IMG/VR virus record: IMGVR_UViG_3300026737_000001
Origin: a virus
Lineage: Duplodnaviria > Heunggongvirae > Uroviricota > Caudoviricetes
Strand: one strand, 5' to 3'
Length of the DNA stretch: 64,000 nt
Within the stretch, counting starts at the first letter, position 1; each line of letters opens with the position of its first letter. Both the position numbers and the translations under genes were made by a program. The notes under the pieces are model-generated. The model had not been told where the DNA came from, made no database searches, and was given only the letters and a program-made list of their open reading frames with translations. Positions 1-64,000 of the stretch are shown in pieces.

Positions 1-159
1 AAGTATCCATTATATTTTATCAAAAATGACAAACTTAATGAGGGTGATGGAGGAACAGCTGCATTCAAGTCATTTATAGCCAATAAAGTCCTCGTAGAAC
101 AGGATGTAATGCAAAAAGCCCTAAGAAATATAACTTCAAAAGACTTAGGGAGGGTTTAA
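1..159 (+). CDS. 3' end of an upstream ORF (partial), function unknown
   Basis: Frame 1 is open from base 1 (KYPLYFIKNDKL...KDLGRV) to TAA at 157-159 and overlaps the SD (GGGAGG) of the next gene; not in the ORF track. Confidence 0.7.
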   Translation, partial: KYPLYFIKNDKLNEGDGGTAAFKSFIANKVLVEQDVMQKALRNITSKDLGRV

Positions 160-162
160 TAA

Positions 163-1677
163 ATGGCTAAAAATTACAGAAACTACTACAGTCGCTCGGT
201 TGTTTTGATTGGAGAGTCTCAAAAAGGAGAGATTCTTGAGCCTGTATTTATAGAATCAATAGAGGATGCATACGATATTTTTGGTGGTGGAGAGCTTGTA
301 GAATCTGCCAGAGAGATTATAAATGCCGGCACTGAGTATATCTACTTAATCAGAATAGACCCCGAAAACGAATACGAAAGATACTACGATTTAATAAATG
401 CATACTTTGTTTTAGAGAGCATGGGAGATGTAGATGTCATCCTGCCTCTTGGAATATCGCTTACTGATAAGATAGTTGAATATCCAAACATCTTTAATTA
501 CAAAGAGGAATTTTCCTACAACGGTGACCTGATGTTTGAAACAGAGAGAATAATGGAGTCAATCAACTACGTCAAAGTAAAAGGAGAAAAAACAAAGTTT
601 TACTCTTTAAGAGATAGCGGAGTAAATGGTAACTTTGATGCTGTTATTTTAAGCAGAGAGGACTTTGATTTAGATAGAGGAGACACCATAACTATAGATT
701 ACAACTGTATAAAGAATCTAGAGATTGAGTTTGAAATTTTGAAGTTTTTAAACGGAAGAATAGAAAATAGTATAACCCTTAATAAAAACATCAATGTTGA
801 TATTAAAAACAGTGTTCTAACAGAAAAGAAGGCCAAAGAGTTCTTCTACGGTGATGAGGAGGCTGTTTATGTAGCAAGATGTAAGAATGAAGCCTTTAAT
901 GTCTACACTCAAAAAGATGGAGAAGGTCTTGTTTATGCTGAATTTGACTACCAAAAATATATCTCAGATAACACAGAGTATAAATATTTTGTAGAGAAGC
1001 TGGCTCAAATTGCAGAGCTTACAAATTCGGTTGGGGTTATTAAAAAATCAAACAAAGATTACCTAGCTATGTCAGAAAATATACTTGATATTAAAGCAAT
1101 GCTAAACGAAAAAAGAAACTACGGCAAAAATGTAGTTGCAGTAGCATCTGATTGTTTATACCGTATCAACTCAAGCAGCTATAAAACAGGTTACGAGAAA
1201 GCTTTTACAGGCATTCTTGGAAGCTTCCCAAGCAGCATAAGTCCTACAAACAAAAACTCAGAGATTGTTGTTGAAGTAAAGGATGAGTTTAGCAACTTAG
1301 AAATTAAAAAGCTGACAGAGGATGGTTATACTTTCGCCTACAACTCAATCAGGAATGGTATTGTCCCTTACAAAGCTGTTACATTATCGGAGACTACAGA
1401 ATTTAAGTCGCTAAAAAATGTGAGAGTGGTTAAAGAAGTGAAAAAAAGACTGAAGGAAATAACTGATGTCTTCATCGGCAGGGGCAACATTAATATACAG
1501 TCAAAGCTTTACTCAAAATCAGTAGAGCTTCTGGATAACCTTGTGATAGAGGGAAAGATTGATGATTACAGCTTCAAGATAGTAAATGCAACAACAAGCT
1601 ATATCAAAACAGAAGTTGAGTTAAAGCTTATCAATGAAGTAAAAACTCTCAAAGCAGGAATCGTATCCGGGAGTTAA
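163..1677 (+). CDS. tail sheath-like protein (minor paralogue)
   Basis: Sheath-type N-terminus VLIGESQKG..P..I.S..DA..IFG.G.L and C-terminal domain VRVVKEVKKRL...FIG...IDDY...VELKLINEV; parallels 2289-4937. Confidence 0.75.
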   Translation: MAKNYRNYYSRSVVLIGESQKGEILEPVFIESIEDAYDIFGGGELVESAREIINAGTEYIYLIRIDPENEYERYYDLINAYFVLESMGDVDVILPLGISLTDKIVEYPNIFNYKEEFSYNGDLMFETERIMESINYVKVKGEKTKFYSLRDSGVNGNFDAVILSREDFDLDRGDTITIDYNCIKNLEIEFEILKFLNGRIENSITLNKNINVDIKNSVLTEKKAKEFFYGDEEAVYVARCKNEAFNVYTQKDGEGLVYAEFDYQKYISDNTEYKYFVEKLAQIAELTNSVGVIKKSNKDYLAMSENILDIKAMLNEKRNYGKNVVAVASDCLYRINSSSYKTGYEKAFTGILGSFPSSISPTNKNSEIVVEVKDEFSNLEIKKLTEDGYTFAYNSIRNGIVPYKAVTLSETTEFKSLKNVRVVKEVKKRLKEITDVFIGRGNINIQSKLYSKSVELLDNLVIEGKIDDYSFKIVNATTSYIKTEVELKLINEVKTLKAGIVSGS

Positions 1678-1690
1678 AGGTGGTGAGTAA

Positions 1691-2263
1691 GTGACTACAG
1701 AGATTAAAGAAGGAACAACAGTCAAGCATTTTTTAAGTCTAATAAACAGCATAGGAAAGAAAATAAATCAGGATTTTACTTTTTATCCCGAGACATCAAT
1801 CTACCTAATCGAAGATATAAGCTTTCCCTGTATAACCTACAGGATAAAAGAAAGAAAGCCATATCAGGGCCATAAGCCCAGAAGAAAAGACAGCTACCCT
1901 GATAAAAATGACAAAGACAATACAATGCTTAAATACTCTCAGATGTTTGCAGGAACAATAGAATTTGCTATTTGGGGCAAAGACTATAAGACTGTCGATG
2001 ATAAAAGAGAGTGGTTTGAGAAGTTTATGCTCAGATATACAGATAAGTTTAGGGAAGAGGGGATGCTTGAAGTTATATTTCAAGAACAGCTTGAGGATAA
2101 GATAGTAGAGGTTAAAGACAATAATTTTATAAAACAACCACTTCATTACTATTTTAGAAATGAGAGGGTTTTAGAATTACCAGTTGAAAATATCAGCTCT
2201 ATTGATACAGCAGTAAACGATAGTGTTGATAATTATCAATATATAAAAGACAGAATAAAGTAA
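1691..2263 (+). CDS. putative tail completion/terminator-like protein
   Basis: GTG start with SD; 190 aa between the two sheath genes; FPCITY...F.I.GKD pattern resembles tail-terminator folds (position and pattern only). Confidence 0.4.
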   Translation: MTTEIKEGTTVKHFLSLINSIGKKINQDFTFYPETSIYLIEDISFPCITYRIKERKPYQGHKPRRKDSYPDKNDKDNTMLKYSQMFAGTIEFAIWGKDYKTVDDKREWFEKFMLRYTDKFREEGMLEVIFQEQLEDKIVEVKDNNFIKQPLHYYFRNERVLELPVENISSIDTAVNDSVDNYQYIKDRIK

Positions 2264-2288
2264 TTAAAATTCAGTAAGGAGGAATAAA

Positions 2289-4937
2289 ATGCCTGGAACC
2301 GGAATTTATCCCGATTTTTACAATAACCTACCTGGTAGTGTTATGGAATTAAGAGACGGGATTAAAAACATGCAAAACAACAGTCTTAGTGGCAAGAACG
2401 TGTACTTAATTGGTACAGCAATCGATGGACCTGTTTTAGAGCCAATCAGTCCAGAATCCTTTAACGATGGTGAAAAAACATTCGGTCGCTATTATGACAA
2501 GGCAACAAAAACTTATAATGGTGCTAGTTTGATGAAAGGTTATGAAAGAGCTTTAAGAGCGGGTGCTACAAACGTAACTCTCTTAAGAGTATCTGGAAGT
2601 CATGCATCAGCTTCTATCAAAATGAACGAGGAGCTTAAGACAAAAACTTATCAGGCTAGAGAATATGCGGGTAAGTATGCAGGGAATGTTGAGCAGACAT
2701 TTGATTTAGAGCTTGTTGTAAAAGAGGGCTTTGATGATGTTTATGCTAACGATGTTTCAGTATATGCAGATGGAGCAATGCTTAATTCATACAAGTACAC
2801 TGTAAACAGCAATGCTGGTACAGTAACACTTCATGAAGATGCAGCAAACTCTGGTGCAGTTATTGATATTTATTACAAAGAAGTAGATGTAAATATCTAT
2901 AATGTAACAGCTGCCACTCCAGAAGATATGACTGGAGAGGGTGTTCAGTTTAAGCTTGACAATGAAAACTTAATCGAAGGAAGCGATATTTTAACCTGGA
3001 GCGACACTGGTGTCTTAGAAGAGCCAGCTTACAGCATTGACTATCAGGCTGGTATTGTAACATTTGAAAGAGCTATCGAAGAAACAGAAACTATCGAATT
3101 CGAGTATGACTGGAAGGATTTAACAGAAGAAGAAGCTCAGGCTTCATTTGATGCAGAAGGAAGCGACTTCTTTGTTGACCTAGAACATACAGCTGACGCT
3201 TCTAAAGCTATGGTTGTTACAGTCGGAGGAATTGAGGTAGACCCAGTACATTACAACGTAAACTACACAAGCTATGACACATCCAGAGTCTTTATTGATG
3301 CTGGTGTAGGAGAGCTTAATGAAGATGTTTATGTTAAGTACTACTACTCTAAAGAAGAGTTAATTCAGCCAGAAATAGAAGCAGAAAGTGTTTACGGAGG
3401 TAACCTATACAACAAGGTTAAATTCGAGATGCAGGATGTTTTATATGAGGATGAATTAGGAAACAAAACTGAGTCAGTTGAGGCTGGTGAAGAGTTGAAT
3501 GTTATCTCTTCTACAAAAGCAAGACTTAACAATGAATACATTGTTCCAAATGACGCTTTTGGAATAACTATCACAAGAACTGATGCTTCAGAAAGCACCT
3601 TAACAGTAGCCAACGGCGATATCAGTGTTAACTGGGCAAATGGTATTATCACAATTTTAGACAATGCCTTAGCTTTTAGACCTGATGATATTTCAGCAAC
3701 AGCTGATGCTTACGAATATTACAATGTAAGTTCAAAGGTATTAAAGCTTTATAAGCCTGAAGAAAAGAGAATCGAAACAGAGGATTTAGTTATTGAATTC
3801 CCTGTTGGAGATGTAATTAACACTCTAGGTGAACTGGTTGCAGCTGTAAACGCTCATCCTTCAAACAATGTTGTAAGATTAAGCATTCCTGAAGAGTATG
3901 TAGCTATTTCAGCAATGAACCTAAAAACACCTGATGTCAAAATCAATGCAGAAGGTAATACAGCTAGAACAGCAACTTACTTAAGCAAAGGTAAAGACGG
4001 CATCAACATCACAAAAGAAGAAATCTACGAGCTTTTAGGAGGCTCTGAAGAGAGACCTGGAGCTTACGATATCCTCTTAGAAGATGAAGAAGCTGACATT
4101 GTTGTTCCATTGGGCGTTTATGCAGATGATATGCTTGCCAGCGAGTTTAAGAAATTCGACCAGCAGCTTGCAAACTTCTGTGCCAAGGCGTTCTTTAGAA
4201 ACAATGAAATCCGAGGTATTATCGGAACTAAGCCTTTAAGCAAGCCAAGCAGAATTAATGTAATCAACAGAGTTAAAGAACTGCAGTTGCTTGATACAAA
4301 CTACTTCCTGACAGATGATAACGGGAACGAAATCAGAGACAGAGAAGGAAATAAAGTTGATGTAGGTAAATTTATCTCAGTTGTAGCTCATGACTTCTTG
4401 GTTGCTGACAGAAACTTAGCTGTAGCATCACCAGAAAACGGAGCAGCACTATATGCTGGATTAGCTTCACAACTTGCAGAGACAAACTCTCCTACAAACG
4501 AGAAGGTTCCTGGAGCACGCTCAGCATACAAGCTGTCAAATACACAGGCTAACCTCTTAGCAGGTAACAAACTTGTAGTATTTATGGTTAAAGGCGGAGT
4601 ACCAAAAGTAGCTTCTGCTTTAACATGTGCACAGCCAAACTCCGGATGGACAAGATACTTGACAGTTGACATTGTCTTTAATGCAATCAACTTATTAAGA
4701 GATATCTATGACCCATATATCGGACAGGGTAACACAATCGAGAAGAGAAACTCTCTTGATTCCGATATTTATAATGCCCTGAAAAAGAAAAATACTATTG
4801 CAGACTTTGATTATACTTTAATTCAGAGTCCTTCAGATAAAGTAATGGGAAGAATGGTTGTCGAGCTGGATATAGTACCTATTGGAGAATTACAGAAGAT
4901 TCATACAGTTGTTTCCATCAATGCTCAGCTTGACTAA
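2289..4937 (+). CDS. major contractile tail sheath protein with inserted beta-sandwich modules
   Basis: YLIGTAIDGPVLEP N-terminus; C-terminal sheath domain (LTVDIVF...YIGQGN...VELDIVPIGELQKI); SD AAGGAGG. Confidence 0.85.
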   Translation: MPGTGIYPDFYNNLPGSVMELRDGIKNMQNNSLSGKNVYLIGTAIDGPVLEPISPESFNDGEKTFGRYYDKATKTYNGASLMKGYERALRAGATNVTLLRVSGSHASASIKMNEELKTKTYQAREYAGKYAGNVEQTFDLELVVKEGFDDVYANDVSVYADGAMLNSYKYTVNSNAGTVTLHEDAANSGAVIDIYYKEVDVNIYNVTAATPEDMTGEGVQFKLDNENLIEGSDILTWSDTGVLEEPAYSIDYQAGIVTFERAIEETETIEFEYDWKDLTEEEAQASFDAEGSDFFVDLEHTADASKAMVVTVGGIEVDPVHYNVNYTSYDTSRVFIDAGVGELNEDVYVKYYYSKEELIQPEIEAESVYGGNLYNKVKFEMQDVLYEDELGNKTESVEAGEELNVISSTKARLNNEYIVPNDAFGITITRTDASESTLTVANGDISVNWANGIITILDNALAFRPDDISATADAYEYYNVSSKVLKLYKPEEKRIETEDLVIEFPVGDVINTLGELVAAVNAHPSNNVVRLSIPEEYVAISAMNLKTPDVKINAEGNTARTATYLSKGKDGINITKEEIYELLGGSEERPGAYDILLEDEEADIVVPLGVYADDMLASEFKKFDQQLANFCAKAFFRNNEIRGIIGTKPLSKPSRINVINRVKELQLLDTNYFLTDDNGNEIRDREGNKVDVGKFISVVAHDFLVADRNLAVASPENGAALYAGLASQLAETNSPTNEKVPGARSAYKLSNTQANLLAGNKLVVFMVKGGVPKVASALTCAQPNSGWTRYLTVDIVFNAINLLRDIYDPYIGQGNTIEKRNSLDSDIYNALKKKNTIADFDYTLIQSPSDKVMGRMVVELDIVPIGELQKIHTVVSINAQLD

Positions 4938-4959
4938 GTAATATTTTAAACACAAATAA

Positions 4960-4980
4960 GGGAGGGGCAGCCCCCCTCTC
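4960..4980 (+). other. GC-rich intergenic hairpin between sheath and tube (no plus-strand U-tract)
   Basis: GGGAGGGG-cagcc-CCCCTCTC, 8-bp stem with one G-U pair. Confidence 0.55.
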
Positions 4981-5003
4981 TAAAAAGTAGAAGGAGGAAA
5001 ATT

Positions 5004-5684
5004 ATGCCTAGCTATCAGAGTTTTTCAGGTTCAGATATAACAGCGACCTTTGGCGGTCGTGTAATTGGTGAACTTTTAAGTATCAATTGGAGTGTCACTA
5101 GAGAAAAAGCTCCAAACTATACAATGGGCTTTAAAAACCCAAGAGGATTTGCTCGTGGACGCAGAGGTATTGCAGGTTCTTTGGTGTTTGGTGTTTTTGA
5201 TAGAAACGCACTGCTTGCTGAAATGAGAAAGGGTGGACGTAGTTCACTTATAGATGGAGAAGCTGCAAGATACTACTCCTATAAAGCATCTTCTGAAACA
5301 GGAGAAAGATTCGTAGAACTTCCTGGTGGAAGAGACCTTTATCAGCCAGAATCATTTAACGATATGATGAGCAGAACAGCAAACAATCAGGGCTTACTAG
5401 AAGCTACTGAATTTACAAATGATGTAGAGTATGCAGACCAGCTGATGCCCTTCGACATAACAGTAAACTTCGTTAATGAGACGGGAGCAAGAGCTAAACT
5501 TACTCTTACAGATGTAGAAATTTTAAATCAGGGTATGGGTGTTAGTGTTGATGATTTAGCAACAAGTCAAAACTATACATTCGTCTGCCGTGACATTCAG
5601 GAACTAACTCCTGTTGATAGAATTGGAAATCGTCAGGACAGACCAAGCACATACAATCCAGACCCATTTACAACAGTAGGATAG
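5004..5684 (+). CDS. tail tube protein
   Basis: Follows sheath; FSGSDI..TFGG..IGEL.SI.WSVTREKAP..TMG...RG.RGIAGSLVF pattern; strong SD; terminator follows. Confidence 0.8.
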   Translation: MPSYQSFSGSDITATFGGRVIGELLSINWSVTREKAPNYTMGFKNPRGFARGRRGIAGSLVFGVFDRNALLAEMRKGGRSSLIDGEAARYYSYKASSETGERFVELPGGRDLYQPESFNDMMSRTANNQGLLEATEFTNDVEYADQLMPFDITVNFVNETGARAKLTLTDVEILNQGMGVSVDDLATSQNYTFVCRDIQELTPVDRIGNRQDRPSTYNPDPFTTVG

Positions 5685-5704
5685 AAAAATAATTGACAAA
5701 ACTT

Positions 5705-5739
5705 AAGGGTGTGAGGCGAGAGTTTCATGCCCTTTTTTT
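5705..5739 (+). terminator. Rho-independent terminator after tube gene
   Basis: AAGGGTGTGA-10 nt loop-TCATGCCCTT stem running into a T-tract. Confidence 0.7.
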
Positions 5740-5757
5740 AAGAAAAGAGGTGTTTGA

Positions 5758-6867
5758 ATGCCTACTTATCAAAGTGGATATGCAGGTACTGATATAGTCT
5801 GTGTTTTTAAATTTCCTGACTTTGTAAAAAAAGAACCCTTAGTTTTTGGAGAACTTGCAACAATAAGCTTTAGTACCTACAGGGATAAATTTCCTGTAAG
5901 AGCACTGGGTCATGTTAATGCAAAGGGCTATACAAAAGCTGGCAGAACAGTAGCCGGGTCTTTAATCTTTACGATGTTTGAAAAGTCAATAATAAACCAA
6001 ATTGTAGAAGAAATATATTCAAAAAAGTTTAATATTATACCTGATGAACTGCCTGCATTTTCAATAGATATAACAATGGCTAATGAGTACGGCAACAAAA
6101 CCCATATAGCATTATTTGGTGTTGAGATTGTAGAGGGAAATCAGGTCATGACAGTTGATAATCTGCAGACAAATGAGCAGTATTCTTTCGTTGCTCAAGA
6201 TATTGTTTTGGTAGACTCCGAAAAAAAGCCTGGAGTTTTATCCTATTATAACCCGGTAACAGAAAGCAGAGAGGTCAATATCGATAAGGATATGACACTA
6301 AGAGAGTTGGAAAAAGAGTTCCACTACACATATCAGGTACCAGAAAATCAAAAAATTGAAGAAACAAAAGTAGCATCAAAAGTTAATGAGAACACTCCGT
6401 ATGATGAAATTAGAGCAAGCAATGAAAAGAGAATAGAAGAGTTTATAGGAAATGAAGGTTTGGCAACAGTACTTGCTGCTATTAACTATGCAGAGGGTGA
6501 CATAAACCATCAAAACCCTGAAAAAAGGGCCTCAGTTCCTTACGGAACAACAGGCTTTAAATCTAACGGATATAAATTTGTCCATCAGTCAAACAATGAC
6601 TTTTTTAATAATGTGGTCGACAACCTAGACTTAAAAGATAATACAAATGCCTGGTTTGCCGCAAGCTCTGCAACTACTGTAACTGACTGGTGGGAAGGTT
6701 GGCTTGAGAACAACAACAGAAGCTTGAGTACCAACTTTAATGATTTGAGCGAGTCAGAACAGAAAGATTTTCTTTATTATCTTGGAAGCAATTACGCTCC
6801 TGGAGATGCTCACCATCTTAATGAGAACTGGTATCCAAACGTTATTAAATATATTTATGGGAGCTGA
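5758..6867 (+). CDS. tube-fold protein fused to a C-terminal lysozyme-fold (GH73-like) domain
   Basis: aa 1-150 parallel the tube protein (YAGTDI...FGEL..ISFS..RDK.PV..LG...R.VAGSLIF); C-terminus has AAINYAEG and YAP......N.NWYPNV. Confidence 0.6.
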   Translation: MPTYQSGYAGTDIVCVFKFPDFVKKEPLVFGELATISFSTYRDKFPVRALGHVNAKGYTKAGRTVAGSLIFTMFEKSIINQIVEEIYSKKFNIIPDELPAFSIDITMANEYGNKTHIALFGVEIVEGNQVMTVDNLQTNEQYSFVAQDIVLVDSEKKPGVLSYYNPVTESREVNIDKDMTLRELEKEFHYTYQVPENQKIEETKVASKVNENTPYDEIRASNEKRIEEFIGNEGLATVLAAINYAEGDINHQNPEKRASVPYGTTGFKSNGYKFVHQSNNDFFNNVVDNLDLKDNTNAWFAASSATTVTDWWEGWLENNNRSLSTNFNDLSESEQKDFLYYLGSNYAPGDAHHLNENWYPNVIKYIYGS

Positions 6868-6872
6868 TAATA

Positions 6873-7613
6873 TTGCAACCACAACCAAGTGTTAATTACG
6901 AAAGATTTCCAAGTGAATACTTTTCTGGCAGTGATATCAGGGTATATTTTGAAGATGTACTAATCGATGAAATCACAGACTTACAGTTCGTGATGGAGGA
7001 AAGGGTTTTGCCGATACACGGCTATAATTCTTTTACCTACGATGCTGTAGCAAGAGGTTCAAGAATAGTGCAAGGCACATTTGCAATAAACTTCAAAGAA
7101 GCTGACTATTTAAGAAAGGCTATCAGAGAAGTTATAGAAGATAAAAGTGAGTTTGATATCTCTCAAAACTATATAGCAAAAGAGCAGGATGTAAATGAGG
7201 GTTATTTAGAAAATGAGCTTGAAGAAAGAGATAAGCTTTATGAATATCTTGAAAGAGGCTGGAGCACCAAATTCGACAGGATGGCCACAGAATATGAAGA
7301 TAAAATCTGGGGCGGAGTCAATAAGAATATAAACTACAGCAGAGATAATAAAGCTTTTTTTCAGTCAAAAGATAATTCAGATGAAACCTTTGATATTCTA
7401 ATTACTTACGGTCCTTACAGCAAAGATAGACTCTATGCTAAAGAGGGTTTTGGCAATGAGAAAGAATTAAACTATTACCAAAATGTTAATAACGGCACAG
7501 TCCGTTCAATAAATAATATACAGATAACAGGCTTATCACAGGTCATTGATGGCAGTGGTAAACCAATCAAAGAAGTTTATAATTTTCTAGCACAAGATTT
7601 AGATAGAGCATAA
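6873..7613 (+). CDS. third tube-fold protein (tube initiator/adaptor-like)
   Basis: YFSGSDI.V.F...IDEI..LQF...E..LPI.GY......RGSRIVQGTF.INF parallels the tube protein; TTG start. Confidence 0.65.
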   Translation: MQPQPSVNYERFPSEYFSGSDIRVYFEDVLIDEITDLQFVMEERVLPIHGYNSFTYDAVARGSRIVQGTFAINFKEADYLRKAIREVIEDKSEFDISQNYIAKEQDVNEGYLENELEERDKLYEYLERGWSTKFDRMATEYEDKIWGGVNKNINYSRDNKAFFQSKDNSDETFDILITYGPYSKDRLYAKEGFGNEKELNYYQNVNNGTVRSINNIQITGLSQVIDGSGKPIKEVYNFLAQDLDRA

Positions 7614-7645
7614 AAATATTACATAACCTTAAGGGGGTTATATTA

Positions 7646-8017
7646 ATGGCAAAAGAACAATTCAACAATCAGATGGAAAAAGGAACAGAAAAGGTATTTG
7701 AGGGTGGCCCAACAAAAGACGCTGTAGAAAACTGGAAAAACCAATTCGGTGGAGATATTTATATGACAGAATTCGACACAGAGACTTTTATCTGGAGACC
7801 AATCTCAAGACTAGAATTTAAAAAGATTGTTAATGCAGAAGGCAATCAGGACGATTTCTATAGAGAAGAAAGGGTAACAGAGCTGTGTGTATTATGGCCA
7901 GAAAATTACAGCCATGATGATATTATTGACGGCAAAGCTGGTGTTCCTGCTGTTTTAGCAGACCAGATTATGAATAAATCAGGCTTCTTACCAACAACAG
8001 GAGCTAAAAAGCTGTAA
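7646..8017 (+). CDS. tail assembly chaperone
   Basis: 123 aa after the tube genes; FIWRPISRLEF...CVLWP...GVP..LA..I...SGF pattern. Confidence 0.65.
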   Translation: MAKEQFNNQMEKGTEKVFEGGPTKDAVENWKNQFGGDIYMTEFDTETFIWRPISRLEFKKIVNAEGNQDDFYREERVTELCVLWPENYSHDDIIDGKAGVPAVLADQIMNKSGFLPTTGAKKL

Positions 8018-8031
8018 AGAGGGGATTTAAT

Positions 8032-8664
8032 ATGCTAAAAAAAATTAAGAGATTTTTAAAATCTTTAATAAAAGATGACGGCATAAAACCTCAAAAAACT
8101 GAAAGTAGTTCTCTTCTTGAAAGTAAGACGAAAATAGTAGAGCTTAAAAGAGAGCATAAAGATATTTTTGTAATAAACATCAAAGGGCTTGAATTTGTTT
8201 TCAGGCCCCTTACAAAATTTGAATATTTTGAGTATATTTTAAATAATCCAGGTGTTAAAGAAGTTTGTCTTGCAGAGAAAATATCGGAAATCTGTGTATT
8301 ATATCCAAGGGATTACGATTTCAAAAATCCGGACTATGCAGGGATTCCTGATGTGCTATTTAAGGAAATAAAAGAGGTATCTGGTTTTACAAATAACGAC
8401 CTTTTAAAAGCAAAAGCAAATGAGTATCGTTCCGTGATAGCAAATGATTTTGACAAACAAATGGAAAACATTATAATAACAGCCTTTCCTCATGTAACTT
8501 TAGAAGAGATTAGGGGCTGGGACATGTATAAACTTTTAGATTATTTTACTAGGGCTGAATGGATTATCCAGAATTTAATGCCTATGCACCAGCTTCCACA
8601 TCAGCAAAGCGATGAGGTTCAAGAGCCGCAAAACAGAGGCTCCTCATTTTTCGGACAAAGATAG
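8032..8664 (+). CDS. second tail assembly chaperone (paralogue with C-terminal extension)
   Basis: FVFRPLTKFEY...CVLYP...GIP..L...I...SGF repeats the previous gene's pattern; lies directly before the tape-measure-like gene. Confidence 0.6.
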   Translation: MLKKIKRFLKSLIKDDGIKPQKTESSSLLESKTKIVELKREHKDIFVINIKGLEFVFRPLTKFEYFEYILNNPGVKEVCLAEKISEICVLYPRDYDFKNPDYAGIPDVLFKEIKEVSGFTNNDLLKAKANEYRSVIANDFDKQMENIIITAFPHVTLEEIRGWDMYKLLDYFTRAEWIIQNLMPMHQLPHQQSDEVQEPQNRGSSFFGQR

Positions 8665-8675
8665 AGGTGAAATAG

Positions 8676-11600
8676 ATGGCTGCAAACAGATACATAGAGA
8701 GGTATAAAAAAGGCCTCCAGCAAAGAGAAGAAAAAAGACAGTCTAAAATGGCCTGGTCTAAAACAAATAAATTTCTAACAGGTGCAGCCGCAATTACAGC
8801 AGGTGCATTTGCAGCCCACACACTTCACCCCAAAGGTATAATAGGAGCTTTAGAGAGTGTAGCAAAGCCCACAAATGCTGCCTTTGGAGCCTTCAAAAGC
8901 ACAATGGATAGATATGTGTCAGGTTCCGGGCACGGAGTTTTAAAGGGTGTTGATACAGCTATAAACGCTGTTGATGTATTTAATAATCCAAAGGGTGCAG
9001 TAGACCATTTTAGAAGTACATATAAAAGTATTGCAAAAAGAACAGACGACTTACATATAGATATTTTAAGAAAACAGAAAACAAATGTTATTGACGGAAT
9101 TAAAAAGGCATTAAAAAGAGATGCTATCAGCACTCAGGCAAATAAGAATTTAAATAAATTTATCGAAGATAATGAAGGCGACTTAGCCAAAATAGCCTCT
9201 GATTTTCAGAAAAAAAACCAGTACAGACTTTCAAAGCTAAGTTCTGGCGATAAAAAAGAAGTTAACTATGCACTTGCAAAATTAGACTCATTTAATGAAG
9301 CTAATAAAGAAATTAGAGATAGTGCACAAAAAATGATATTTGACAGTATATCAGGGGCTTCAGAGGCCAGACCAAAGAATGTAGATAATATTCAGGCAGA
9401 TGCCTTAAAGAAAATGATGGATGAGATTGTAGAAAACCAGCAGTCCCAGAGTTCATTTATAAAGAAAAAGTTTAATAATATTTTTGGATACAAAAACGCA
9501 ACGGTGGATGACCTTTTAAATTATGGTGACGACTTTTTAGATGATGAGAGCAGAAAGTTTTTAAACACTTTAAAGATAAACCACGGTGCTGACTTTAAAA
9601 AGTTTGTAGTAGATGACAGCCTATACATGTACAAAGGTAAGGTTGTTGATTCCAGAAACTTCAAAAAGCTTGGCAGAAATATTCGCTCAGGATTTTCTGG
9701 TGGTATTTTAGGTCACTTAACTTACCAGAGAGACTTAATGGCCATGAATGATTTCTCTAAGAGAGCTGGAACACTGATTCGTTCAGGCTACAATGTACCA
9801 ACACTTGATGGATATGGAGTTTTAGGAAAAGACGGGGTTTTAAAAGAATCATTAATTTCTGTTGGAGATAACATCTACAGACTAAATGATATGTCAAAAC
9901 CTCTAGCTGAAGGCTTCCACATAGCTTCAGGAAGGTACGGTTCTACTAAGAGATTAGTATCAAGTATGTCTGGAGTTAACGCTCCTGACTGGAGCAATGA
10001 AAGGGCATACAACTGGCTCTTAGATGTAGGAGGCAAGAGACAGCCGGGGCTTTTAACAAAGTTTAAATCTATTTTTACAAAATCTAAAGACCCACTATAT
10101 TTCAAAAATGAAATGAACAGGCTCTTTACAGTAACAGAAGATATGGCTCAAAAAATACAGTCCGGCACAGCATCATCTGTTCTACCAGAAATAGATTACA
10201 GAATGATGAAAGACCTAGAGCAGTATATGAGGCATCAATCATCAGGCTTTGGCCATGAGATGTTAGATAAGGTTCTTCGTGATTTAGAGGGTACAGAAAT
10301 CAGCTCAAAACTAAAGGGATTAAAATTTAATACAGAAGACGACCTTGTTGAATCATATATTAAAGTTACAAAAGAGCATCTTGGTAAACAAGGCGCTAAG
10401 ATGCCAGATGATACATCTCTTAGGGCAAGGGCTTATAATATTCTTAATACATCAACTCAGAGAAAAAATAAAAGAATATTTGCCGGAAACAAACTGAACG
10501 AAGGTAAAGACAGGCTCTTAAGAGATATCTCAGAGAATGTAACTAATCTAAGGGGTAGTGACAGAACCCTAGAGATTGCAGAATCAATGTATAAAAATAA
10601 GGAGATATCAGGGGCCCAATTTGTTGAAATAAATAAATCAGTTGCAAGCTTTAAAATAAGCGGTTCTATGGACGGCTCATCATTTGATGGAGCTGAAATC
10701 ACTAAGATTCTAGCAGGCAAGAAAGACCCTTATGTAAGGCTTGCTATTGAAGATTCACTAAAAGAAACACACCCTGCTTTTGGCTTCGGAAGGGTTAAGG
10801 AATTCCAAGAAAACTTCCACGGAGATGTACTTCCGGTAAAGAAGTTCAACCCTAAGATTTTAAACGACTGGAAGTCAGTTATAACCGGCGGTCGCAATGA
10901 CATGTCCAAAGTTAATAAGGGAACCCTTTTAACTTACGGTATGATGCACAGACTAAATGATATGGTAAGGCATTTTGATTTTATGCCTCTTGCTATGTCA
11001 GATGACAGTATGGGCTCACCTTTATCAACATTTGGCAACATTATGGCTAAAAGAGTTATGCCGATTTACGCTGGTGTTACAGCCTTAAAATATACAAGCG
11101 ATTACTGGTCTGAAATATCAGGTAGTGGATACACACTAGAACAGCACAAAGAAAGAGCAAAGGCAAATGCAACCTTAAGACTTTCAAAGTTTAAAGATGC
11201 AACAGGCCTTACAAGTGCTTTCAAATTTTTTGATAGGGTAACTCCGGGAAATGAAGGTATAAAGGCAAGTGTTAATAAGCTTCCTTTCATGGGACCTTTA
11301 GCTCCTTTAACAATAGGTATGGAAGCCCTAAATTCTGTCGGAACATTTAGCGGCAGAACTGAAAAAGAATGGGTAGATTACTTCAATACAGGAGAGGACC
11401 CGGTCAGAAAGGGTAGGTACTGGATATTAGGTTCAACCCCCTGGATGGGTGAAAGTATAGACCACTACGAACCAAATAGCTATAGACAGGCTATGAGTCA
11501 GTGGGAATATACAGATACGGTTTACGGCTCAAGAGAAAATTACTGGGCTCACAGCTGGATGCCTACTCCAACAGAACCTCTTGCACCAGTTAAACGCTTC

Positions 11601-14501
11601 GTGACGGACAGGTACTGGTTTGAAAAGATGCACTTAAAAGACAGACCATACCCTCTAACAGGAGAAATGTTTGACCCTAATACACTATGGGGCACACTCT
11701 TAAACCCAACAATAGGCAGGATATTAAAACCACAATTTAAACTGTCTGCAGGCGCAACAGATGAAGACTTAGAAAGAATAGAGAAAAATAATGCTTATGC
11801 CAAAGATGTAATAGCCAGATTCTCAGGTGGAGATTTACAGCTTTCAACCTATATACCTAAATACACAATGTCAACAAATGTTGGCGTTGCCACAGGTGGA
11901 GGAAGAATAGGTTCGGGTAATGTCATGGTAAATGGTGTTGCAGGCAATAAGGCAAATTCAAATGCAGTTGGTGTTCAAGGTGGTGGTCCGGGAGGTTCAG
12001 GAGCTGCTATTAGGCTTACTGAAAACCCTGAAAGCAGTGGTCTTGTAGTAAACGGCCAGAACTACTCACTAAAAGATTTAAAGAATATAAACCAATCAAT
12101 TATAGATAAATCAGGTAAGATAAGCAGGATAAACAAAAAGAGCATTTTAAATACAGGATTTACAATGTCATATTACGAGCCGAGAGAAGAAGGCGAACTT
12201 GCTTTAGATGTGCAAAGCCCAACTGATATCGGCTACAGTATGGAAAGAACATTAGACATCTTCAAGGATATCACAGGTGCAAGAGGATTCTTAGCTTCTA
12301 TGGTAACTGGAGGAGACGATTATGGTGAAGGTCAGGCTGTTTTAGCGACAGCATCTGATGCTTACGCTGCATCATCAAGGTTCTGGGATACAGGGCTTGG
12401 TGGCCGTGGTGGAGAGCTTTCAGAGATTTTCAGAAGATTTATCAACAAAAGACCTGGATTATATAAGGTAATAAACGACATACCAAATACAATGCCCGGC
12501 TGGATGCCTGATAGGTTCCGCACCGGAGACCCCTTCGTTGAGGTAAAACGCGGCGAAATAAGGCTTCCAGGAGAAGCTTACGAGTCAATGAATAAGCTCC
12601 ACCCTGATGAGTACGGAAGGTATGGAGCAGTTGATAGAGCAGCCATCTTAGCTGATATAGCTCCATATTCACAGGAATATAAGCTATGGTCTAAAATAGC
12701 TTCAGAACAGAATCTCTCACAGGAGGCCAAAGAGTTCTTAGCTCAGGCTAAGGAACAAAAAGAAGAGGCAAATAAGAAATATCATATAACACCATATAAG
12801 TTTTTGGGTCAGGATATAGAGAGAGAATCAGCTGTTGTAGAAAAGTTTTTAGATTCCAGCCGCTTTACGGTTAAAGGTTCAGACAGAATATACCGCCTTG
12901 CAGGTGTTAATACCAACTTCAATGCAGAGACCGAAGAGGGCAAAAACACCCTAAACATATTAGAACAGACAATGATGCCTGGAAGCGAAATAACACTTCT
13001 AGCATCAAAAGACAGCAACCCCAACGCCTCAACTCCAGCCGTTGTCTACAGTCAGGACTCAAATGTAAATAGAAGGCTTTTAGACAGCGGAGTTCAGGCC
13101 AAAGAAGAAGATGGGGCTATTGATACTTATGTAAACTTAGGCGTAGGAGGAAGGGCTTTAGGAAGGATATGGGAAGGAGTAGCACACGCCCCAATCCCTA
13201 TAGTCCATAATAAATTCTTCAATGTACGCTCACCTATGGAACACTACAAAGACTATCAAGTTTACGGCAAAGAATGGCAGTCATGGAACGAGCCAGTTGA
13301 CGACCTTTTAGTACCGTCATTCCAGAGTGCCTGGGCCAGAAATCCTTTCTGGGCTACATTATCTGGTGCTACAGCAGGAGCTATAACAGGACTTCTGCTT
13401 GGAGGTCCCGGAGTTAGAAAGGCAATGAGTGGCTTCGGTGCGGTAGCTGCAGGTGTCGGTTCTATTGCTCGCTCACAGTACGAGTTGGAGACGGGTAAGG
13501 CGTGGATACCGGAAAGAAGAGAAGAAGAAAGAAAGATATGGGAATACTACGACCTCTTAAAGTTTGTTAAAAATAAGAGGCTATATAATAAATATGTAGA
13601 CGTAGCTAAAAAAGAAGAAAATGTTGATGTTGAAAAGATAATAAGTGAAATGGAAGAGATTGACGAAAGGCTAAAAAAGAAAGAAGAAATGCTTGAAGGC
13701 TTTTCAAAACACTTACTAAGATACGGCATCAGTAAAGAAGACACTGTCCAAAAACGAATAAACTCAGAGGGTAGGGTCGAATACAATTTAGTCACAGAAA
13801 AAGAGTTTATAGAATCAAAAAGAAAAGAAATACTTCAAGAATTAAGGGATACAAAAGCAGAAGAAGTACTTGTTGGCTTAGGCCCTTATGCAAGAATGGC
13901 GGTTAAATACAGACAGGAATACCGCTCTACACTATTTGGACTTGATGGAAGTTCAACTTTCCAGCAGATGTTTTCTGCTTTTCCAAGTAAGGATAGGGAA
14001 TATTTACAGCATTTCTCTAAGGTTACAGACGAAAAGGAAAGAGAAGAAATACTAAAAATTGTTCCTGACAACCAGAAGAGAGCTTACAAAATTCTATGGG
14101 GTATGGAAACAGAAAAAGAATCTCTAATAGATATGTTCGGAGAGTATGCACTGCCAGATGAAAATTGGTTTGGCTGGAGGGAAGGGGCAGACCTTGAAGA
14201 TTCAATGATAAAACTCATTGAAAATAATGGTTATGACCCTAAAGATTTCGGACTCTGGAAGGATTACACTGTAGAGGAAGAGCTAACACCAGCTCCAGTT
14301 GAGTATGGTAGGCGTTTCGACAGAAAGTCATCCGGATTTATCAGAACAAGATTAGAAGAAGTATTAACAGATTATGATATCAGAGATGTGGATATTAAAA
14401 TAACTCCAAGAGAAGATAACAGTATAAATATAAATTTCGATATGGTACAGGATGTAACAGGAAAAATACAGCTTGAAATACAGAGAGCACTGGGGGGCTA
14501 G
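8676..14501 (+). CDS. tape-measure-like/ejection giant protein with degenerate SNase-like domain
   Basis: Position after chaperones; 1941 aa; Gly/Ala-rich hydrophobic segments at the N-terminus and 13350-13472; SNase-like segment 12831-13095. Confidence 0.6.
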   Translation: MAANRYIERYKKGLQQREEKRQSKMAWSKTNKFLTGAAAITAGAFAAHTLHPKGIIGALESVAKPTNAAFGAFKSTMDRYVSGSGHGVLKGVDTAINAVDVFNNPKGAVDHFRSTYKSIAKRTDDLHIDILRKQKTNVIDGIKKALKRDAISTQANKNLNKFIEDNEGDLAKIASDFQKKNQYRLSKLSSGDKKEVNYALAKLDSFNEANKEIRDSAQKMIFDSISGASEARPKNVDNIQADALKKMMDEIVENQQSQSSFIKKKFNNIFGYKNATVDDLLNYGDDFLDDESRKFLNTLKINHGADFKKFVVDDSLYMYKGKVVDSRNFKKLGRNIRSGFSGGILGHLTYQRDLMAMNDFSKRAGTLIRSGYNVPTLDGYGVLGKDGVLKESLISVGDNIYRLNDMSKPLAEGFHIASGRYGSTKRLVSSMSGVNAPDWSNERAYNWLLDVGGKRQPGLLTKFKSIFTKSKDPLYFKNEMNRLFTVTEDMAQKIQSGTASSVLPEIDYRMMKDLEQYMRHQSSGFGHEMLDKVLRDLEGTEISSKLKGLKFNTEDDLVESYIKVTKEHLGKQGAKMPDDTSLRARAYNILNTSTQRKNKRIFAGNKLNEGKDRLLRDISENVTNLRGSDRTLEIAESMYKNKEISGAQFVEINKSVASFKISGSMDGSSFDGAEITKILAGKKDPYVRLAIEDSLKETHPAFGFGRVKEFQENFHGDVLPVKKFNPKILNDWKSVITGGRNDMSKVNKGTLLTYGMMHRLNDMVRHFDFMPLAMSDDSMGSPLSTFGNIMAKRVMPIYAGVTALKYTSDYWSEISGSGYTLEQHKERAKANATLRLSKFKDATGLTSAFKFFDRVTPGNEGIKASVNKLPFMGPLAPLTIGMEALNSVGTFSGRTEKEWVDYFNTGEDPVRKGRYWILGSTPWMGESIDHYEPNSYRQAMSQWEYTDTVYGSRENYWAHSWMPTPTEPLAPVKRFVTDRYWFEKMHLKDRPYPLTGEMFDPNTLWGTLLNPTIGRILKPQFKLSAGATDEDLERIEKNNAYAKDVIARFSGGDLQLSTYIPKYTMSTNVGVATGGGRIGSGNVMVNGVAGNKANSNAVGVQGGGPGGSGAAIRLTENPESSGLVVNGQNYSLKDLKNINQSIIDKSGKISRINKKSILNTGFTMSYYEPREEGELALDVQSPTDIGYSMERTLDIFKDITGARGFLASMVTGGDDYGEGQAVLATASDAYAASSRFWDTGLGGRGGELSEIFRRFINKRPGLYKVINDIPNTMPGWMPDRFRTGDPFVEVKRGEIRLPGEAYESMNKLHPDEYGRYGAVDRAAILADIAPYSQEYKLWSKIASEQNLSQEAKEFLAQAKEQKEEANKKYHITPYKFLGQDIERESAVVEKFLDSSRFTVKGSDRIYRLAGVNTNFNAETEEGKNTLNILEQTMMPGSEITLLASKDSNPNASTPAVVYSQDSNVNRRLLDSGVQAKEEDGAIDTYVNLGVGGRALGRIWEGVAHAPIPIVHNKFFNVRSPMEHYKDYQVYGKEWQSWNEPVDDLLVPSFQSAWARNPFWATLSGATAGAITGLLLGGPGVRKAMSGFGAVAAGVGSIARSQYELETGKAWIPERREEERKIWEYYDLLKFVKNKRLYNKYVDVAKKEENVDVEKIISEMEEIDERLKKKEEMLEGFSKHLLRYGISKEDTVQKRINSEGRVEYNLVTEKEFIESKRKEILQELRDTKAEEVLVGLGPYARMAVKYRQEYRSTLFGLDGSSTFQQMFSAFPSKDREYLQHFSKVTDEKEREEILKIVPDNQKRAYKILWGMETEKESLIDMFGEYALPDENWFGWREGADLEDSMIKLIENNGYDPKDFGLWKDYTVEEELTPAPVEYGRRFDRKSSGFIRTRLEEVLTDYDIRDVDIKITPREDNSININFDMVQDVTGKIQLEIQRALGG

Positions 14502-14504
14502 TAA

Positions 14505-17500
14505 ATGTACGATTTTGATAACATGCCGGCAGTCTCGTCGGATTACAAAGAAGAAATGTATAATAAATACGGTTTAAAGGTTACAAATAGGGTCTCTGAC
14601 CCTCAGCCTTCCTTTCTCTTTCAAGTAAGCAGTCAAAGAAAGGCTAAGGCAAAGCTTGATAAAGCTGCCAATAAAGCCGTTCAGTATTCGCACAACTTTG
14701 AAGAGATAAATGCAATATATAATGACCTTGGTAAAATAAAAAATGCAATGACAGAAAATGGTGTTAAAAGAGGAACCCTTGATATTTTCAAGGATGTAAA
14801 TGCAGTAACTTACGGCAGGAATCCACATAAAGCTATTAGAAACTGGCAGAAGGCCATCAACACAAATTCAAAAATAATTGGTTTCGATATAGAGAGTTTA
14901 GGAGATATGAATGAAGGTAATATTTTTACACCGACAGAAATCTCCTTCTACTCTGCCACAATGAACGGTGATGAGCTTTCTAAAAGAGCCTTAGAGCGTT
15001 CATTTATTGTAGCACCAAATAGAGCTTCTGTTGATAATATCAACGAGCTATTTGATAAAGTACAGGCTTTTTACGAAAACGGCAGAACTCCAATGCTCAG
15101 CGACTCCGAAAGAAGGACTCTCGGAGATTTAATCAAATACTCAAACGGTGCAGAGTTTGTACAGAAAAATTCTATGACAGAACTAGGAAAAGCTTCTAAT
15201 ATGTACAAACAGTTTGTTACTGATGGAGGTCAGCTTAAAAGATTAAGCTCTGCAAGTTCAGGTAAAAAGATGCTGGCCCTAGCAAGAGAGGGTTTGGGCA
15301 ACTTACAAAAATATGGTAAAGATGCAAGTAGTGTAGCTCAAAACTTAAGCTACTATCTTGCCGAACAGAATGCAAATTCAAATGCCTTCTTTATGGGTCA
15401 CAATATAGAAAATTTTGATAATATAGGCCTGACAAAATTCATGCAGGCTAACGGCTTTGATAACGGATTTAAACCAAAACAGTATATAGATACACTGGAT
15501 TTAGCAAACGCCTTTTATTCCACACCGCTTGACCTGCAGAAATTAAGCAGTGTAGATACAGGGCAGTTAACAAGACTTAACTCAGGTCATTTAAAAATGG
15601 AGAACCTGACCAAAGTTATGGGTTTTGGAAACTATACTCACTCAGCAGCTGATGATACAAGAAAAGCTTTTAACGTAGTCTCAAACTTATTTTTCAGCCA
15701 AGAGGGCCTCGACCACATAAATAAAAACATCTTATCTAGTGGTGGAGATTTTTCAAAGAACTTTAATATAAGCTCCCTAAAACCCGGAGACGAGCTGTTT
15801 TCTACAGCAGGGGCAATGGATACAGGTAAAGGTCCATTGAGTTTTGTTACGGCATTCAATGACGGCAAAGAAGTAGTAGATGGAAGCAAATTTTACATAA
15901 GTTCACACACAAAATACAGATTTGTAGGAAGTTTTAGGAATAAAGACTCGGTCGGAGTTAAGCTGCAGAATGCTATGACAGGGGAAAATGTCTATGTCAA
16001 TAAGTCAAACGAGAAGGAATTAAGACAGTTTATCTATTCCAAATTTGACAATGCTGCAAAGTATTCAAATACCGATATGCAGAGAATGTATATGAATACC
16101 AGAAACGATATCGCTCGTTCTAAGTTCAGACAGATGACAAACAATATCAGCTTTAAAAACTACAAAAACTTACAGGCAACATTAAAGGCCTATAACTTAG
16201 AAAAAGCACAGGGAAGAAGTCTTTTAAATAACGAACTTGATGAAATATTCTCATATACAGATAAAAGCGGCTCTAAAATTATAAGGGGCAACTGGAAAGA
16301 AAACTACAGAAGAATGAGGGGCAGACTTACAAGTGATGCTCCTATACTAGACAAGCTTGTTAAGGAAGTAGAAGCACTGCATGGTGGAGATAAAGAAAAC
16401 CCAAACTACTGGCCGGTGCAAAAAAGACACGCAGCAGTTGTAAATGCCTATCAGGAAATGCAAAAAGATTTTGGAAAAAATAAAGATATTATAAACCTTA
16501 AAAGCAACAAGGCTTACGGAATAGACCTTCTGGGGCCAGATGGTAGAAACACAAGAATCTCACTTGCGAGAAAATCAAATGCAAGACGTGACTTAAGAAG
16601 ACTATTCAACTATACAGAGTCAACAGCAGGAAGAAACTTCAAAACAGCTGACGGATTTTTTATTGAAGTTTTAGACAGCGTAAAAGACCATGCAAGTCAG
16701 TACCAGAAGAATATGGCCAACAAAGATTATGAGGGCTTTATGTACAGGCTTGACGAAATTATAAGACCTATGGCTAAAAGTCAGGACAATGCCTTCACCC
16801 AGATAAATGCACTTTCAGACCTACTGGTTGATTATAGAGATAAAATACCGGGACTTAAAAAAAGCGTGATGGAAGTTGAGGGACTTGGAGCAAGAAATGC
16901 TTTCACAACCCAAAAGATGATGGATAATGTGGATACATATTTAAGAAAAGGTTTAGACTATGCTAGTGGAATAACCATCAATCACGGCTTTGCTAAGGGT
17001 CTTTCAGGTGGAGCTAACAACAGTGTTTTAACTACTGTAAGGGCTTTAGATGAAGCTTTGCAGAAAAACTATATGGCACTGGGAGTTAAAAAAGAATTCG
17101 TTTCAAATATACCTACAATGGAAAGCTCGCTAAATAGCACCATACGCAAATTTGGGACAGCGTTCTCAAGCAAAGGAGATATCGACTTAGGCTTTGAGCT
17201 CTTCAACACAGGTACGGTAGAAAAGCCGCAGGTATCAATGGCTATTTTCAAGCAGGGCTCAGATGATGTGCTAACACTTGATGCATTAAAAGCAAATAAA
17301 AATGCTGCTATAATAGATATACCTCTGGTTAATGCAGACCAGTATATTCATTACGGAAACCAGAAAAAAATATCACCACTTGCACTCCTTTATAGGGATA
17401 AATTCAGTGCAGGAGCCGATATAAAAACAGGAACCTCTTTCAGCTACATGATGCATGAGCTTAACGGAGAGGCCAACAATATGATTAAGGCAGCTCAGGA

Positions 17501-20500
17501 AGGCGACTTTAGAAGAATAGAAATGATAGCAAACGGTAAGATACAAAAATCTTTAGGCTATCTCTCGGGCTCAAACAAGCATGTAAGAGACGCAGAGAAG
17601 ATGTATTCTTCAACAGCAGAAGCCGACTTTCTTAAAAAAGGATATGTACTATTTAGAGGTGTCTTTGAAAATCAAGGCGAACAGGTAGGGCTTGATGGTG
17701 AAACATTGTACCCATCTAAAAAGTTTAACATGTTTGCTGATGGCTCAGTTCAAAAAATGATTAAAAATAAATTAGGAATTGATGCATCCTTAGAATCGAC
17801 AAGAGGTGCACACGCAGTAAATCAGTTCTTTTTAAGCTCAATCGAAAACAGAAATTTTGTTAACTTCGGGATGTACAACTCTCCCGGTCGTGACAACATG
17901 ATACAGATGAGAAATAAAAGAACACTTTCTAAAAAGGCTATAGAGTCAATACAGGACAATATAAATAAAGCTAAGGGTTATTCAGGACTCTCTATTGACC
18001 CCTTACTTATCACACAGTCCGAACAGTTTTTAAGAGATACTGATAATGCTTTTGCTAAATATCCAGGCGTTAATGTCAGCATAGCAAATGTTGATGAGCT
18101 TGAGGGAATAGAGAAGCTAAAAAATGCCTTTGATAAAAGCGACAAATACACTATGGAAGGTGTTTTTGGTAAATCTCCAGCTAACTTCCCTTCTTTCTGG
18201 GAAAACCAGGCTATTGTATCTCAAAGTTTTGCAGACTCGCTACATTCAGTAAACTCATATACAAAAGACTACAAGCTGTCTGATTTAGATGAAGGCTTTA
18301 TTAATAAAGTTAAACGTTCACTTAAAGATGGCGGCTCAGGTTACAGAATGGGTTACATGGAGCAGATGGGTCCTGACGAGATATTTAAAAGGGTATCCAG
18401 AAAAGATGGGGTTGAACACTTCATTACAGGATTCAACATCAATGACGGCAAGATAAGCTTCAAGTTCGAAGAGAACTTCAGCACAAGGGCTGGGGTAACC
18501 AAACTATTTTTGGCTTCAGAGAAGGTTACTGTCAGAAATATTGTGCCTGATGAAATTATGAAGGCAGCATTCGGCGAAGGCGTTCATGTTGCAGGTAATA
18601 TAAACCACGCAGGACATCAGGGTTATGGAGAAGTAGCAGAGGGCTTAATCAAAGAGTCGATAAATAAAATAAACCATTCAAATATAGATAGACAAATCAA
18701 ACAGGAAGCTATACAGGAAGTTCAGGATATTGTAGATAGAACCTTTGGTCTGGCAACAACAATCAAAGAAGAGGGCAAAACAGGTAGCGGTAAGTTTAGA
18801 CTTGTAATCAACAACAACAAAGCCGGATTCAAGCACCTGATGGTAGCCGAAGGAGGAATAGACCAGGCAAATCTAGGTCTTAAAAATATTGACCCAAGAG
18901 TTGCCAACGTAGTTAGAAACAAAGGTGCCTTAAGTATCAAAGATTTAAGAACTAACTTAAACAACATAAAATCCTTCAACCTAGGATTAAAAGATAATAT
19001 CTTAAACCTAGAGGCAGTCTTAGCTCAAAACAGTGAAGACATAAACTTCATGTCAGTCGGAGGCTACGGCAAAAAAGGCGTAAAAGTAGGTCCAAGACAT
19101 ATCGGAGTCATGATGGACAAGGGTTACACAGAATACGCCAGATGGCTAAAAGACTCAGTTTTAGAAGAAGCAAAACAGGCAAACAGGATTTCATCACTAC
19201 CTGGAACAAGAGGCTTAAATGGAGCACTTGAAGGCCAATCAAGAGCTATGGAACTGCTTGCAAGAGCAGCTCGAGGTGAAGGTGCAGTACCAGATGGTTC
19301 CAGAATAAATGAATACACAGAAGTTCTAGAAGAGTTAAGCGAGTTAAGAGAAGGTGGAACTCAGGGGCAGGAAAAAGGCCTTTTCTCTAAATCGGATTTA
19401 ACAAAGACAGTTTTTGACCCCGAATACAGAAGAAGAGGGAAAAACGGCCTTTATATTTCACTGCCAGAAGAACTTGAGATAGAGTTTGGAAACGAAAAAA
19501 CAGGAAGAACAAGGGTTAAATTAAACGAAATATTCCTTTCAGATACGGCAATTGAGATGTCCAAGAAAAAAAATGGAGAAGCCCTTTACTCTTTAGGAGA
19601 AATAGGTAGGGAAGAATCAGACATCTTTAATGCGATGAGGGAATATAATACAGCAGTCCAAAACTCCTCGCAACTTGCTGGAGACCTTTCAGCAAGGGAG
19701 GCTAAAGAAAAAGCTTTAAGAAGTATGAAAACAGGTATCAAAAATTACTATAACGCAATCTTCCATCAGTCTACAAGCTCTCACGGGCAAAAATATAACA
19801 GGGCATTATCGGCAAGGTTTAAAGGCTCGGGAAGGCTTAAACTGCAGATTATGTCTCCAGCTCTAGAAATTGCAGATGAGGTTAATAGAGCAAGCGGCAC
19901 TACAGAAGAGAAAATATCAAAGGTAGCAAGAAAATTTGATATAGATGAAAAAGTAATAAAAAAAGCATATGCAGTGGTAAAGGGTGCTGGCTACAAAGGC
20001 CTTGACAAATCTAATGCTATTTATATCAGTCGAGATAGAGCAAAAGACATGCTTAAAGGTTTGGAAAAAACAGACAAAAAACAGTTTGACAATATAATGT
20101 CAGGACTTGAAGAAGGTAAAGGAATGCCTGGAATGATGTTCCGCTCACCTGTAATCCATACAGAGTCAGCAATGCCTGTTGAATACAGAATAGATGATGA
20201 GCTTGATTATGATACTGTTAGAATATCATCAACAATGGCAGCTGCTCAATTTGGTGATTCTGATGGTGACGAGGTATCTTTTGTAATGGCCTATAATAAA
20301 CAAGGCGTCAGAACAAATGCCAAAAAAATGGAAGAAGAAGTAGCCAGAGTTGCTGATGAAATGAGAAACACTTCATACAACTCAAAAGGGCCATGGGTTA
20401 AAAGGAATATGGTAGCCCTAGAAAATGTAACTTTAGGTAAGAAGAATTATGTAGATTCAGTATTTGAAACAATAGAATCAAATTCAGACTTTAAGGGCAA

Positions 20501-21566
20501 ACTTGATGTCTGGGATACAAGGCAAATGACAAAATCAGAGCTTGAAAATTATGCAACAAGGCTTTCTAAAGCTAAACTTACAAATGCAACTTATACAGGT
20601 ATGATTAATAACCTGACAGATGAAATCAAAAGACTTGGTAAGGGTTATGCAACATCCGACAAAGAGCTTGTTAATTTTGCTTCTGGGCTTGGATTAATCA
20701 CTCAGGAAGCTGTATCGGGTAAACACTCAATGACTAAAAAGTCCGGCTCATCAGTATCAACAGACCAGATTATAAAATGGGTTAGAGAAGGTAAGTTCAG
20801 CAACTTTGAAGGCATGATGGACCTATCACCAGAAGAGATACAGGCGATGAACGATGTCCACTTTAGAATGAGAAAAGATGCAAATAATCCGCTTGAAAAT
20901 GTGGCAAACAAGATATTTTTAAGTGAGAAAGTTGCAAGAGAAATTAACGTTGCAGATTATTCCATGATAAAAGATACAATGGTAGATAGTTTAGAAAAAG
21001 AAATGGCAAGTGTTTATACAACTGGCCCGGGCAGAAATATCTACAAGGGCAATCAAAACTTATCAAAAAATGCTGGTCATATAGCTGAAAACGGAATCAA
21101 CTATACAGGCAATGCAGCTTCGGAATTTTTAAAGGTAGCAAATACCAAAACTGCAGCAATTATGTCATCAGAAGTAGCACAGCATAAGGCTTTCGGTCCT
21201 ATGGCGGCCGCAGGATTAGCTATAGGTGGAGCTATAATGGGTGCTGGAGCTGCAATGAGCACACAGCCTCTACCTATGGACTACATGAATAATCCGGCAA
21301 TGAATGCCGTTTCTGGTGCAGGCTCAAGACAGCCCATGATGGATATGAACAGCATCCAGAATATAGTAAATAATCAGGGTATGGATATCATAATTAATGG
21401 AAACACAACAATAGATAAAGATGTAAACGAATTGGCAGGAGTTGTATCACAAAGCGTAGGTTCTGCAATGAATATACCGGTTAACATAAATGTCAACGCC
21501 AGTGATAATCGAGGTTCAATAAACCAAAGCTGGATAGAAGATAGAATTCTTGCTGCACTTGAATAG
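14505..21566 (+). CDS. giant DEDDh exonuclease / single-chain two-barrel RNA polymerase fusion (putative virion RNAP)
   Basis: Exo motifs FDIE (D128/E130), GHNIENFD (D305), HSAADD (H379/D384). RNAP motifs WENQAIVS (E1233), TK-LFLASE-KVTVRNIVPDEIM (K1333/K1340), RFKGSGR (1771-1777), RSPVIH (1880-1885), FGDSDGD (D1918/D1920/D1922), TQEAVSGKH (Q2067/H2074). Confidence 0.8.
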   Translation: MYDFDNMPAVSSDYKEEMYNKYGLKVTNRVSDPQPSFLFQVSSQRKAKAKLDKAANKAVQYSHNFEEINAIYNDLGKIKNAMTENGVKRGTLDIFKDVNAVTYGRNPHKAIRNWQKAINTNSKIIGFDIESLGDMNEGNIFTPTEISFYSATMNGDELSKRALERSFIVAPNRASVDNINELFDKVQAFYENGRTPMLSDSERRTLGDLIKYSNGAEFVQKNSMTELGKASNMYKQFVTDGGQLKRLSSASSGKKMLALAREGLGNLQKYGKDASSVAQNLSYYLAEQNANSNAFFMGHNIENFDNIGLTKFMQANGFDNGFKPKQYIDTLDLANAFYSTPLDLQKLSSVDTGQLTRLNSGHLKMENLTKVMGFGNYTHSAADDTRKAFNVVSNLFFSQEGLDHINKNILSSGGDFSKNFNISSLKPGDELFSTAGAMDTGKGPLSFVTAFNDGKEVVDGSKFYISSHTKYRFVGSFRNKDSVGVKLQNAMTGENVYVNKSNEKELRQFIYSKFDNAAKYSNTDMQRMYMNTRNDIARSKFRQMTNNISFKNYKNLQATLKAYNLEKAQGRSLLNNELDEIFSYTDKSGSKIIRGNWKENYRRMRGRLTSDAPILDKLVKEVEALHGGDKENPNYWPVQKRHAAVVNAYQEMQKDFGKNKDIINLKSNKAYGIDLLGPDGRNTRISLARKSNARRDLRRLFNYTESTAGRNFKTADGFFIEVLDSVKDHASQYQKNMANKDYEGFMYRLDEIIRPMAKSQDNAFTQINALSDLLVDYRDKIPGLKKSVMEVEGLGARNAFTTQKMMDNVDTYLRKGLDYASGITINHGFAKGLSGGANNSVLTTVRALDEALQKNYMALGVKKEFVSNIPTMESSLNSTIRKFGTAFSSKGDIDLGFELFNTGTVEKPQVSMAIFKQGSDDVLTLDALKANKNAAIIDIPLVNADQYIHYGNQKKISPLALLYRDKFSAGADIKTGTSFSYMMHELNGEANNMIKAAQEGDFRRIEMIANGKIQKSLGYLSGSNKHVRDAEKMYSSTAEADFLKKGYVLFRGVFENQGEQVGLDGETLYPSKKFNMFADGSVQKMIKNKLGIDASLESTRGAHAVNQFFLSSIENRNFVNFGMYNSPGRDNMIQMRNKRTLSKKAIESIQDNINKAKGYSGLSIDPLLITQSEQFLRDTDNAFAKYPGVNVSIANVDELEGIEKLKNAFDKSDKYTMEGVFGKSPANFPSFWENQAIVSQSFADSLHSVNSYTKDYKLSDLDEGFINKVKRSLKDGGSGYRMGYMEQMGPDEIFKRVSRKDGVEHFITGFNINDGKISFKFEENFSTRAGVTKLFLASEKVTVRNIVPDEIMKAAFGEGVHVAGNINHAGHQGYGEVAEGLIKESINKINHSNIDRQIKQEAIQEVQDIVDRTFGLATTIKEEGKTGSGKFRLVINNNKAGFKHLMVAEGGIDQANLGLKNIDPRVANVVRNKGALSIKDLRTNLNNIKSFNLGLKDNILNLEAVLAQNSEDINFMSVGGYGKKGVKVGPRHIGVMMDKGYTEYARWLKDSVLEEAKQANRISSLPGTRGLNGALEGQSRAMELLARAARGEGAVPDGSRINEYTEVLEELSELREGGTQGQEKGLFSKSDLTKTVFDPEYRRRGKNGLYISLPEELEIEFGNEKTGRTRVKLNEIFLSDTAIEMSKKKNGEALYSLGEIGREESDIFNAMREYNTAVQNSSQLAGDLSAREAKEKALRSMKTGIKNYYNAIFHQSTSSHGQKYNRALSARFKGSGRLKLQIMSPALEIADEVNRASGTTEEKISKVARKFDIDEKVIKKAYAVVKGAGYKGLDKSNAIYISRDRAKDMLKGLEKTDKKQFDNIMSGLEEGKGMPGMMFRSPVIHTESAMPVEYRIDDELDYDTVRISSTMAAAQFGDSDGDEVSFVMAYNKQGVRTNAKKMEEEVARVADEMRNTSYNSKGPWVKRNMVALENVTLGKKNYVDSVFETIESNSDFKGKLDVWDTRQMTKSELENYATRLSKAKLTNATYTGMINNLTDEIKRLGKGYATSDKELVNFASGLGLITQEAVSGKHSMTKKSGSSVSTDQIIKWVREGKFSNFEGMMDLSPEEIQAMNDVHFRMRKDANNPLENVANKIFLSEKVAREINVADYSMIKDTMVDSLEKEMASVYTTGPGRNIYKGNQNLSKNAGHIAENGINYTGNAASEFLKVANTKTAAIMSSEVAQHKAFGPMAAAGLAIGGAIMGAGAAMSTQPLPMDYMNNPAMNAVSGAGSRQPMMDMNSIQNIVNNQGMDIIINGNTTIDKDVNELAGVVSQSVGSAMNIPVNINVNASDNRGSINQSWIEDRILAALE

Positions 21567-21577
21567 GGGTGTTTTTT

Positions 21578-24500
21578 ATGGCAAAGTACAATTACGCAAC
21601 AACTAAAAATATAATAATGAAAGAAAATCTTCAGTCAAAGCCTGTTAAAGCAAAAGTCGTAAGAGTTCAGGATGGTGACACTATATATGTTACCAGTTCA
21701 GACCCTATATTTAAGGGTACTGAAAAAGAATTTGACGGCACTTATTCAATAAGACTCTCGGGTGTTCAGGCTCCCGAGGGCACATCTTTCTGGGATATGG
21801 AAGATGATAAGTCTGGCTTAAGAGATTATGATGATTATAGGTACACAGGTTATGAAGAAAAAGATGAGTTTTCTGAAGAGTCCTTTCTTTTTATGAAAGA
21901 CCTACTTTTGGGTAAGGAAGTAATACTTGATTTAAGGACTAAAGAAAACGGGAGCTTGATAACAGGAAGGTTTTCACGGCCGATAGCAATTATCTTTGCT
22001 AAAATGGGAGAAGAATATGTAAATGCCAACGTTTCTCTTTTAACAAACTCTCTCGGGACACCTTATTATGTTGAAGCTATGAACTTAAGTGACAGCGAGA
22101 AAAAAGAGTGGTCTAACCTATCTATTATAGCAGATATGCTGAAGATGGAAGAAGAAACAGAAAAGATTGAAGAGGACTTAGATGAGTTTGTAGGTTCTTT
22201 TGACCCTGAAACAAACATCAAAATAGGTGACAGCATTCTTCCGATACCTCCTGAAGCTATTGTGGTAAACGACATAAATGAAGTCAATCCAACATCAGTC
22301 ATTCGTGGTGGAAGCACTTTAATGTCCTCAACAGGCCACAGGCAAAAACAGGTACAGATGGAGTTTTATTTCGACAGCAACAAAAGAACAAAAGAACTTA
22401 TAAAGGGAAGAACCTATGAAGGTGACCAGATTAACGGCTTTCCTAAATTAGCTGCCGGTAAAAGCGCAGTTATCATGCAGGATGGAGAGGAATTTAGACC
22501 AGTATATTACATAAACGGATTGAGGCCTTTAATGGCCCAATTTAAATTGACACCTTTTTTACCTATAGAAAATGAATACCTAAACAAAACTCATGATATC
22601 TCAGCTTTAACACTTCAAAACCTATCAATCAGTAATGTTGAGGGATTTCCGGGACTTGTTAAGGCTACATTAATAGCACTGGAGTTTAATCATGAAGCTT
22701 ACATAAATATGGTTGGACCTTTTAAAGATGTCTTCGACTGGGGTTTATTTAGATTTTACTACCAGAGACTTATAGATGGTACCGGAATAAAGCATAGGGG
22801 TACAAAACTACCCTTTTACCAGAGAGACGGAGAGGATTTTTCCTTCTTTACAGTAGATAGCTGGTCCTTACAGAAAAGAGAAAACCTTGAAGCTTCACTG
22901 GAAGATGTCTTAAGAGAATACCAGATAGACCTTGAAGAAGGCAGTACAGAATACGAAAAGCTAGTCTTTGAATATGAGGTGTTTACAGAAGCTCTGGAAC
23001 AGTATGAACTTTTTAATGAGCTAAAGGGAAGTTATAACCTTAATAATGAGGATTCAAAAAAAGAGCTTTACCTAGAATACATAAGAAAAATTGCTGACAA
23101 ACAGGAAAGAAGAAATGACAGCTTCAACGATGGGCTCTATTATGAGCCTAATATCCACAACGAGCTTGATTTCTTGGAAAATGGAAGACTTAGCCGCTAC
23201 GATAATCTAATTGAAGACCTTGTTAAAATTGAAGGCTATGATGGTGACTATTTCGATATAGCTTTAAGAAGCGAGAAAAATAAAGAATTTTTAATCAACT
23301 ACTTAAAGCAAAAAGAAGAAGATAATTTAATACCAACAGAACTCGATTTAGTTAAGTCAACTGAAAAAGAAATCGAGAGGATAAAAGAGGCTAATTCTTT
23401 TAATATTAAAATCTCAAGAGACAGCTTTTTATATATCAAAGACAGAGTAATAGCCGGTGGTAAAGACCTCTTAAAAGAAAGAGAAGAAGCTGTATCTATG
23501 ACCGACAATCAGATGGATGATTACGAGTGGAACAAACATTATTACAGCGACCTTCATTTAAACCAAATAAATGTATCGATGTCAAACGGCGTAAATACCG
23601 TAAAGTTAAATATGCACACAAAACCAACTCATCAGTATTTAGGCTCAAAAGATATAGTTATTTCAACTAGCTTTGTCACAGATAACGAACATACATTAGA
23701 GAGCATTAACTTTCTTGCATCTCATACTAGTGCTATGGAGCTTAGATACAAAAAAGTTTTAGATAATCCGGTAATGAAAGTCCAAAACAATATAGTTGAT
23801 ATGTTTGGATTAGATGGTGCTTATATTAAAAATATAGAGACAAATACTGTACCTTCTATGCCGGGATTATTCCAAATTGAGATTTCATTTTTCGGCTATA
23901 TTGGTGCGCCAGGAGACAAAGACTCTCTATCACTTCAGTACCGTTCGGAGCTTGGTGTCGACGGAAAAATGGGTCACGATAATTTAACAGACTATTTCAA
24001 TATGAAAGAGAGACTTAAATACATCAACCTTTATCCGGACCTTGAGCTTCCTAGATATTCAGAGCTTCCATTAAGGCACGAACTATTTGATGCTAATGAT
24101 GACAGCTTTGTAGACCCTGATTTTTATGCTCTTGATGTGCCAAAAGTATTTTCAGAAGATGTAATCAGGGCTTTATATGATGAAGATGATGCAGTAATTA
24201 TCGGTAGAGACACAGAGGGTAATGCTGTTAGAGCTTTAGTTGATGATAAAGGTAATATAAATTTAATTGACTCTAATATTCAAAGCGAATACAAAAGAGA
24301 TTCCAAGCCAACACTTGCAGATATAGCATACGAAAAAGGAGATGTAGGCTACAATGAGTTAAGCGAGTTTATGGATAATAGAAGTTTGGATAGAAGCAAC
24401 ATGTCTTTTGTATCAGACAAAGAGCTTAAAAGCTATCTCTCCTCTGAAGATAAAATGGTAAGCAATGTTAAGCATAGAAAAATAAAGATTAGTGATTTTT

Positions 24501-27500
24501 GGGAGTCATATGTTATTAAATGGCTTGATAGCACTGTTCAGAAAGATATTAGCGAAATCGAAAGAATAATTGCAGCAGGTTTTATTGTAGGAAACTGGGA
24601 TAAGGACTACATAGATGAGGACTACCTGGAGTTTCCAAAGAAAAGCCTTTACAGAAACAGAAGTGGAGAATTGGTAGATGAACTCTCTGAAGCTAGCTAT
24701 TATGGTGTTTTAAATTTAAATGGAGATAATTTAAACCAAGATGTTAAGAAAAAAATAGCTTCTAATTACAGGGCCAGCATACTAAAGTATGAGCTTGAAT
24801 CTGGGAAAATATATGACATATTAAAAGAAAAATCTCCACAAATAAACTTTGACAGAATCGAAGGCACAGGTGTAAGCAATCTTTATGAGAACTATTCTAA
24901 AAGAGAAAGTGTTGACTATATGTTCAAGATGCTTTCATACTTTTTAGTTAAAGGCATCTCACTAAATGATATATCTAATTACGAAGGAGGTTATCCTGAG
25001 TCTGCAAATAATGTCAAGGAAGCATATTTAGAGTTTGAAAAATCAGCTAAAAATATTATAGGTTCTAAGGGTATTTATATAAATCCCACAGAAATGATTG
25101 ATATGCTTCCTAATTTTGCGATGTTAATTAAAAAATCTCTAGAATCTATTAACGGAGATAATTTTGTTTTAACATCTGAAGGAACATACATGCAGTCAAG
25201 AAGAGAAGATGTTAGGTTTGCAAGTTCGTTCAACGACATGCTTGAGTATGACAGAAAAGGAAGGTTAATCAGAGCTTTTCCATCCTATTACATGCTCCTG
25301 ATTGATGAGGGTAGAGAGTTTATGTTCTGGAAAATGCAGGATTTATTCTACCACTACAATGGTGTACAGAGTATAGATGTTGTCAGAGATAAGAAGAACA
25401 TATCAGATACATGTATGATTACAATGTCAAACTCAAAGGGCAGATTATCAGATGCTTCTGGTGGTTACAGAAATAAATACTATCAGGAAAAAGGAGTAAT
25501 GGAGACTTTATGGTCTTTAACACCTTTTGCTGAATTTGAGTGGGAAAAAGCTAAGAGAAACTCAGAGTTTGAAAGCGTACAGCTTGCAACAGGTGCCAGG
25601 CTTCATTTAAGAATGGGCTATGGTTCAACACCAGATAAGCTTCCAACTGTATTCAACGGAACTATAACAGAGCTTCAGCTTGGTGATACTATAACCTTTG
25701 TAGCTCAAAATGACGGCATAGAGTTAAACAAACCAATACCAGCATCTCCAAACGAAAAGACTGATTTTGACATACTTGGACAGCTAGATGAACCAAGAAC
25801 TATAATCAGCAAGATAGTAGGAGATAGAGGCAACTTATGGTCTAGGTTTATGAATAACATTTCAGGTAACTTACTCTATAATGAGAGTGCTTACGGAATA
25901 CAGCATTTTGGAGAGCCCAAAAGGCCTGAGTGGTGGGATGAGAGTCAGTATTTAACAAAAAGACATCCAATAACTGATATATATATAAATCAAAACTCAA
26001 GGTCTAGCGACAAGATGGAAAGAGCAGTCAGGGATGAAGAAAGAACTTATGAGGTTACACAGAACATAAACTCATCTCTTTATGAAAACAAAGACTTCTC
26101 TATGTATCTCTATGGTAAGACAGTATGGGATGTTTTGGAAACATGTGCTCTTGTAGCACCTAACTATATAGCAGCAGTCCACCCATTTGCTTTTAGAAAT
26201 ACAATCTTTTTTGGCCACCCAAACTTTGATTTGGCTTATGACTATGAAGCTGAAATGGATGAAAAGGGCAACTATATCAGGGAAGAATCTAAAGAGGAAG
26301 AAGTTGAGCTTTCGTTTACAGGTAACGGAACTAGAAAAACCTTTGAACTAAGAATGAATATAATTGAAGGAAGTCTTGAAGTTAGGGATGGAGACAAAAA
26401 AATAACAGATAATATCGACAAGATTGACCATAGATTAGGTCGTGTTATTTTCAGTACCCCTCCAAAAGACGATGTAAAAAATGTAATTTTTACCTTCAAA
26501 ACCTTGGTTCGAGGAAAGATAGAGCCGTTAAATGTTAGAGAAAAGTTAAAATCTTACAGGCAGAACCATTTCTATTCAAGCTATTATGACATAATAGCAA
26601 ATAATATTAGAGCTACAGAAAAGAATATGTACACAGCAGTTAAGCCTGTCCTTTCAAAAGACGGAATCTATAAAGAGCTTGATGAGATGTTTGTAGACAC
26701 AGATATTTTTCCTGATAGACAGAGGTTAAAAAAGATAGATACTTCAATACCAACCCCTGATTTTGTCAAGAAATTTACAAACACCTTTCAGGTTACACCA
26801 GAAAACGCTGAGATAAATGCAAGAAGGTATGGGGCTGGAGCCTTAAAACAGGCAGTAGAGAATATGTACGACGGAGAGATAGTAGTTACAGGAGACCCTT
26901 CTGTTAAACCATATGATTATGGATACCTAGCAGATGTAAGAGATAGAATTTCAGGAACCTTTGAGGTTTCATCAGTTGTCCACAGCTTAAATGATACAAC
27001 TGGTTTTGTAACATCAATCAATCCATCACCGGTAGTTTCTGTAAATGAGGGCCTTCAATACGACAAGGATTTTTGGAAGTGGACAAACTCCAAGTTCTCA
27101 AGTCTTTATGCTAACAGTGTTGTAGCAAGGCTTTCGACATACACAGCTTTAGCAAGCCTGAAAAGCGTTCCTAAATACCTTGACGTAACAACAGACGCTT
27201 TAAAGCATTCAAATCTTGGTTACCTTCCATTTCTTTTAGGAAAAAATGTTTTAGAAAGAATAAAGGACCTCGGAACAAAAACAGATAAGTTTGTTATTTG
27301 GGTTTCAAGATTTTTAGATAATGCAAATAAAATGAGCGACATATCCAAGCTTGGTGGAAAAGGGCTTAAGAACGTAGACTCTTTGAGGAAGATGATGATT
27401 TCAGGTAAGTTTTCCAGCAGGGCACAAAAGATAAGTGACGGATTAAATGATTTCAGAAACGGTTATGTAAGAATGGGAGAATACCTAAAAACTGCATCTA

Positions 27501-28675
27501 GAAATGCTGACGATTTTCCCGGATTTATGAATGATATGAGAAAGTACAGCAAGCTCAGAAAATCCGGAATGAAGGTCGGAGATATACTTGACGATGTCAG
27601 GGTTTTTAGAAGGCTAACAACTTACGGACTTTCAAATGCCAAAGATGTAGCTAAGATACTGTCAGGCCCAATGTTCTTTCTCGTGACTGAGGTTGTGGAA
27701 TTTGTAATAGTAAGCCACATCATGAAGTTTCTAAAAAATATGAGGGCTAATAGAGAAGTTCTTACAATAATGCCACTCAAAAGAGATGGTAAAGAATTCA
27801 CGGCAGGACTTGAAGGACACAAGGGCTGTATCATAGGTGACGACCCAAGCAAGATGGATAAGTTCTGGGACAGCAGTATAATAAACTTCTTCATCGGAAA
27901 GTCAGAAGAGTCAATCAGTAAAGATGAGATGAGGCAGTACATGATTGACAATAGTGAGAGGATAACAAACTCGGCAAGCCTTTATGGTGCCAAACAAAAT
28001 AGTGAAATGACAAGAAAAGTTATGGGAGTAACAAACATAGATGATGTTAAGGGAATCTATAAAGACTCATACAACTTAAATTTCACTAAAGAAATTGAAG
28101 AAGAGGCCAAAGAAGAAGCTAAGAAAAAGGAAGTAAAAGATGCCGTTCAAGTAGATAAGAATAATAAAGACGAGGGAAAGAAAAAGACTCAGGAGCTCAA
28201 GTCAATATACGACATTAAAGAAGATAACAGAATTGGCTGGTCCATGAAAGCTTCTCTTTTTGTAAAAGACAATCCTGATATTCTAGCAGATTACAAAGGT
28301 CACAAAGTTCACCCTAAAATAATAACACTTTTTGAATCTGTAAAAAGGTCTTTAGGCTCTACTAATGTAATAGCTCTAGTAGATGGAAAATCTTTCGGCT
28401 CCTATAATGAGGATAAAATCCTCTATGATAATGGACTTGCAATCAGATTTGAGCCAAGAACAGGTGAGATGGATATCAATGATACAGTAAAAATAATTAA
28501 GGAAGCAGCAGTTAACGGATTCGGAACAGTAAAGGTATTTAAAGACAACTCTGTTCAGGTTGATTTATTTCCTTTATTTGACAATAAAAAGCTAAAAAGC
28601 GACACTTACAATAAGGCATATGGAGATGCTAAGAACACTGTCAGCAATACTATTGACGACTGTTACGGAAGTTGA
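21578..28675 (+). CDS. giant central baseplate/hub protein with N-terminal SNase domain and C-terminal degenerate peptidase M15-like segment
   Basis: Start moved to ATG 21578 (SD GGGGTG). VVRVQDGDTI...IRLSGVQAPE...GRFSRPIA SNase motifs; hub-like LHLRMGYG...VFNGTITE and GEIVVTGDPSVKP...FEVSSVVHSL. Confidence 0.65.
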   Translation: MAKYNYATTKNIIMKENLQSKPVKAKVVRVQDGDTIYVTSSDPIFKGTEKEFDGTYSIRLSGVQAPEGTSFWDMEDDKSGLRDYDDYRYTGYEEKDEFSEESFLFMKDLLLGKEVILDLRTKENGSLITGRFSRPIAIIFAKMGEEYVNANVSLLTNSLGTPYYVEAMNLSDSEKKEWSNLSIIADMLKMEEETEKIEEDLDEFVGSFDPETNIKIGDSILPIPPEAIVVNDINEVNPTSVIRGGSTLMSSTGHRQKQVQMEFYFDSNKRTKELIKGRTYEGDQINGFPKLAAGKSAVIMQDGEEFRPVYYINGLRPLMAQFKLTPFLPIENEYLNKTHDISALTLQNLSISNVEGFPGLVKATLIALEFNHEAYINMVGPFKDVFDWGLFRFYYQRLIDGTGIKHRGTKLPFYQRDGEDFSFFTVDSWSLQKRENLEASLEDVLREYQIDLEEGSTEYEKLVFEYEVFTEALEQYELFNELKGSYNLNNEDSKKELYLEYIRKIADKQERRNDSFNDGLYYEPNIHNELDFLENGRLSRYDNLIEDLVKIEGYDGDYFDIALRSEKNKEFLINYLKQKEEDNLIPTELDLVKSTEKEIERIKEANSFNIKISRDSFLYIKDRVIAGGKDLLKEREEAVSMTDNQMDDYEWNKHYYSDLHLNQINVSMSNGVNTVKLNMHTKPTHQYLGSKDIVISTSFVTDNEHTLESINFLASHTSAMELRYKKVLDNPVMKVQNNIVDMFGLDGAYIKNIETNTVPSMPGLFQIEISFFGYIGAPGDKDSLSLQYRSELGVDGKMGHDNLTDYFNMKERLKYINLYPDLELPRYSELPLRHELFDANDDSFVDPDFYALDVPKVFSEDVIRALYDEDDAVIIGRDTEGNAVRALVDDKGNINLIDSNIQSEYKRDSKPTLADIAYEKGDVGYNELSEFMDNRSLDRSNMSFVSDKELKSYLSSEDKMVSNVKHRKIKISDFWESYVIKWLDSTVQKDISEIERIIAAGFIVGNWDKDYIDEDYLEFPKKSLYRNRSGELVDELSEASYYGVLNLNGDNLNQDVKKKIASNYRASILKYELESGKIYDILKEKSPQINFDRIEGTGVSNLYENYSKRESVDYMFKMLSYFLVKGISLNDISNYEGGYPESANNVKEAYLEFEKSAKNIIGSKGIYINPTEMIDMLPNFAMLIKKSLESINGDNFVLTSEGTYMQSRREDVRFASSFNDMLEYDRKGRLIRAFPSYYMLLIDEGREFMFWKMQDLFYHYNGVQSIDVVRDKKNISDTCMITMSNSKGRLSDASGGYRNKYYQEKGVMETLWSLTPFAEFEWEKAKRNSEFESVQLATGARLHLRMGYGSTPDKLPTVFNGTITELQLGDTITFVAQNDGIELNKPIPASPNEKTDFDILGQLDEPRTIISKIVGDRGNLWSRFMNNISGNLLYNESAYGIQHFGEPKRPEWWDESQYLTKRHPITDIYINQNSRSSDKMERAVRDEERTYEVTQNINSSLYENKDFSMYLYGKTVWDVLETCALVAPNYIAAVHPFAFRNTIFFGHPNFDLAYDYEAEMDEKGNYIREESKEEEVELSFTGNGTRKTFELRMNIIEGSLEVRDGDKKITDNIDKIDHRLGRVIFSTPPKDDVKNVIFTFKTLVRGKIEPLNVREKLKSYRQNHFYSSYYDIIANNIRATEKNMYTAVKPVLSKDGIYKELDEMFVDTDIFPDRQRLKKIDTSIPTPDFVKKFTNTFQVTPENAEINARRYGAGALKQAVENMYDGEIVVTGDPSVKPYDYGYLADVRDRISGTFEVSSVVHSLNDTTGFVTSINPSPVVSVNEGLQYDKDFWKWTNSKFSSLYANSVVARLSTYTALASLKSVPKYLDVTTDALKHSNLGYLPFLLGKNVLERIKDLGTKTDKFVIWVSRFLDNANKMSDISKLGGKGLKNVDSLRKMMISGKFSSRAQKISDGLNDFRNGYVRMGEYLKTASRNADDFPGFMNDMRKYSKLRKSGMKVGDILDDVRVFRRLTTYGLSNAKDVAKILSGPMFFLVTEVVEFVIVSHIMKFLKNMRANREVLTIMPLKRDGKEFTAGLEGHKGCIIGDDPSKMDKFWDSSIINFFIGKSEESISKDEMRQYMIDNSERITNSASLYGAKQNSEMTRKVMGVTNIDDVKGIYKDSYNLNFTKEIEEEAKEEAKKKEVKDAVQVDKNNKDEGKKKTQELKSIYDIKEDNRIGWSMKASLFVKDNPDILADYKGHKVHPKIITLFESVKRSLGSTNVIALVDGKSFGSYNEDKILYDNGLAIRFEPRTGEMDINDTVKIIKEAAVNGFGTVKVFKDNSVQVDLFPLFDNKKLKSDTYNKAYGDAKNTVSNTIDDCYGS

Positions 28676-28700
28676 AAAGTGGACCGATATGTGATATAAT
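28672..28700 (+). promoter_or_regulatory. sigma-A-type promoter with extended -10
   Basis: TTGAAA (28672-28677), 17 bp, TGaTATAAT (TATAAT 28695-28700). Confidence 0.75.
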
Positions 28701-28751
28701 AGAATTAGAGGTAGAAAAAGAAATTAATTGAAAAAAGTGGAGGGGCAGCAA

Positions 28752-29153
28752 ATGAATGAGAGAATAAAAAAAGCGATAAATGATAATATAGTTAAGCCAC
28801 TTCTTGATGAAAAAATGTACACTATTAGTGGTACTGTCGTAAGAACATATTACGACGAGGAAACATCAGATGTAGAGGCCAGAAATTACAACGCTGCAGA
28901 TGTTGAGGTGGTGCTGCCTTCCACTGGTTTTAAACATATATTTCATAGAGTTCCTATCATAATAAGTGGGACTATGGGAGGTGTGAAAGGCGCAAGGATT
29001 AAAAAAGGAGATAAAGTTTCGATGTCATTTGAGGGTGGAGATGCTAAAAATCCAAGAATTAAAGGTAGGGTTTATGAAAACCCCAAAGAGATAAATGAAA
29101 GCCTGAAATCAGATGCAGGAAACTACACTCCAGAATATACATCTAGAATTTAA
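28752..29153 (+). CDS. baseplate spike OB-fold-like protein (gpV/gp5 N-terminal-like)
   Basis: ADVEV...HRVP...GG......KGDKV.MSFEGGD..NPRI pattern; start moved to ATG 28752 behind SD GAGGGG. Confidence 0.6.
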   Translation: MNERIKKAINDNIVKPLLDEKMYTISGTVVRTYYDEETSDVEARNYNAADVEVVLPSTGFKHIFHRVPIIISGTMGGVKGARIKKGDKVSMSFEGGDAKNPRIKGRVYENPKEINESLKSDAGNYTPEYTSRI

Positions 29154-29168
29154 TCCCTGCAACAAGTT

Positions 29169-29750
29169 ATGGGAGAAAAAAGAAGCTGGAGAATAAGAAA
29201 AGAAAGATTAAGAGACCCTTTCAATCCTGAAGAAGAGCTTAAAAAAAGAGCTCTTCCTAGCGATAATGATATAGTTATTAAACACCCCGACAATGAAAGC
29301 AATATCAGAATTAAAGATAATGGTATAATTCAGATGTTTGCAAACGGCAAGACTGGAGTCAGGCTTGACCCAAAATATAACTCAATCAATATCTTTGCTG
29401 ATAAAACAAATATGTTCAGCTCAAGCATTCATTTTTTAACAGATGACAACGGACTAAAGTGGAACTTTACACCCTTTAACAGGGCTTTAAGCGACCCCTT
29501 AAGAGAGATTGTGACAACAACACCTATGGGTACAGAAGCTTTAATTGACAGCCTAACATCATCAGGTGCTTATGTTGCCAAGGATGGCCCGGTAAGCCCA
29601 GGAACAGTTAAGTCTCTAAATAACTTTGAGTTTAAGGGAATAAGAGCTTACAACGGAGAGGAAAAGCTGAATATGCTTAGAACTATAAAAAACGCTATGA
29701 GCGGGATAGCTCAGGATTTAGACATGGAAAATATAAAGGATTTGGTATAG
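29169..29750 (+). CDS. putative spike beta-strand-repeat partner protein
   Basis: IVIKHPDNESNIRIKDNGIIQMFANGKTGVRLDP strand repeats; lies between the OB-fold gene and the gp25-like gene. Confidence 0.4.
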   Translation: MGEKRSWRIRKERLRDPFNPEEELKKRALPSDNDIVIKHPDNESNIRIKDNGIIQMFANGKTGVRLDPKYNSINIFADKTNMFSSSIHFLTDDNGLKWNFTPFNRALSDPLREIVTTTPMGTEALIDSLTSSGAYVAKDGPVSPGTVKSLNNFEFKGIRAYNGEEKLNMLRTIKNAMSGIAQDLDMENIKDLV

Positions 29751-30131
29751 ATGGATTCTATCAGAGATTTCAAAGGGGCAAGTTCTGGCGATATTATAAT
29801 AGATGAAGGTAAACTGCTTTTAGCAGATTTTAAACAAACGGTAAAGCAGGGCATAGAAAAAAGACTCAAGACAGATAATCCAGACTGGTACAGGCATTTT
29901 AATATAGGAAGTGACCTTGAAGATTTAAGAGGTATGGATAATACAAGACAGACTGGAGAGTCCGGTCGGGCTAATATAGTAAGAGCGCTGACACATGATG
30001 GTTTTATTGAAGAAAAAGACTTGAATGTTAGGGCGGTACCTACAGGAGGAACCGAAATTACATATTATATTGCAGTAAGACTCGGTTACAACGAACAGAT
30101 AACAATGGAGTTTCCAATAGATATAGCTTAA
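29751..30131 (+). CDS. gp25/XkdS-like baseplate wedge protein
   Basis: 126 aa; RLKTD..DW..H..IGSDL..L.G pattern; precedes baseplate J. Confidence 0.7.
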   Translation: MDSIRDFKGASSGDIIIDEGKLLLADFKQTVKQGIEKRLKTDNPDWYRHFNIGSDLEDLRGMDNTRQTGESGRANIVRALTHDGFIEEKDLNVRAVPTGGTEITYYIAVRLGYNEQITMEFPIDIA

Positions 30132-30143
30132 GGCGGTGATAAA

Positions 30144-30965
30144 ATGCTTTATGATGAGGCGATTTTAAAAGATTATAATACGATGGTGGAAGATGCCATA
30201 GATAGACTTAAAGATAAAACTGAGCTTACTGACTTTTCTGCAGGCTCTCTGGCACGGTCTCTAATAGAGGTTTTTTACGATGACTTAGATGACCTTTACA
30301 GGGATTTATCTCAGGTTGCTAAAAAGTATTTCATCTCAGATACTGAGGGGATTTACTTAGATGAGCTGGCATTACTTTTTGGTATCGAAAGAGAGCAGGG
30401 AGAAGATGACGGGAATTTTAGATACAGGATTAAAAGCTGGACAGAAACAAGAGCAGCAGCAAATGAGATAGCAGTCCGCTTAGCCTGCCTATCAGTAGAC
30501 TCAGTGATAGATATCAAAATAAAAAAGTATGTAAGAGGCACAGGAACTTTCGATGCTTATGTTATTACAGAAGACCCTGAAACACCAAGCGAAGTAATAT
30601 CAGAGGTTCAGGAAAAGATAGATAGCGTTCAATCAGCAGGGGTTAAAGGCCTTGCACTTAGCCCAAAACTTAAGTACATAGATTTCACTCTTCAGTATAC
30701 ATTTTTTTCTAATGTTAACGCTGAGGATAAAACAAGAATAGTTTACAGTGCAGAAGAGGAGATAAGAGAATATCTAGCAAATTTAGAGCTTGGTTCTGAG
30801 CTTGTACTGAATAGACTTATAGATATTTTAATGAGTGTTGACCGTAACAAAATTAAAAATGTTGAAATATTAAAAATGTTTGTAGATGGTAGAGAGACAA
30901 TAATAGGCAATAAAAATACATATTGGGACGAAAGAATAGTTCCAGGAGATATAAAAATAAACTAA
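30144..30965 (+). CDS. baseplate J-like wedge protein (short)
   Basis: TDFSAGSLARSLIE, GIYLDELALLFGIER..GE.D..FRYRI and RGTGTFDAYV motifs. Confidence 0.8.
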   Translation: MLYDEAILKDYNTMVEDAIDRLKDKTELTDFSAGSLARSLIEVFYDDLDDLYRDLSQVAKKYFISDTEGIYLDELALLFGIEREQGEDDGNFRYRIKSWTETRAAANEIAVRLACLSVDSVIDIKIKKYVRGTGTFDAYVITEDPETPSEVISEVQEKIDSVQSAGVKGLALSPKLKYIDFTLQYTFFSNVNAEDKTRIVYSAEEEIREYLANLELGSELVLNRLIDILMSVDRNKIKNVEILKMFVDGRETIIGNKNTYWDERIVPGDIKIN

Positions 30966-30996
30966 AATCCCTTGATTACCTAAAGGAGGGTTCTAA

Positions 30997-33900
30997 TTGG
31001 ACAGAGAAATTAAGATAGAAGACAACGAAAAATATTTCAAATCCGGTATCGGGGATTTAGAAGACCTAAAAGTTTTAGATGACTACAGCAGAAAACATGA
31101 AGAGGACTTCGAGGTAGACTTAACCTTATCAGGCAAAACATTAGAAAATGACACCTTTTACCCAAAGCTTGATGTTGACTACGAGGTAAAAGCTTCCGGT
31201 ACAAGAAAAGTTGAAAGAACAACAGACCCAGCTGATTACAATTTTGATGTTTTATACGAGCCCAACTTTAAGGCTTATTATAGATTAAAATCTTTTGACC
31301 CTATTTTTGATACAGAAATTGACAATGTAGATAAAAGAACTTCAATTAAAAAATCAGAAGGCAACAAAAACGTGTTAACTCTCGACGGCACAAACTCAAC
31401 CTTAAACAGGAGGGCTATGACCTTCTCTCATCAGGAGAAGATGGTTACTGTAGAAACTTCAGCTTTTTATGTCCACAGATTTACAGGCTTTAGCACCTGG
31501 CAGAAATTATACAACAGCTCTATTAATTCAGGAGAAAGCTCAATACCTTCTCTTGGTTATCCTAGATATAACTATTACCAGAGAGAAGGAAGAGCATCTG
31601 TAAACGGAGCGAATTCAAGGTTTGCTATCTTAAAAGCCAACCACAGCGAATTTAACTACAGTAATTTTAGAATTAAAGCAGAGTTAACCTTTGAAGAATT
31701 AGGGTATGGACTTGTTGGTTTTGCTTTTAATGTTCAGGATGCTAATAACTTTTATTTTGCCGGACATAATGGAGTCGATAATAAAATTACACTTTTTAAA
31801 GTCTCTGGAGGGGCAAAAGAGGTATTAGCAAAATCACCATACGCTAGGCGAATTAAGGATGCTGGTCGGTTTGGTCCTGATTTTAATATCCTAACCCTTG
31901 AAGTAAGGAAAATAGAAGGTCAAATACAGGTTTTTGCAAACGGCAGAAAGGTTATTTCATATAATGATGCCAACCCGCTCACCGCTAATGGTTTTGGTCT
32001 GGCAACATACAGGGTTACAAACGCAAGATTTGAAAACATATCTTTTGATAGGTATATAGTTTTAGAGAATACAGCCCAAGATGACTTCTTAAAATATGGA
32101 GAGGCTAGTAAAGTTTTATCTACACAGACTTTTAATGAAATCTTTAAGGCTGATATGGATAACAGGTTATCTATCTCTAATGTTAATAATTCATGGTATA
32201 TCTGGTATCAGGCAAATAAAATACTTAAGCCACAGCGAAAAGATTCTTATCTTTCTAATAATTGGTTTAAGCCAGACTCAAGTTATAAACACAGAAAAGG
32301 ATACTATATAAACAATAATATCAGTGCCGGCAACGAGTGGATTTCTGCCTGGTCAAGGGATAAGGTTGATAGACTTGAAATTTCTTTTACTGAATATGGT
32401 GACCATTATGAAAAGGACAGAACATACCATTCGGACCAGGACAGATGGAGATTTAAAGTAGATTACTCTATTTACTATCAAAACGAAGGTGAGTCAACCT
32501 GGAACTACTACACTAGAAAAAAAAGCACTGAAGATACCAGTAATTATTCTAGCAAAAACAGAAATATAACTATCAACTTATCCGGCACAAAAAGAAGACG
32601 AATAAGAGTTGTCTACCATAACTTTACTGTAAGTTATTGGGGCAAAACTTATAACAGAAACAACGGCAGTTATCTAAAGATAAGAAGATGGGTTGATAGA
32701 CAGGATAGATTCTGGCAGTCTCCAAGCTATACCCAAAAAAGAATTTATGGTTTTACAGAAATTAGCAACTCAAATTATATTGATGGTAACAACTCACTTA
32801 ATTATTCTGGCAAAAACTACACAAACGTGTTGCCAACAATAAGTTTGTCTGGTTATCCGACACTTGAGGATTACACATTATGCAGAGTCGAGATACAGGA
32901 CATAACACCAGTTAGTGTACTTGAAGAGTACGAAAACTATGAAAAGCCACTTAATTTCTCGTGGTCGAGTTCTGGAACTTTAAGTTCAACAGCAATTACC
33001 GACAGCGTAATTTTAAGTACAGACTTTGAGATAGTAAAAAACCTTACTGGGACACTTGATGAAATCCAGAGAGTTGAGATTCCCAAGATAAGAGAGGAAG
33101 ACCCAAGATTTCCTGGTGCTGATTTATGGTCTGGAATAGAAGAGGTAACAATAGATGATGATGGAATAACTTCAACTATTGGTGATTCAAAGATAGAAAT
33201 TAAGCTCATAAATAAATTAGCTGACCCTAAAGATACAAATATAGAGTTTGAGCTAACAAGAACAGACACTACAAATTATCACGAAATAAACGGAGCATTA
33301 AGCAATGACAATATATTAATTTTCCCAAATGCAGCTGCTATTACAACTACAATTTTTGACGAACCATGGCCTGCTACAGAAGACGAGATAGAAGATGCTA
33401 CAATTAACTTAAAGGCATATGTTAACGGCTATTATGTTCAGGATGAAACAGGAAAATATGACTACAGTGCTTCCATAAACCAGACAGGCACAGGCAGTTC
33501 ACGCCAGATAATAGTTAACTCAAACAGAGGTAATAATGTTTCAGCTAAAATTCTTTTTCCAAGAGATATAGATTTTGGCACAGTAGAATACAATATAGAC
33601 TTAAAATCAGCTGTTTATGATTTTATTACTGTTACTGCAAATGGAGACAGCATTGAGGACACAACAGTTGTTATTGGAGAAAATAAGTATGGATACATAG
33701 TTAAAGAGACTGTCGAAGCTCAACTTGATGATATAGTAAGTTCTTTTACAAGCAGCTCGACAAACTCCAGCAACTTATTTACTGAAGATACAATAAATAT
33801 CAGTTCGGATATCCTTGAAGATGGGTATTACTTAAAAGGGTGGAGTGATACTATAACAAAGCTCGGTTCAGTTTCCCTTTCAGAACCTATCTGGTCTTTG

Positions 33901-35625
33901 AAAATACCAGAAGATGATATGTCACTAGCCTCTGTTTTCTCAGTTCCGGAAGGAGATATAGGAAGTTACTCTCTGCTTGCTGAATGTCGAGAACAGATGT
34001 TAAACCCTGATGTGGTGATATTGAAGGAAAATGAACAGTTTAAAGCTATGGTAAAGATGACAAGTGTTATGAGTTGGAAGCCATATATTCACAACGGATA
34101 TTTCTACATAACTGATGCTAACAATGACCTGATGCCGAAAGAATACTATCTATACTCTATGGTTAAAGATGAAGAAATAATTGAGGTGGTAAACGGCTAC
34201 GAGTACGAGCTTCAGGATTTCCCTAAACAGCTATCACCAGTAATAGCAAAAGATAAAGAAGGAAAAGAGCTAACAGGTGTTATGTTTTTCGATGAAAACT
34301 ATAATCCTAGCCTGACAAGTAAAGAGTCTCATGATGTTAAAGTTGAGCATACTCCAGTTAAGTTAAGTGTGATAAACACATCAGAAATCAAAGTAGATGT
34401 TGTTAAAAAAGAAGGTAATATAATCTACCTAAGCAGTTCAAAGGTGAGTCCAGGAGACGTTGTTAATGTTGAATATTATTATTCAGGTTCAAATAAAAAG
34501 ACTGATACACTAACCGTTTCTTCAGAGCTTACAATAGAGCTCAGTGAGGCTTTTGTTGCAGGTATATTTACAGACTATACAAACATCAAAGAGGACACAC
34601 TTGTGGTCTCAGACCATGAAGGAAACCCTATCACTGTCAAAGATGTTAACAAAAACTATATAGAAATAGACCTTACAGCTGATTATGCTGACCAAAAAGT
34701 AAATATAGAATACATGATAAACGATTCATTTTTAGTAAACACCTTTGGTGATGTTCCCACAATCAAATTCAGTAACAACTATTTAGATGGTGTAGATATA
34801 TCTTATGAGAGTTCAATTTCTACTTCATACTTTGAAGAGGTTGAGATAAACTTAAACCCACACATTAATGATTATAACGAAGGCTTTTTATTTATCTCAA
34901 ACAAAAAACCTCAGATAGGAACTATGGAAATCTCAGTTTTTCCAGAGACTATTTATTCAGATGGGCTGCAGAAAGTATACTTAAAGGTTTCGCTTTTTGA
35001 TAATTACGGAAATCCGTTCTTTAACCCTGATATGACAAAAGGTGTAAGCCTTGGAAGTAATGGTGGAACCATAGAGTTTATAGATTATGAAGGTAATTTA
35101 CAGTCTGAAATTCCTGGAGAAGACCTATCAATACCGGATAAATTCGGTAACGTTTATGCAGTATATACTTATGCTGGTGGAGAAGGTCTTAGTGAGGATT
35201 TAATATATGGAAATTACGGAGACCTATCAGCGTCAAATACTGTAAGAATAAACCCCAAGAGAATAAAAAATGACCTTGATAATAGTGCCTACACAAATAA
35301 CGAAACAAAAGATGAATTCAGAATCAATATCACTCCTGATAAGTACGTTATTTTAAAGGGAGAACAAATCAGAGTAAATGTAAAAATGTACGACAAGAAT
35401 GAAAATCCGATTACTGATACTGCGATAAATATAGAAATAAAAGACACTTATACAGGTGGCACAGAATCTAAAAGTTTAACAACTGATAAAGATGGACTAT
35501 GTTCATTTGAGTTCGTTAAGACCTTAAGCCACACAGTGCTTGATACTTACATGATTAAAGCAAGTGCAGATGTTGAGGGTTCAGTTATCGAGGATACAAC
35601 AAATATTACGGTTATGAGAGCATAA
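30997..35625 (+). CDS. large baseplate/structural protein with ConA-like lectin and Ig-like domains
   Basis: TTG start with SD AAAGGAGG; ConA-like block GLVGFAFNVQDANNFY...IQVFANG...FGL; two Big-1-like segments at the C-terminus. Confidence 0.55.
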   Translation: MDREIKIEDNEKYFKSGIGDLEDLKVLDDYSRKHEEDFEVDLTLSGKTLENDTFYPKLDVDYEVKASGTRKVERTTDPADYNFDVLYEPNFKAYYRLKSFDPIFDTEIDNVDKRTSIKKSEGNKNVLTLDGTNSTLNRRAMTFSHQEKMVTVETSAFYVHRFTGFSTWQKLYNSSINSGESSIPSLGYPRYNYYQREGRASVNGANSRFAILKANHSEFNYSNFRIKAELTFEELGYGLVGFAFNVQDANNFYFAGHNGVDNKITLFKVSGGAKEVLAKSPYARRIKDAGRFGPDFNILTLEVRKIEGQIQVFANGRKVISYNDANPLTANGFGLATYRVTNARFENISFDRYIVLENTAQDDFLKYGEASKVLSTQTFNEIFKADMDNRLSISNVNNSWYIWYQANKILKPQRKDSYLSNNWFKPDSSYKHRKGYYINNNISAGNEWISAWSRDKVDRLEISFTEYGDHYEKDRTYHSDQDRWRFKVDYSIYYQNEGESTWNYYTRKKSTEDTSNYSSKNRNITINLSGTKRRRIRVVYHNFTVSYWGKTYNRNNGSYLKIRRWVDRQDRFWQSPSYTQKRIYGFTEISNSNYIDGNNSLNYSGKNYTNVLPTISLSGYPTLEDYTLCRVEIQDITPVSVLEEYENYEKPLNFSWSSSGTLSSTAITDSVILSTDFEIVKNLTGTLDEIQRVEIPKIREEDPRFPGADLWSGIEEVTIDDDGITSTIGDSKIEIKLINKLADPKDTNIEFELTRTDTTNYHEINGALSNDNILIFPNAAAITTTIFDEPWPATEDEIEDATINLKAYVNGYYVQDETGKYDYSASINQTGTGSSRQIIVNSNRGNNVSAKILFPRDIDFGTVEYNIDLKSAVYDFITVTANGDSIEDTTVVIGENKYGYIVKETVEAQLDDIVSSFTSSSTNSSNLFTEDTINISSDILEDGYYLKGWSDTITKLGSVSLSEPIWSLKIPEDDMSLASVFSVPEGDIGSYSLLAECREQMLNPDVVILKENEQFKAMVKMTSVMSWKPYIHNGYFYITDANNDLMPKEYYLYSMVKDEEIIEVVNGYEYELQDFPKQLSPVIAKDKEGKELTGVMFFDENYNPSLTSKESHDVKVEHTPVKLSVINTSEIKVDVVKKEGNIIYLSSSKVSPGDVVNVEYYYSGSNKKTDTLTVSSELTIELSEAFVAGIFTDYTNIKEDTLVVSDHEGNPITVKDVNKNYIEIDLTADYADQKVNIEYMINDSFLVNTFGDVPTIKFSNNYLDGVDISYESSISTSYFEEVEINLNPHINDYNEGFLFISNKKPQIGTMEISVFPETIYSDGLQKVYLKVSLFDNYGNPFFNPDMTKGVSLGSNGGTIEFIDYEGNLQSEIPGEDLSIPDKFGNVYAVYTYAGGEGLSEDLIYGNYGDLSASNTVRINPKRIKNDLDNSAYTNNETKDEFRINITPDKYVILKGEQIRVNVKMYDKNENPITDTAINIEIKDTYTGGTESKSLTTDKDGLCSFEFVKTLSHTVLDTYMIKASADVEGSVIEDTTNITVMRA

Positions 35626-35646
35626 AAAGAAAGGAAGGAGGGTTCT

Positions 35647-37482
35647 ATGCCAGATAAATTTAACGGAAGCAGCGAAGTATTTTTAAAAGTTGGCAGGGAA
35701 GTTCCAGAACAAGATGTAAATATTGCATTCTACAAAACACCAGAAGTTACAGTAGAAAATAATATAGAAATAATCAATCAATCTGTGAGCATGAACGATA
35801 ATATAAACAATAATTCTGACATGGTATGCTATGTTGATGAAGGTTATAAGCTCTTTTACAACATATACGGAGATAGTGATGATTTTGTTGATACTTTTTA
35901 TTCAAAAGACTTTTCTCTAACAGATATAACTATAGATGGTGAGGCTGTGTTTTTTAGACATAAGCTGAGATATATTCATCTTGACACAGAGTTTGAACAG
36001 GTAGAAAAGAATATAGATATTATAGATGAAGGAAGAGACTCAATAGATGAAAGGTATTTTTACAAGCTAGACATCAAGGAGCTTCCGGGCCAGACAAACA
36101 ACAAAAACAGATATGAAATTACTATTTATTTAAACTTTAAACCGGATGAGCAGTTTAAAATAATATATAATCCGGAAAATAAAAAGTTAAACAACTACGA
36201 AGAAATACTTAATCCCGTAGAAATATACCAGCGAGTTTCAGCAAACGACTTCTATGAAAATAGGTTAAACACCAATGATAAAGTCTATGCTATAGAAAAC
36301 AGAAGAAATGGATTTGCAATCATGGTTCCAATTAAGGCTATTATGCAGATAGTAAACGATGATGATTCAGTAAGGACAGAAGAGTACCTATCTTCTAATA
36401 ACTTCATTTATGATACCAAAAAATTCTTCCTTTCTTTCAATGACTCTACAAGTAAGATTTATGCCAGTGTAAATAAAAACCTAAGAAAAAACGACTCATG
36501 GCATATAGATATTAACAGAGATTCTTTTGTTGATAATAAAATTGACAGGCTATATATCTATGAAATTCCAGAGTTTTTATACCAAGATATTTATTGGATT
36601 GACGGCTATCCCTGCATGAAATATTTCGAGGAAGAAGTTAGCGTAGTAGACGAACATACCGTTGAGCTTAAAAACGCACCTTTATTTATAAAGACAGAAA
36701 CTAACGAGGAAGGCATTAAAGTTCCTTCAAATATAAGCCTAAAAGATACAGCAGGTAATGAATATACAGTAAAAAATTGGGATATAGAAAACGGCCTGCT
36801 CTATGTTGATGAAAACATAATCTACAAAAAAATAATTGCTGACTATGTAGTAAGGCAGAATAAGTTTAAATATAGAGGATATTATGATGAAAACGGGCAG
36901 TTTATTCAACTTGATATAAACCCTCGGTCAGGACATTTTTACAGCACAAAGGACATAAAAAACGGCGGAGCTGTAACTCATAATATTCCCTCATATAAAC
37001 TTACAAGCAAAATGATTAGCATTTATTTAAAACCTGAGTATGTAATCGACGGAAATGAGATAATAACAAGGAATGGTGAAACATTATTCCACACTATAAA
37101 TAACGATATTCACGTAAGCGAGAACCATCCGATGATAAATTCTGATATAGAAAATAATTACTACAATTATGAAGATGTAAAACTAATTTCTAGGATTTTT
37201 ATAGTACCGATAACTAATCCAGAAAAGCTTGAAGTAACAGATACCAGAACTCGTGGTGGAGGGATTAAAGAAAAGCTAATTAAAGAAGTTAAAAAGATTG
37301 ATAGAAACGCAGAATTCTACTGGGATATAGGAAAGTGGAACGGAAAGTCATACCCTTCAAACGGGGTTGTTGTTATAGAGCTTCCAGAAGAAGTTCTTGA
37401 AAGGTTTACACACAATGAAATAGTGGCAAGAGTAGAAAAACAGGTAGCTCTAGGAGTTCTTCCTGTAATAGAATACGTTTAA
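35647..37482 (+). CDS. virion structural (baseplate) protein
   Basis: 611 aa within the baseplate block; strong SD; contains the recurrent beta-sandwich module. Confidence 0.5.
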   Translation: MPDKFNGSSEVFLKVGREVPEQDVNIAFYKTPEVTVENNIEIINQSVSMNDNINNNSDMVCYVDEGYKLFYNIYGDSDDFVDTFYSKDFSLTDITIDGEAVFFRHKLRYIHLDTEFEQVEKNIDIIDEGRDSIDERYFYKLDIKELPGQTNNKNRYEITIYLNFKPDEQFKIIYNPENKKLNNYEEILNPVEIYQRVSANDFYENRLNTNDKVYAIENRRNGFAIMVPIKAIMQIVNDDDSVRTEEYLSSNNFIYDTKKFFLSFNDSTSKIYASVNKNLRKNDSWHIDINRDSFVDNKIDRLYIYEIPEFLYQDIYWIDGYPCMKYFEEEVSVVDEHTVELKNAPLFIKTETNEEGIKVPSNISLKDTAGNEYTVKNWDIENGLLYVDENIIYKKIIADYVVRQNKFKYRGYYDENGQFIQLDINPRSGHFYSTKDIKNGGAVTHNIPSYKLTSKMISIYLKPEYVIDGNEIITRNGETLFHTINNDIHVSENHPMINSDIENNYYNYEDVKLISRIFIVPITNPEKLEVTDTRTRGGGIKEKLIKEVKKIDRNAEFYWDIGKWNGKSYPSNGVVVIELPEEVLERFTHNEIVARVEKQVALGVLPVIEYV

Positions 37483-37499
37483 AGAATGGTGGTGAAGCA

Positions 37500-40100
37500 A
37501 TGGAAACCAGGACTTTAGAAAGCTTAAATCTTAATTTAGATTACAAAGATAAAAAGCTTTTTGTAGAAACTGTAAAAAATAAAACAACTACAGAAAAAAA
37601 CGAAGAAGAAATTATAGATGATTTTAAAAACAATGCCCTGAGAGCGGTATCTAAGCCGCTTTATCAGGGTGAAAAAACAAGTTCAGAGCTTTTTAACAGA
37701 CAGTTTGAGGATGTACTGACTGACCTGATTAAACTTTTTACACTAGCAAACAAAACATCAGCTTCAATCAGTACAAATAATTACCTTTATGATTCCTTTA
37801 TTTCAAGCCTCAAGAATAACCTTAAAAAAATAGAAAACAAAATAGAGGCCTACAGTTACATAGCAAATAATGATGAAGGGTTTTCAGAAGTAAAGTTTGA
37901 AAACTTTAACGATAAAGAGTCTTTTGAGGAAATGAACGATGAGACCAAGATGCTTTTTACAAACCCAAAGGATGACAGAATCTATAGCTCTGATTTTATA
38001 GCAGATATAAATAAATACAGTGATAGCCTAACCCTATCTCCTATAGGAACTATCAGACCTGAAGCTCCCCTTGTTGAGATGGACAGTCAGGTAGGGAAGT
38101 ATCTTAAAGTAGAAAACAACCTTTACCCTTTGGAAAACATTATAAAAAATGATAAACCTGAAGATGTATGGAGTGAGAGCATACTCACAGATAGGCCATT
38201 TGAGGTAGAAATGGAGGAAGAGAAAGAAGGGGCGGTATTTAAATTTAGGATAATATTTGAAAAGCCGATGCCTATTAATAATATTTCAATAGACCCTTTC
38301 AGCAAATACCCTTTAAAGATTATAAAGATAAACACATACGAAAATGCTGAAGATTATATGAAGGGGGAGGATTTTGCAAATCCTATTTTATCAGATATCT
38401 ACGAGTCCTTTTTTGACCCTAAGTATATTGATGATGCTGAAACACTCGAGTTTCCTACCAGAAACATCCAGATTGTCGAGTTTGTTGTTAACCAAGAACA
38501 CTACGAATACGAACAATTCAGCATTAAAGAGTCAGATAAAAACGATATTAATATAGCAGAGAAAATGTATTCAAGCCGGCACACAGTTTTAAACCTTGAA
38601 GAAAGCAGCAATGAATCTCTGCTTGAGCTTGACTACTCAAATAACAGTATCCTCTGGGATTACCTTAAGGATATGGTTGGAAACTTTTTTAAAGAGCTTG
38701 ATGTAAACAACAAAAACAAGGTAATAAGAAATATCTTAAACTCAATCAACTCAATTATACCTGAATTAAGTTCTGAGAAATTCAATCCGCTATCAGAAAA
38801 CACCGGAAAAGAAACAGAAAAGATTGTCAGCTTAAACAAATACTCATATCAGTATGGCTTTAAAAATATAGAGCCATCATACAAGGAATATTTAGATAGG
38901 GCTGTATATGTATCAAAACCATATAATTTTATCAGCAATATAAAAGAGGTTGCAATAGAAGTTGATGAAACAAATCAAAAACTCTACCATGAGGATAGTG
39001 AGGAGTTTTCAACCTCAACAGAGTATTACATAACAAATTTAAAGAACCCGTCTCCAAGAAAAGCTACCTGGTATCCTATTCTGCCAACAAACTATGAATA
39101 TAGAGATATAAACGGTAACCCCAAAATAAAAGGCGAAAGGCTTTTTGCTCTTGGTGGAGAGGATTTTAAGGCAAAAATAAGATTTCCAGCTAATCCTGAT
39201 ACCATTGAGGTTTTTAAAGATGGTGTAGAGATTGACTCAGATTATATTACATATAGCGAAACTGATTCATCAAACTCACTATTAACAGACAATATAATCA
39301 CACTTGTAAATGAAATAAACTCAATCTACAACAGCAGTATCTATACTGTAAATTACACTGTCAAAGATGGCTTCGACCCCACTATACTAGACCTTGAAGA
39401 GTCGGTACCACCTGTTGACTTTATAGACAGTGACGGGAATGAGGGAGAACTTTTTAATATCAGTGACTACAGTGACAATAGAATAAGGTTAAAATATTAT
39501 CCCTTCACTGACAAAGAAAAACTCTATTCAAGTCCTAAAGTAGATGTTAAGGAAAGCTCAACAGATAAAAACCCATTTTACGGCTCATATAATCCTAACT
39601 ACCATAAGTGTTATAGGCCAATAGAGGTAAGTGGGTTTGGTAAGCTTGAGTATCTAGAGGGAAGCGAAATAAAAGAAGAAGAGATTAACGTAGAGCAGGA
39701 CCTTTCAGGCATTCCATACAGGTTCCCTTATTTTAAAGACACTAACGGTGACGGTGTTATTGAATCTTTTGAGTACAAAAAAGAAAGCAAGCCATACTTT
39801 TTTAATAAGACTGATTACAGAGGCAGAGAAGCACTACCTTTCAGTCAGGGAATACAGGTACCTTTAATAGAGTATTCCGCCTCTGACTACCCAATCATAG
39901 ACTACTTTCATGATGGAAAAAATATAATATTCAGCCACAGCTTAGAAGACGGAGATAAAAAATCAGAGATAAGAGTAAAATACAAATACTTAACAGAGTG
40001 TCTTAGAGTAAAGGCTGTAATGTACAGGAATGTAAAACACCAGAACGGAGTAACACCTGTTATAAAAAATTATGCAGTCAAAGTAAAACCATTCAAATAG
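37500..40100 (+). CDS. structural protein, paralogue family A (helical N-terminus plus discoidin-like sandwich)
   Basis: S..FN..F.DV..DL coiled coil, F.ENF...A.I strand, W.E, C-terminal TPVIKNY. Confidence 0.5.
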   Translation: METRTLESLNLNLDYKDKKLFVETVKNKTTTEKNEEEIIDDFKNNALRAVSKPLYQGEKTSSELFNRQFEDVLTDLIKLFTLANKTSASISTNNYLYDSFISSLKNNLKKIENKIEAYSYIANNDEGFSEVKFENFNDKESFEEMNDETKMLFTNPKDDRIYSSDFIADINKYSDSLTLSPIGTIRPEAPLVEMDSQVGKYLKVENNLYPLENIIKNDKPEDVWSESILTDRPFEVEMEEEKEGAVFKFRIIFEKPMPINNISIDPFSKYPLKIIKINTYENAEDYMKGEDFANPILSDIYESFFDPKYIDDAETLEFPTRNIQIVEFVVNQEHYEYEQFSIKESDKNDINIAEKMYSSRHTVLNLEESSNESLLELDYSNNSILWDYLKDMVGNFFKELDVNNKNKVIRNILNSINSIIPELSSEKFNPLSENTGKETEKIVSLNKYSYQYGFKNIEPSYKEYLDRAVYVSKPYNFISNIKEVAIEVDETNQKLYHEDSEEFSTSTEYYITNLKNPSPRKATWYPILPTNYEYRDINGNPKIKGERLFALGGEDFKAKIRFPANPDTIEVFKDGVEIDSDYITYSETDSSNSLLTDNIITLVNEINSIYNSSIYTVNYTVKDGFDPTILDLEESVPPVDFIDSDGNEGELFNISDYSDNRIRLKYYPFTDKEKLYSSPKVDVKESSTDKNPFYGSYNPNYHKCYRPIEVSGFGKLEYLEGSEIKEEEINVEQDLSGIPYRFPYFKDTNGDGVIESFEYKKESKPYFFNKTDYRGREALPFSQGIQVPLIEYSASDYPIIDYFHDGKNIIFSHSLEDGDKKSEIRVKYKYLTECLRVKAVMYRNVKHQNGVTPVIKNYAVKVKPFK

Positions 40101-40113
40101 AAAGGAGGCTTTT

Positions 40114-42036
40114 ATGCCAAACCCATATAGATTCAAGCACAATGTTGAAACAATAAGAAAGCAGTTAAAAGATGGGGTTAATAAGATACATGACAACTTA
40201 GAAGAAAATAAAGATATGGACTTCGGAGGAATTATAAGCTCTATAGTCTCTGGTATAAAAGAGGCAATAGATGGTATAGGAGAACCTTCTTTTCAAAAAA
40301 GGTATGCCAAAAGGATACCCAATGTAGAGGATTATAATAAAAACATCAGAGAAATTTGTAATGATATAGATTCTTCCTATAGAGAAATTGAAAATTTAAC
40401 AAATGATATCAAAAACAATTTCAACTATAATGCCATCTCAAATAATAAACTGGAAAAAGAAGTTTTTGAGCTAAAAAATCAGGTTGACAAAATAAGCCTC
40501 TACAATAATGAGGTAGAGGTAAAAAATGACAGTGGAACCTTTATCATAACAGAAGATTTTAAAACATCAAATAATATAGATAAAAGCCTAACAACAGCTG
40601 ATATAGATAACCACAGCGGTGTTGTATCCTTAAACAAGGACCGCTCTATAAACCTGATAGATTCAGGTACAAAAGTTGAGATAGTTGGTGACTCTGAAGG
40701 TTTTGTGGGCAACTTGCACCAGGTTAAAACTGATGGTGTGAGAGATATAGAGTACAGCAGAAATGAAAGAGAAAAAAAGATTGTCTGGTATGGAGAAGAA
40801 AATCCTAGATTAAATAAGTATGACATCTTAGATGACAACCCAAATACATGGTTTGAGTATGAGCTTGTTAATGTTTCAAATGCGGCCAAAAAGAAGGCTA
40901 AGGGCTATGGTTTTAGCTACAAAGTATCGGATAATAAAGAGGTGTCATGGGCAAGAAACCCTAAAAATGGAAGGCTTAGCTTAACTTTAAAGATAACTTT
41001 AGATAAAGCTCAAAGAATAAACTGGATTGATGTTAACCCATATGTGCCAGAATTTAAGGGTGCAAAAGGGGCCATAATAAAAAGCATAAAAACATCAAAG
41101 AGAATAAACGAGACTCCAAAGAGCATCTACAGTAATGAGTTCATAAACTATAGGTTAAATGAAAATACAGAAACCTACGACAGGTTTTTAGATGAAGACC
41201 TAATTCCAGGCAATGATGATTTTACAGGCAGAGGTGTATTTACATTCTCTCCAAGGACTGCAAAACATATCTATATTACCTTTGAGCAGAACAGTCCATA
41301 TAGCTGCATTATAGGTCACAACTATGTTTTAAGAATAACAAGAATAAAAATAAAAGAAGATGGTGGCTGGTTCCATAGCGATGATACAACTTATGAAACA
41401 AGAAAGTATAGAATTCCAACAGAGCTCAATAAATACGATAAGAAACTAATTGAAGGAAACGACGATAACTGGCTTGAGGGCGCTTTTAAAAGCATATTTG
41501 GGGGTAGCGTTGAAAAAACAATAGTTTCCGACAAGACAGAAAACAGAGTCGAAGCTTTCGATGGAAAAAGATGGGCTATTGGAATTAGAGATATTAATGT
41601 AAATGCTTATGGATACTCTGAAGAATCACAGATTGTTTCCAGAAACTATATAATTCCCGGCAGAATAAAAAGGGTTCTAATTAGTGCAAATGAACATCTG
41701 CCTAAAGTATTTTACTCCGGCCAAAATAGCGAGACATCTATTAAAAATAAAAATAACTGGATTAAATACTTTGTTAGTTTTGATGATGGTAAAGAGTGGC
41801 ATGAAATAGGTAACGGCAAAGATGGAATAGCAAATGAAATATATCTTAATTCAAAAATACCTGATGAAATGCAGAATGAGAACGTAAAGTATATCAAAAG
41901 CGATTCCGATAACAACTTCAAATTTAAGGCTGTTTTTAAAAGACCGGTAACAATTGAAGATGCCGAGTTTTTTACTCCTATTTTGAAAAATTTCAAAGCA
42001 GATATGCTTATCGATTTAAGTGGAGATGATTATTAA
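40114..42036 (+). CDS. structural protein, paralogue family A
   Basis: YNKNIREI.NDI; EDF..SNNID...TTADID; ILDDNPNTWF; C-terminal TPILKNF. Confidence 0.5.
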   Translation: MPNPYRFKHNVETIRKQLKDGVNKIHDNLEENKDMDFGGIISSIVSGIKEAIDGIGEPSFQKRYAKRIPNVEDYNKNIREICNDIDSSYREIENLTNDIKNNFNYNAISNNKLEKEVFELKNQVDKISLYNNEVEVKNDSGTFIITEDFKTSNNIDKSLTTADIDNHSGVVSLNKDRSINLIDSGTKVEIVGDSEGFVGNLHQVKTDGVRDIEYSRNEREKKIVWYGEENPRLNKYDILDDNPNTWFEYELVNVSNAAKKKAKGYGFSYKVSDNKEVSWARNPKNGRLSLTLKITLDKAQRINWIDVNPYVPEFKGAKGAIIKSIKTSKRINETPKSIYSNEFINYRLNENTETYDRFLDEDLIPGNDDFTGRGVFTFSPRTAKHIYITFEQNSPYSCIIGHNYVLRITRIKIKEDGGWFHSDDTTYETRKYRIPTELNKYDKKLIEGNDDNWLEGAFKSIFGGSVEKTIVSDKTENRVEAFDGKRWAIGIRDINVNAYGYSEESQIVSRNYIIPGRIKRVLISANEHLPKVFYSGQNSETSIKNKNNWIKYFVSFDDGKEWHEIGNGKDGIANEIYLNSKIPDEMQNENVKYIKSDSDNNFKFKAVFKRPVTIEDAEFFTPILKNFKADMLIDLSGDDY

Positions 42037-44474
42037 TGGACAACAAAAGCATACAAACAAGAAGAATACTTGAGGCTATTATGTCAAATCAGCTTAAATC
42101 CGGTGTTAATCCAACAGAGGAGACCATTGAGTTTTTGTTTGGGAAAATCATTGAGGGAAACGAGCTTGGGATGCCGATGGCCAACTTTGAGCCTATAGAA
42201 AAAAGAGAGCGCTCAGATATAAAATCCTACAACAGCCTGCTAGATGATATACACTTTGATATAAGCTGTCTTTTTGAATCTTTTAATGAGCAGCACAAAG
42301 AAATTCTGAACAATTTTTCAATCAAAGAAGATGAGAGAATAAAGCTGATGGCTAAAATAAAAAGCCTTCAGAACAGGATTTCTAAGCTGACAACAGAAAG
42401 CAGTAAATCAAATGACTTTAACTATTCATTTGAGGAAAACTTTTCGAGCTTTAAAAACATCGACATGGAAAATTCTAACGCATTTATTGACCTGAATGAG
42501 AAAAGAGCGATGCTCCCTATTTCAAATAAGGATGTTGTCAAGGTTCCACTGTCAAACGCCAGAGTAAAAATAACAAACATAACTCCAACTGAGAAGGCAT
42601 ATATAAATGAGGTAAGTCCTCTATCAAACCTTCTTGATGATTATTTAAATACCTTCTGGGCAACTAAAGTGATTTATCCTAAAGGTTTTGAGATAGATAA
42701 CTCTGTCAGCCTAGAACTTGAGATTGAGCTTGCTGATTCATATAAGATATCTGAAATACAGCTAACACCGCAGTCATCAGGCTTGATGGAAGTAGAGCTT
42801 CATTATCTTCTTGATGGAGGCTGGCACAAATTCGACTTCAAAGAAAAGACAATTTTAAACAAAAAAGAAGCATGGTTTTCCTTCCCTGAACCTATAAAAA
42901 CAGAAAAAATAAAATTGATACTATCTAAGAGTTCTCCCGATATTGAACTAACAGAAAAGGAATACCTATTTGGGCTTAAAAATATCTCAATTGATTACAG
43001 AGAGTATGAGCCTACAGCAAAAATAGAAACAAAGGAGCTTACAATCAATGACAGAGAAGATAAGGACACACTGGAAGAACTTTCAATAACCGCAGACGAG
43101 ATAGTACCACAGGGTTCTGAGATAAGATACTACCTTAAGATAAAGGAGAATAACAACTTCTTTAATGACTCCGAGTTTGACAAAGCTGAGAGCTGGCATG
43201 CAGAAAACTACTATGATGAAGGTGGTGCTGACGGAGGTTCTTACTGTGGAGATTCAAGTTCTGAAGGAATGTATCAGGATGTAGAGCTTATTCCCGGAAG
43301 AGAATACACACTGTCTGGCTATTTAAAAAGAGAAATATCAATGGAACCAATCAATATCATAAGAGAGCATGATGGAGAGGTTATAGAGGTTCTATCTTTA
43401 GAGGACAACCAAGAATGGAACCACTTTGAGTATACATTTTTAAACGAGGTAGAGGGAACTCAGAGAATAAGAATAAAGGATTCTGACACCCCTCAAACAG
43501 AAGTTCTAGCAGACAAATTCTTCCTGGTTGAGGGTAGTGAGGCAGGAAAGGTAGACTACAGCAACCCTTACATAATTAGTCCTGATAATAGAGAAAACCC
43601 CAAAAACAAAACTTCTCTAAAGCTTAAAAATACGCTTAAGGGAGAGGCTAATTTCAGTACGGCAAATCTTTCACTTTATAAAAATAAGCACGGCAAGGAT
43701 TTCAAAAGCTACAATCTTCCGTATATACCTCTCAAAAAAGAGGCTGAAGTTGTTGCGGGTGTTAACAGATGGTCTGTTTATAAATACGAAAAGGAAATAA
43801 ATCTAGACTCTCAGGTCGGCTTATTCTTATGGAATAAAAGAAAGATGCCAACCTTTACTAAAAAGAATTATTTTTACTATCCAATGGGTCAAAGCTTTAC
43901 CAAGACATACAAAGATAATGTAAGTCTTGATGCTACAGATAACAGCCATTATCTTTTTTCTACCTGGCTTTATTTAGATGAGCCTAAGTCAATAACAAAA
44001 GACGGCATTGATTACAGTGAATGTTACCAGAATGAAGCACTTTATGTTAACGGAATGAAGCTTGAAAGACAGGTAAACGGAAGCACATACCTTTATGATA
44101 TTCAGCTTGATAGAGGCTGGAATAAGATTGATATTGTAATTTATCTTGGAGACAGCACAAAGGCCAGCTTTTTTGAGGACTTAATAGATTTAAGTTCTTT
44201 TGAAAAATGGAGAGCAAAGAGAGAAGGTTTAAAGCAGGTTTCATTATCTTCCTTAATGTCCGGCTATGATTACGAAGATGACAGCGTGTTTGCTATAGAA
44301 GGAAACAGTATCATATTCAACAACTCAGAAGCTGGAATCAACAACAACTATTCAATTAATTATAAATACAATATAAACAGGGTAAAATCTATAAAAATAA
44401 TGGCAGAGATGGAAAGTGAGAACACATATATCACACCCAAGATAGACTCGATAAAAGTAAACGCAAAATATTAA
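42036..44474 (+). CDS. structural protein, paralogue family A, with CBM4/9-like insert
   Basis: YNSLLDDIHFDI; ENFSSFKNID; NLLDDYLNTFW; insert FNDSEF...YQDVELIPGREYTLSGYLK...WNHFEYTF; C-terminal TPKIDSI. Confidence 0.5.
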   Translation: MDNKSIQTRRILEAIMSNQLKSGVNPTEETIEFLFGKIIEGNELGMPMANFEPIEKRERSDIKSYNSLLDDIHFDISCLFESFNEQHKEILNNFSIKEDERIKLMAKIKSLQNRISKLTTESSKSNDFNYSFEENFSSFKNIDMENSNAFIDLNEKRAMLPISNKDVVKVPLSNARVKITNITPTEKAYINEVSPLSNLLDDYLNTFWATKVIYPKGFEIDNSVSLELEIELADSYKISEIQLTPQSSGLMEVELHYLLDGGWHKFDFKEKTILNKKEAWFSFPEPIKTEKIKLILSKSSPDIELTEKEYLFGLKNISIDYREYEPTAKIETKELTINDREDKDTLEELSITADEIVPQGSEIRYYLKIKENNNFFNDSEFDKAESWHAENYYDEGGADGGSYCGDSSSEGMYQDVELIPGREYTLSGYLKREISMEPINIIREHDGEVIEVLSLEDNQEWNHFEYTFLNEVEGTQRIRIKDSDTPQTEVLADKFFLVEGSEAGKVDYSNPYIISPDNRENPKNKTSLKLKNTLKGEANFSTANLSLYKNKHGKDFKSYNLPYIPLKKEAEVVAGVNRWSVYKYEKEINLDSQVGLFLWNKRKMPTFTKKNYFYYPMGQSFTKTYKDNVSLDATDNSHYLFSTWLYLDEPKSITKDGIDYSECYQNEALYVNGMKLERQVNGSTYLYDIQLDRGWNKIDIVIYLGDSTKASFFEDLIDLSSFEKWRAKREGLKQVSLSSLMSGYDYEDDSVFAIEGNSIIFNNSEAGINNNYSINYKYNINRVKSIKIMAEMESENTYITPKIDSIKVNAKY

Positions 44475-44487
44475 GGAGGTATAAATA

Positions 44488-46851
44488 ATGGCCTCAAAAG
44501 AAATGGCTATTTTCCATAAAAGTCAATGGCTTGAAGGTACGCTTTTTGGTGCTGAAGCAACAGACTCAAACACCATAAAAAATACACTCAAGGTCTTAAA
44601 TGATGAGAGTCTTGAGCTTCCAGTACGCTCAGATTTTTCAGAAAGTATTATCCTTGAGGAATATTCAAGCTTTGACATTGAAGGAAATAAAATAAATTTA
44701 AAGGTAAAAAAAGAAGACGCAGAAAAAGCACTAACTGAAGATAACTTTATGCTGGCTGAGAGCACATTCAAAAAGAACAATATAGCTCACGAGCTTGATT
44801 ATATCTCAGTTAAATTTGACTGGGAAGCACTAAAAACAAACCACAAAGAAAATGCCTATATAGAGTTTTTAGATAGCGCATCTTCAGTCTACAGGCTTAT
44901 TTTAACAAACCAGTCGGAAATAAAGATGAGTATCACAGATGGAGTGTCAACCACGGAATTTACTGTAGAAGACTCTGCTGTAGGTTCAATAGGTCAGATA
45001 ACATCAATCATAACAAATAACCTTGCAGACTTCTTTGTTGATTTAAGACTTGATTATGACGAGACTGAAGCAGTATATTATTTAGAAAGTAGATTAAGAT
45101 GTTCTGGTTATGAAAGTATCTGGTACAGGGCTAAGTTTGGTGCAAACAAAATATCAAAGATGAGACTGGTACAGCCGGCAAATAACGGTACTAACTCAAT
45201 TGTTGATAAAGAGCTAAACATTAAAGAGATATATGCCGAAGGTTTTAACGAAACAACATCTTACGAGTCCAAGATTTTTGATGCAGGAGAAAACTCTGCA
45301 GTCTGGGATAGCCTGACATTAAGCGGTACTTTTCCTGAAGCTGCACTAATAGAGGACGGCTCCAACTCAATCACAATAGATGTTTTTGCTTCTGATAACA
45401 CAGAGACAATTGAATCAGATATGTCAAGGAGCATAAACTTAGTTCCTACAGAAAAAGATTTTACAATCTCAAATGAGCTTGAAGAAGAACTTCAGGAACT
45501 TAAAGGTAGGTATTTGAAACTCAAGATAAATATCTCAAACAGCAAAAACTACCAGAACTCAATCGATTATTTTAAGCTCGAATACTTACTTCCTAGCGAG
45601 CAGAGTGGATACGTACAGAAAGAGGTAACAGAATCCAGTACAAGCCGTATTATAGGCCAAGCTGGAGGAGTTATAAGTTTAGACACAGAATACTTCCCTG
45701 TCAGCTTATACATTCCAGAAGGAGCTTTAACAGCCGATGAGACGATAACTATTAGAAGAGTTGCAAGCTCAGAAGAGAAATTTGCAGATGATATTATAGG
45801 CTTCGAGTTTGGCCCTGAAGGACTGCAGTTTCTAAAACCTGCTATGCTTGAGGTTGACTATTCAAGCTTTAATTTCAACTCCTACCAGAGCGAGAGCGGG
45901 CTTAAACTGGCTTACCTTGATAACACAGAACCAGAAGAACTATCTACCGTGGTGGATGAATTAAGAAATAAGGCAATCTCATATATAGAACATTTCAGCA
46001 CCTATGGAATTATGGCAACAGATAACCTATACTCACCAAGAACCAAGATGGCTGCTACCAAACTGCCAAGGTGGATGGATGTCAGGAAGAAAGAATCAAA
46101 CTTTCAGCAAATTTTAAACCACGGTGTTTTTACAGAAGTGGAAGATGCAGGAAGTAAATACTACAAGCTTATAAAAAACTATTTTTTAGATACAGCTGAC
46201 ACATCAATGAAGTCTATAGCTTTTAAGACGAGAGCTAAAAACTTCAAAAACGGAGAGGATACTCCTTTAATAGCCAATACAGAGCAGTTTAAGGCAAAGT
46301 ATAAGGGTAAATACATACCAATAACTTTCGATGAGAAAAAGTATTACAACTCCAAAGATGAACTCTGCTATTTTAATTTAAAAACTGAGGTAATATATTT
46401 CAGCGATAATTACGGCAGAGACTTAAAGCTAATCGATTTATATAATGATATCACATACAGCCTGGAGGCGAACTTAAAAGAGCATAAGATATGGAATGTC
46501 TTTGATGAGTTTGCCCTCCTTTTTGATATGGAAAGAAACGAAAAAGAAACAAACGAAGAGCTGAAGGAAAGAATATTAGATTACGGAATAAACCCCGGAG
46601 ATTCAACAGTAGAGGGGCTAAGAAACCATATAGCAAGGGAGCTTTCACTTAACAAAGATGAAGTTAATGTTAACTCACTCTCTGATGATAGTTATTTAAA
46701 TGAACTTAAAAAGGCTGACGGCTCTGCCTCAGAAAGGCTTTTATCAATTTCAAGTTATATAAACAACCACCTTAATGTTTACTGGGACCAGTGGGTATGG
46801 GATGAGGGCTACTGGAATATAGAAAATCAAAAATACAGCTTTGTATTTTAA
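44488..46851 (+). CDS. structural protein with ZU5-like domain and C-terminal wedge (tail I/gp7-like) domain
   Basis: IGQAGGVISL...LYIPEGAL...FEFGPEGLQFLKPA...HFSTYG (ZU5 pattern); FDEFALLFDMER..E.NEELKERI resembles the baseplate-J segment. Confidence 0.6.
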   Translation: MASKEMAIFHKSQWLEGTLFGAEATDSNTIKNTLKVLNDESLELPVRSDFSESIILEEYSSFDIEGNKINLKVKKEDAEKALTEDNFMLAESTFKKNNIAHELDYISVKFDWEALKTNHKENAYIEFLDSASSVYRLILTNQSEIKMSITDGVSTTEFTVEDSAVGSIGQITSIITNNLADFFVDLRLDYDETEAVYYLESRLRCSGYESIWYRAKFGANKISKMRLVQPANNGTNSIVDKELNIKEIYAEGFNETTSYESKIFDAGENSAVWDSLTLSGTFPEAALIEDGSNSITIDVFASDNTETIESDMSRSINLVPTEKDFTISNELEEELQELKGRYLKLKINISNSKNYQNSIDYFKLEYLLPSEQSGYVQKEVTESSTSRIIGQAGGVISLDTEYFPVSLYIPEGALTADETITIRRVASSEEKFADDIIGFEFGPEGLQFLKPAMLEVDYSSFNFNSYQSESGLKLAYLDNTEPEELSTVVDELRNKAISYIEHFSTYGIMATDNLYSPRTKMAATKLPRWMDVRKKESNFQQILNHGVFTEVEDAGSKYYKLIKNYFLDTADTSMKSIAFKTRAKNFKNGEDTPLIANTEQFKAKYKGKYIPITFDEKKYYNSKDELCYFNLKTEVIYFSDNYGRDLKLIDLYNDITYSLEANLKEHKIWNVFDEFALLFDMERNEKETNEELKERILDYGINPGDSTVEGLRNHIARELSLNKDEVNVNSLSDDSYLNELKKADGSASERLLSISSYINNHLNVYWDQWVWDEGYWNIENQKYSFVF

Positions 46852-46870
46852 GAAGTAAGGAGTGGTTAAA

Positions 46871-47128
46871 ATGGAAAATTACAAGCCCTTAATGACCTTA
46901 AGAAACAACCGTAAAAATGGGCCAACAGAAACTTTTAAGTATAATATGCTCTTAAATGAGCTTAAGATAAACTTAGAATACCTAAAAAATGGCAAGAATA
47001 AAAATACTGAAATTTTAGAGACAGATATTTTAAATATAATTAAAGAAAATGCCGAGCTTATAAGAAGGCTCAGTTATCTTAAAAAGAAGTTTGATTTTAT
47101 AAAACAGTACAGATTTAAAGGAGAGTGA
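46871..47128 (+). CDS. small protein carrying only the family-A N-terminal helix motif
   Basis: Start moved to ATG 46871 (SD AAGGAG); R..GPTETFKYNMLLNEL coiled coil. Confidence 0.45.
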   Translation: MENYKPLMTLRNNRKNGPTETFKYNMLLNELKINLEYLKNGKNKNTEILETDILNIIKENAELIRRLSYLKKKFDFIKQYRFKGE

Positions 47129-47132
47129 GAAA

Positions 47133-48557
47133 ATGGATTCTATATTTAAACCGAGGAATGTGAAGTTTAATAATGTTTTAGATTCAGAAGACTTCAATAA
47201 AATGAATAAAGAGCTCGGTACCGACCTTACAGGATTATTCCAAACATTTGCAACAGAAGATAATAAACTTGACCAGATAATAGAAACTCTCCAGGTTAAC
47301 AATCAGCAGCTTGCAAATAGGATTTCTTTTCTAGAAAACCAGATTAATAATATGGATGTGGATAAAGAGTACATAGATTTTTACCGCTCTGAAATATTAT
47401 CCTACGGTGAAGAAATAGATACAGAGCCAATAGAAGAGACAAAAAGAGCTTATATCAATAACGACTACAATGTGGCAACACTTAAGCCTGTCTTCCAAAA
47501 CAGCAAGACCTTCCTTTACAATAAGATGGATGATGAGGTATTTTTACCTGAGGACTTAAGAGTTGAAGTTACGCCAAAAGAATACACAGATGCTGTTGTT
47601 AAAGAAAACGACATCAAGTACGCTTTCGACCAGGACATATCAACTCAGTGGAAGAGAAAGGTAGTTTATGATATCAACTCACCGATATCAAGTGTAAATG
47701 CATCAATAGAGATTACATTACCTAAAAGTATTATTAACAACATGTATTCGAACACAATTTTTATTAACCCTTACCCAGACTCTTCACTTGATATAGTATC
47801 AGTTGAGTACACAAAGATTAACAGCGAAGGTTATTTCAACTTTCAGGATGAGGATATTTTTAGAACAAAAGAAAACTCAAATAATGTAATGCTTTCATTT
47901 GAGAAGAAACCAATAGAAAAAATCAAGATAAATATCAGGCAGAGAAATGCTATTGATATCGACTCATCCTCAAAGATGTTTATGATGGGTATCCAAAATA
48001 TTGCAGTCTATAATATTGATTACATAAAAGAAAGCAGTTTTTATGCTGTACTTGACCCGGGAACAGAAGTTAAGATGATTAAGGATATCACACCTATACT
48101 TGAAAACACAGAAGACCCGGGAGCAGTTCAAATTGATGTCTTTGCAGAAAACTTAGAGACAAACACATTAGTACCAATCAATATAGGCACAAATATTTCG
48201 ACAAATTATAACCAGAAATTCTGGATTAAAGTAACGATAAATAAGACAGATGGAATAGCAACTCCCGTTTTAAAGGGTATGACAGTAGACATTGATTTAT
48301 TTGGACAGATTATAGGTATAGTAAAAAGTTCCTATGATAACAGCCCGATATTAAATGCCAATGTGGAACTGTTTGTAGATGATGCAGAAAACAGAACAGC
48401 AGTCACAGAATCTTCCGGTGGATTTACAATGATTAACGTAAGGCCCGGCAATTACACGATGAAGGTTTCACATGCTGATTATATAGCAGCCTGGTATAAC
48501 GTAGATGTTAATGCAAACAGAACAACAGAACTAGAACTCATAGTACAAGAAGTTTAA
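47133..48557 (+). CDS. structural protein, paralogue family A, with C-terminal carboxypeptidase-regulatory-like Ig domain
   Basis: DSEDFNKMNKEL.TDL; AFDQDISTQW; TPVLKG; GIV.SSYD.SPI.NANV...G.F....V.PGNY..KVSH.DY. Confidence 0.55.
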   Translation: MDSIFKPRNVKFNNVLDSEDFNKMNKELGTDLTGLFQTFATEDNKLDQIIETLQVNNQQLANRISFLENQINNMDVDKEYIDFYRSEILSYGEEIDTEPIEETKRAYINNDYNVATLKPVFQNSKTFLYNKMDDEVFLPEDLRVEVTPKEYTDAVVKENDIKYAFDQDISTQWKRKVVYDINSPISSVNASIEITLPKSIINNMYSNTIFINPYPDSSLDIVSVEYTKINSEGYFNFQDEDIFRTKENSNNVMLSFEKKPIEKIKINIRQRNAIDIDSSSKMFMMGIQNIAVYNIDYIKESSFYAVLDPGTEVKMIKDITPILENTEDPGAVQIDVFAENLETNTLVPINIGTNISTNYNQKFWIKVTINKTDGIATPVLKGMTVDIDLFGQIIGIVKSSYDNSPILNANVELFVDDAENRTAVTESSGGFTMINVRPGNYTMKVSHADYIAAWYNVDVNANRTTELELIVQEV

Positions 48558-48570
48558 GGAGGTTGAGTAA

Positions 48571-51500
48571 ATGGGCCAGATATTTTTAGACCCAAAGCCC
48601 GGTAAAATACACGGGTTTATCAAAGTAAAGACAGCTGAAGACCCAGTAGATAATGTAACTATTGTAGTTACTGGAAACTCCACCATCACTGGAACTACAG
48701 GAGAGTTCATAGTTGAAGCTGAGGTTGGGCTGCAGAAAGTAATGATTTACCATCCAGACTATGAAACAAAAACTATAGAAGTTAATGTTCAAAAAAACAG
48801 CATCAAAGAAATAGGAACGGTTTATCTCTTGCCAAGACCGGGAACGTTAATCGGTAGCACAGTCCCTCAAGGAGCTACAATAAACCTTTATGGAAACTTC
48901 GATAATTACACCTTCACTTCAGATGAGGACGGGGATTTCAAGGCTACAGGAGTAGCTTCTGATACATACTTAGTAGAAGTAAGTGCAGATGGACACTATA
49001 CAAAAGCAAGAAAGAATATAATAATAACCAACGGCGGGGTAACAGATATGGGTATCATAGCCCTTGACCCCGAAGTTGGAGATGTAACAGGTAGAGTAAC
49101 AAGAGAAGACGGTGTAGGGATAGCAAACGCTCAGGTAGAATCCGGAATGAGCATTGTTACAGGTCCTGATGGATATTTTACACTGCCCGGACTAACAGCC
49201 GGCACACACAGTATTACAATTAACGCCAGCGGTTTTGAGACAGAAACAATAACAAATGTAGAAGTAATAGCAAATACTTCAGTAGATATAGGTTCTACGG
49301 CCTTAAAAGCTTTGGAGTCAGGCCTTGGAGACTTGGAGGTTGAAGCTTTTAACCTCGCAGGAGAATCAATTCCGGCAACGATTACTCTCGTCGAGAGAGA
49401 AGAAACTATAAATGCAGATGAGCTGAGCAGTTTTAAAGCCTTATGGGAAGGAATACCTAAAGGGCCTTACACAGTAAAAGCCGAAGCTGATGGTTATTAC
49501 ACCTATTTTAAAGATGCTGTTGTAGTAAGTGACAGAAAAACAGTTATCAACTTTAATCTTTTAAATAAGTCATTAGTTGTTGACGGCTTAACAGATAAAA
49601 TAAATAACCTTGAATCCAGGTCTGCTTACTGGGATAAGGAAATAGGATATCCGGTAGAAGAAAGCTACACTTTAACCGAGGATTTAACACCTATGGATTA
49701 TTTAATCCAGTATTCTGGCCCGGAGGACATTTATGTGGGGTCATCTTTAGAAGACCCAAATGCCTTTTTTGATTTTGTTGACGAGAATTACGGAGAGCTT
49801 TTTGATGCAGATGGTAATGCAGTTGAGGTTATAGATTTAGTTGACGAGAACGGGCTTCAATTACCTCATCAAGATGTAGAAGGAAATGACATTAAATGGT
49901 ACGGGAAAGAACCAGGAGAGGAAATACACCTAGTTTTATCCGCAACACCAAATCTTCCTGATGGATTAACAGATATAGTAGTCCGCTATGCAGTAAAGAA
50001 GACAATGAAAGAGCTTGCAGTTGACGCTTTAATCAAAAGAGGTGTAACAGCCAAGGAAGTTGATGTAAGCGTAGTTGATACCATAAGCCAACTTAAAGGA
50101 GAAGGCTTTAAATGGAACGAGCCTATACCTGAAGATTCTACAATTCTAGGTCTTGAAACAAGGGTTAGCGGCAACGAGGGGTCCATTTCAACCAACCAGA
50201 CTTCTATTTCTCAAAACGAGACTGATATCGGCCTCCATGCTGAAAGACTTACTACAAACGAGGGTAATATCTCAGCTAATGAAGCCGCAATAACAGTCAA
50301 CGCTGAAAACATTACGTCGGCAGTAAATAGACTTGACACAAACGAAGGCAACATAGAATTAAACCAGACAGAAATCAGCCAGAATGCTGACTCTATTAGG
50401 TCGACAGTAAGGCACATCAACATAGATGAAGGAAGTTATCTTAGGTTTAGAGGTGTTGAAAGCTGGATTGACTTTAACACTTTAGCCTCGGTACATGGCA
50501 ACAATGTTCTTTCGATAAAATTAAGGGTTAACTTTACAGACTTTGAGGGACATCAGGCTCTTTTTGTAGGTGGAGATAATGTCAGCGGTCTTGAGGTATC
50601 ACTTTATAATAACAATCTTGACTTCACGGTTGTAGAAAATGAAGTTAAAAAGAGTACAGATTATGGACTGGAAAACTTAAGCAAAGATAGATGGTATGAG
50701 ATAGAGGCTATAGCTGATGGACCAGCAGGCAAGCTTTTCCTTAAAATTGATGGAGAAGTGGTTAAAAGCAAAATAACAGATAGCTTTAATTTATCTTACT
50801 TATCAGATGGATTTGCTTTTGGTACTACAAAGCTAAAATCACCAGCTTCAGGTATTATCTCGGCAGAGTATTCTAACTTTTTTAACGGCTATCTTGACGA
50901 GATTCAGCTCTGGAACAGCTACCAGACAACAGGCTTGATGGATGATATTGAAGGGAATGAAGTCGGCCTTTTAAGCGGATATAAGATAGATGAAGGCTCG
51001 GGCTTAATAGTAAACGACATCAAAGAAGTTCAAAACGGGATTATCAAAAAATGTGAATGGTACGGAATAGAGTCCACCACAAGTCAGGTAAGGCAATTAA
51101 GCAACGAGTTTACAGTTAAGGTAAGAGAGCATGCAAACGGCAAAGAAGTAATATCAGGCTTTGGACTAGCTAGTGAAGATGGAGAATCTGAATTCTCAGT
51201 CATGGCCGACAGGTTCTTTGTTTTTGGAGATACAGAAGACGGAGCTGAGGTTGGAAGACCAATCTTTGCTGTTGACTCAACTACTGGAAATATTTATATA
51301 GAGGCTAATTTAATTGCTAACGGTTCTGTTACTGGTGATAAGCTAGCTGCAGCTTCGATTATAACAAGCGCAGCTCAGATAGAAGAAGCAATGATTAACA
51401 CAGCCCATATTGATTATCTTGATATAGAGAAGCTTGATGTTAGGGGTAGATTAAGTGCAGACCACATAGTTATAGGAACAGATACTCAGTACGAAGAGGG

Positions 51501-53031
51501 GTATAACCCTAAAATAATAAACGATAAGTTAACAGATGATATGAATGATTTAAACAAAAGCTTTTCCTCTTTGGGAAACCAGCTGAGTCAATTTGTAGAT
51601 GACTTAAAACTTACAAGAATAGAGGCCGAAACTTTAAGGGGTTCAAAAGAAAGAGTTAAATCAGAGTGGTCTTCCTTAAATACAGTAGCAAGTTCTATTA
51701 TTTCCACATCAACATACAATATCACATCGCTTGCTGATAAAAGAACTGCAGCAGAAAATGCGATAAACGAATTAGAGCTTGAGCTAAACTCATGGATAGG
51801 ATTAGATTCTTACCCTGTTGATATAGCTGTTAGCGATAAAGATAATATAGAAATAAAATTCGATAATGTAATGAGCACCAAAGCAGAGCTTTTAAATGAG
51901 ATAACAAAGTTCAGGCAGGATGCTGCTATAGCATGGTCACAGGCTGAGATAAACTCATTAGAAACTGAGATGCAAAACCAGATTGATAGATTTTCAATGG
52001 ACTCTGTCATTACAAAAGCAGAAGCCAACACTCTTCAGACAACATTAGAAAGCTTAAAGACAGAGAGTGTCGACTTGGTTCAGATAGCTGAAGAAAAGAA
52101 TATAGTCACTATCAAAGAGTCTTACGAACAGGCTTTAATAGATTTAGAGGTTAAACTTTCAGAGTGGATAGGTCTTGATTCTGACCTTTATCCTTTAGAT
52201 ATTACGACAACAAATGCAACAAGAACTGAAGTAAGAGCACTATTTGATGATTTGGAATCTAAAAGAGTCATTCTATACAACTCAATTACAGATGCCAAGC
52301 AGGAAGAGGCTATTCTTTACTCTGAAGCTGATATAGTAAGTGACCCTGAGATAAATATATTCCATTTCGATAAGCATCTTACATCAACAAAAGGTGTTCA
52401 TCCAGCAGGAGATTTTACAGCTTCAATAGAAACTGGATTATTTAAAAACGGTGCTGGAATCCACAGCGTAGATGAGGGAGTTTTGTTCTATAATACAGCA
52501 GACCTTAATTTAAATACAAATTCAGGAACAATATCGATGGCTTTTAAGATACCAAGTGATGTAGATTTTAAAGGAAGTTCAGGTTACAAGAGATTATTTA
52601 GCATAGGAGAGTTTGCTGCAGAGGGTCAGTTTATAGCTTACTATAACTTAAGCGACAACACCTTCAGATTTAGAATCCATGACGGAACAACAGCACAGGA
52701 AGTTACCGCAAATCATGTTTATCAGCCAGGATTTAAACGCTTTACTTTTAAGTGGAGCCCTGATGAGATGGCTATTTTTATAGGTAGCGAAAAATTTATC
52801 AAAAATAGTTTTAATCTGCCGGAATTTTTTGCCTCAGATATAATATACTTCGGTTCCAAAAACAAAAACGAGGAGCACATTAATTCCGTGATAGATGAGG
52901 TTTTAATTTCTAACAAAGCTGAAGACGATATGAAGATAAAAAGATGGTCCAAAATGAATAGGCCGTTTAATGATACCGAAGATTATATATCTGTACCAAT
53001 TGCTGATGTTGTAAATATTAATTGGTTATAA
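48571..53031 (+). CDS. long tail fibre protein (Ig-like repeats, coiled coil, LamG domains)
   Basis: About 4 CarboxypepD_reg-like repeats; heptad TNEGNI repeats; LamG (DEIQLWN); ISGFGLAS...F.V.AD.F fibre/J-like motif; C-terminal HFDKHLTST.G module. Confidence 0.7.
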   Translation: MGQIFLDPKPGKIHGFIKVKTAEDPVDNVTIVVTGNSTITGTTGEFIVEAEVGLQKVMIYHPDYETKTIEVNVQKNSIKEIGTVYLLPRPGTLIGSTVPQGATINLYGNFDNYTFTSDEDGDFKATGVASDTYLVEVSADGHYTKARKNIIITNGGVTDMGIIALDPEVGDVTGRVTREDGVGIANAQVESGMSIVTGPDGYFTLPGLTAGTHSITINASGFETETITNVEVIANTSVDIGSTALKALESGLGDLEVEAFNLAGESIPATITLVEREETINADELSSFKALWEGIPKGPYTVKAEADGYYTYFKDAVVVSDRKTVINFNLLNKSLVVDGLTDKINNLESRSAYWDKEIGYPVEESYTLTEDLTPMDYLIQYSGPEDIYVGSSLEDPNAFFDFVDENYGELFDADGNAVEVIDLVDENGLQLPHQDVEGNDIKWYGKEPGEEIHLVLSATPNLPDGLTDIVVRYAVKKTMKELAVDALIKRGVTAKEVDVSVVDTISQLKGEGFKWNEPIPEDSTILGLETRVSGNEGSISTNQTSISQNETDIGLHAERLTTNEGNISANEAAITVNAENITSAVNRLDTNEGNIELNQTEISQNADSIRSTVRHINIDEGSYLRFRGVESWIDFNTLASVHGNNVLSIKLRVNFTDFEGHQALFVGGDNVSGLEVSLYNNNLDFTVVENEVKKSTDYGLENLSKDRWYEIEAIADGPAGKLFLKIDGEVVKSKITDSFNLSYLSDGFAFGTTKLKSPASGIISAEYSNFFNGYLDEIQLWNSYQTTGLMDDIEGNEVGLLSGYKIDEGSGLIVNDIKEVQNGIIKKCEWYGIESTTSQVRQLSNEFTVKVREHANGKEVISGFGLASEDGESEFSVMADRFFVFGDTEDGAEVGRPIFAVDSTTGNIYIEANLIANGSVTGDKLAAASIITSAAQIEEAMINTAHIDYLDIEKLDVRGRLSADHIVIGTDTQYEEGYNPKIINDKLTDDMNDLNKSFSSLGNQLSQFVDDLKLTRIEAETLRGSKERVKSEWSSLNTVASSIISTSTYNITSLADKRTAAENAINELELELNSWIGLDSYPVDIAVSDKDNIEIKFDNVMSTKAELLNEITKFRQDAAIAWSQAEINSLETEMQNQIDRFSMDSVITKAEANTLQTTLESLKTESVDLVQIAEEKNIVTIKESYEQALIDLEVKLSEWIGLDSDLYPLDITTTNATRTEVRALFDDLESKRVILYNSITDAKQEEAILYSEADIVSDPEINIFHFDKHLTSTKGVHPAGDFTASIETGLFKNGAGIHSVDEGVLFYNTADLNLNTNSGTISMAFKIPSDVDFKGSSGYKRLFSIGEFAAEGQFIAYYNLSDNTFRFRIHDGTTAQEVTANHVYQPGFKRFTFKWSPDEMAIFIGSEKFIKNSFNLPEFFASDIIYFGSKNKNEEHINSVIDEVLISNKAEDDMKIKRWSKMNRPFNDTEDYISVPIADVVNINWL

Positions 53032-53052
53032 AAATTAAGAGGTGGTATAAAA

Positions 53053-55284
53053 ATGAATAAACAAATAAGAAACGCAAAGATAACATGGGACTGGTCTGGT
53101 GATGAGTTTGCATTAGAAAGATTTAATGTAGTTTTAACCCCTTCAGGGGGAGACCCAAGACAGGATGCAACAGTTTATGCATCTGCAGGAACTACAAAAA
53201 ACACAAACGGACTTTATGAATACATTTTTAGAGATATAACAGTAGATACAGCCAATACATATGTAGCGTGGGTGCAGGCAGTCTATGAAAACGAGGATAG
53301 TGACTGGCTTTCAACAAGTACTCTGGTTATAGAAGATGATGGAACACCGTCAATAGCTTCACTTGATGAAGTTGACACTGTAGCCGCAGATAAAGTTCAA
53401 ACATTTATTGACGGACAGTACACAACAGATAAAGAAGCACTGCAGACACAAATTGACGGCAAGATAGAAACATGGTTTACCTCAACTGACCCCGAGACAA
53501 ACTGGACAACAGCTTCTGAAAAGGAAAAACACCACGGAGATATGTGGTACAACGGAACCTCAAACCAGCTTAAAAGATATAACTGGGACGGTTCTGCAGG
53601 AAGCTGGATTTTAATACAGGACCAGAAAGCAATTGACGCTTACGATAACGCTTCTAAGGCTCAGGATACAGCAGACGAAAAGAGAAGAATCTTTACCTCA
53701 ACCCCTACAACCCCCTATGATGTAGGTGATATGTGGGCACAGGGTGAAGCAGGAGACATGTATGTCTGTCACACAGCAAAGCTAGGCACAGAAAGCTATT
53801 CAGTTAACGACTGGGAAAAAGCTGCTGATTATGCGACAGGAACAGAGTATCAGAACTTTGTTGACAGCATGACCCAAAACATGACAGAGCTTCAAAACCA
53901 GCTTGATGGCAATATAACAACCTGGTTTATGGATGGGGTTCCTAGCTTAACAAACCAGCCTTATACAGACTGGGAAACAGAAGATAATGCCTCAACTGAT
54001 GATACAGATTACTATATCAGAGATTCTCACCTGGGAGATATCTACTATGATAATGTAACAGGTACAGCCTACCGTTTTACAGGCTCAACAGGCTCATATT
54101 CCTGGACAGAAATAACAGATAACGCTTTAACTGAAGCGCTTACAACAGCAAGAGGTGCTGAAGATTTAGCTGACCAGAAAAGAAGAGTTTTTGTTAATAC
54201 ACCTACCACACCTTATGATGTCGGAGATTTATGGACAGAAGGAGAAAGCGGAGATTTATATCGCTGTATTACTCCTAAATCAGACACAGGCTCTTACAGC
54301 AGTTTAGACTGGGAAAAGGCAGTAAAATATACAGATGACACAACAGTAAATACTTTCATAGACGGGACATTTGCAGATACAGTTGACGATTTAACAGGTC
54401 AGATTGACGGCAAGATAGATACCTGGTTTGGCTCAACAGACCCTTCTACAAGCTGGGCTGGTACTGATGCCTCTCACGAAGGAGACCTATGGTATGATAA
54501 TACCGCAGGCTCTCAGAAGCTTAAAAGATGGGATGGAGCAGGCTGGAATGAGATAACAGACCAGAAAGCAATAGACGCTATGGAAGCTGCAGGAGAAGCT
54601 CAAGGGACCGCTGATAAAAAGAAGACAATATTCACAAATGAGCCAGTTTCTCCTTATGATGTAGGTGATATGTGGTGGCTTGGACCGGATAATGTTGATA
54701 TGAAAATCTGTACAACAGCTGATGGTTCAACAGGAAACTTCACAGCTTCTCATTGGGAACTTGCTACTAATGCAGAACAGTATACAAAAGATTTAACACA
54801 CGCTCATATAGTTAACCCGAACACAACATATCTATTCCACTTTAATAAAAATATAACATCTACTGATGGAGTAGGGCCTAACTCAGGTTATGATGTTAAT
54901 TTGCACAAAGATGGAGGCAAATTCGGTGGAGCAGCAGAAGTAGTCAGTAGTCTGTCGTATAACTTCGGCAGTTTAACAGATTATACTATATCAGTCTACT
55001 ATACAAGCACATTAGGCGGTTCTTTTGACCATTATGTAATAAAGTCTAACGGAGAGAAGTATGTGAATGGAGAGAGAAATGACGGAGCTACCACAAGCTT
55101 CATGACAGTTAGTGCACCAAATATAACACTCAATACAGGAGTATATGATGAACTGATGGTCTCAACAGAATTAAATTCAGCAGCAGAGATAAAAAACTGG
55201 TATGATATGCAGAAACCATTTTTTGACCCTGAACTTACAATAGATGTTCCGGAGCCAACCTCAATTACAATGAGTTGGAATTAA
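53053..55284 (+). CDS. tail fibre/receptor-binding protein, family B, with three internal repeats
   Basis: N-terminal W.W.GD.FAL..FN...WVQAVY domain; three repeats containing QIDGKIETWF and TPYDVGD.W; minimal C-terminal module. Confidence 0.7.
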   Translation: MNKQIRNAKITWDWSGDEFALERFNVVLTPSGGDPRQDATVYASAGTTKNTNGLYEYIFRDITVDTANTYVAWVQAVYENEDSDWLSTSTLVIEDDGTPSIASLDEVDTVAADKVQTFIDGQYTTDKEALQTQIDGKIETWFTSTDPETNWTTASEKEKHHGDMWYNGTSNQLKRYNWDGSAGSWILIQDQKAIDAYDNASKAQDTADEKRRIFTSTPTTPYDVGDMWAQGEAGDMYVCHTAKLGTESYSVNDWEKAADYATGTEYQNFVDSMTQNMTELQNQLDGNITTWFMDGVPSLTNQPYTDWETEDNASTDDTDYYIRDSHLGDIYYDNVTGTAYRFTGSTGSYSWTEITDNALTEALTTARGAEDLADQKRRVFVNTPTTPYDVGDLWTEGESGDLYRCITPKSDTGSYSSLDWEKAVKYTDDTTVNTFIDGTFADTVDDLTGQIDGKIDTWFGSTDPSTSWAGTDASHEGDLWYDNTAGSQKLKRWDGAGWNEITDQKAIDAMEAAGEAQGTADKKKTIFTNEPVSPYDVGDMWWLGPDNVDMKICTTADGSTGNFTASHWELATNAEQYTKDLTHAHIVNPNTTYLFHFNKNITSTDGVGPNSGYDVNLHKDGGKFGGAAEVVSSLSYNFGSLTDYTISVYYTSTLGGSFDHYVIKSNGEKYVNGERNDGATTSFMTVSAPNITLNTGVYDELMVSTELNSAAEIKNWYDMQKPFFDPELTIDVPEPTSITMSWN
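53395..54790 (+). repeat. three tandem repeats of about 150-165 aa within the fibre gene
   Basis: QIDGKIETWF/QLDGNITTWF/QIDGKIDTWF and TPYDVGD.W recur; DNA match gaccagaaagcaat(t/a)gacgct at about 53620 and 54559. Confidence 0.75.
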
Positions 55285-55300
55285 AAGAGAGGTGTAGACT

Positions 55301-58126
55301 TTGAACAAACAAAACAGAGACGGAAATATAACATGGAGCTGGGAGGGAGATACCTTTGCCTTAAGGGGGTTTAATGTTGCCATAACCCCCTATGGTGGCA
55401 ACCCAAACAGTGAGTCAATTGCAAAGGCAAGAGTTGAAGCCTCATCAAGGTCTTATACTTTTGAAAATATAACTATTAATGCTGATGGAGAATATCAGGG
55501 CTGGGTGCAGGCCATTTATGAAGGTGGAGATAGTGCCTGGCAGACTACGGGTAAAATGACACTACCTGATGACGGAACACCAACCATAGTATCTTCTACT
55601 GATGGAGACACTATAGCAGATGAAACAGAACAGAATGCAAAAGAATATTTCGATTCACGGTACATAAAAGATGAAGACGAGCTTATACATTTTGATGAGC
55701 ATCTAACATCAACCAACGGCATGGCACCTGATAATGATTATACTGTCACCCTAAGAGATGATGGTAAGTTCAAAGGTGGAGTAGCAGTAGAGGAAGCGAC
55801 TGAGAATTTGATAGCAAATTATTTCGACACAACTTTTGAGTCATATAACGAAGGGGACACTGTAGGATTTTACAATCAAACTGGTAGTGATGTTGTAGTT
55901 AGTAAAGATATGGGATATTTTAGTAATAAATCTATTAAAAGCCTTGGAGGCACAAGGTTTTACAGAACAAAAGGATTATCAAAAGGTGATGTTGTAACCT
56001 TCTCGGCGTGGGTATACAGTCAAGATGAAAAACCATATTTAAAAATAGAAATGAAAGGAGGAGATTATAACTGGGACAATAGTATAGGAACCAGTCATTC
56101 AGGTAATGGTTGGGAAAAGTTGTCTGTAACATTCAAAAAGCCATTAACAAGCAATTCGACTTGCTATTTTTTCTGTTATCATAATTATTCTTCTGCCCCT
56201 GTGTATTGGGATAACTTTCAATTAGAAAAAAAACAAATACCAACCTCATTCACAGAATCAACCAGAGATAAAGGTAAGCTTAACTATCCTATCAATACTG
56301 ATAATAAAACAATTAATTTCTACAGAAAAGGTGTTACGAGTTTAGTAGAAAATACAAACGAGGATTTTAGTAAGGGTGAGTTGACTGATGTAGAGGTTGT
56401 TGGTGATGGGGTTGAGTTATTAAAACCTACTTTTGAAGATGATTTTTTAAACTCAAATAATTGGACAGGCAATTTTGATATTGACAATGGATATTTAAGA
56501 CATACAGCAGACAATATTTCTGCATATACTATTAACAACGTTATTGAGTCTGGTAAAAAAACTATAAATTTTAAATTTATGAACAATGGTCATGGTTCAT
56601 CACAGGACCAATACCATGTATCTCCTATATGGAATAGTGATGATGATAGATTAACCTTTTACATGAGGACTTTCAAAAGCGGAGATTATAAAATAGAACT
56701 ACTATCTTTAATAGGTGGGGCAAGCACTTCTTTATTTTCTGACACAAAATACAACTATTATAATATGGCTGGTCAATGGTTTAATATAAAAATGTTTAAA
56801 GATAGTTCTGATATTAAAGTTAAAATATGGATTGAAGGAGACTCTGAGCCTGAGAATTGGGATTGGGAAGTTTCAGCCCCAGAAGGAGTAGTTGATGAAG
56901 GCAAGTTTCATTCTCTTGCAAGATATACTGATGTTAATGGAACTGGGTTGGATAATATCTATATAGAACAATACAAAAAATCTGGCACCCGACAATCACC
57001 TCAACTAAATCTATCTGATATTAATAATGTTACTGGTAGTTTAATAGAGTGGGAAGGGTTAAGCGATTTTGCAATAGAGTTTGATGGTATTGATGGTCAA
57101 ATAGAGACTCCTTCCATAAATATAGGTACTAATAAGTGGAGTGTTGAAACATGGGTTTACCCAAAGCAATCTAATGGTTATACACACCTTTTTACTTCAT
57201 CTGCAACACAGAGTTATTTTGCATGTAAAATGGGTGCCCTCAATCCATACTTCCACAAATCAACACACGGTTCTTTTAATGCGGTTTCAAATATAGGTAT
57301 TAATGAGTGGAGTCATCTTGCCTTTGTATATACAGGAGCCGAAATAAAAATATATATAAATGGAAATTTAGATGTAACACACAGTGTTGCAGGACTGGAT
57401 ATACCAGATACAGGGTTTTTTATTCAGGGTGGGCATAATGAATTTACAAATGCAATACATGATGATATAAGGCTATGGGTTGGAAAAGCAAAAACAGAAT
57501 TTGAAATAAAAAAAGACATGAATACCATACTCAGTGGTACTGAAGACTTTTTAGAGCTTTATTATAAAATGGACAAAGTTGAAGCTTCTAGTGTTATAGA
57601 TGTTACGGGAAAAAATGACGGTTCTCTAATTGGTGGATATTCTAAAGTTGAAGGTTTTAAATATAATATTAATATTGAGACCTCTGTTGACGGAGGTACA
57701 AGCTGGGACAAGTGCTTAAACGGAGAACCTATACCAAATCTACCAGCTGACCCTGATACTCTAGATATCAGGCAGGTTTTCAATACAACCGACACAACCA
57801 TAACTCCAACTCTATCAGAAATAAAGGCATATATCTTTACTGACAGTGATGATGAATATAAGATGTACACTATTAAACCTGACGGCACAGCTTATTTAAA
57901 CGGTAATCAAATAAATGCAGTACCGAATGCCGTGATAGATATAACTGAACCCGGTAAGTTACAGTTTAAACCAAACAACATCTACGACGAACTTCTAATC
58001 AAAGATGGAGATGTAACAGAAGAAGAAATCAATAACTGGTATGAACTCGGAACACCATTTGAGGATAACGAACAGAAGTTTAACACTTCTACACCGACTA
58101 ATGTGACTATGATTGAGGTGGAATAA
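55301..58126 (+). CDS. tail fibre/receptor-binding protein, family B, with nested CBM/LamG inserts
   Basis: Same N- and C-terminal frame as 53053; CBM-like and LamG blocks inside; TTG start with SD GAGAGGTG. Confidence 0.7.
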   Translation: MNKQNRDGNITWSWEGDTFALRGFNVAITPYGGNPNSESIAKARVEASSRSYTFENITINADGEYQGWVQAIYEGGDSAWQTTGKMTLPDDGTPTIVSSTDGDTIADETEQNAKEYFDSRYIKDEDELIHFDEHLTSTNGMAPDNDYTVTLRDDGKFKGGVAVEEATENLIANYFDTTFESYNEGDTVGFYNQTGSDVVVSKDMGYFSNKSIKSLGGTRFYRTKGLSKGDVVTFSAWVYSQDEKPYLKIEMKGGDYNWDNSIGTSHSGNGWEKLSVTFKKPLTSNSTCYFFCYHNYSSAPVYWDNFQLEKKQIPTSFTESTRDKGKLNYPINTDNKTINFYRKGVTSLVENTNEDFSKGELTDVEVVGDGVELLKPTFEDDFLNSNNWTGNFDIDNGYLRHTADNISAYTINNVIESGKKTINFKFMNNGHGSSQDQYHVSPIWNSDDDRLTFYMRTFKSGDYKIELLSLIGGASTSLFSDTKYNYYNMAGQWFNIKMFKDSSDIKVKIWIEGDSEPENWDWEVSAPEGVVDEGKFHSLARYTDVNGTGLDNIYIEQYKKSGTRQSPQLNLSDINNVTGSLIEWEGLSDFAIEFDGIDGQIETPSINIGTNKWSVETWVYPKQSNGYTHLFTSSATQSYFACKMGALNPYFHKSTHGSFNAVSNIGINEWSHLAFVYTGAEIKIYINGNLDVTHSVAGLDIPDTGFFIQGGHNEFTNAIHDDIRLWVGKAKTEFEIKKDMNTILSGTEDFLELYYKMDKVEASSVIDVTGKNDGSLIGGYSKVEGFKYNINIETSVDGGTSWDKCLNGEPIPNLPADPDTLDIRQVFNTTDTTITPTLSEIKAYIFTDSDDEYKMYTIKPDGTAYLNGNQINAVPNAVIDITEPGKLQFKPNNIYDELLIKDGDVTEEEINNWYELGTPFEDNEQKFNTSTPTNVTMIEVE

Positions 58127-60274
58127 ATGGCGGAAATAATTAAAGATATAACTGCAAACTGGAACTGGGAGGGCGATGAATTTGCCCTCCAGGGTTTTAA
58201 TATCAAAATAGAAGAAGAAGTTAATAATAACTATGATAATTTAGATAATGGATTGGTAGGCTTTTGGAAACTTGACGGTGATTTAAATGATTATTCTACA
58301 AATAATTACAATCTTGATAATCACGGGTCATTAGAAGTTTCAGGCCTTGGACAAAAATCTTATTTCTTTGATGAGGATGCAAATAATAATGGTGGAGCCT
58401 ATTTAGGTACAGATGTTCTAAATTATCCTAATGACAATATAACTGTTAGTGCATGGATACATCCAGAAGGGCATACAGATGGAAGAGCTCCAATTGTAAG
58501 GCTTGACCAATTTTACTTTCAGCATTACTCAAATGACAGGCTTGCAACATACTGGTATGGGTGGGATAGTCAGGGATACCACTATTCTAATGTTAATTCA
58601 GTTCCTGACTACAAGTGGTCACATGTAGCTGTATCTTGGAACCAAGAAGGTATTATTAAGTTTTATGTGAATGGAGAGCTTGACAAAGTTATTGAAGGTG
58701 TTGGGAATGGTGGTGGAAATAATTTAGACTGGATAAGAATAGGACAAGAAAATTCTACTAGAAGATTTAATGGCAAGATACAAAATGTAAGAGTTTACAA
58801 TAGGCCTCTTGATGATTTAGAGATAAAACAAATATTCAAAAAAGACATACCAAAATCTAAATCCGTGGTTGAAACTTTTACAGACAGCCCTAAAACAACA
58901 GGTGGAGATTACGACTATACATATAATTTTAGCAATGTAAAACTTGACAGCAATAAAAACTATAAGCTCTGGGTGCAGGCAGTGTATCCCGGCTTTGATA
59001 GTTTGTGGGTTGATACTGCAGGAAAAACTGCAGTTGATGACGGCACAGCAACTATAGAGGATAGTGATGCCTTCCAGCAAAAAATGGAAAATGCCTATGA
59101 AAACAGTAAGGATTTCAGTAAAGCACACCTAATAGATGATGAGGATGCTCATATTTTTCATTTTGATAAGCATTTGACTTCTACTAATGGGTTGGAACCT
59201 ACAAATTATACAGTTAGCTTAAGAAATGACGGAAAACATGATGGAGCTATTGCTATTGAGGAAAGTACAGAGAATTTAATAACTAATTATATTACCCCTC
59301 TTGAAAATTTAAAAGAAGGAGAGTCTTACATACAAGGTGTTGGTGGAGGAGAAGTTAAATATACAAGACTAAAAAAACATAAATGGAGACTTGATATTGT
59401 TGAAGATGTATCTGGAAAAAACCAAATAGAAATGACTAATTATATATCTTGGGATACCGAAAAAACTCTTTCATTTTATGTTCACGACTATTTTAACCAC
59501 TCAGAATCTGTTGGTTCATTTAGTCCATCAAGAAGGTCTTATGGAAATAGTAAATATAACGAAATAGGGTTTTATTCAATAAATTATCTTTATGAATCTA
59601 GCTGGTATGGAAATAGCACTGTAGGTTGGAGAACTACATGGAGCGATAATACAAATATAAAAGCTGGAAGTTATATAATTTTTTCAAATTTACAAGTTGA
59701 GGAAAAATCTTATGCAACATCATTCACAGAAGAAACAAGAGCTAATGGAATATTAAAATACGATAGTTCTGCAGTTGACACCAAAAGAGGTACTTTAAAT
59801 TTATGGATTAAACCTCATGATTATATTTATAGTGACACAAGTTATATAGACGTGATAGACTGCAGAACAGAAACTGGCGGAACAAATAACTTTATAATTT
59901 TAAGAAAAGATGCTAATAGCTCTGTGCCAAACAGAATGTTTTTAAGAAGTGGAGCAAGCTGGAATTATTCAAATGTAAATTTGCCCCCCAATGACTGGAG
60001 TATGTTGACTTGGACATGGGATGTTGATGGGAATTACAATATGTATTTTAATGGAACAAATGTCAAAACAGGAAATTATACAGAATCAGACAGGGTGCCT
60101 TTTGGATATATTGATATCAAAGAATTTGGCCTAATGGATGAAGTTTTAATTTTAAAAAGAGCGGTTGATGAAACCACCATCCAAAACTGGTACGAAATGG
60201 ATAAACCATTCGTTGATTTACACCCTAAAACAAACACAAAAAGACCAAGTAATGTAAGTATAACAGAGGTTTAG
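58127..60274 (+). CDS. tail fibre/receptor-binding protein, family B, with LamG inserted in the N-terminal domain
   Basis: W.WEGDEFAL.GFN, then LamG (GLVGFWKLDG...NVRVYNRPL), then WVQAVY; HFDKHLTSTNG module; C-terminal LamG. Confidence 0.7.
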   Translation: MAEIIKDITANWNWEGDEFALQGFNIKIEEEVNNNYDNLDNGLVGFWKLDGDLNDYSTNNYNLDNHGSLEVSGLGQKSYFFDEDANNNGGAYLGTDVLNYPNDNITVSAWIHPEGHTDGRAPIVRLDQFYFQHYSNDRLATYWYGWDSQGYHYSNVNSVPDYKWSHVAVSWNQEGIIKFYVNGELDKVIEGVGNGGGNNLDWIRIGQENSTRRFNGKIQNVRVYNRPLDDLEIKQIFKKDIPKSKSVVETFTDSPKTTGGDYDYTYNFSNVKLDSNKNYKLWVQAVYPGFDSLWVDTAGKTAVDDGTATIEDSDAFQQKMENAYENSKDFSKAHLIDDEDAHIFHFDKHLTSTNGLEPTNYTVSLRNDGKHDGAIAIEESTENLITNYITPLENLKEGESYIQGVGGGEVKYTRLKKHKWRLDIVEDVSGKNQIEMTNYISWDTEKTLSFYVHDYFNHSESVGSFSPSRRSYGNSKYNEIGFYSINYLYESSWYGNSTVGWRTTWSDNTNIKAGSYIIFSNLQVEEKSYATSFTEETRANGILKYDSSAVDTKRGTLNLWIKPHDYIYSDTSYIDVIDCRTETGGTNNFIILRKDANSSVPNRMFLRSGASWNYSNVNLPPNDWSMLTWTWDVDGNYNMYFNGTNVKTGNYTESDRVPFGYIDIKEFGLMDEVLILKRAVDETTIQNWYEMDKPFVDLHPKTNTKRPSNVSITEV

Positions 60275-60292
60275 TTTAGTTTAATAAACAAC

Positions 60293-60321
60293 TTGAAAAA
60301 TGGTCCAGAATATGGTATAAT
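60293..60321 (+). promoter_or_regulatory. sigma-A-type promoter with extended -10 for the radical SAM cassette
   Basis: TTGAAA (60293-60298), 17 bp, TGgTATAAT (TATAAT 60316-60321). Confidence 0.8.
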
Positions 60322-60356
60322 TATATATAGAAGGAAAGAATAAAAAGGGGGCCAAA

Positions 60357-61160
60357 ATGTACACTAATCTAAGAATGGTAGAAATAGAAATACACAGCTA
60401 TTGCAACAGAACATGTAATTGGTGTCCTAATAAATATATAAATCGAAAGATAAAAAAGATACTGCCTAAGACTAATTATACAAATATTTTAAACGAACTC
60501 AAGTCCATCGATTATAAAGGAACAATAAGTTACTCAAGGTATAATGAACCTTTTGCACTGAAAGAAATTTTTACTCAGTATACTAAAATAGCAAGGTTGT
60601 TATTACCTGAAGCAAGACTTGTAACAAACACCAATGGAGATTATCTTACAAACTCAATTTTAGATAGAGTTGAGATAGATGAGCTTTCAATAATGGATTA
60701 CGACAACAAAGGTTTAGGCTACTGTATTCAAAGAATGGAAGATTTAAATTTTGAGATAACAGAAATAATAGATAATAAGATATACGGTTTTGGTCACGAC
60801 ATGGAAGTAGTGTATGTTAGTGACTGGGCCAGACTGGAAAGCTTTGGAGACAGGGCGGGCTCTTTAGAAAAAGCAGATAAAAAAATAAGAAAAAAGAAAT
60901 GTTATGAGCCTTTTCATTTTCTTGGGATAGACTACAACGGGAATGTGATGCCCTGCTGCAACTTCAGAAGCGACAATGATATCCATCAGGGATTTGTACT
61001 TGGTAACATAAAAAACAAAAGTATCAGGTCAATACTGGATTCTAAAAAGCTAAAAGACCTACAGTTAAGACTTCAAAACTTAGATTTTCCTGAGCAGTGC
61101 AAGTACTGCATCAAAGAAGAGGGAAGGTATACCAGGAAGAATCCCGGTATAAAATATTGA
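60357..61160 (+). CDS. radical SAM protein with SPASM/twitch domain
   Basis: CNRTCNWC (CxxxCxxC); YNEP; TNTNG; CYEP....IDYNGNVMPCC...LGNI...C.YC. Confidence 0.9.
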   Translation: MYTNLRMVEIEIHSYCNRTCNWCPNKYINRKIKKILPKTNYTNILNELKSIDYKGTISYSRYNEPFALKEIFTQYTKIARLLLPEARLVTNTNGDYLTNSILDRVEIDELSIMDYDNKGLGYCIQRMEDLNFEITEIIDNKIYGFGHDMEVVYVSDWARLESFGDRAGSLEKADKKIRKKKCYEPFHFLGIDYNGNVMPCCNFRSDNDIHQGFVLGNIKNKSIRSILDSKKLKDLQLRLQNLDFPEQCKYCIKEEGRYTRKNPGIKY

Positions 61161-61179
61161 GATTAAAAGGAGTTAAAAA

Positions 61180-61860
61180 ATGAAAAAAATCGGAGTTTTT
61201 ATTCCTGGTAGATTACAGAGCGAAAGGCTTCCAAATAAATTAATACTTCCTTTAGGAGATACAAACCTTTGGGATATAGCCTGCAAAAAGCTAAACAGTC
61301 TGCCAGATAAGTATAATAAATATGCACTATGCTACGACAAAGAGCTTGTAGAGATTGCTCAAAAATATGATAATCTAACAGTTATTTTAAGAGATGAAAA
61401 TACGGCCTTAGTTGATGGCCCGCTTGAGTATATATTTAAAGACTTAAAAGAAGTAGAAGATACCCACTTAATGTTTTTAAATCCGTGCCTTGCTTTTTTA
61501 AAAAAAGAAACAATCTTAAAGTCATTAGAGACATTTGATAGTTTAGATGAAGATTATTGTGAGGGCAACTATGCAACAAGCGTAAAGGTCTATAAAAACT
61601 GGTTATTTAATAATGAGAATAAATGCTTAACAGATATAAACTATGAGAGGCTGACAACAAAAGAAATACCTGATTATTACGAAGCTGCTCACTGCTTTCA
61701 TATTTTTAACAAAGATAATTTTTTCAAAGATGGACAGATGCTAAAAGACAACCATTCTCTAATAGAAGTACCAAACAAAGAAGTAATAGATATAGACACC
61801 AAAGAGGATTATGAATTTGCTAAATGGAAGTGGGAAAATAAGTCAACTTCTCCCACCTAA
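61180..61860 (+). CDS. cytidylyltransferase, CMP-NeuAc/CMP-sugar synthetase-like (last 5 codons donated by the IS end)
   Basis: IPGRLQSERLPNK and DIDTKEDY motifs of the NeuA/KdsB family. Confidence 0.85.
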   Translation: MKKIGVFIPGRLQSERLPNKLILPLGDTNLWDIACKKLNSLPDKYNKYALCYDKELVEIAQKYDNLTVILRDENTALVDGPLEYIFKDLKEVEDTHLMFLNPCLAFLKKETILKSLETFDSLDEDYCEGNYATSVKVYKNWLFNNENKCLTDINYERLTTKEIPDYYEAAHCFHIFNKDNFFKDGQMLKDNHSLIEVPNKEVIDIDTKEDYEFAKWKWENKSTSPT

Positions 61861-62070
61861 TCAAAAACAAGATTAGAAGGGAGCTTGTTAAGTAATAAAC
61901 CATACTCAGTATAGTCTATTAACAAGTTTTCGCACCTTCTTAAACCCACAAGTGGGTGATTCAGGATTAAGAAAGTTACAGGATGGTTGACTCGTGAATC
62001 TTTTTCACCCTATCCACCATGTTAAAACACAGTGGGTTACAGATTACTCTGTAAGCTGTATTAAACAGCT
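61842..62070 (-). ncRNA. putative omegaRNA scaffold of TnpB (may begin inside tnpB)
   Basis: Non-coding, hairpin-rich stretch between the tnpB stop and the right end: 62054-62070, 62037-62054, 61943-61956, 61884-61926, 61850-61883. Confidence 0.65.
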
Positions 62071-63205
62071 ATGCTACATCGACAAAAGGATTTTCTATCT
62101 CAATACCCATAGCAAGTTTAGCTATATTTATACTGGCATTAGTATCAGCATTAAAAGTGTGACCATTAGTACATTCAAACAAGTTTTGTGTTTCTCTTAT
62201 GCCTTCTTGTCCACATACGTGGCATATCTTAGATGTTTTGTAAGGATTAACTTCTTCAACAGGTAAGTTATTAAGATTAGCTTTATGTTTTACAAACTGT
62301 TTTAATTGATAGTAAGCCCAACTATTTTTCTCATAGTTGTTTAGATTGTTATCGTTAGTAATATTCTTTCTAATATTCTTAAGGTTTTCAAATACAATAG
62401 TAGAATTATATTCTTTAGCTATCTCAATAATTCTATTAGTTATAAGCCAGTTAGTTTCTTTAGTAATTCTGTTTTCTTTAATCAGTGAAGTATTCTTACT
62501 ATCAGACTTAAAAGCTTTACGCTTACGTTTACTTTTATATCTCATACGTTTAAACCTTAACTCTTTACCTGATAGGTGTTCAGTATGCAAAATATTTTCA
62601 CTGCTGTCTACTACACTAAACGTAGCTAGATTAATAATACCAAGGTCAACACCAAGATGAGTGTCTGTTTCTTTTCCTTTCACTTCGTATCTTAGTATAA
62701 AATTAAGATACCATTCACCATCTTGTTTATATAGCTCAGCTGTTTTAATCTCGTACCTATCATTATTAATATAATTTAAGTGGTAGTTGCTTAAAGAGAT
62801 AGGTACGTAGATATTGTTATAAGGCTCAATGCTTATCTTTATAATATTAGTACCGTTATCTTTTCTTATAAGTTTAAAACTTTTATTCTTAACTAAATCA
62901 ACAGGTACTTGATAGTTAAACTTAACGTTATCTCTAAACTTTTTATGACAAGACTTATAAGATTCCATAGCTTTACGATTAGCTTCAATAGCTACCTGTG
63001 AAGGGAGGTTGTAATTATTCTTAACAACTCTATATACATGCTTATGTGATTTAGTGTAAGCAGTAAGCCCCCAGTGTTTAATTATTTTGAGGGCTGAACG
63101 AATAGCTTTGTTCCAGTTACGAGAAAGCTTTTTTAGTTCATTACGTTTAATATTTGTAGGTTCAAATAATTTAATGTGGTGTAGTGTGATATGTGATTTA
63201 CTCAT
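62069..63205 (-). CDS. tnpB: RNA-guided endonuclease TnpB
   Basis: RuvC-I GVDLG, RuvC-II VFENL, RuvC-III NADTNAS; TSKICHVCG zinc ribbon; likely start ATG 63205 overlapping the RHH stop. Confidence 0.92.
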   Translation of the reverse strand: MSKSHITLHHIKLFEPTNIKRNELKKLSRNWNKAIRSALKIIKHWGLTAYTKSHKHVYRVVKNNYNLPSQVAIEANRKAMESYKSCHKKFRDNVKFNYQVPVDLVKNKSFKLIRKDNGTNIIKISIEPYNNIYVPISLSNYHLNYINNDRYEIKTAELYKQDGEWYLNFILRYEVKGKETDTHLGVDLGIINLATFSVVDSSENILHTEHLSGKELRFKRMRYKSKRKRKAFKSDSKNTSLIKENRITKETNWLITNRIIEIAKEYNSTIVFENLKNIRKNITNDNNLNNYEKNSWAYYQLKQFVKHKANLNNLPVEEVNPYKTSKICHVCGQEGIRETQNLFECTNGHTFNADTNASINIAKLAMGIEIENPFVDVA

Positions 63206-63338
63206 TGTTATCACTTTCTTCATAGTATTGAAATAAAATATAGCGAACCATTTCTGAAATGCCTATGCCTTTTTTGTTTCCTTCTTCATCTAGTTTATCT
63301 CTAAGATATTTAGGTAAAGAGACTTGTGTTCGTTCCAT
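63198..63338 (-). CDS. 46-aa ribbon-helix-helix (CopG/Arc-like) protein, absent from the ORF track
   Basis: Hand translation MERTQVSLPKYLRDKLDEEGNKKGIGISEMVRYILFQYYEESDNNE; SD GAGGTG; strand-helix-G-helix pattern. Confidence 0.8.
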   Translation of the reverse strand: MERTQVSLPKYLRDKLDEEGNKKGIGISEMVRYILFQYYEESDNNE

Positions 63339-63358
63339 TTTTATCACCTCATACTACT

Positions 63359-63387
63359 ATTATACCACATTTTGTTGTAAAAGTCAA
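63359..63387 (-). promoter_or_regulatory. sigma-A-type promoter driving RHH-tnpB
   Basis: Minus strand TTGACT, 17 bp, TGgTATAAT, about 20 nt upstream of the RHH start. Confidence 0.8.
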
Positions 63388-63520
63388 GTATTTAAACACT
63401 TAAATGTTACAAAATATTTAAAAAAGGATGGTGAAAAAATAGTAAGGATATTAAATTACGCAATTCCTCCCCACCCTAATCAGAGACAAGATTAGGATGA
63501 GGTTTCCTTGCTATAAATAA

Positions 63521-63811
63521 ATGAAATATGTTGTAGATATAGATGGAACTATATGTACACAAGAGAAAAACTATCATGATGCTAAGCCAAAAAAAGAAAA
63601 AATAAAAATGTTTAACAGATTATATGATGAAGGAAATACTATATGGTACTTCACAGCTAGAGGTACTGAAACTGAAATTGACTGGCGTTTTGTCACAGAA
63701 AAGCAGTTTGAGGACTGGGGCGTGAGGTACCATAAATTATTATTTAAAAAACCCTCTGCCGATGTTTATGTAGGAGATAGAATGGTTAATATAGAAAATT
63801 TTGAAATTTAA
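63521..63811 (+). CDS. small HAD-family phosphatase (capsule biosynthesis EcbF/BcbF-like)
   Basis: YVVDIDGTIC (DxDxT), FTARG, KKPSADVYVGD. Confidence 0.8.
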   Translation: MKYVVDIDGTICTQEKNYHDAKPKKEKIKMFNRLYDEGNTIWYFTARGTETEIDWRFVTEKQFEDWGVRYHKLLFKKPSADVYVGDRMVNIENFEI

Positions 63812-63853
63812 TTTTTTAAAGGGGGTAAACTTCAAAAATAGAGAGGTGAAATA

Positions 63854-64000
63854 ATGGCATATGTTATAAAAAACTTAAAGATAACATGGGATTGGTCAGG
63901 AGACATATATGCTGTTCTTGGATTTAATGTAGCAATAACACCTGTTGGAGTTGAGCCTACTGATGAGATTGTTGTATTAGCTCAAACCGGTAAGGAAAAA
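63854..64000 (+). CDS. tail fibre family B member (5' partial, runs off the window)
   Basis: MAYVIKNLKITWDWSGDIYAVLGFNVAITP matches the N-termini of 53053, 55301 and 58127; SD GAGAGGTG. Confidence 0.8.
   Translation, partial: MAYVIKNLKITWDWSGDIYAVLGFNVAITPVGVEPTDEIVVLAQTGKEK

Follow-up and report, generated by a model that had tools for sequence, protein, structure and literature searches.

A giant protein in the tail module

We found a giant open reading frame, hereafter P0001, in the tail module of an uncultured, contractile-tail, Bacillus-type jumbo phage (IMG/VR record IMGVR_UViG_3300026737_000001; the window analysed is a stretch of 64,000 nucleotides, Table 1). It is preceded at 6 nt by a GGGGGG ribosome-binding site, a gap of 3 nt separates it from the preceding giant ORF, and its product is cysteine-free across all 2353 residues. 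The genes are arranged in the order sheath, tube, chaperones, first giant, P0001 and hub giant. P0001 is the second member of the pair of giants that separates the tail chaperones from the hub, which is the position of a tape measure gene. This order is conserved in the phages WH1, KLEB27-3 and 0305phi8-36 as well as in two metagenomic relatives, and the synteny of the tail module persists even in a relative that is only 18% identical. No Pfam match was obtained at E ≤ 0.01 in either flanking giant or in the chaperones; the hub giant carries wall hydrolases (PF01832).

Globular enzyme folds account for at least 1300 of the 2353 residues, which does not correspond to the extended helical build of a tape measure protein. 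P0001 occupies the tape-measure slot and shares a tape-measure tail (see below), yet we stop short of calling it a classical tape measure. While the slot is shown, the location of the protein in the tail is an inference, and its presence in the virion is supported only indirectly, by the mass-spectrometric detection in virions of the 0305phi8-36 slot protein gp146 and by the annotation of WH1 gp095 as a virion structural protein.

Table 1. Features of P0001 and of the two genes flanking it (nucleotide positions in the window; residue numbers refer to P0001).
Feature	Residues or length	Position	Strand	Basis or remark
Upstream giant	1941 aa	8676..14501	+	homologue of 0305phi8-36 gp145 and WH1 gp096
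P0001, whole ORF	2353 aa	14505..21566	+	exonuclease, spacer, predicted RNAP core, hydrophobic segment, tape-measure-like tail
DEDDh (DnaQ-like) 3'-5' exonuclease domain	about 115-400	about 14847..15704	+	AF2 model, Foldseek, VIA, profile against PDB
Exo I motif IIGFDIES	124-131	14874..14897	+	D128/E130; invariant in 22/22 relatives
Family-specific insert	about 195-280	15087..15344	+	model secondary structure, gap in the 2p1j alignment, conservation
Exo II motif FMGHNIENFD	296-305	15390..15419	+	N300/D305; ORF translation, family conservation
YIDTLDLA motif	327-334	15483..15506	+	D329 invariant; aligned to YIDTLAL of 2p1j
Exo III motif HSAADD	379-384	15639..15656	+	H379-x4-D384; defines the DEDDh subgroup
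Spacer	421-1100	15765..17804	+	no family or fold assigned
Predicted beta-like half of RNAP core	about 1111-1560	17835..19184	+	VIA wide
Predicted beta'-like half of RNAP core	about 1586-2080	19260..20744	+	VIA wide, Foldseek
Metal-binding motif GDSDGDE		20253..20273	+	family alignment; D1918/D1920/D1922 invariant; preceded by RSPVIH, R1880/P1882 invariant
Sole strongly hydrophobic segment, Gly/Ala-rich	about 2229-2252	21189..21260	+	kept in the family consensus
C-terminal tail	2292-2345	21378..21539	+	blastp against 0305phi8-36 gp146
Downstream giant, baseplate-hub/cell-wall hydrolase	2368 aa	21569..28675	+	homologue of 0305phi8-36 gp147; phrog_20474, E 3.5e-176

An intact DEDDh exonuclease domain

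The N-terminal part of P0001 forms an intact and conserved DEDDh exonuclease domain, whose activity is inferred, there being no biochemical data for any member of the family. The sequence-only reading had placed such a domain at 14862-15680, an interval that falls inside the P0001 ORF, and had named D128, E130, D305, H379 and D384 as its catalytic set; all five residues are exactly as stated. The D-x-E signature of Exo I in the first beta-strand is met by FDIES, which aligns with LDFETTG of the PolC exonuclease 2p1j, the N-x3-[FY]-D signature of Exo II by HNIENFD (HN-ANFD in 2p1j), and Exo III (HSAADD, aligned with HRALDD) shows the H-x4-D of the h subgroup rather than Y-x3-D. The same D, E, D, H, D motifs are found in epsilon (1J53, 2GUI), the PolC exonuclease (2P1J), the N-terminal exonuclease of S. 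aureus DinG (8ZEF) and ExoI (1FXX, 4HCC), and the I-D-T-L motif typical of epsilon and PolC-type exonucleases is also present in P0001.

Two outcomes would have refuted the assignment, namely the absence of a predicted DEDD fold or a lack of conservation of the catalytic residues, and neither was observed. None of the five catalytic residues varies among 22 relatives of 21-76% identity, nor do N300, D329 and E145, in a family alignment that has just 10 invariant columns out of 326, a motif match far beyond chance. In a full-length alignment of 19 sequences, 10 of the 24 invariant columns fall in the exonuclease domain and residues 126-225 constitute the most conserved 100-aa stretch. The exonuclease is thus the best-conserved part of the protein family, although these figures are biased, since most relatives were found using the exonuclease itself as query. 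The AF2 model of the domain (pLDDT 88.4, pTM 0.87) has the RNase H-like alpha/beta fold of the DnaQ superfamily, and Foldseek matched it to ExoI, TREX and RNase T with probability 1.0. VIA-align gave Z 14.2-14.9 against epsilon, ExoI, the DinG N-terminal domain and a DNA polymerase exonuclease domain, with TREX also in the Z 14-15 range. The solved DnaQ-type group shares this fold at Z 14.2-14.8 and rmsd 2.3-2.4 Å, nearly the whole of epsilon being superposed (164 of 174 residues of 1j53, rmsd 2.3 Å). The RNA-acting DEDDh folds (RNase T, 3'hExo, oligoribonuclease) are almost as close, with Z about 13.

A profile built from the family and searched against PDB sequences, as had been proposed for this region, retrieved DEDD exonucleases only, with the PolC exonuclease 2P1J (2p1j_A) as best match (E 1.4e-6) and DNA-acting enzymes (PolC exonuclease, ExoI) in the leading positions. 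The single sequence had RNase_T (PF00929) as its only Pfam match and missed the cut-off of that family (13.7 bits versus 24, E 0.096), and only 3 of the 22 relatives reached E ≤ 0.01 against this family; given the result of the family profile, we regard this shortfall as a sensitivity limit of the single-sequence test. NCBIfam matches of the relatives are to Pol III epsilon and DnaQ/DinG, and the N-terminus matched two PHROGs families of the "DNA polymerase exonuclease subunit" type (E about 1e-3). With the whole protein, no match was returned either by PHROGs or by phmmer against PDB sequences.

An insert of about 150 residues between Exo I and Exo II had also been proposed, and this failed on size. 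D128 and D305 are 177 residues apart, the corresponding residues of E. coli epsilon, D12 and D103, being 91 residues apart, and profile positions about 102-188 have no counterpart in the alignment to 2p1j, so that the extra material amounts to about 85-90 residues. It is modelled as a helix, a beta-hairpin and a helix between the Exo I and Exo II halves, and carries the conserved motifs E-x-R-T-L-x-D-L-x-K-Y-S and G-L-x-N-L, in which L209 is invariant and Y212, G263 and L267 are nearly so. This conserved insert sets P0001 apart from the solved DnaQ-type enzymes, with which it shares only 15-17% identity, as does its inferred nature as a virion protein, its DnaQ-type relatives being replisome or repair enzymes.

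A predicted two-barrel RNA polymerase core in the same polypeptide

The exonuclease had been described as lying N-terminal to an RNA polymerase, and this held: a predicted two-barrel core is found in the same polypeptide, about 700 residues further on. Residues 1100-2080 are modelled (pLDDT 84, pTM 0.81) as a fused beta/beta' core, from which RNA synthesis is inferred. Foldseek returned at least 388 matches at E ≤ 0.001 for this core, and the 50 examined are all RNAP large-subunit chains or their phage homologues. The beta-like half matched, in VIA wide, the phiKZ non-virion RNAP (nvRNAP; 7ogp_C, Z 16.0), 8qma_A (15.2), AR9 7s00_C (15.2) and 6j9e_C (14.0). For the beta'-like half, the same search gave Pol I A190 (7aoc_A, Z 10.6), a next match at 10.4, 2pmz_A (10.3) and 6edt_D (9.7), and Foldseek gave AR9 7s00_d (E 3.8e-7). 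The D-x-D-x-D signature of the beta'-type barrel is met, and R1880 and P1882 belong to the R-x-P-x-x-H element. Putative counterparts of the two basic residues that a beta-type barrel would supply to the active site were compared in 19 sequences: the candidate K1333 is variable, position 1340 carries K or R throughout, and the neighbouring T1342 is invariant.

For the spacer preceding the core, neither Pfam nor PHROG families were matched and the Atlas feature search gave no usable match; the N-terminal lobes of the beta-like half might sit there. At the other end of the protein, the C-terminal tail is 33% identical to that of gp146 of 0305phi8-36 over 54 residues (blastp, E 7e-4), and is the only part common to both proteins.

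Taken together, the identity of the exonuclease and its fusion to an RNAP core seem to us very likely.

Exonuclease and polymerase core in relatives

In the three complete genomes checked, the exonuclease and the RNAP core are present or absent together. The slot ORF of WH1, gp095, carries both (exonuclease E 4e-49, RNAP core E 3.9e-86), as does that of KLEB27-3, gp034 (E 2.6e-58 and 1.5e-126), and neither phage has a PF05183 match. In 0305phi8-36, neither module is found in the slot protein and a YonO-like RNAP of the PF05183 family is present (E 1.1e-20). A survey of homologues for retention of the fusion had been suggested; starting from the RNAP, the exonuclease was kept in all three cases (P0025, WH1 and KLEB27-3). 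The beta' barrel alignment used as a locus-search query recovered only a near-identical IMG/VR contig, and a word-indexed search for RNAP-core relatives of 465-1792 aa revealed none lacking the exonuclease, which is weak evidence given its prefilter. When the full-length protein was compared by tblastn to 50,697 phage records, matches were confined to the exonuclease region (residues 89-529). The cultured Bacillus phages with the same fusion are WH1, Edson and KLEB27-3.

Comparison with known polymerases

The closest described parallel is gp96 of the Thermus phage P23-45 (Chaban et al., 2024, PMC10770324; 8H2M, 8H2N), a single-chain two-barrel RNAP within a giant protein of the tape-measure slot, which like P0001 has a hydrophobic segment downstream of the RNAP and for which transcription of the first genes while the DNA is entering has been proposed. 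It differs in that its RNAP is at the extreme N-terminus, and in being a siphovirus protein of 5002 residues; the word exonuclease does not occur in the paper, and WH1, KLEB27-3 and 0305phi8-36 are not listed in its supplements. The sequence-only reading was unaware of this tail-tape-fused virion RNAP. Because gp96 matches the P0001 core only at Z 6.9-7.1, versus Z 10-16 for cellular-type and jumbo-phage subunits, the polymerase seems to belong to the other major clade, its predicted core resembling cellular-type and jumbo-phage subunits rather than the YonO/gp96 type. The best structural matches for both halves of the core are the non-virion RNAPs of phiKZ and AR9 (7OGP, 8QUE, 7S00), which differ in being made of four or five polypeptides, in not being tail proteins and in having no exonuclease. 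A different kind of fusion is described in AR9-like Bacillus phages, where the C-terminal piece of beta is joined to an HD phosphohydrolase (PMC7824862).

The protein gp146 of 0305phi8-36 ("hypothetical tape measure protein", EF583821; Hardies et al., 2007, PMC2147016) occupies the same slot, between the gp145-like and hub giants, is similar in length (2537 aa) and shares the C-terminal tail of about 50 residues; it differs in having no exonuclease, RNAP core or DxDGD motif, the phage having its separate YonO-like RNAP. The virion "RNAP beta subunit" of Bacillus phage BpSp (PMC4870245) was considered and rejected as a counterpart, being a 58.7-kDa protein so annotated.

No published fusion of an exonuclease to a two-barrel RNAP was found in the literature searched, as the sequence-only reading had tentatively suggested. 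A tape-measure-fused virion RNAP is already known from P23-45, and it is the pairing with an exonuclease that is apparently unreported.

A putative role at DNA entry

By analogy with gp96, P0001 would be built into the tail, ejected into the cell ahead of or with the genome, and would perform the first transcription. If its C-terminal tail were anchored at the tail tip as in tape measure proteins, the N-terminal exonuclease would adjoin the leading end of the DNA. The two-metal-ion exonuclease would then remove nucleotides from DNA 3' ends, at the entering terminus or at nicks, and thereby expose a single-stranded template, or clear 3' ends, for a sigma-less polymerase. We favour this DNA-directed version, in which the substrate is inferred, over each of its rivals, while considering it a little more likely to be wrong than right; the best explanation as a whole (domain, fusion, slot, ejection and a role at DNA 3' ends) could fall either way.

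In its favour, a tape-fused virion RNAP has a precedent (PMC10770324). Against it, whether the substrate is DNA or RNA cannot be read from sequence or fold, the residues of unassigned fold between the two modules leave their physical coupling not shown, and gp96 of P23-45 functions without any exonuclease and recognises promoter motifs (PMC10770324). Also, since folded exonuclease and RNAP domains do not fit the lumen of a tail tube, location and ejection order are assumptions. The roles put forward by the sequence-only reading (resection, proofreading, attack on host nucleic acid) all remain inference.

Alternative explanations

The strongest rival is an RNA-directed partner, which is possible: the exonuclease would trim the 3' ends of transcripts, so as to rescue backtracked complexes or excise misincorporated nucleotides, and replace the Gre/TFIIS-type factors that a minimal RNAP may fail to recruit. 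The coronavirus pair of nsp14 ExoN and nsp12 would be its unfused analogue; nsp14 is a DEDDh exonuclease that pairs with nsp12, as a separate protein serving a palm-type RNA-dependent polymerase. The joint presence or absence of the two modules speaks for this, as do the strong conservation, which suggests a core enzyme function, and the resemblance to RNase T, 3'hExo and oligoribonuclease. Yet the active site of two-barrel RNAPs itself cleaves backtracked RNA, and none of these enzymes is known to employ a DEDD domain. By sequence the exonuclease is closest to those of DNA replication, the spacer separates the domains, and there is no obvious reason why proofreading would be much needed when only a few genes are transcribed pre-early.

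A bolder reading, also possible, takes exonuclease and two-barrel core as one proofreading polymerase machine. It would take one of two forms: a tail-delivered, PolD-like two-barrel enzyme that makes or repairs DNA on the incoming genome, or a DNA-dependent two-barrel RNAP that would be the first of its kind to have a dedicated 3'-5' nuclease for proofreading or for rescue from backtracking.

It is unlikely that the exonuclease is an injected weapon, merely cargo on an ejected giant, that degrades host DNA, RNA or defence intermediates independently of transcription. The tail-module slot makes delivery at the very start of infection probable, enzymatic cargo domains are frequent on ejected phage proteins (the neighbouring hub giant has wall hydrolases), and TREX-like folds degrade cytosolic DNA. 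However, a 3'-5' exonuclease requires free ends and few copies per virion would enter, an endonuclease partner is unconfirmed (Pfam being blank in the two flanking giants), and nothing in this reading explains why, in the genomes checked, the domain is strictly paired with the RNAP core.

We consider processing of the genome ends very unlikely. In this scheme, 3'-5' resection of both terminally redundant ends would yield 5' single strands that anneal for circularisation or recombination, as in the classical exonuclease III experiments. Terminal repeats occur in the relative 0305phi8-36 (figure legend, PMC2147016) and the N-terminal position may, by inference, put the domain beside the leading DNA end. 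Yet 0305phi8-36 itself lacks the domain, only the first-entering end would be near the protein, and the link to the RNAP is not accounted for.

Less probable still is a DNA-synthesising two-barrel polymerase with a proofreading module, which would copy or repair DNA rather than transcribe, following the logic of PolD (DP1 + DP2). Archaeal PolD, which makes DNA, combines a two-barrel catalytic core with a dedicated 3'-5' exonuclease; its DP1 is a calcineurin-like phosphoesterase, not a DEDD enzyme. DNA polymerases of families A, B and C have a DEDD exonuclease as their standard proofreading partner, PolC and epsilon head the sequence matches, and the family does not conserve, ahead of the DxDGD motif, the counterpart of beta' N458, the residue with which cellular RNAPs read the ribose. 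However, the structural neighbours of the core are RNAP beta and beta' subunits, especially those of jumbo phages, PolD is missing from the 50 best structural matches, and phages with the fusion protein lack the other phage RNAP type, which fits a role in transcription.

An inactive relic or chance motif match, that is, a non-catalytic structural domain, is all but excluded: it has in its favour that the single sequence scores under the Pfam gathering threshold, and against it the confident model, the strong fold match and the invariance of five catalytic and three family-typical residues down to 21% identity.

Implications for phage-delivered polymerases

RNAPs delivered by phages reveal how a virus begins gene expression without a host enzyme. 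Three architectures have been described (N4, crAss-like gp66 and P23-45 gp96), none with a nuclease, and a conserved exonuclease, apparently active by inference, would point to an unrecognised step at DNA entry, which could prepare the template, edit transcripts or attack host nucleic acid. The resemblance of the core to cellular-type and jumbo-phage beta/beta' subunits also bears on the fusion and minimisation of multisubunit RNAPs. As the fusion is present in cultured phages, the question is directly testable. In 0305phi8-36-like jumbo phages, the "tape measure" slot has to be annotated differently as a result.

A DEDDh exonuclease at the N-terminus of a giant phage protein

The interval 14862-15680 belongs to a long ORF, preceded by a G-rich ribosome-binding site, whose product we call the giant protein; the stop of the upstream ORF lies 3 nt before it. 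Using family libraries, the N-terminal domain is nearly undetectable from a single sequence (Pfam RNase_T at E 0.096; PHROGs "DNA polymerase exonuclease subunit" at E about 1e-3). Relatives were gathered by an exhaustive phmmer search with aa 95-420 against 1.84 billion cluster representatives, which matched 22 proteins. Of these, eighteen have lengths of 2100-2600 aa and match at aa about 60-430, and three are short, resembling contig-end fragments as their sequence runs on beyond the domain. The remaining one, the repeat protein P0017, was set aside as spurious. Aligning 22 domains, which share 21-76% identity with the query (mean column identity 26%), leaves just ten invariant columns: D128, E130, E145 (in a "TEI" strand), P171, L209, N300, D305, D329 (in the "IDT" motif), H379 and D384.

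Searched against all PDB sequences, the family profile retrieved DEDD exonucleases, with the PolC exonuclease domain first (2p1j, E 1.4e-6), followed by DEDDh enzymes named exonuclease III, Cap18, ExoI, RNase T, DnaQ, TREX1/2, Cas2-DEDDh and MrfB, and at lower rank by exonuclease domains of family A and B polymerases; Exo I, Exo II, I-D-T-L and Exo III were each paired with their counterpart motif. An AlphaFold2 model built from the family alignment (pLDDT 88.4, pTM 0.87) matched ExoI, TREX1/2 and RNase T in the PDB with Foldseek probability 1.0. In VIA-align, Z scores of 14.2-14.9 were reached against the exonuclease domain of a DNA polymerase, ExoI, Staphylococcus aureus DinG, the DnaQ domain in 8H18 (a Streptococcus thermophilus protein) and Pol III epsilon, where 164-166 of about 175 residues superposed with an rmsd of 2.3-2.4 A. 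Structural matches in the Swiss-Prot and viral model libraries were consistent with this assignment, and NCBIfam matches of individual relatives were to Pol III epsilon, DnaQ/DinG and "DEDD exonuclease domain". The invariant motifs, profile matches and fold matches together identify it as a complete DnaQ-type DEDDh exonuclease by sequence and predicted model, its activity being inferred.

A sequence-only reading had proposed this identity, which held on residue conservation, profile matches and predicted fold, and its motifs were all found at the residue numbers it listed. Its insert of about 150 aa between Exo I and Exo II held only in part: the insert is real but amounts to 85-90 extra residues, which alignments and the AlphaFold2 model resolve as a conserved helix/beta-hairpin/helix element with the motif E-x-R-T-L-x-D-L-x-K-Y-S. 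The second-best structural match of the exonuclease model in the viral library is a free-standing 303-aa viral protein (BFVD A0A385E474, E 5.4e-9, 16% identity), which outranks the usual DnaQ proteins of phages and might be a relative that exists on its own and has the same insert.

Features of the giant protein and of neighbouring or compared genes (nt positions refer to the window unless prefixed; L008, 0305phi8-36 locus, EF583821; L002, KLEB27-3 locus)
Feature	Position (nt)	Residues of giant protein	Details
Sheath-like ORF	163-1677		504 aa; phrog_279, E 1.7e-11
Sheath-like ORF	2289-4937		882 aa; phrog_16991, E 7e-114
ORF between sheath and chaperone genes	5758-6867		369 aa
Upstream giant	8676-14501		1941 aa
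Giant protein ORF	14505-21566 (+)		7062 nt; 2353 aa
Exo I		124-131	IIGFDIES
Exo II		296-305	FMGHNIENFD
YIDTLDLA motif		327-334	YIDTLDLA
Exo III		379-384	HSAADD
RNAP core model		1100-2080	pLDDT 84, pTM 0.81
Hydrophobic segment		about 2229-2252	sole strongly hydrophobic segment
Homology to gp146	21378-21539		last 50 or so residues
0305phi8-36 gp146	L008:7624-15237
KLEB27-3 first giant	L002:4656-11809		gp031, gp032, gp033

An RNA polymerase core in the same chain

The full-length alignment of 19 family proteins has only 24 invariant columns, ten of them within the exonuclease. Five others (R1880, P1882, D1918, D1920, D1922) form an R-x-P-x-x-H...D-x-D-G-D element resembling that of the beta' subunit. 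The AlphaFold2 model of this region was compared exhaustively with 48,161 PDB representatives, and its halves matched separate subunit types. The first (model 12-460) resembles beta-type subunits: those of the non-virion RNAPs of jumbo phages phiKZ (7ogp_C, Z 16.0) and AR9 (7s00_C, 15.2), plastid beta (15.2), Xanthomonas beta (14.0), and eukaryotic and viral second-largest subunits (Z 12-14). The second (model 487-980) resembles beta'/A-type subunits (Z 10.6, 10.4, 10.3, 10.2, 9.7), and the top Foldseek match of the model is the beta' piece of the AR9 enzyme (E 3.8e-7). QDE-1, P74 gp62 and P23-45 gp96, in contrast, match only at Z 7-8.7. The giant chain thus carries a core predicted by the model to be a fused beta/beta' two-barrel of the cellular and jumbo-phage type; the RNAP partner anticipated by the earlier reading held on these fold matches and the invariant D-x-D-G-D element.

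No family could be assigned by Pfam, PHROGs or an Atlas feature search to the spacer of about 700 residues between exonuclease and core. Downstream of the core lie the hydrophobic segment and a conserved C-terminal tail. The whole protein has no cysteine and so lacks the zinc-binding elements that cellular beta' subunits have; such a composition might suit a protein that passes a narrow channel unfolded and then refolds.

DEDDh folds and virion RNAPs fused to tail tape measures are each known separately. We found no report of an exonuclease/two-barrel RNAP fusion in the full-text literature searched, in agreement with the earlier reading, for which no such fusion is known among described two-barrel RNAPs. 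The word "exonuclease" is absent from the paper on Thermus phage P23-45 (PMC10770324), and Bacillus phages WH1, KLEB27-3 and 0305phi8-36 from its supplements; for 0305phi8-36, a comparative survey of jumbo phages names the YonO-like enzyme alone (PMC7824862).

Conservation and genomic setting

The exonuclease is the best-conserved part of the giant protein (top 100-aa alignment window, aa 126-225), and when the full-length protein was searched by tblastn against 50,697 phage genomes, only aa 89-529 matched. A caveat is that the exonuclease was itself the query that gathered most relatives. It is intact in P0025, a relative reached through the core, and in WH1 and KLEB27-3, checked for both modules, which bears on the retention of the fusion raised by the earlier reading. 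No free-standing RNAP core was found, though the search for such relatives was weak.

The window corresponds to the virion module of a jumbo phage with a contractile tail. It contains sheath genes, two small ORFs in the chaperone position and three giants, of which the third matches a hub/endolysin PHROG (E 3.5e-176). The order sheath, tube, two chaperones, giant 1, slot of the giant protein, hub giant, sheath-initiator and baseplate J recurs in WH1, KLEB27-3 and 0305phi8-36, and on metagenomic contigs whose relatives are 40% and 18% identical. The 0305phi8-36 slot holds gp146, called a tape measure and found in virions by mass spectrometry (PMC2147016), which is without exonuclease, RNAP core or any DxDGD. 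Its homology to the giant protein is limited to the C-terminal end, whereas the flanking giants are clearly homologous. This phage has a separate YonO-like RNAP (PF05183, E 1.1e-20); WH1 (gp095) and KLEB27-3 combine exonuclease and core in a single ORF and have no PF05183 match. Within this small sample of three phages, the two modules thus co-occur and alternate with the other RNAP type. This pattern agrees with the giant protein acting in transcription and with its two enzymes being functionally linked, both of which are inferences; it also looks like an exchange of the slot-protein body coupled to one of RNAP type.

Possible roles of the exonuclease

The analysis shows which domains the giant protein has, in what order, how well they are conserved and the slot of the gene; the mechanism is inferred. 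In P23-45, a virion RNAP fused to the tape measure protein transcribes pre-early genes (PMC10770324), and its action at the pore during DNA entry is the authors' proposal (PMC10770324). By analogy, the giant protein would be the myovirus counterpart: it would assemble in or at the tail via its tape-measure-like C-terminal tail and be ejected first, with the hydrophobic segment at the membrane. If, like that of tape measure proteins, the C-terminal tail were held at the tail tip, the exonuclease would be nearest the leading DNA end. There it may trim DNA 3' ends, exposing template or clearing ends for a polymerase without sigma factor. We favour this role because the nearest sequence relatives are DNA-replication exonucleases, even if the balance tips slightly against it.

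Alternatively, the exonuclease could trim or proofread transcripts or, slightly less probably, attack host or defence nucleic acids; we rate both below the 3'-end role. Neither sequence nor fold distinguishes DNA from RNA substrates. Processing of genome ends for circularisation seems unlikely, and that the giant protein, with its predicted RNAP core, is a DNA-synthesising enzyme very unlikely.

Neighbouring genes

The upstream giant directly follows the chaperone-position ORFs and is kept in all relatives including 0305phi8-36, whose homologue gp145 is a virion protein by mass spectrometry. We infer that it may be the tape measure that actually sets tail length, because the second giant consists largely of globular enzyme domains. 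WH1, 0305phi8-36 and the window each encode this first giant as a single gene. KLEB27-3 divides it between two genes, whose products (1340 and 677 aa) correspond to residues 12-1329 and 1352-2025 of WH1 gp096; a 636-nt gene separates the two, possibly a mobile-element insertion. The first 150 residues of the 369-aa ORF match the "major head protein" PHROG phrog_9206 (E 4.9e-32), an odd label for a tube-position gene; the annotation may be wrong, or an N-terminal domain may be shared. The two sheath-like ORFs, if paralogous, would be in keeping with the families of paralogues reported from 0305phi8-36.
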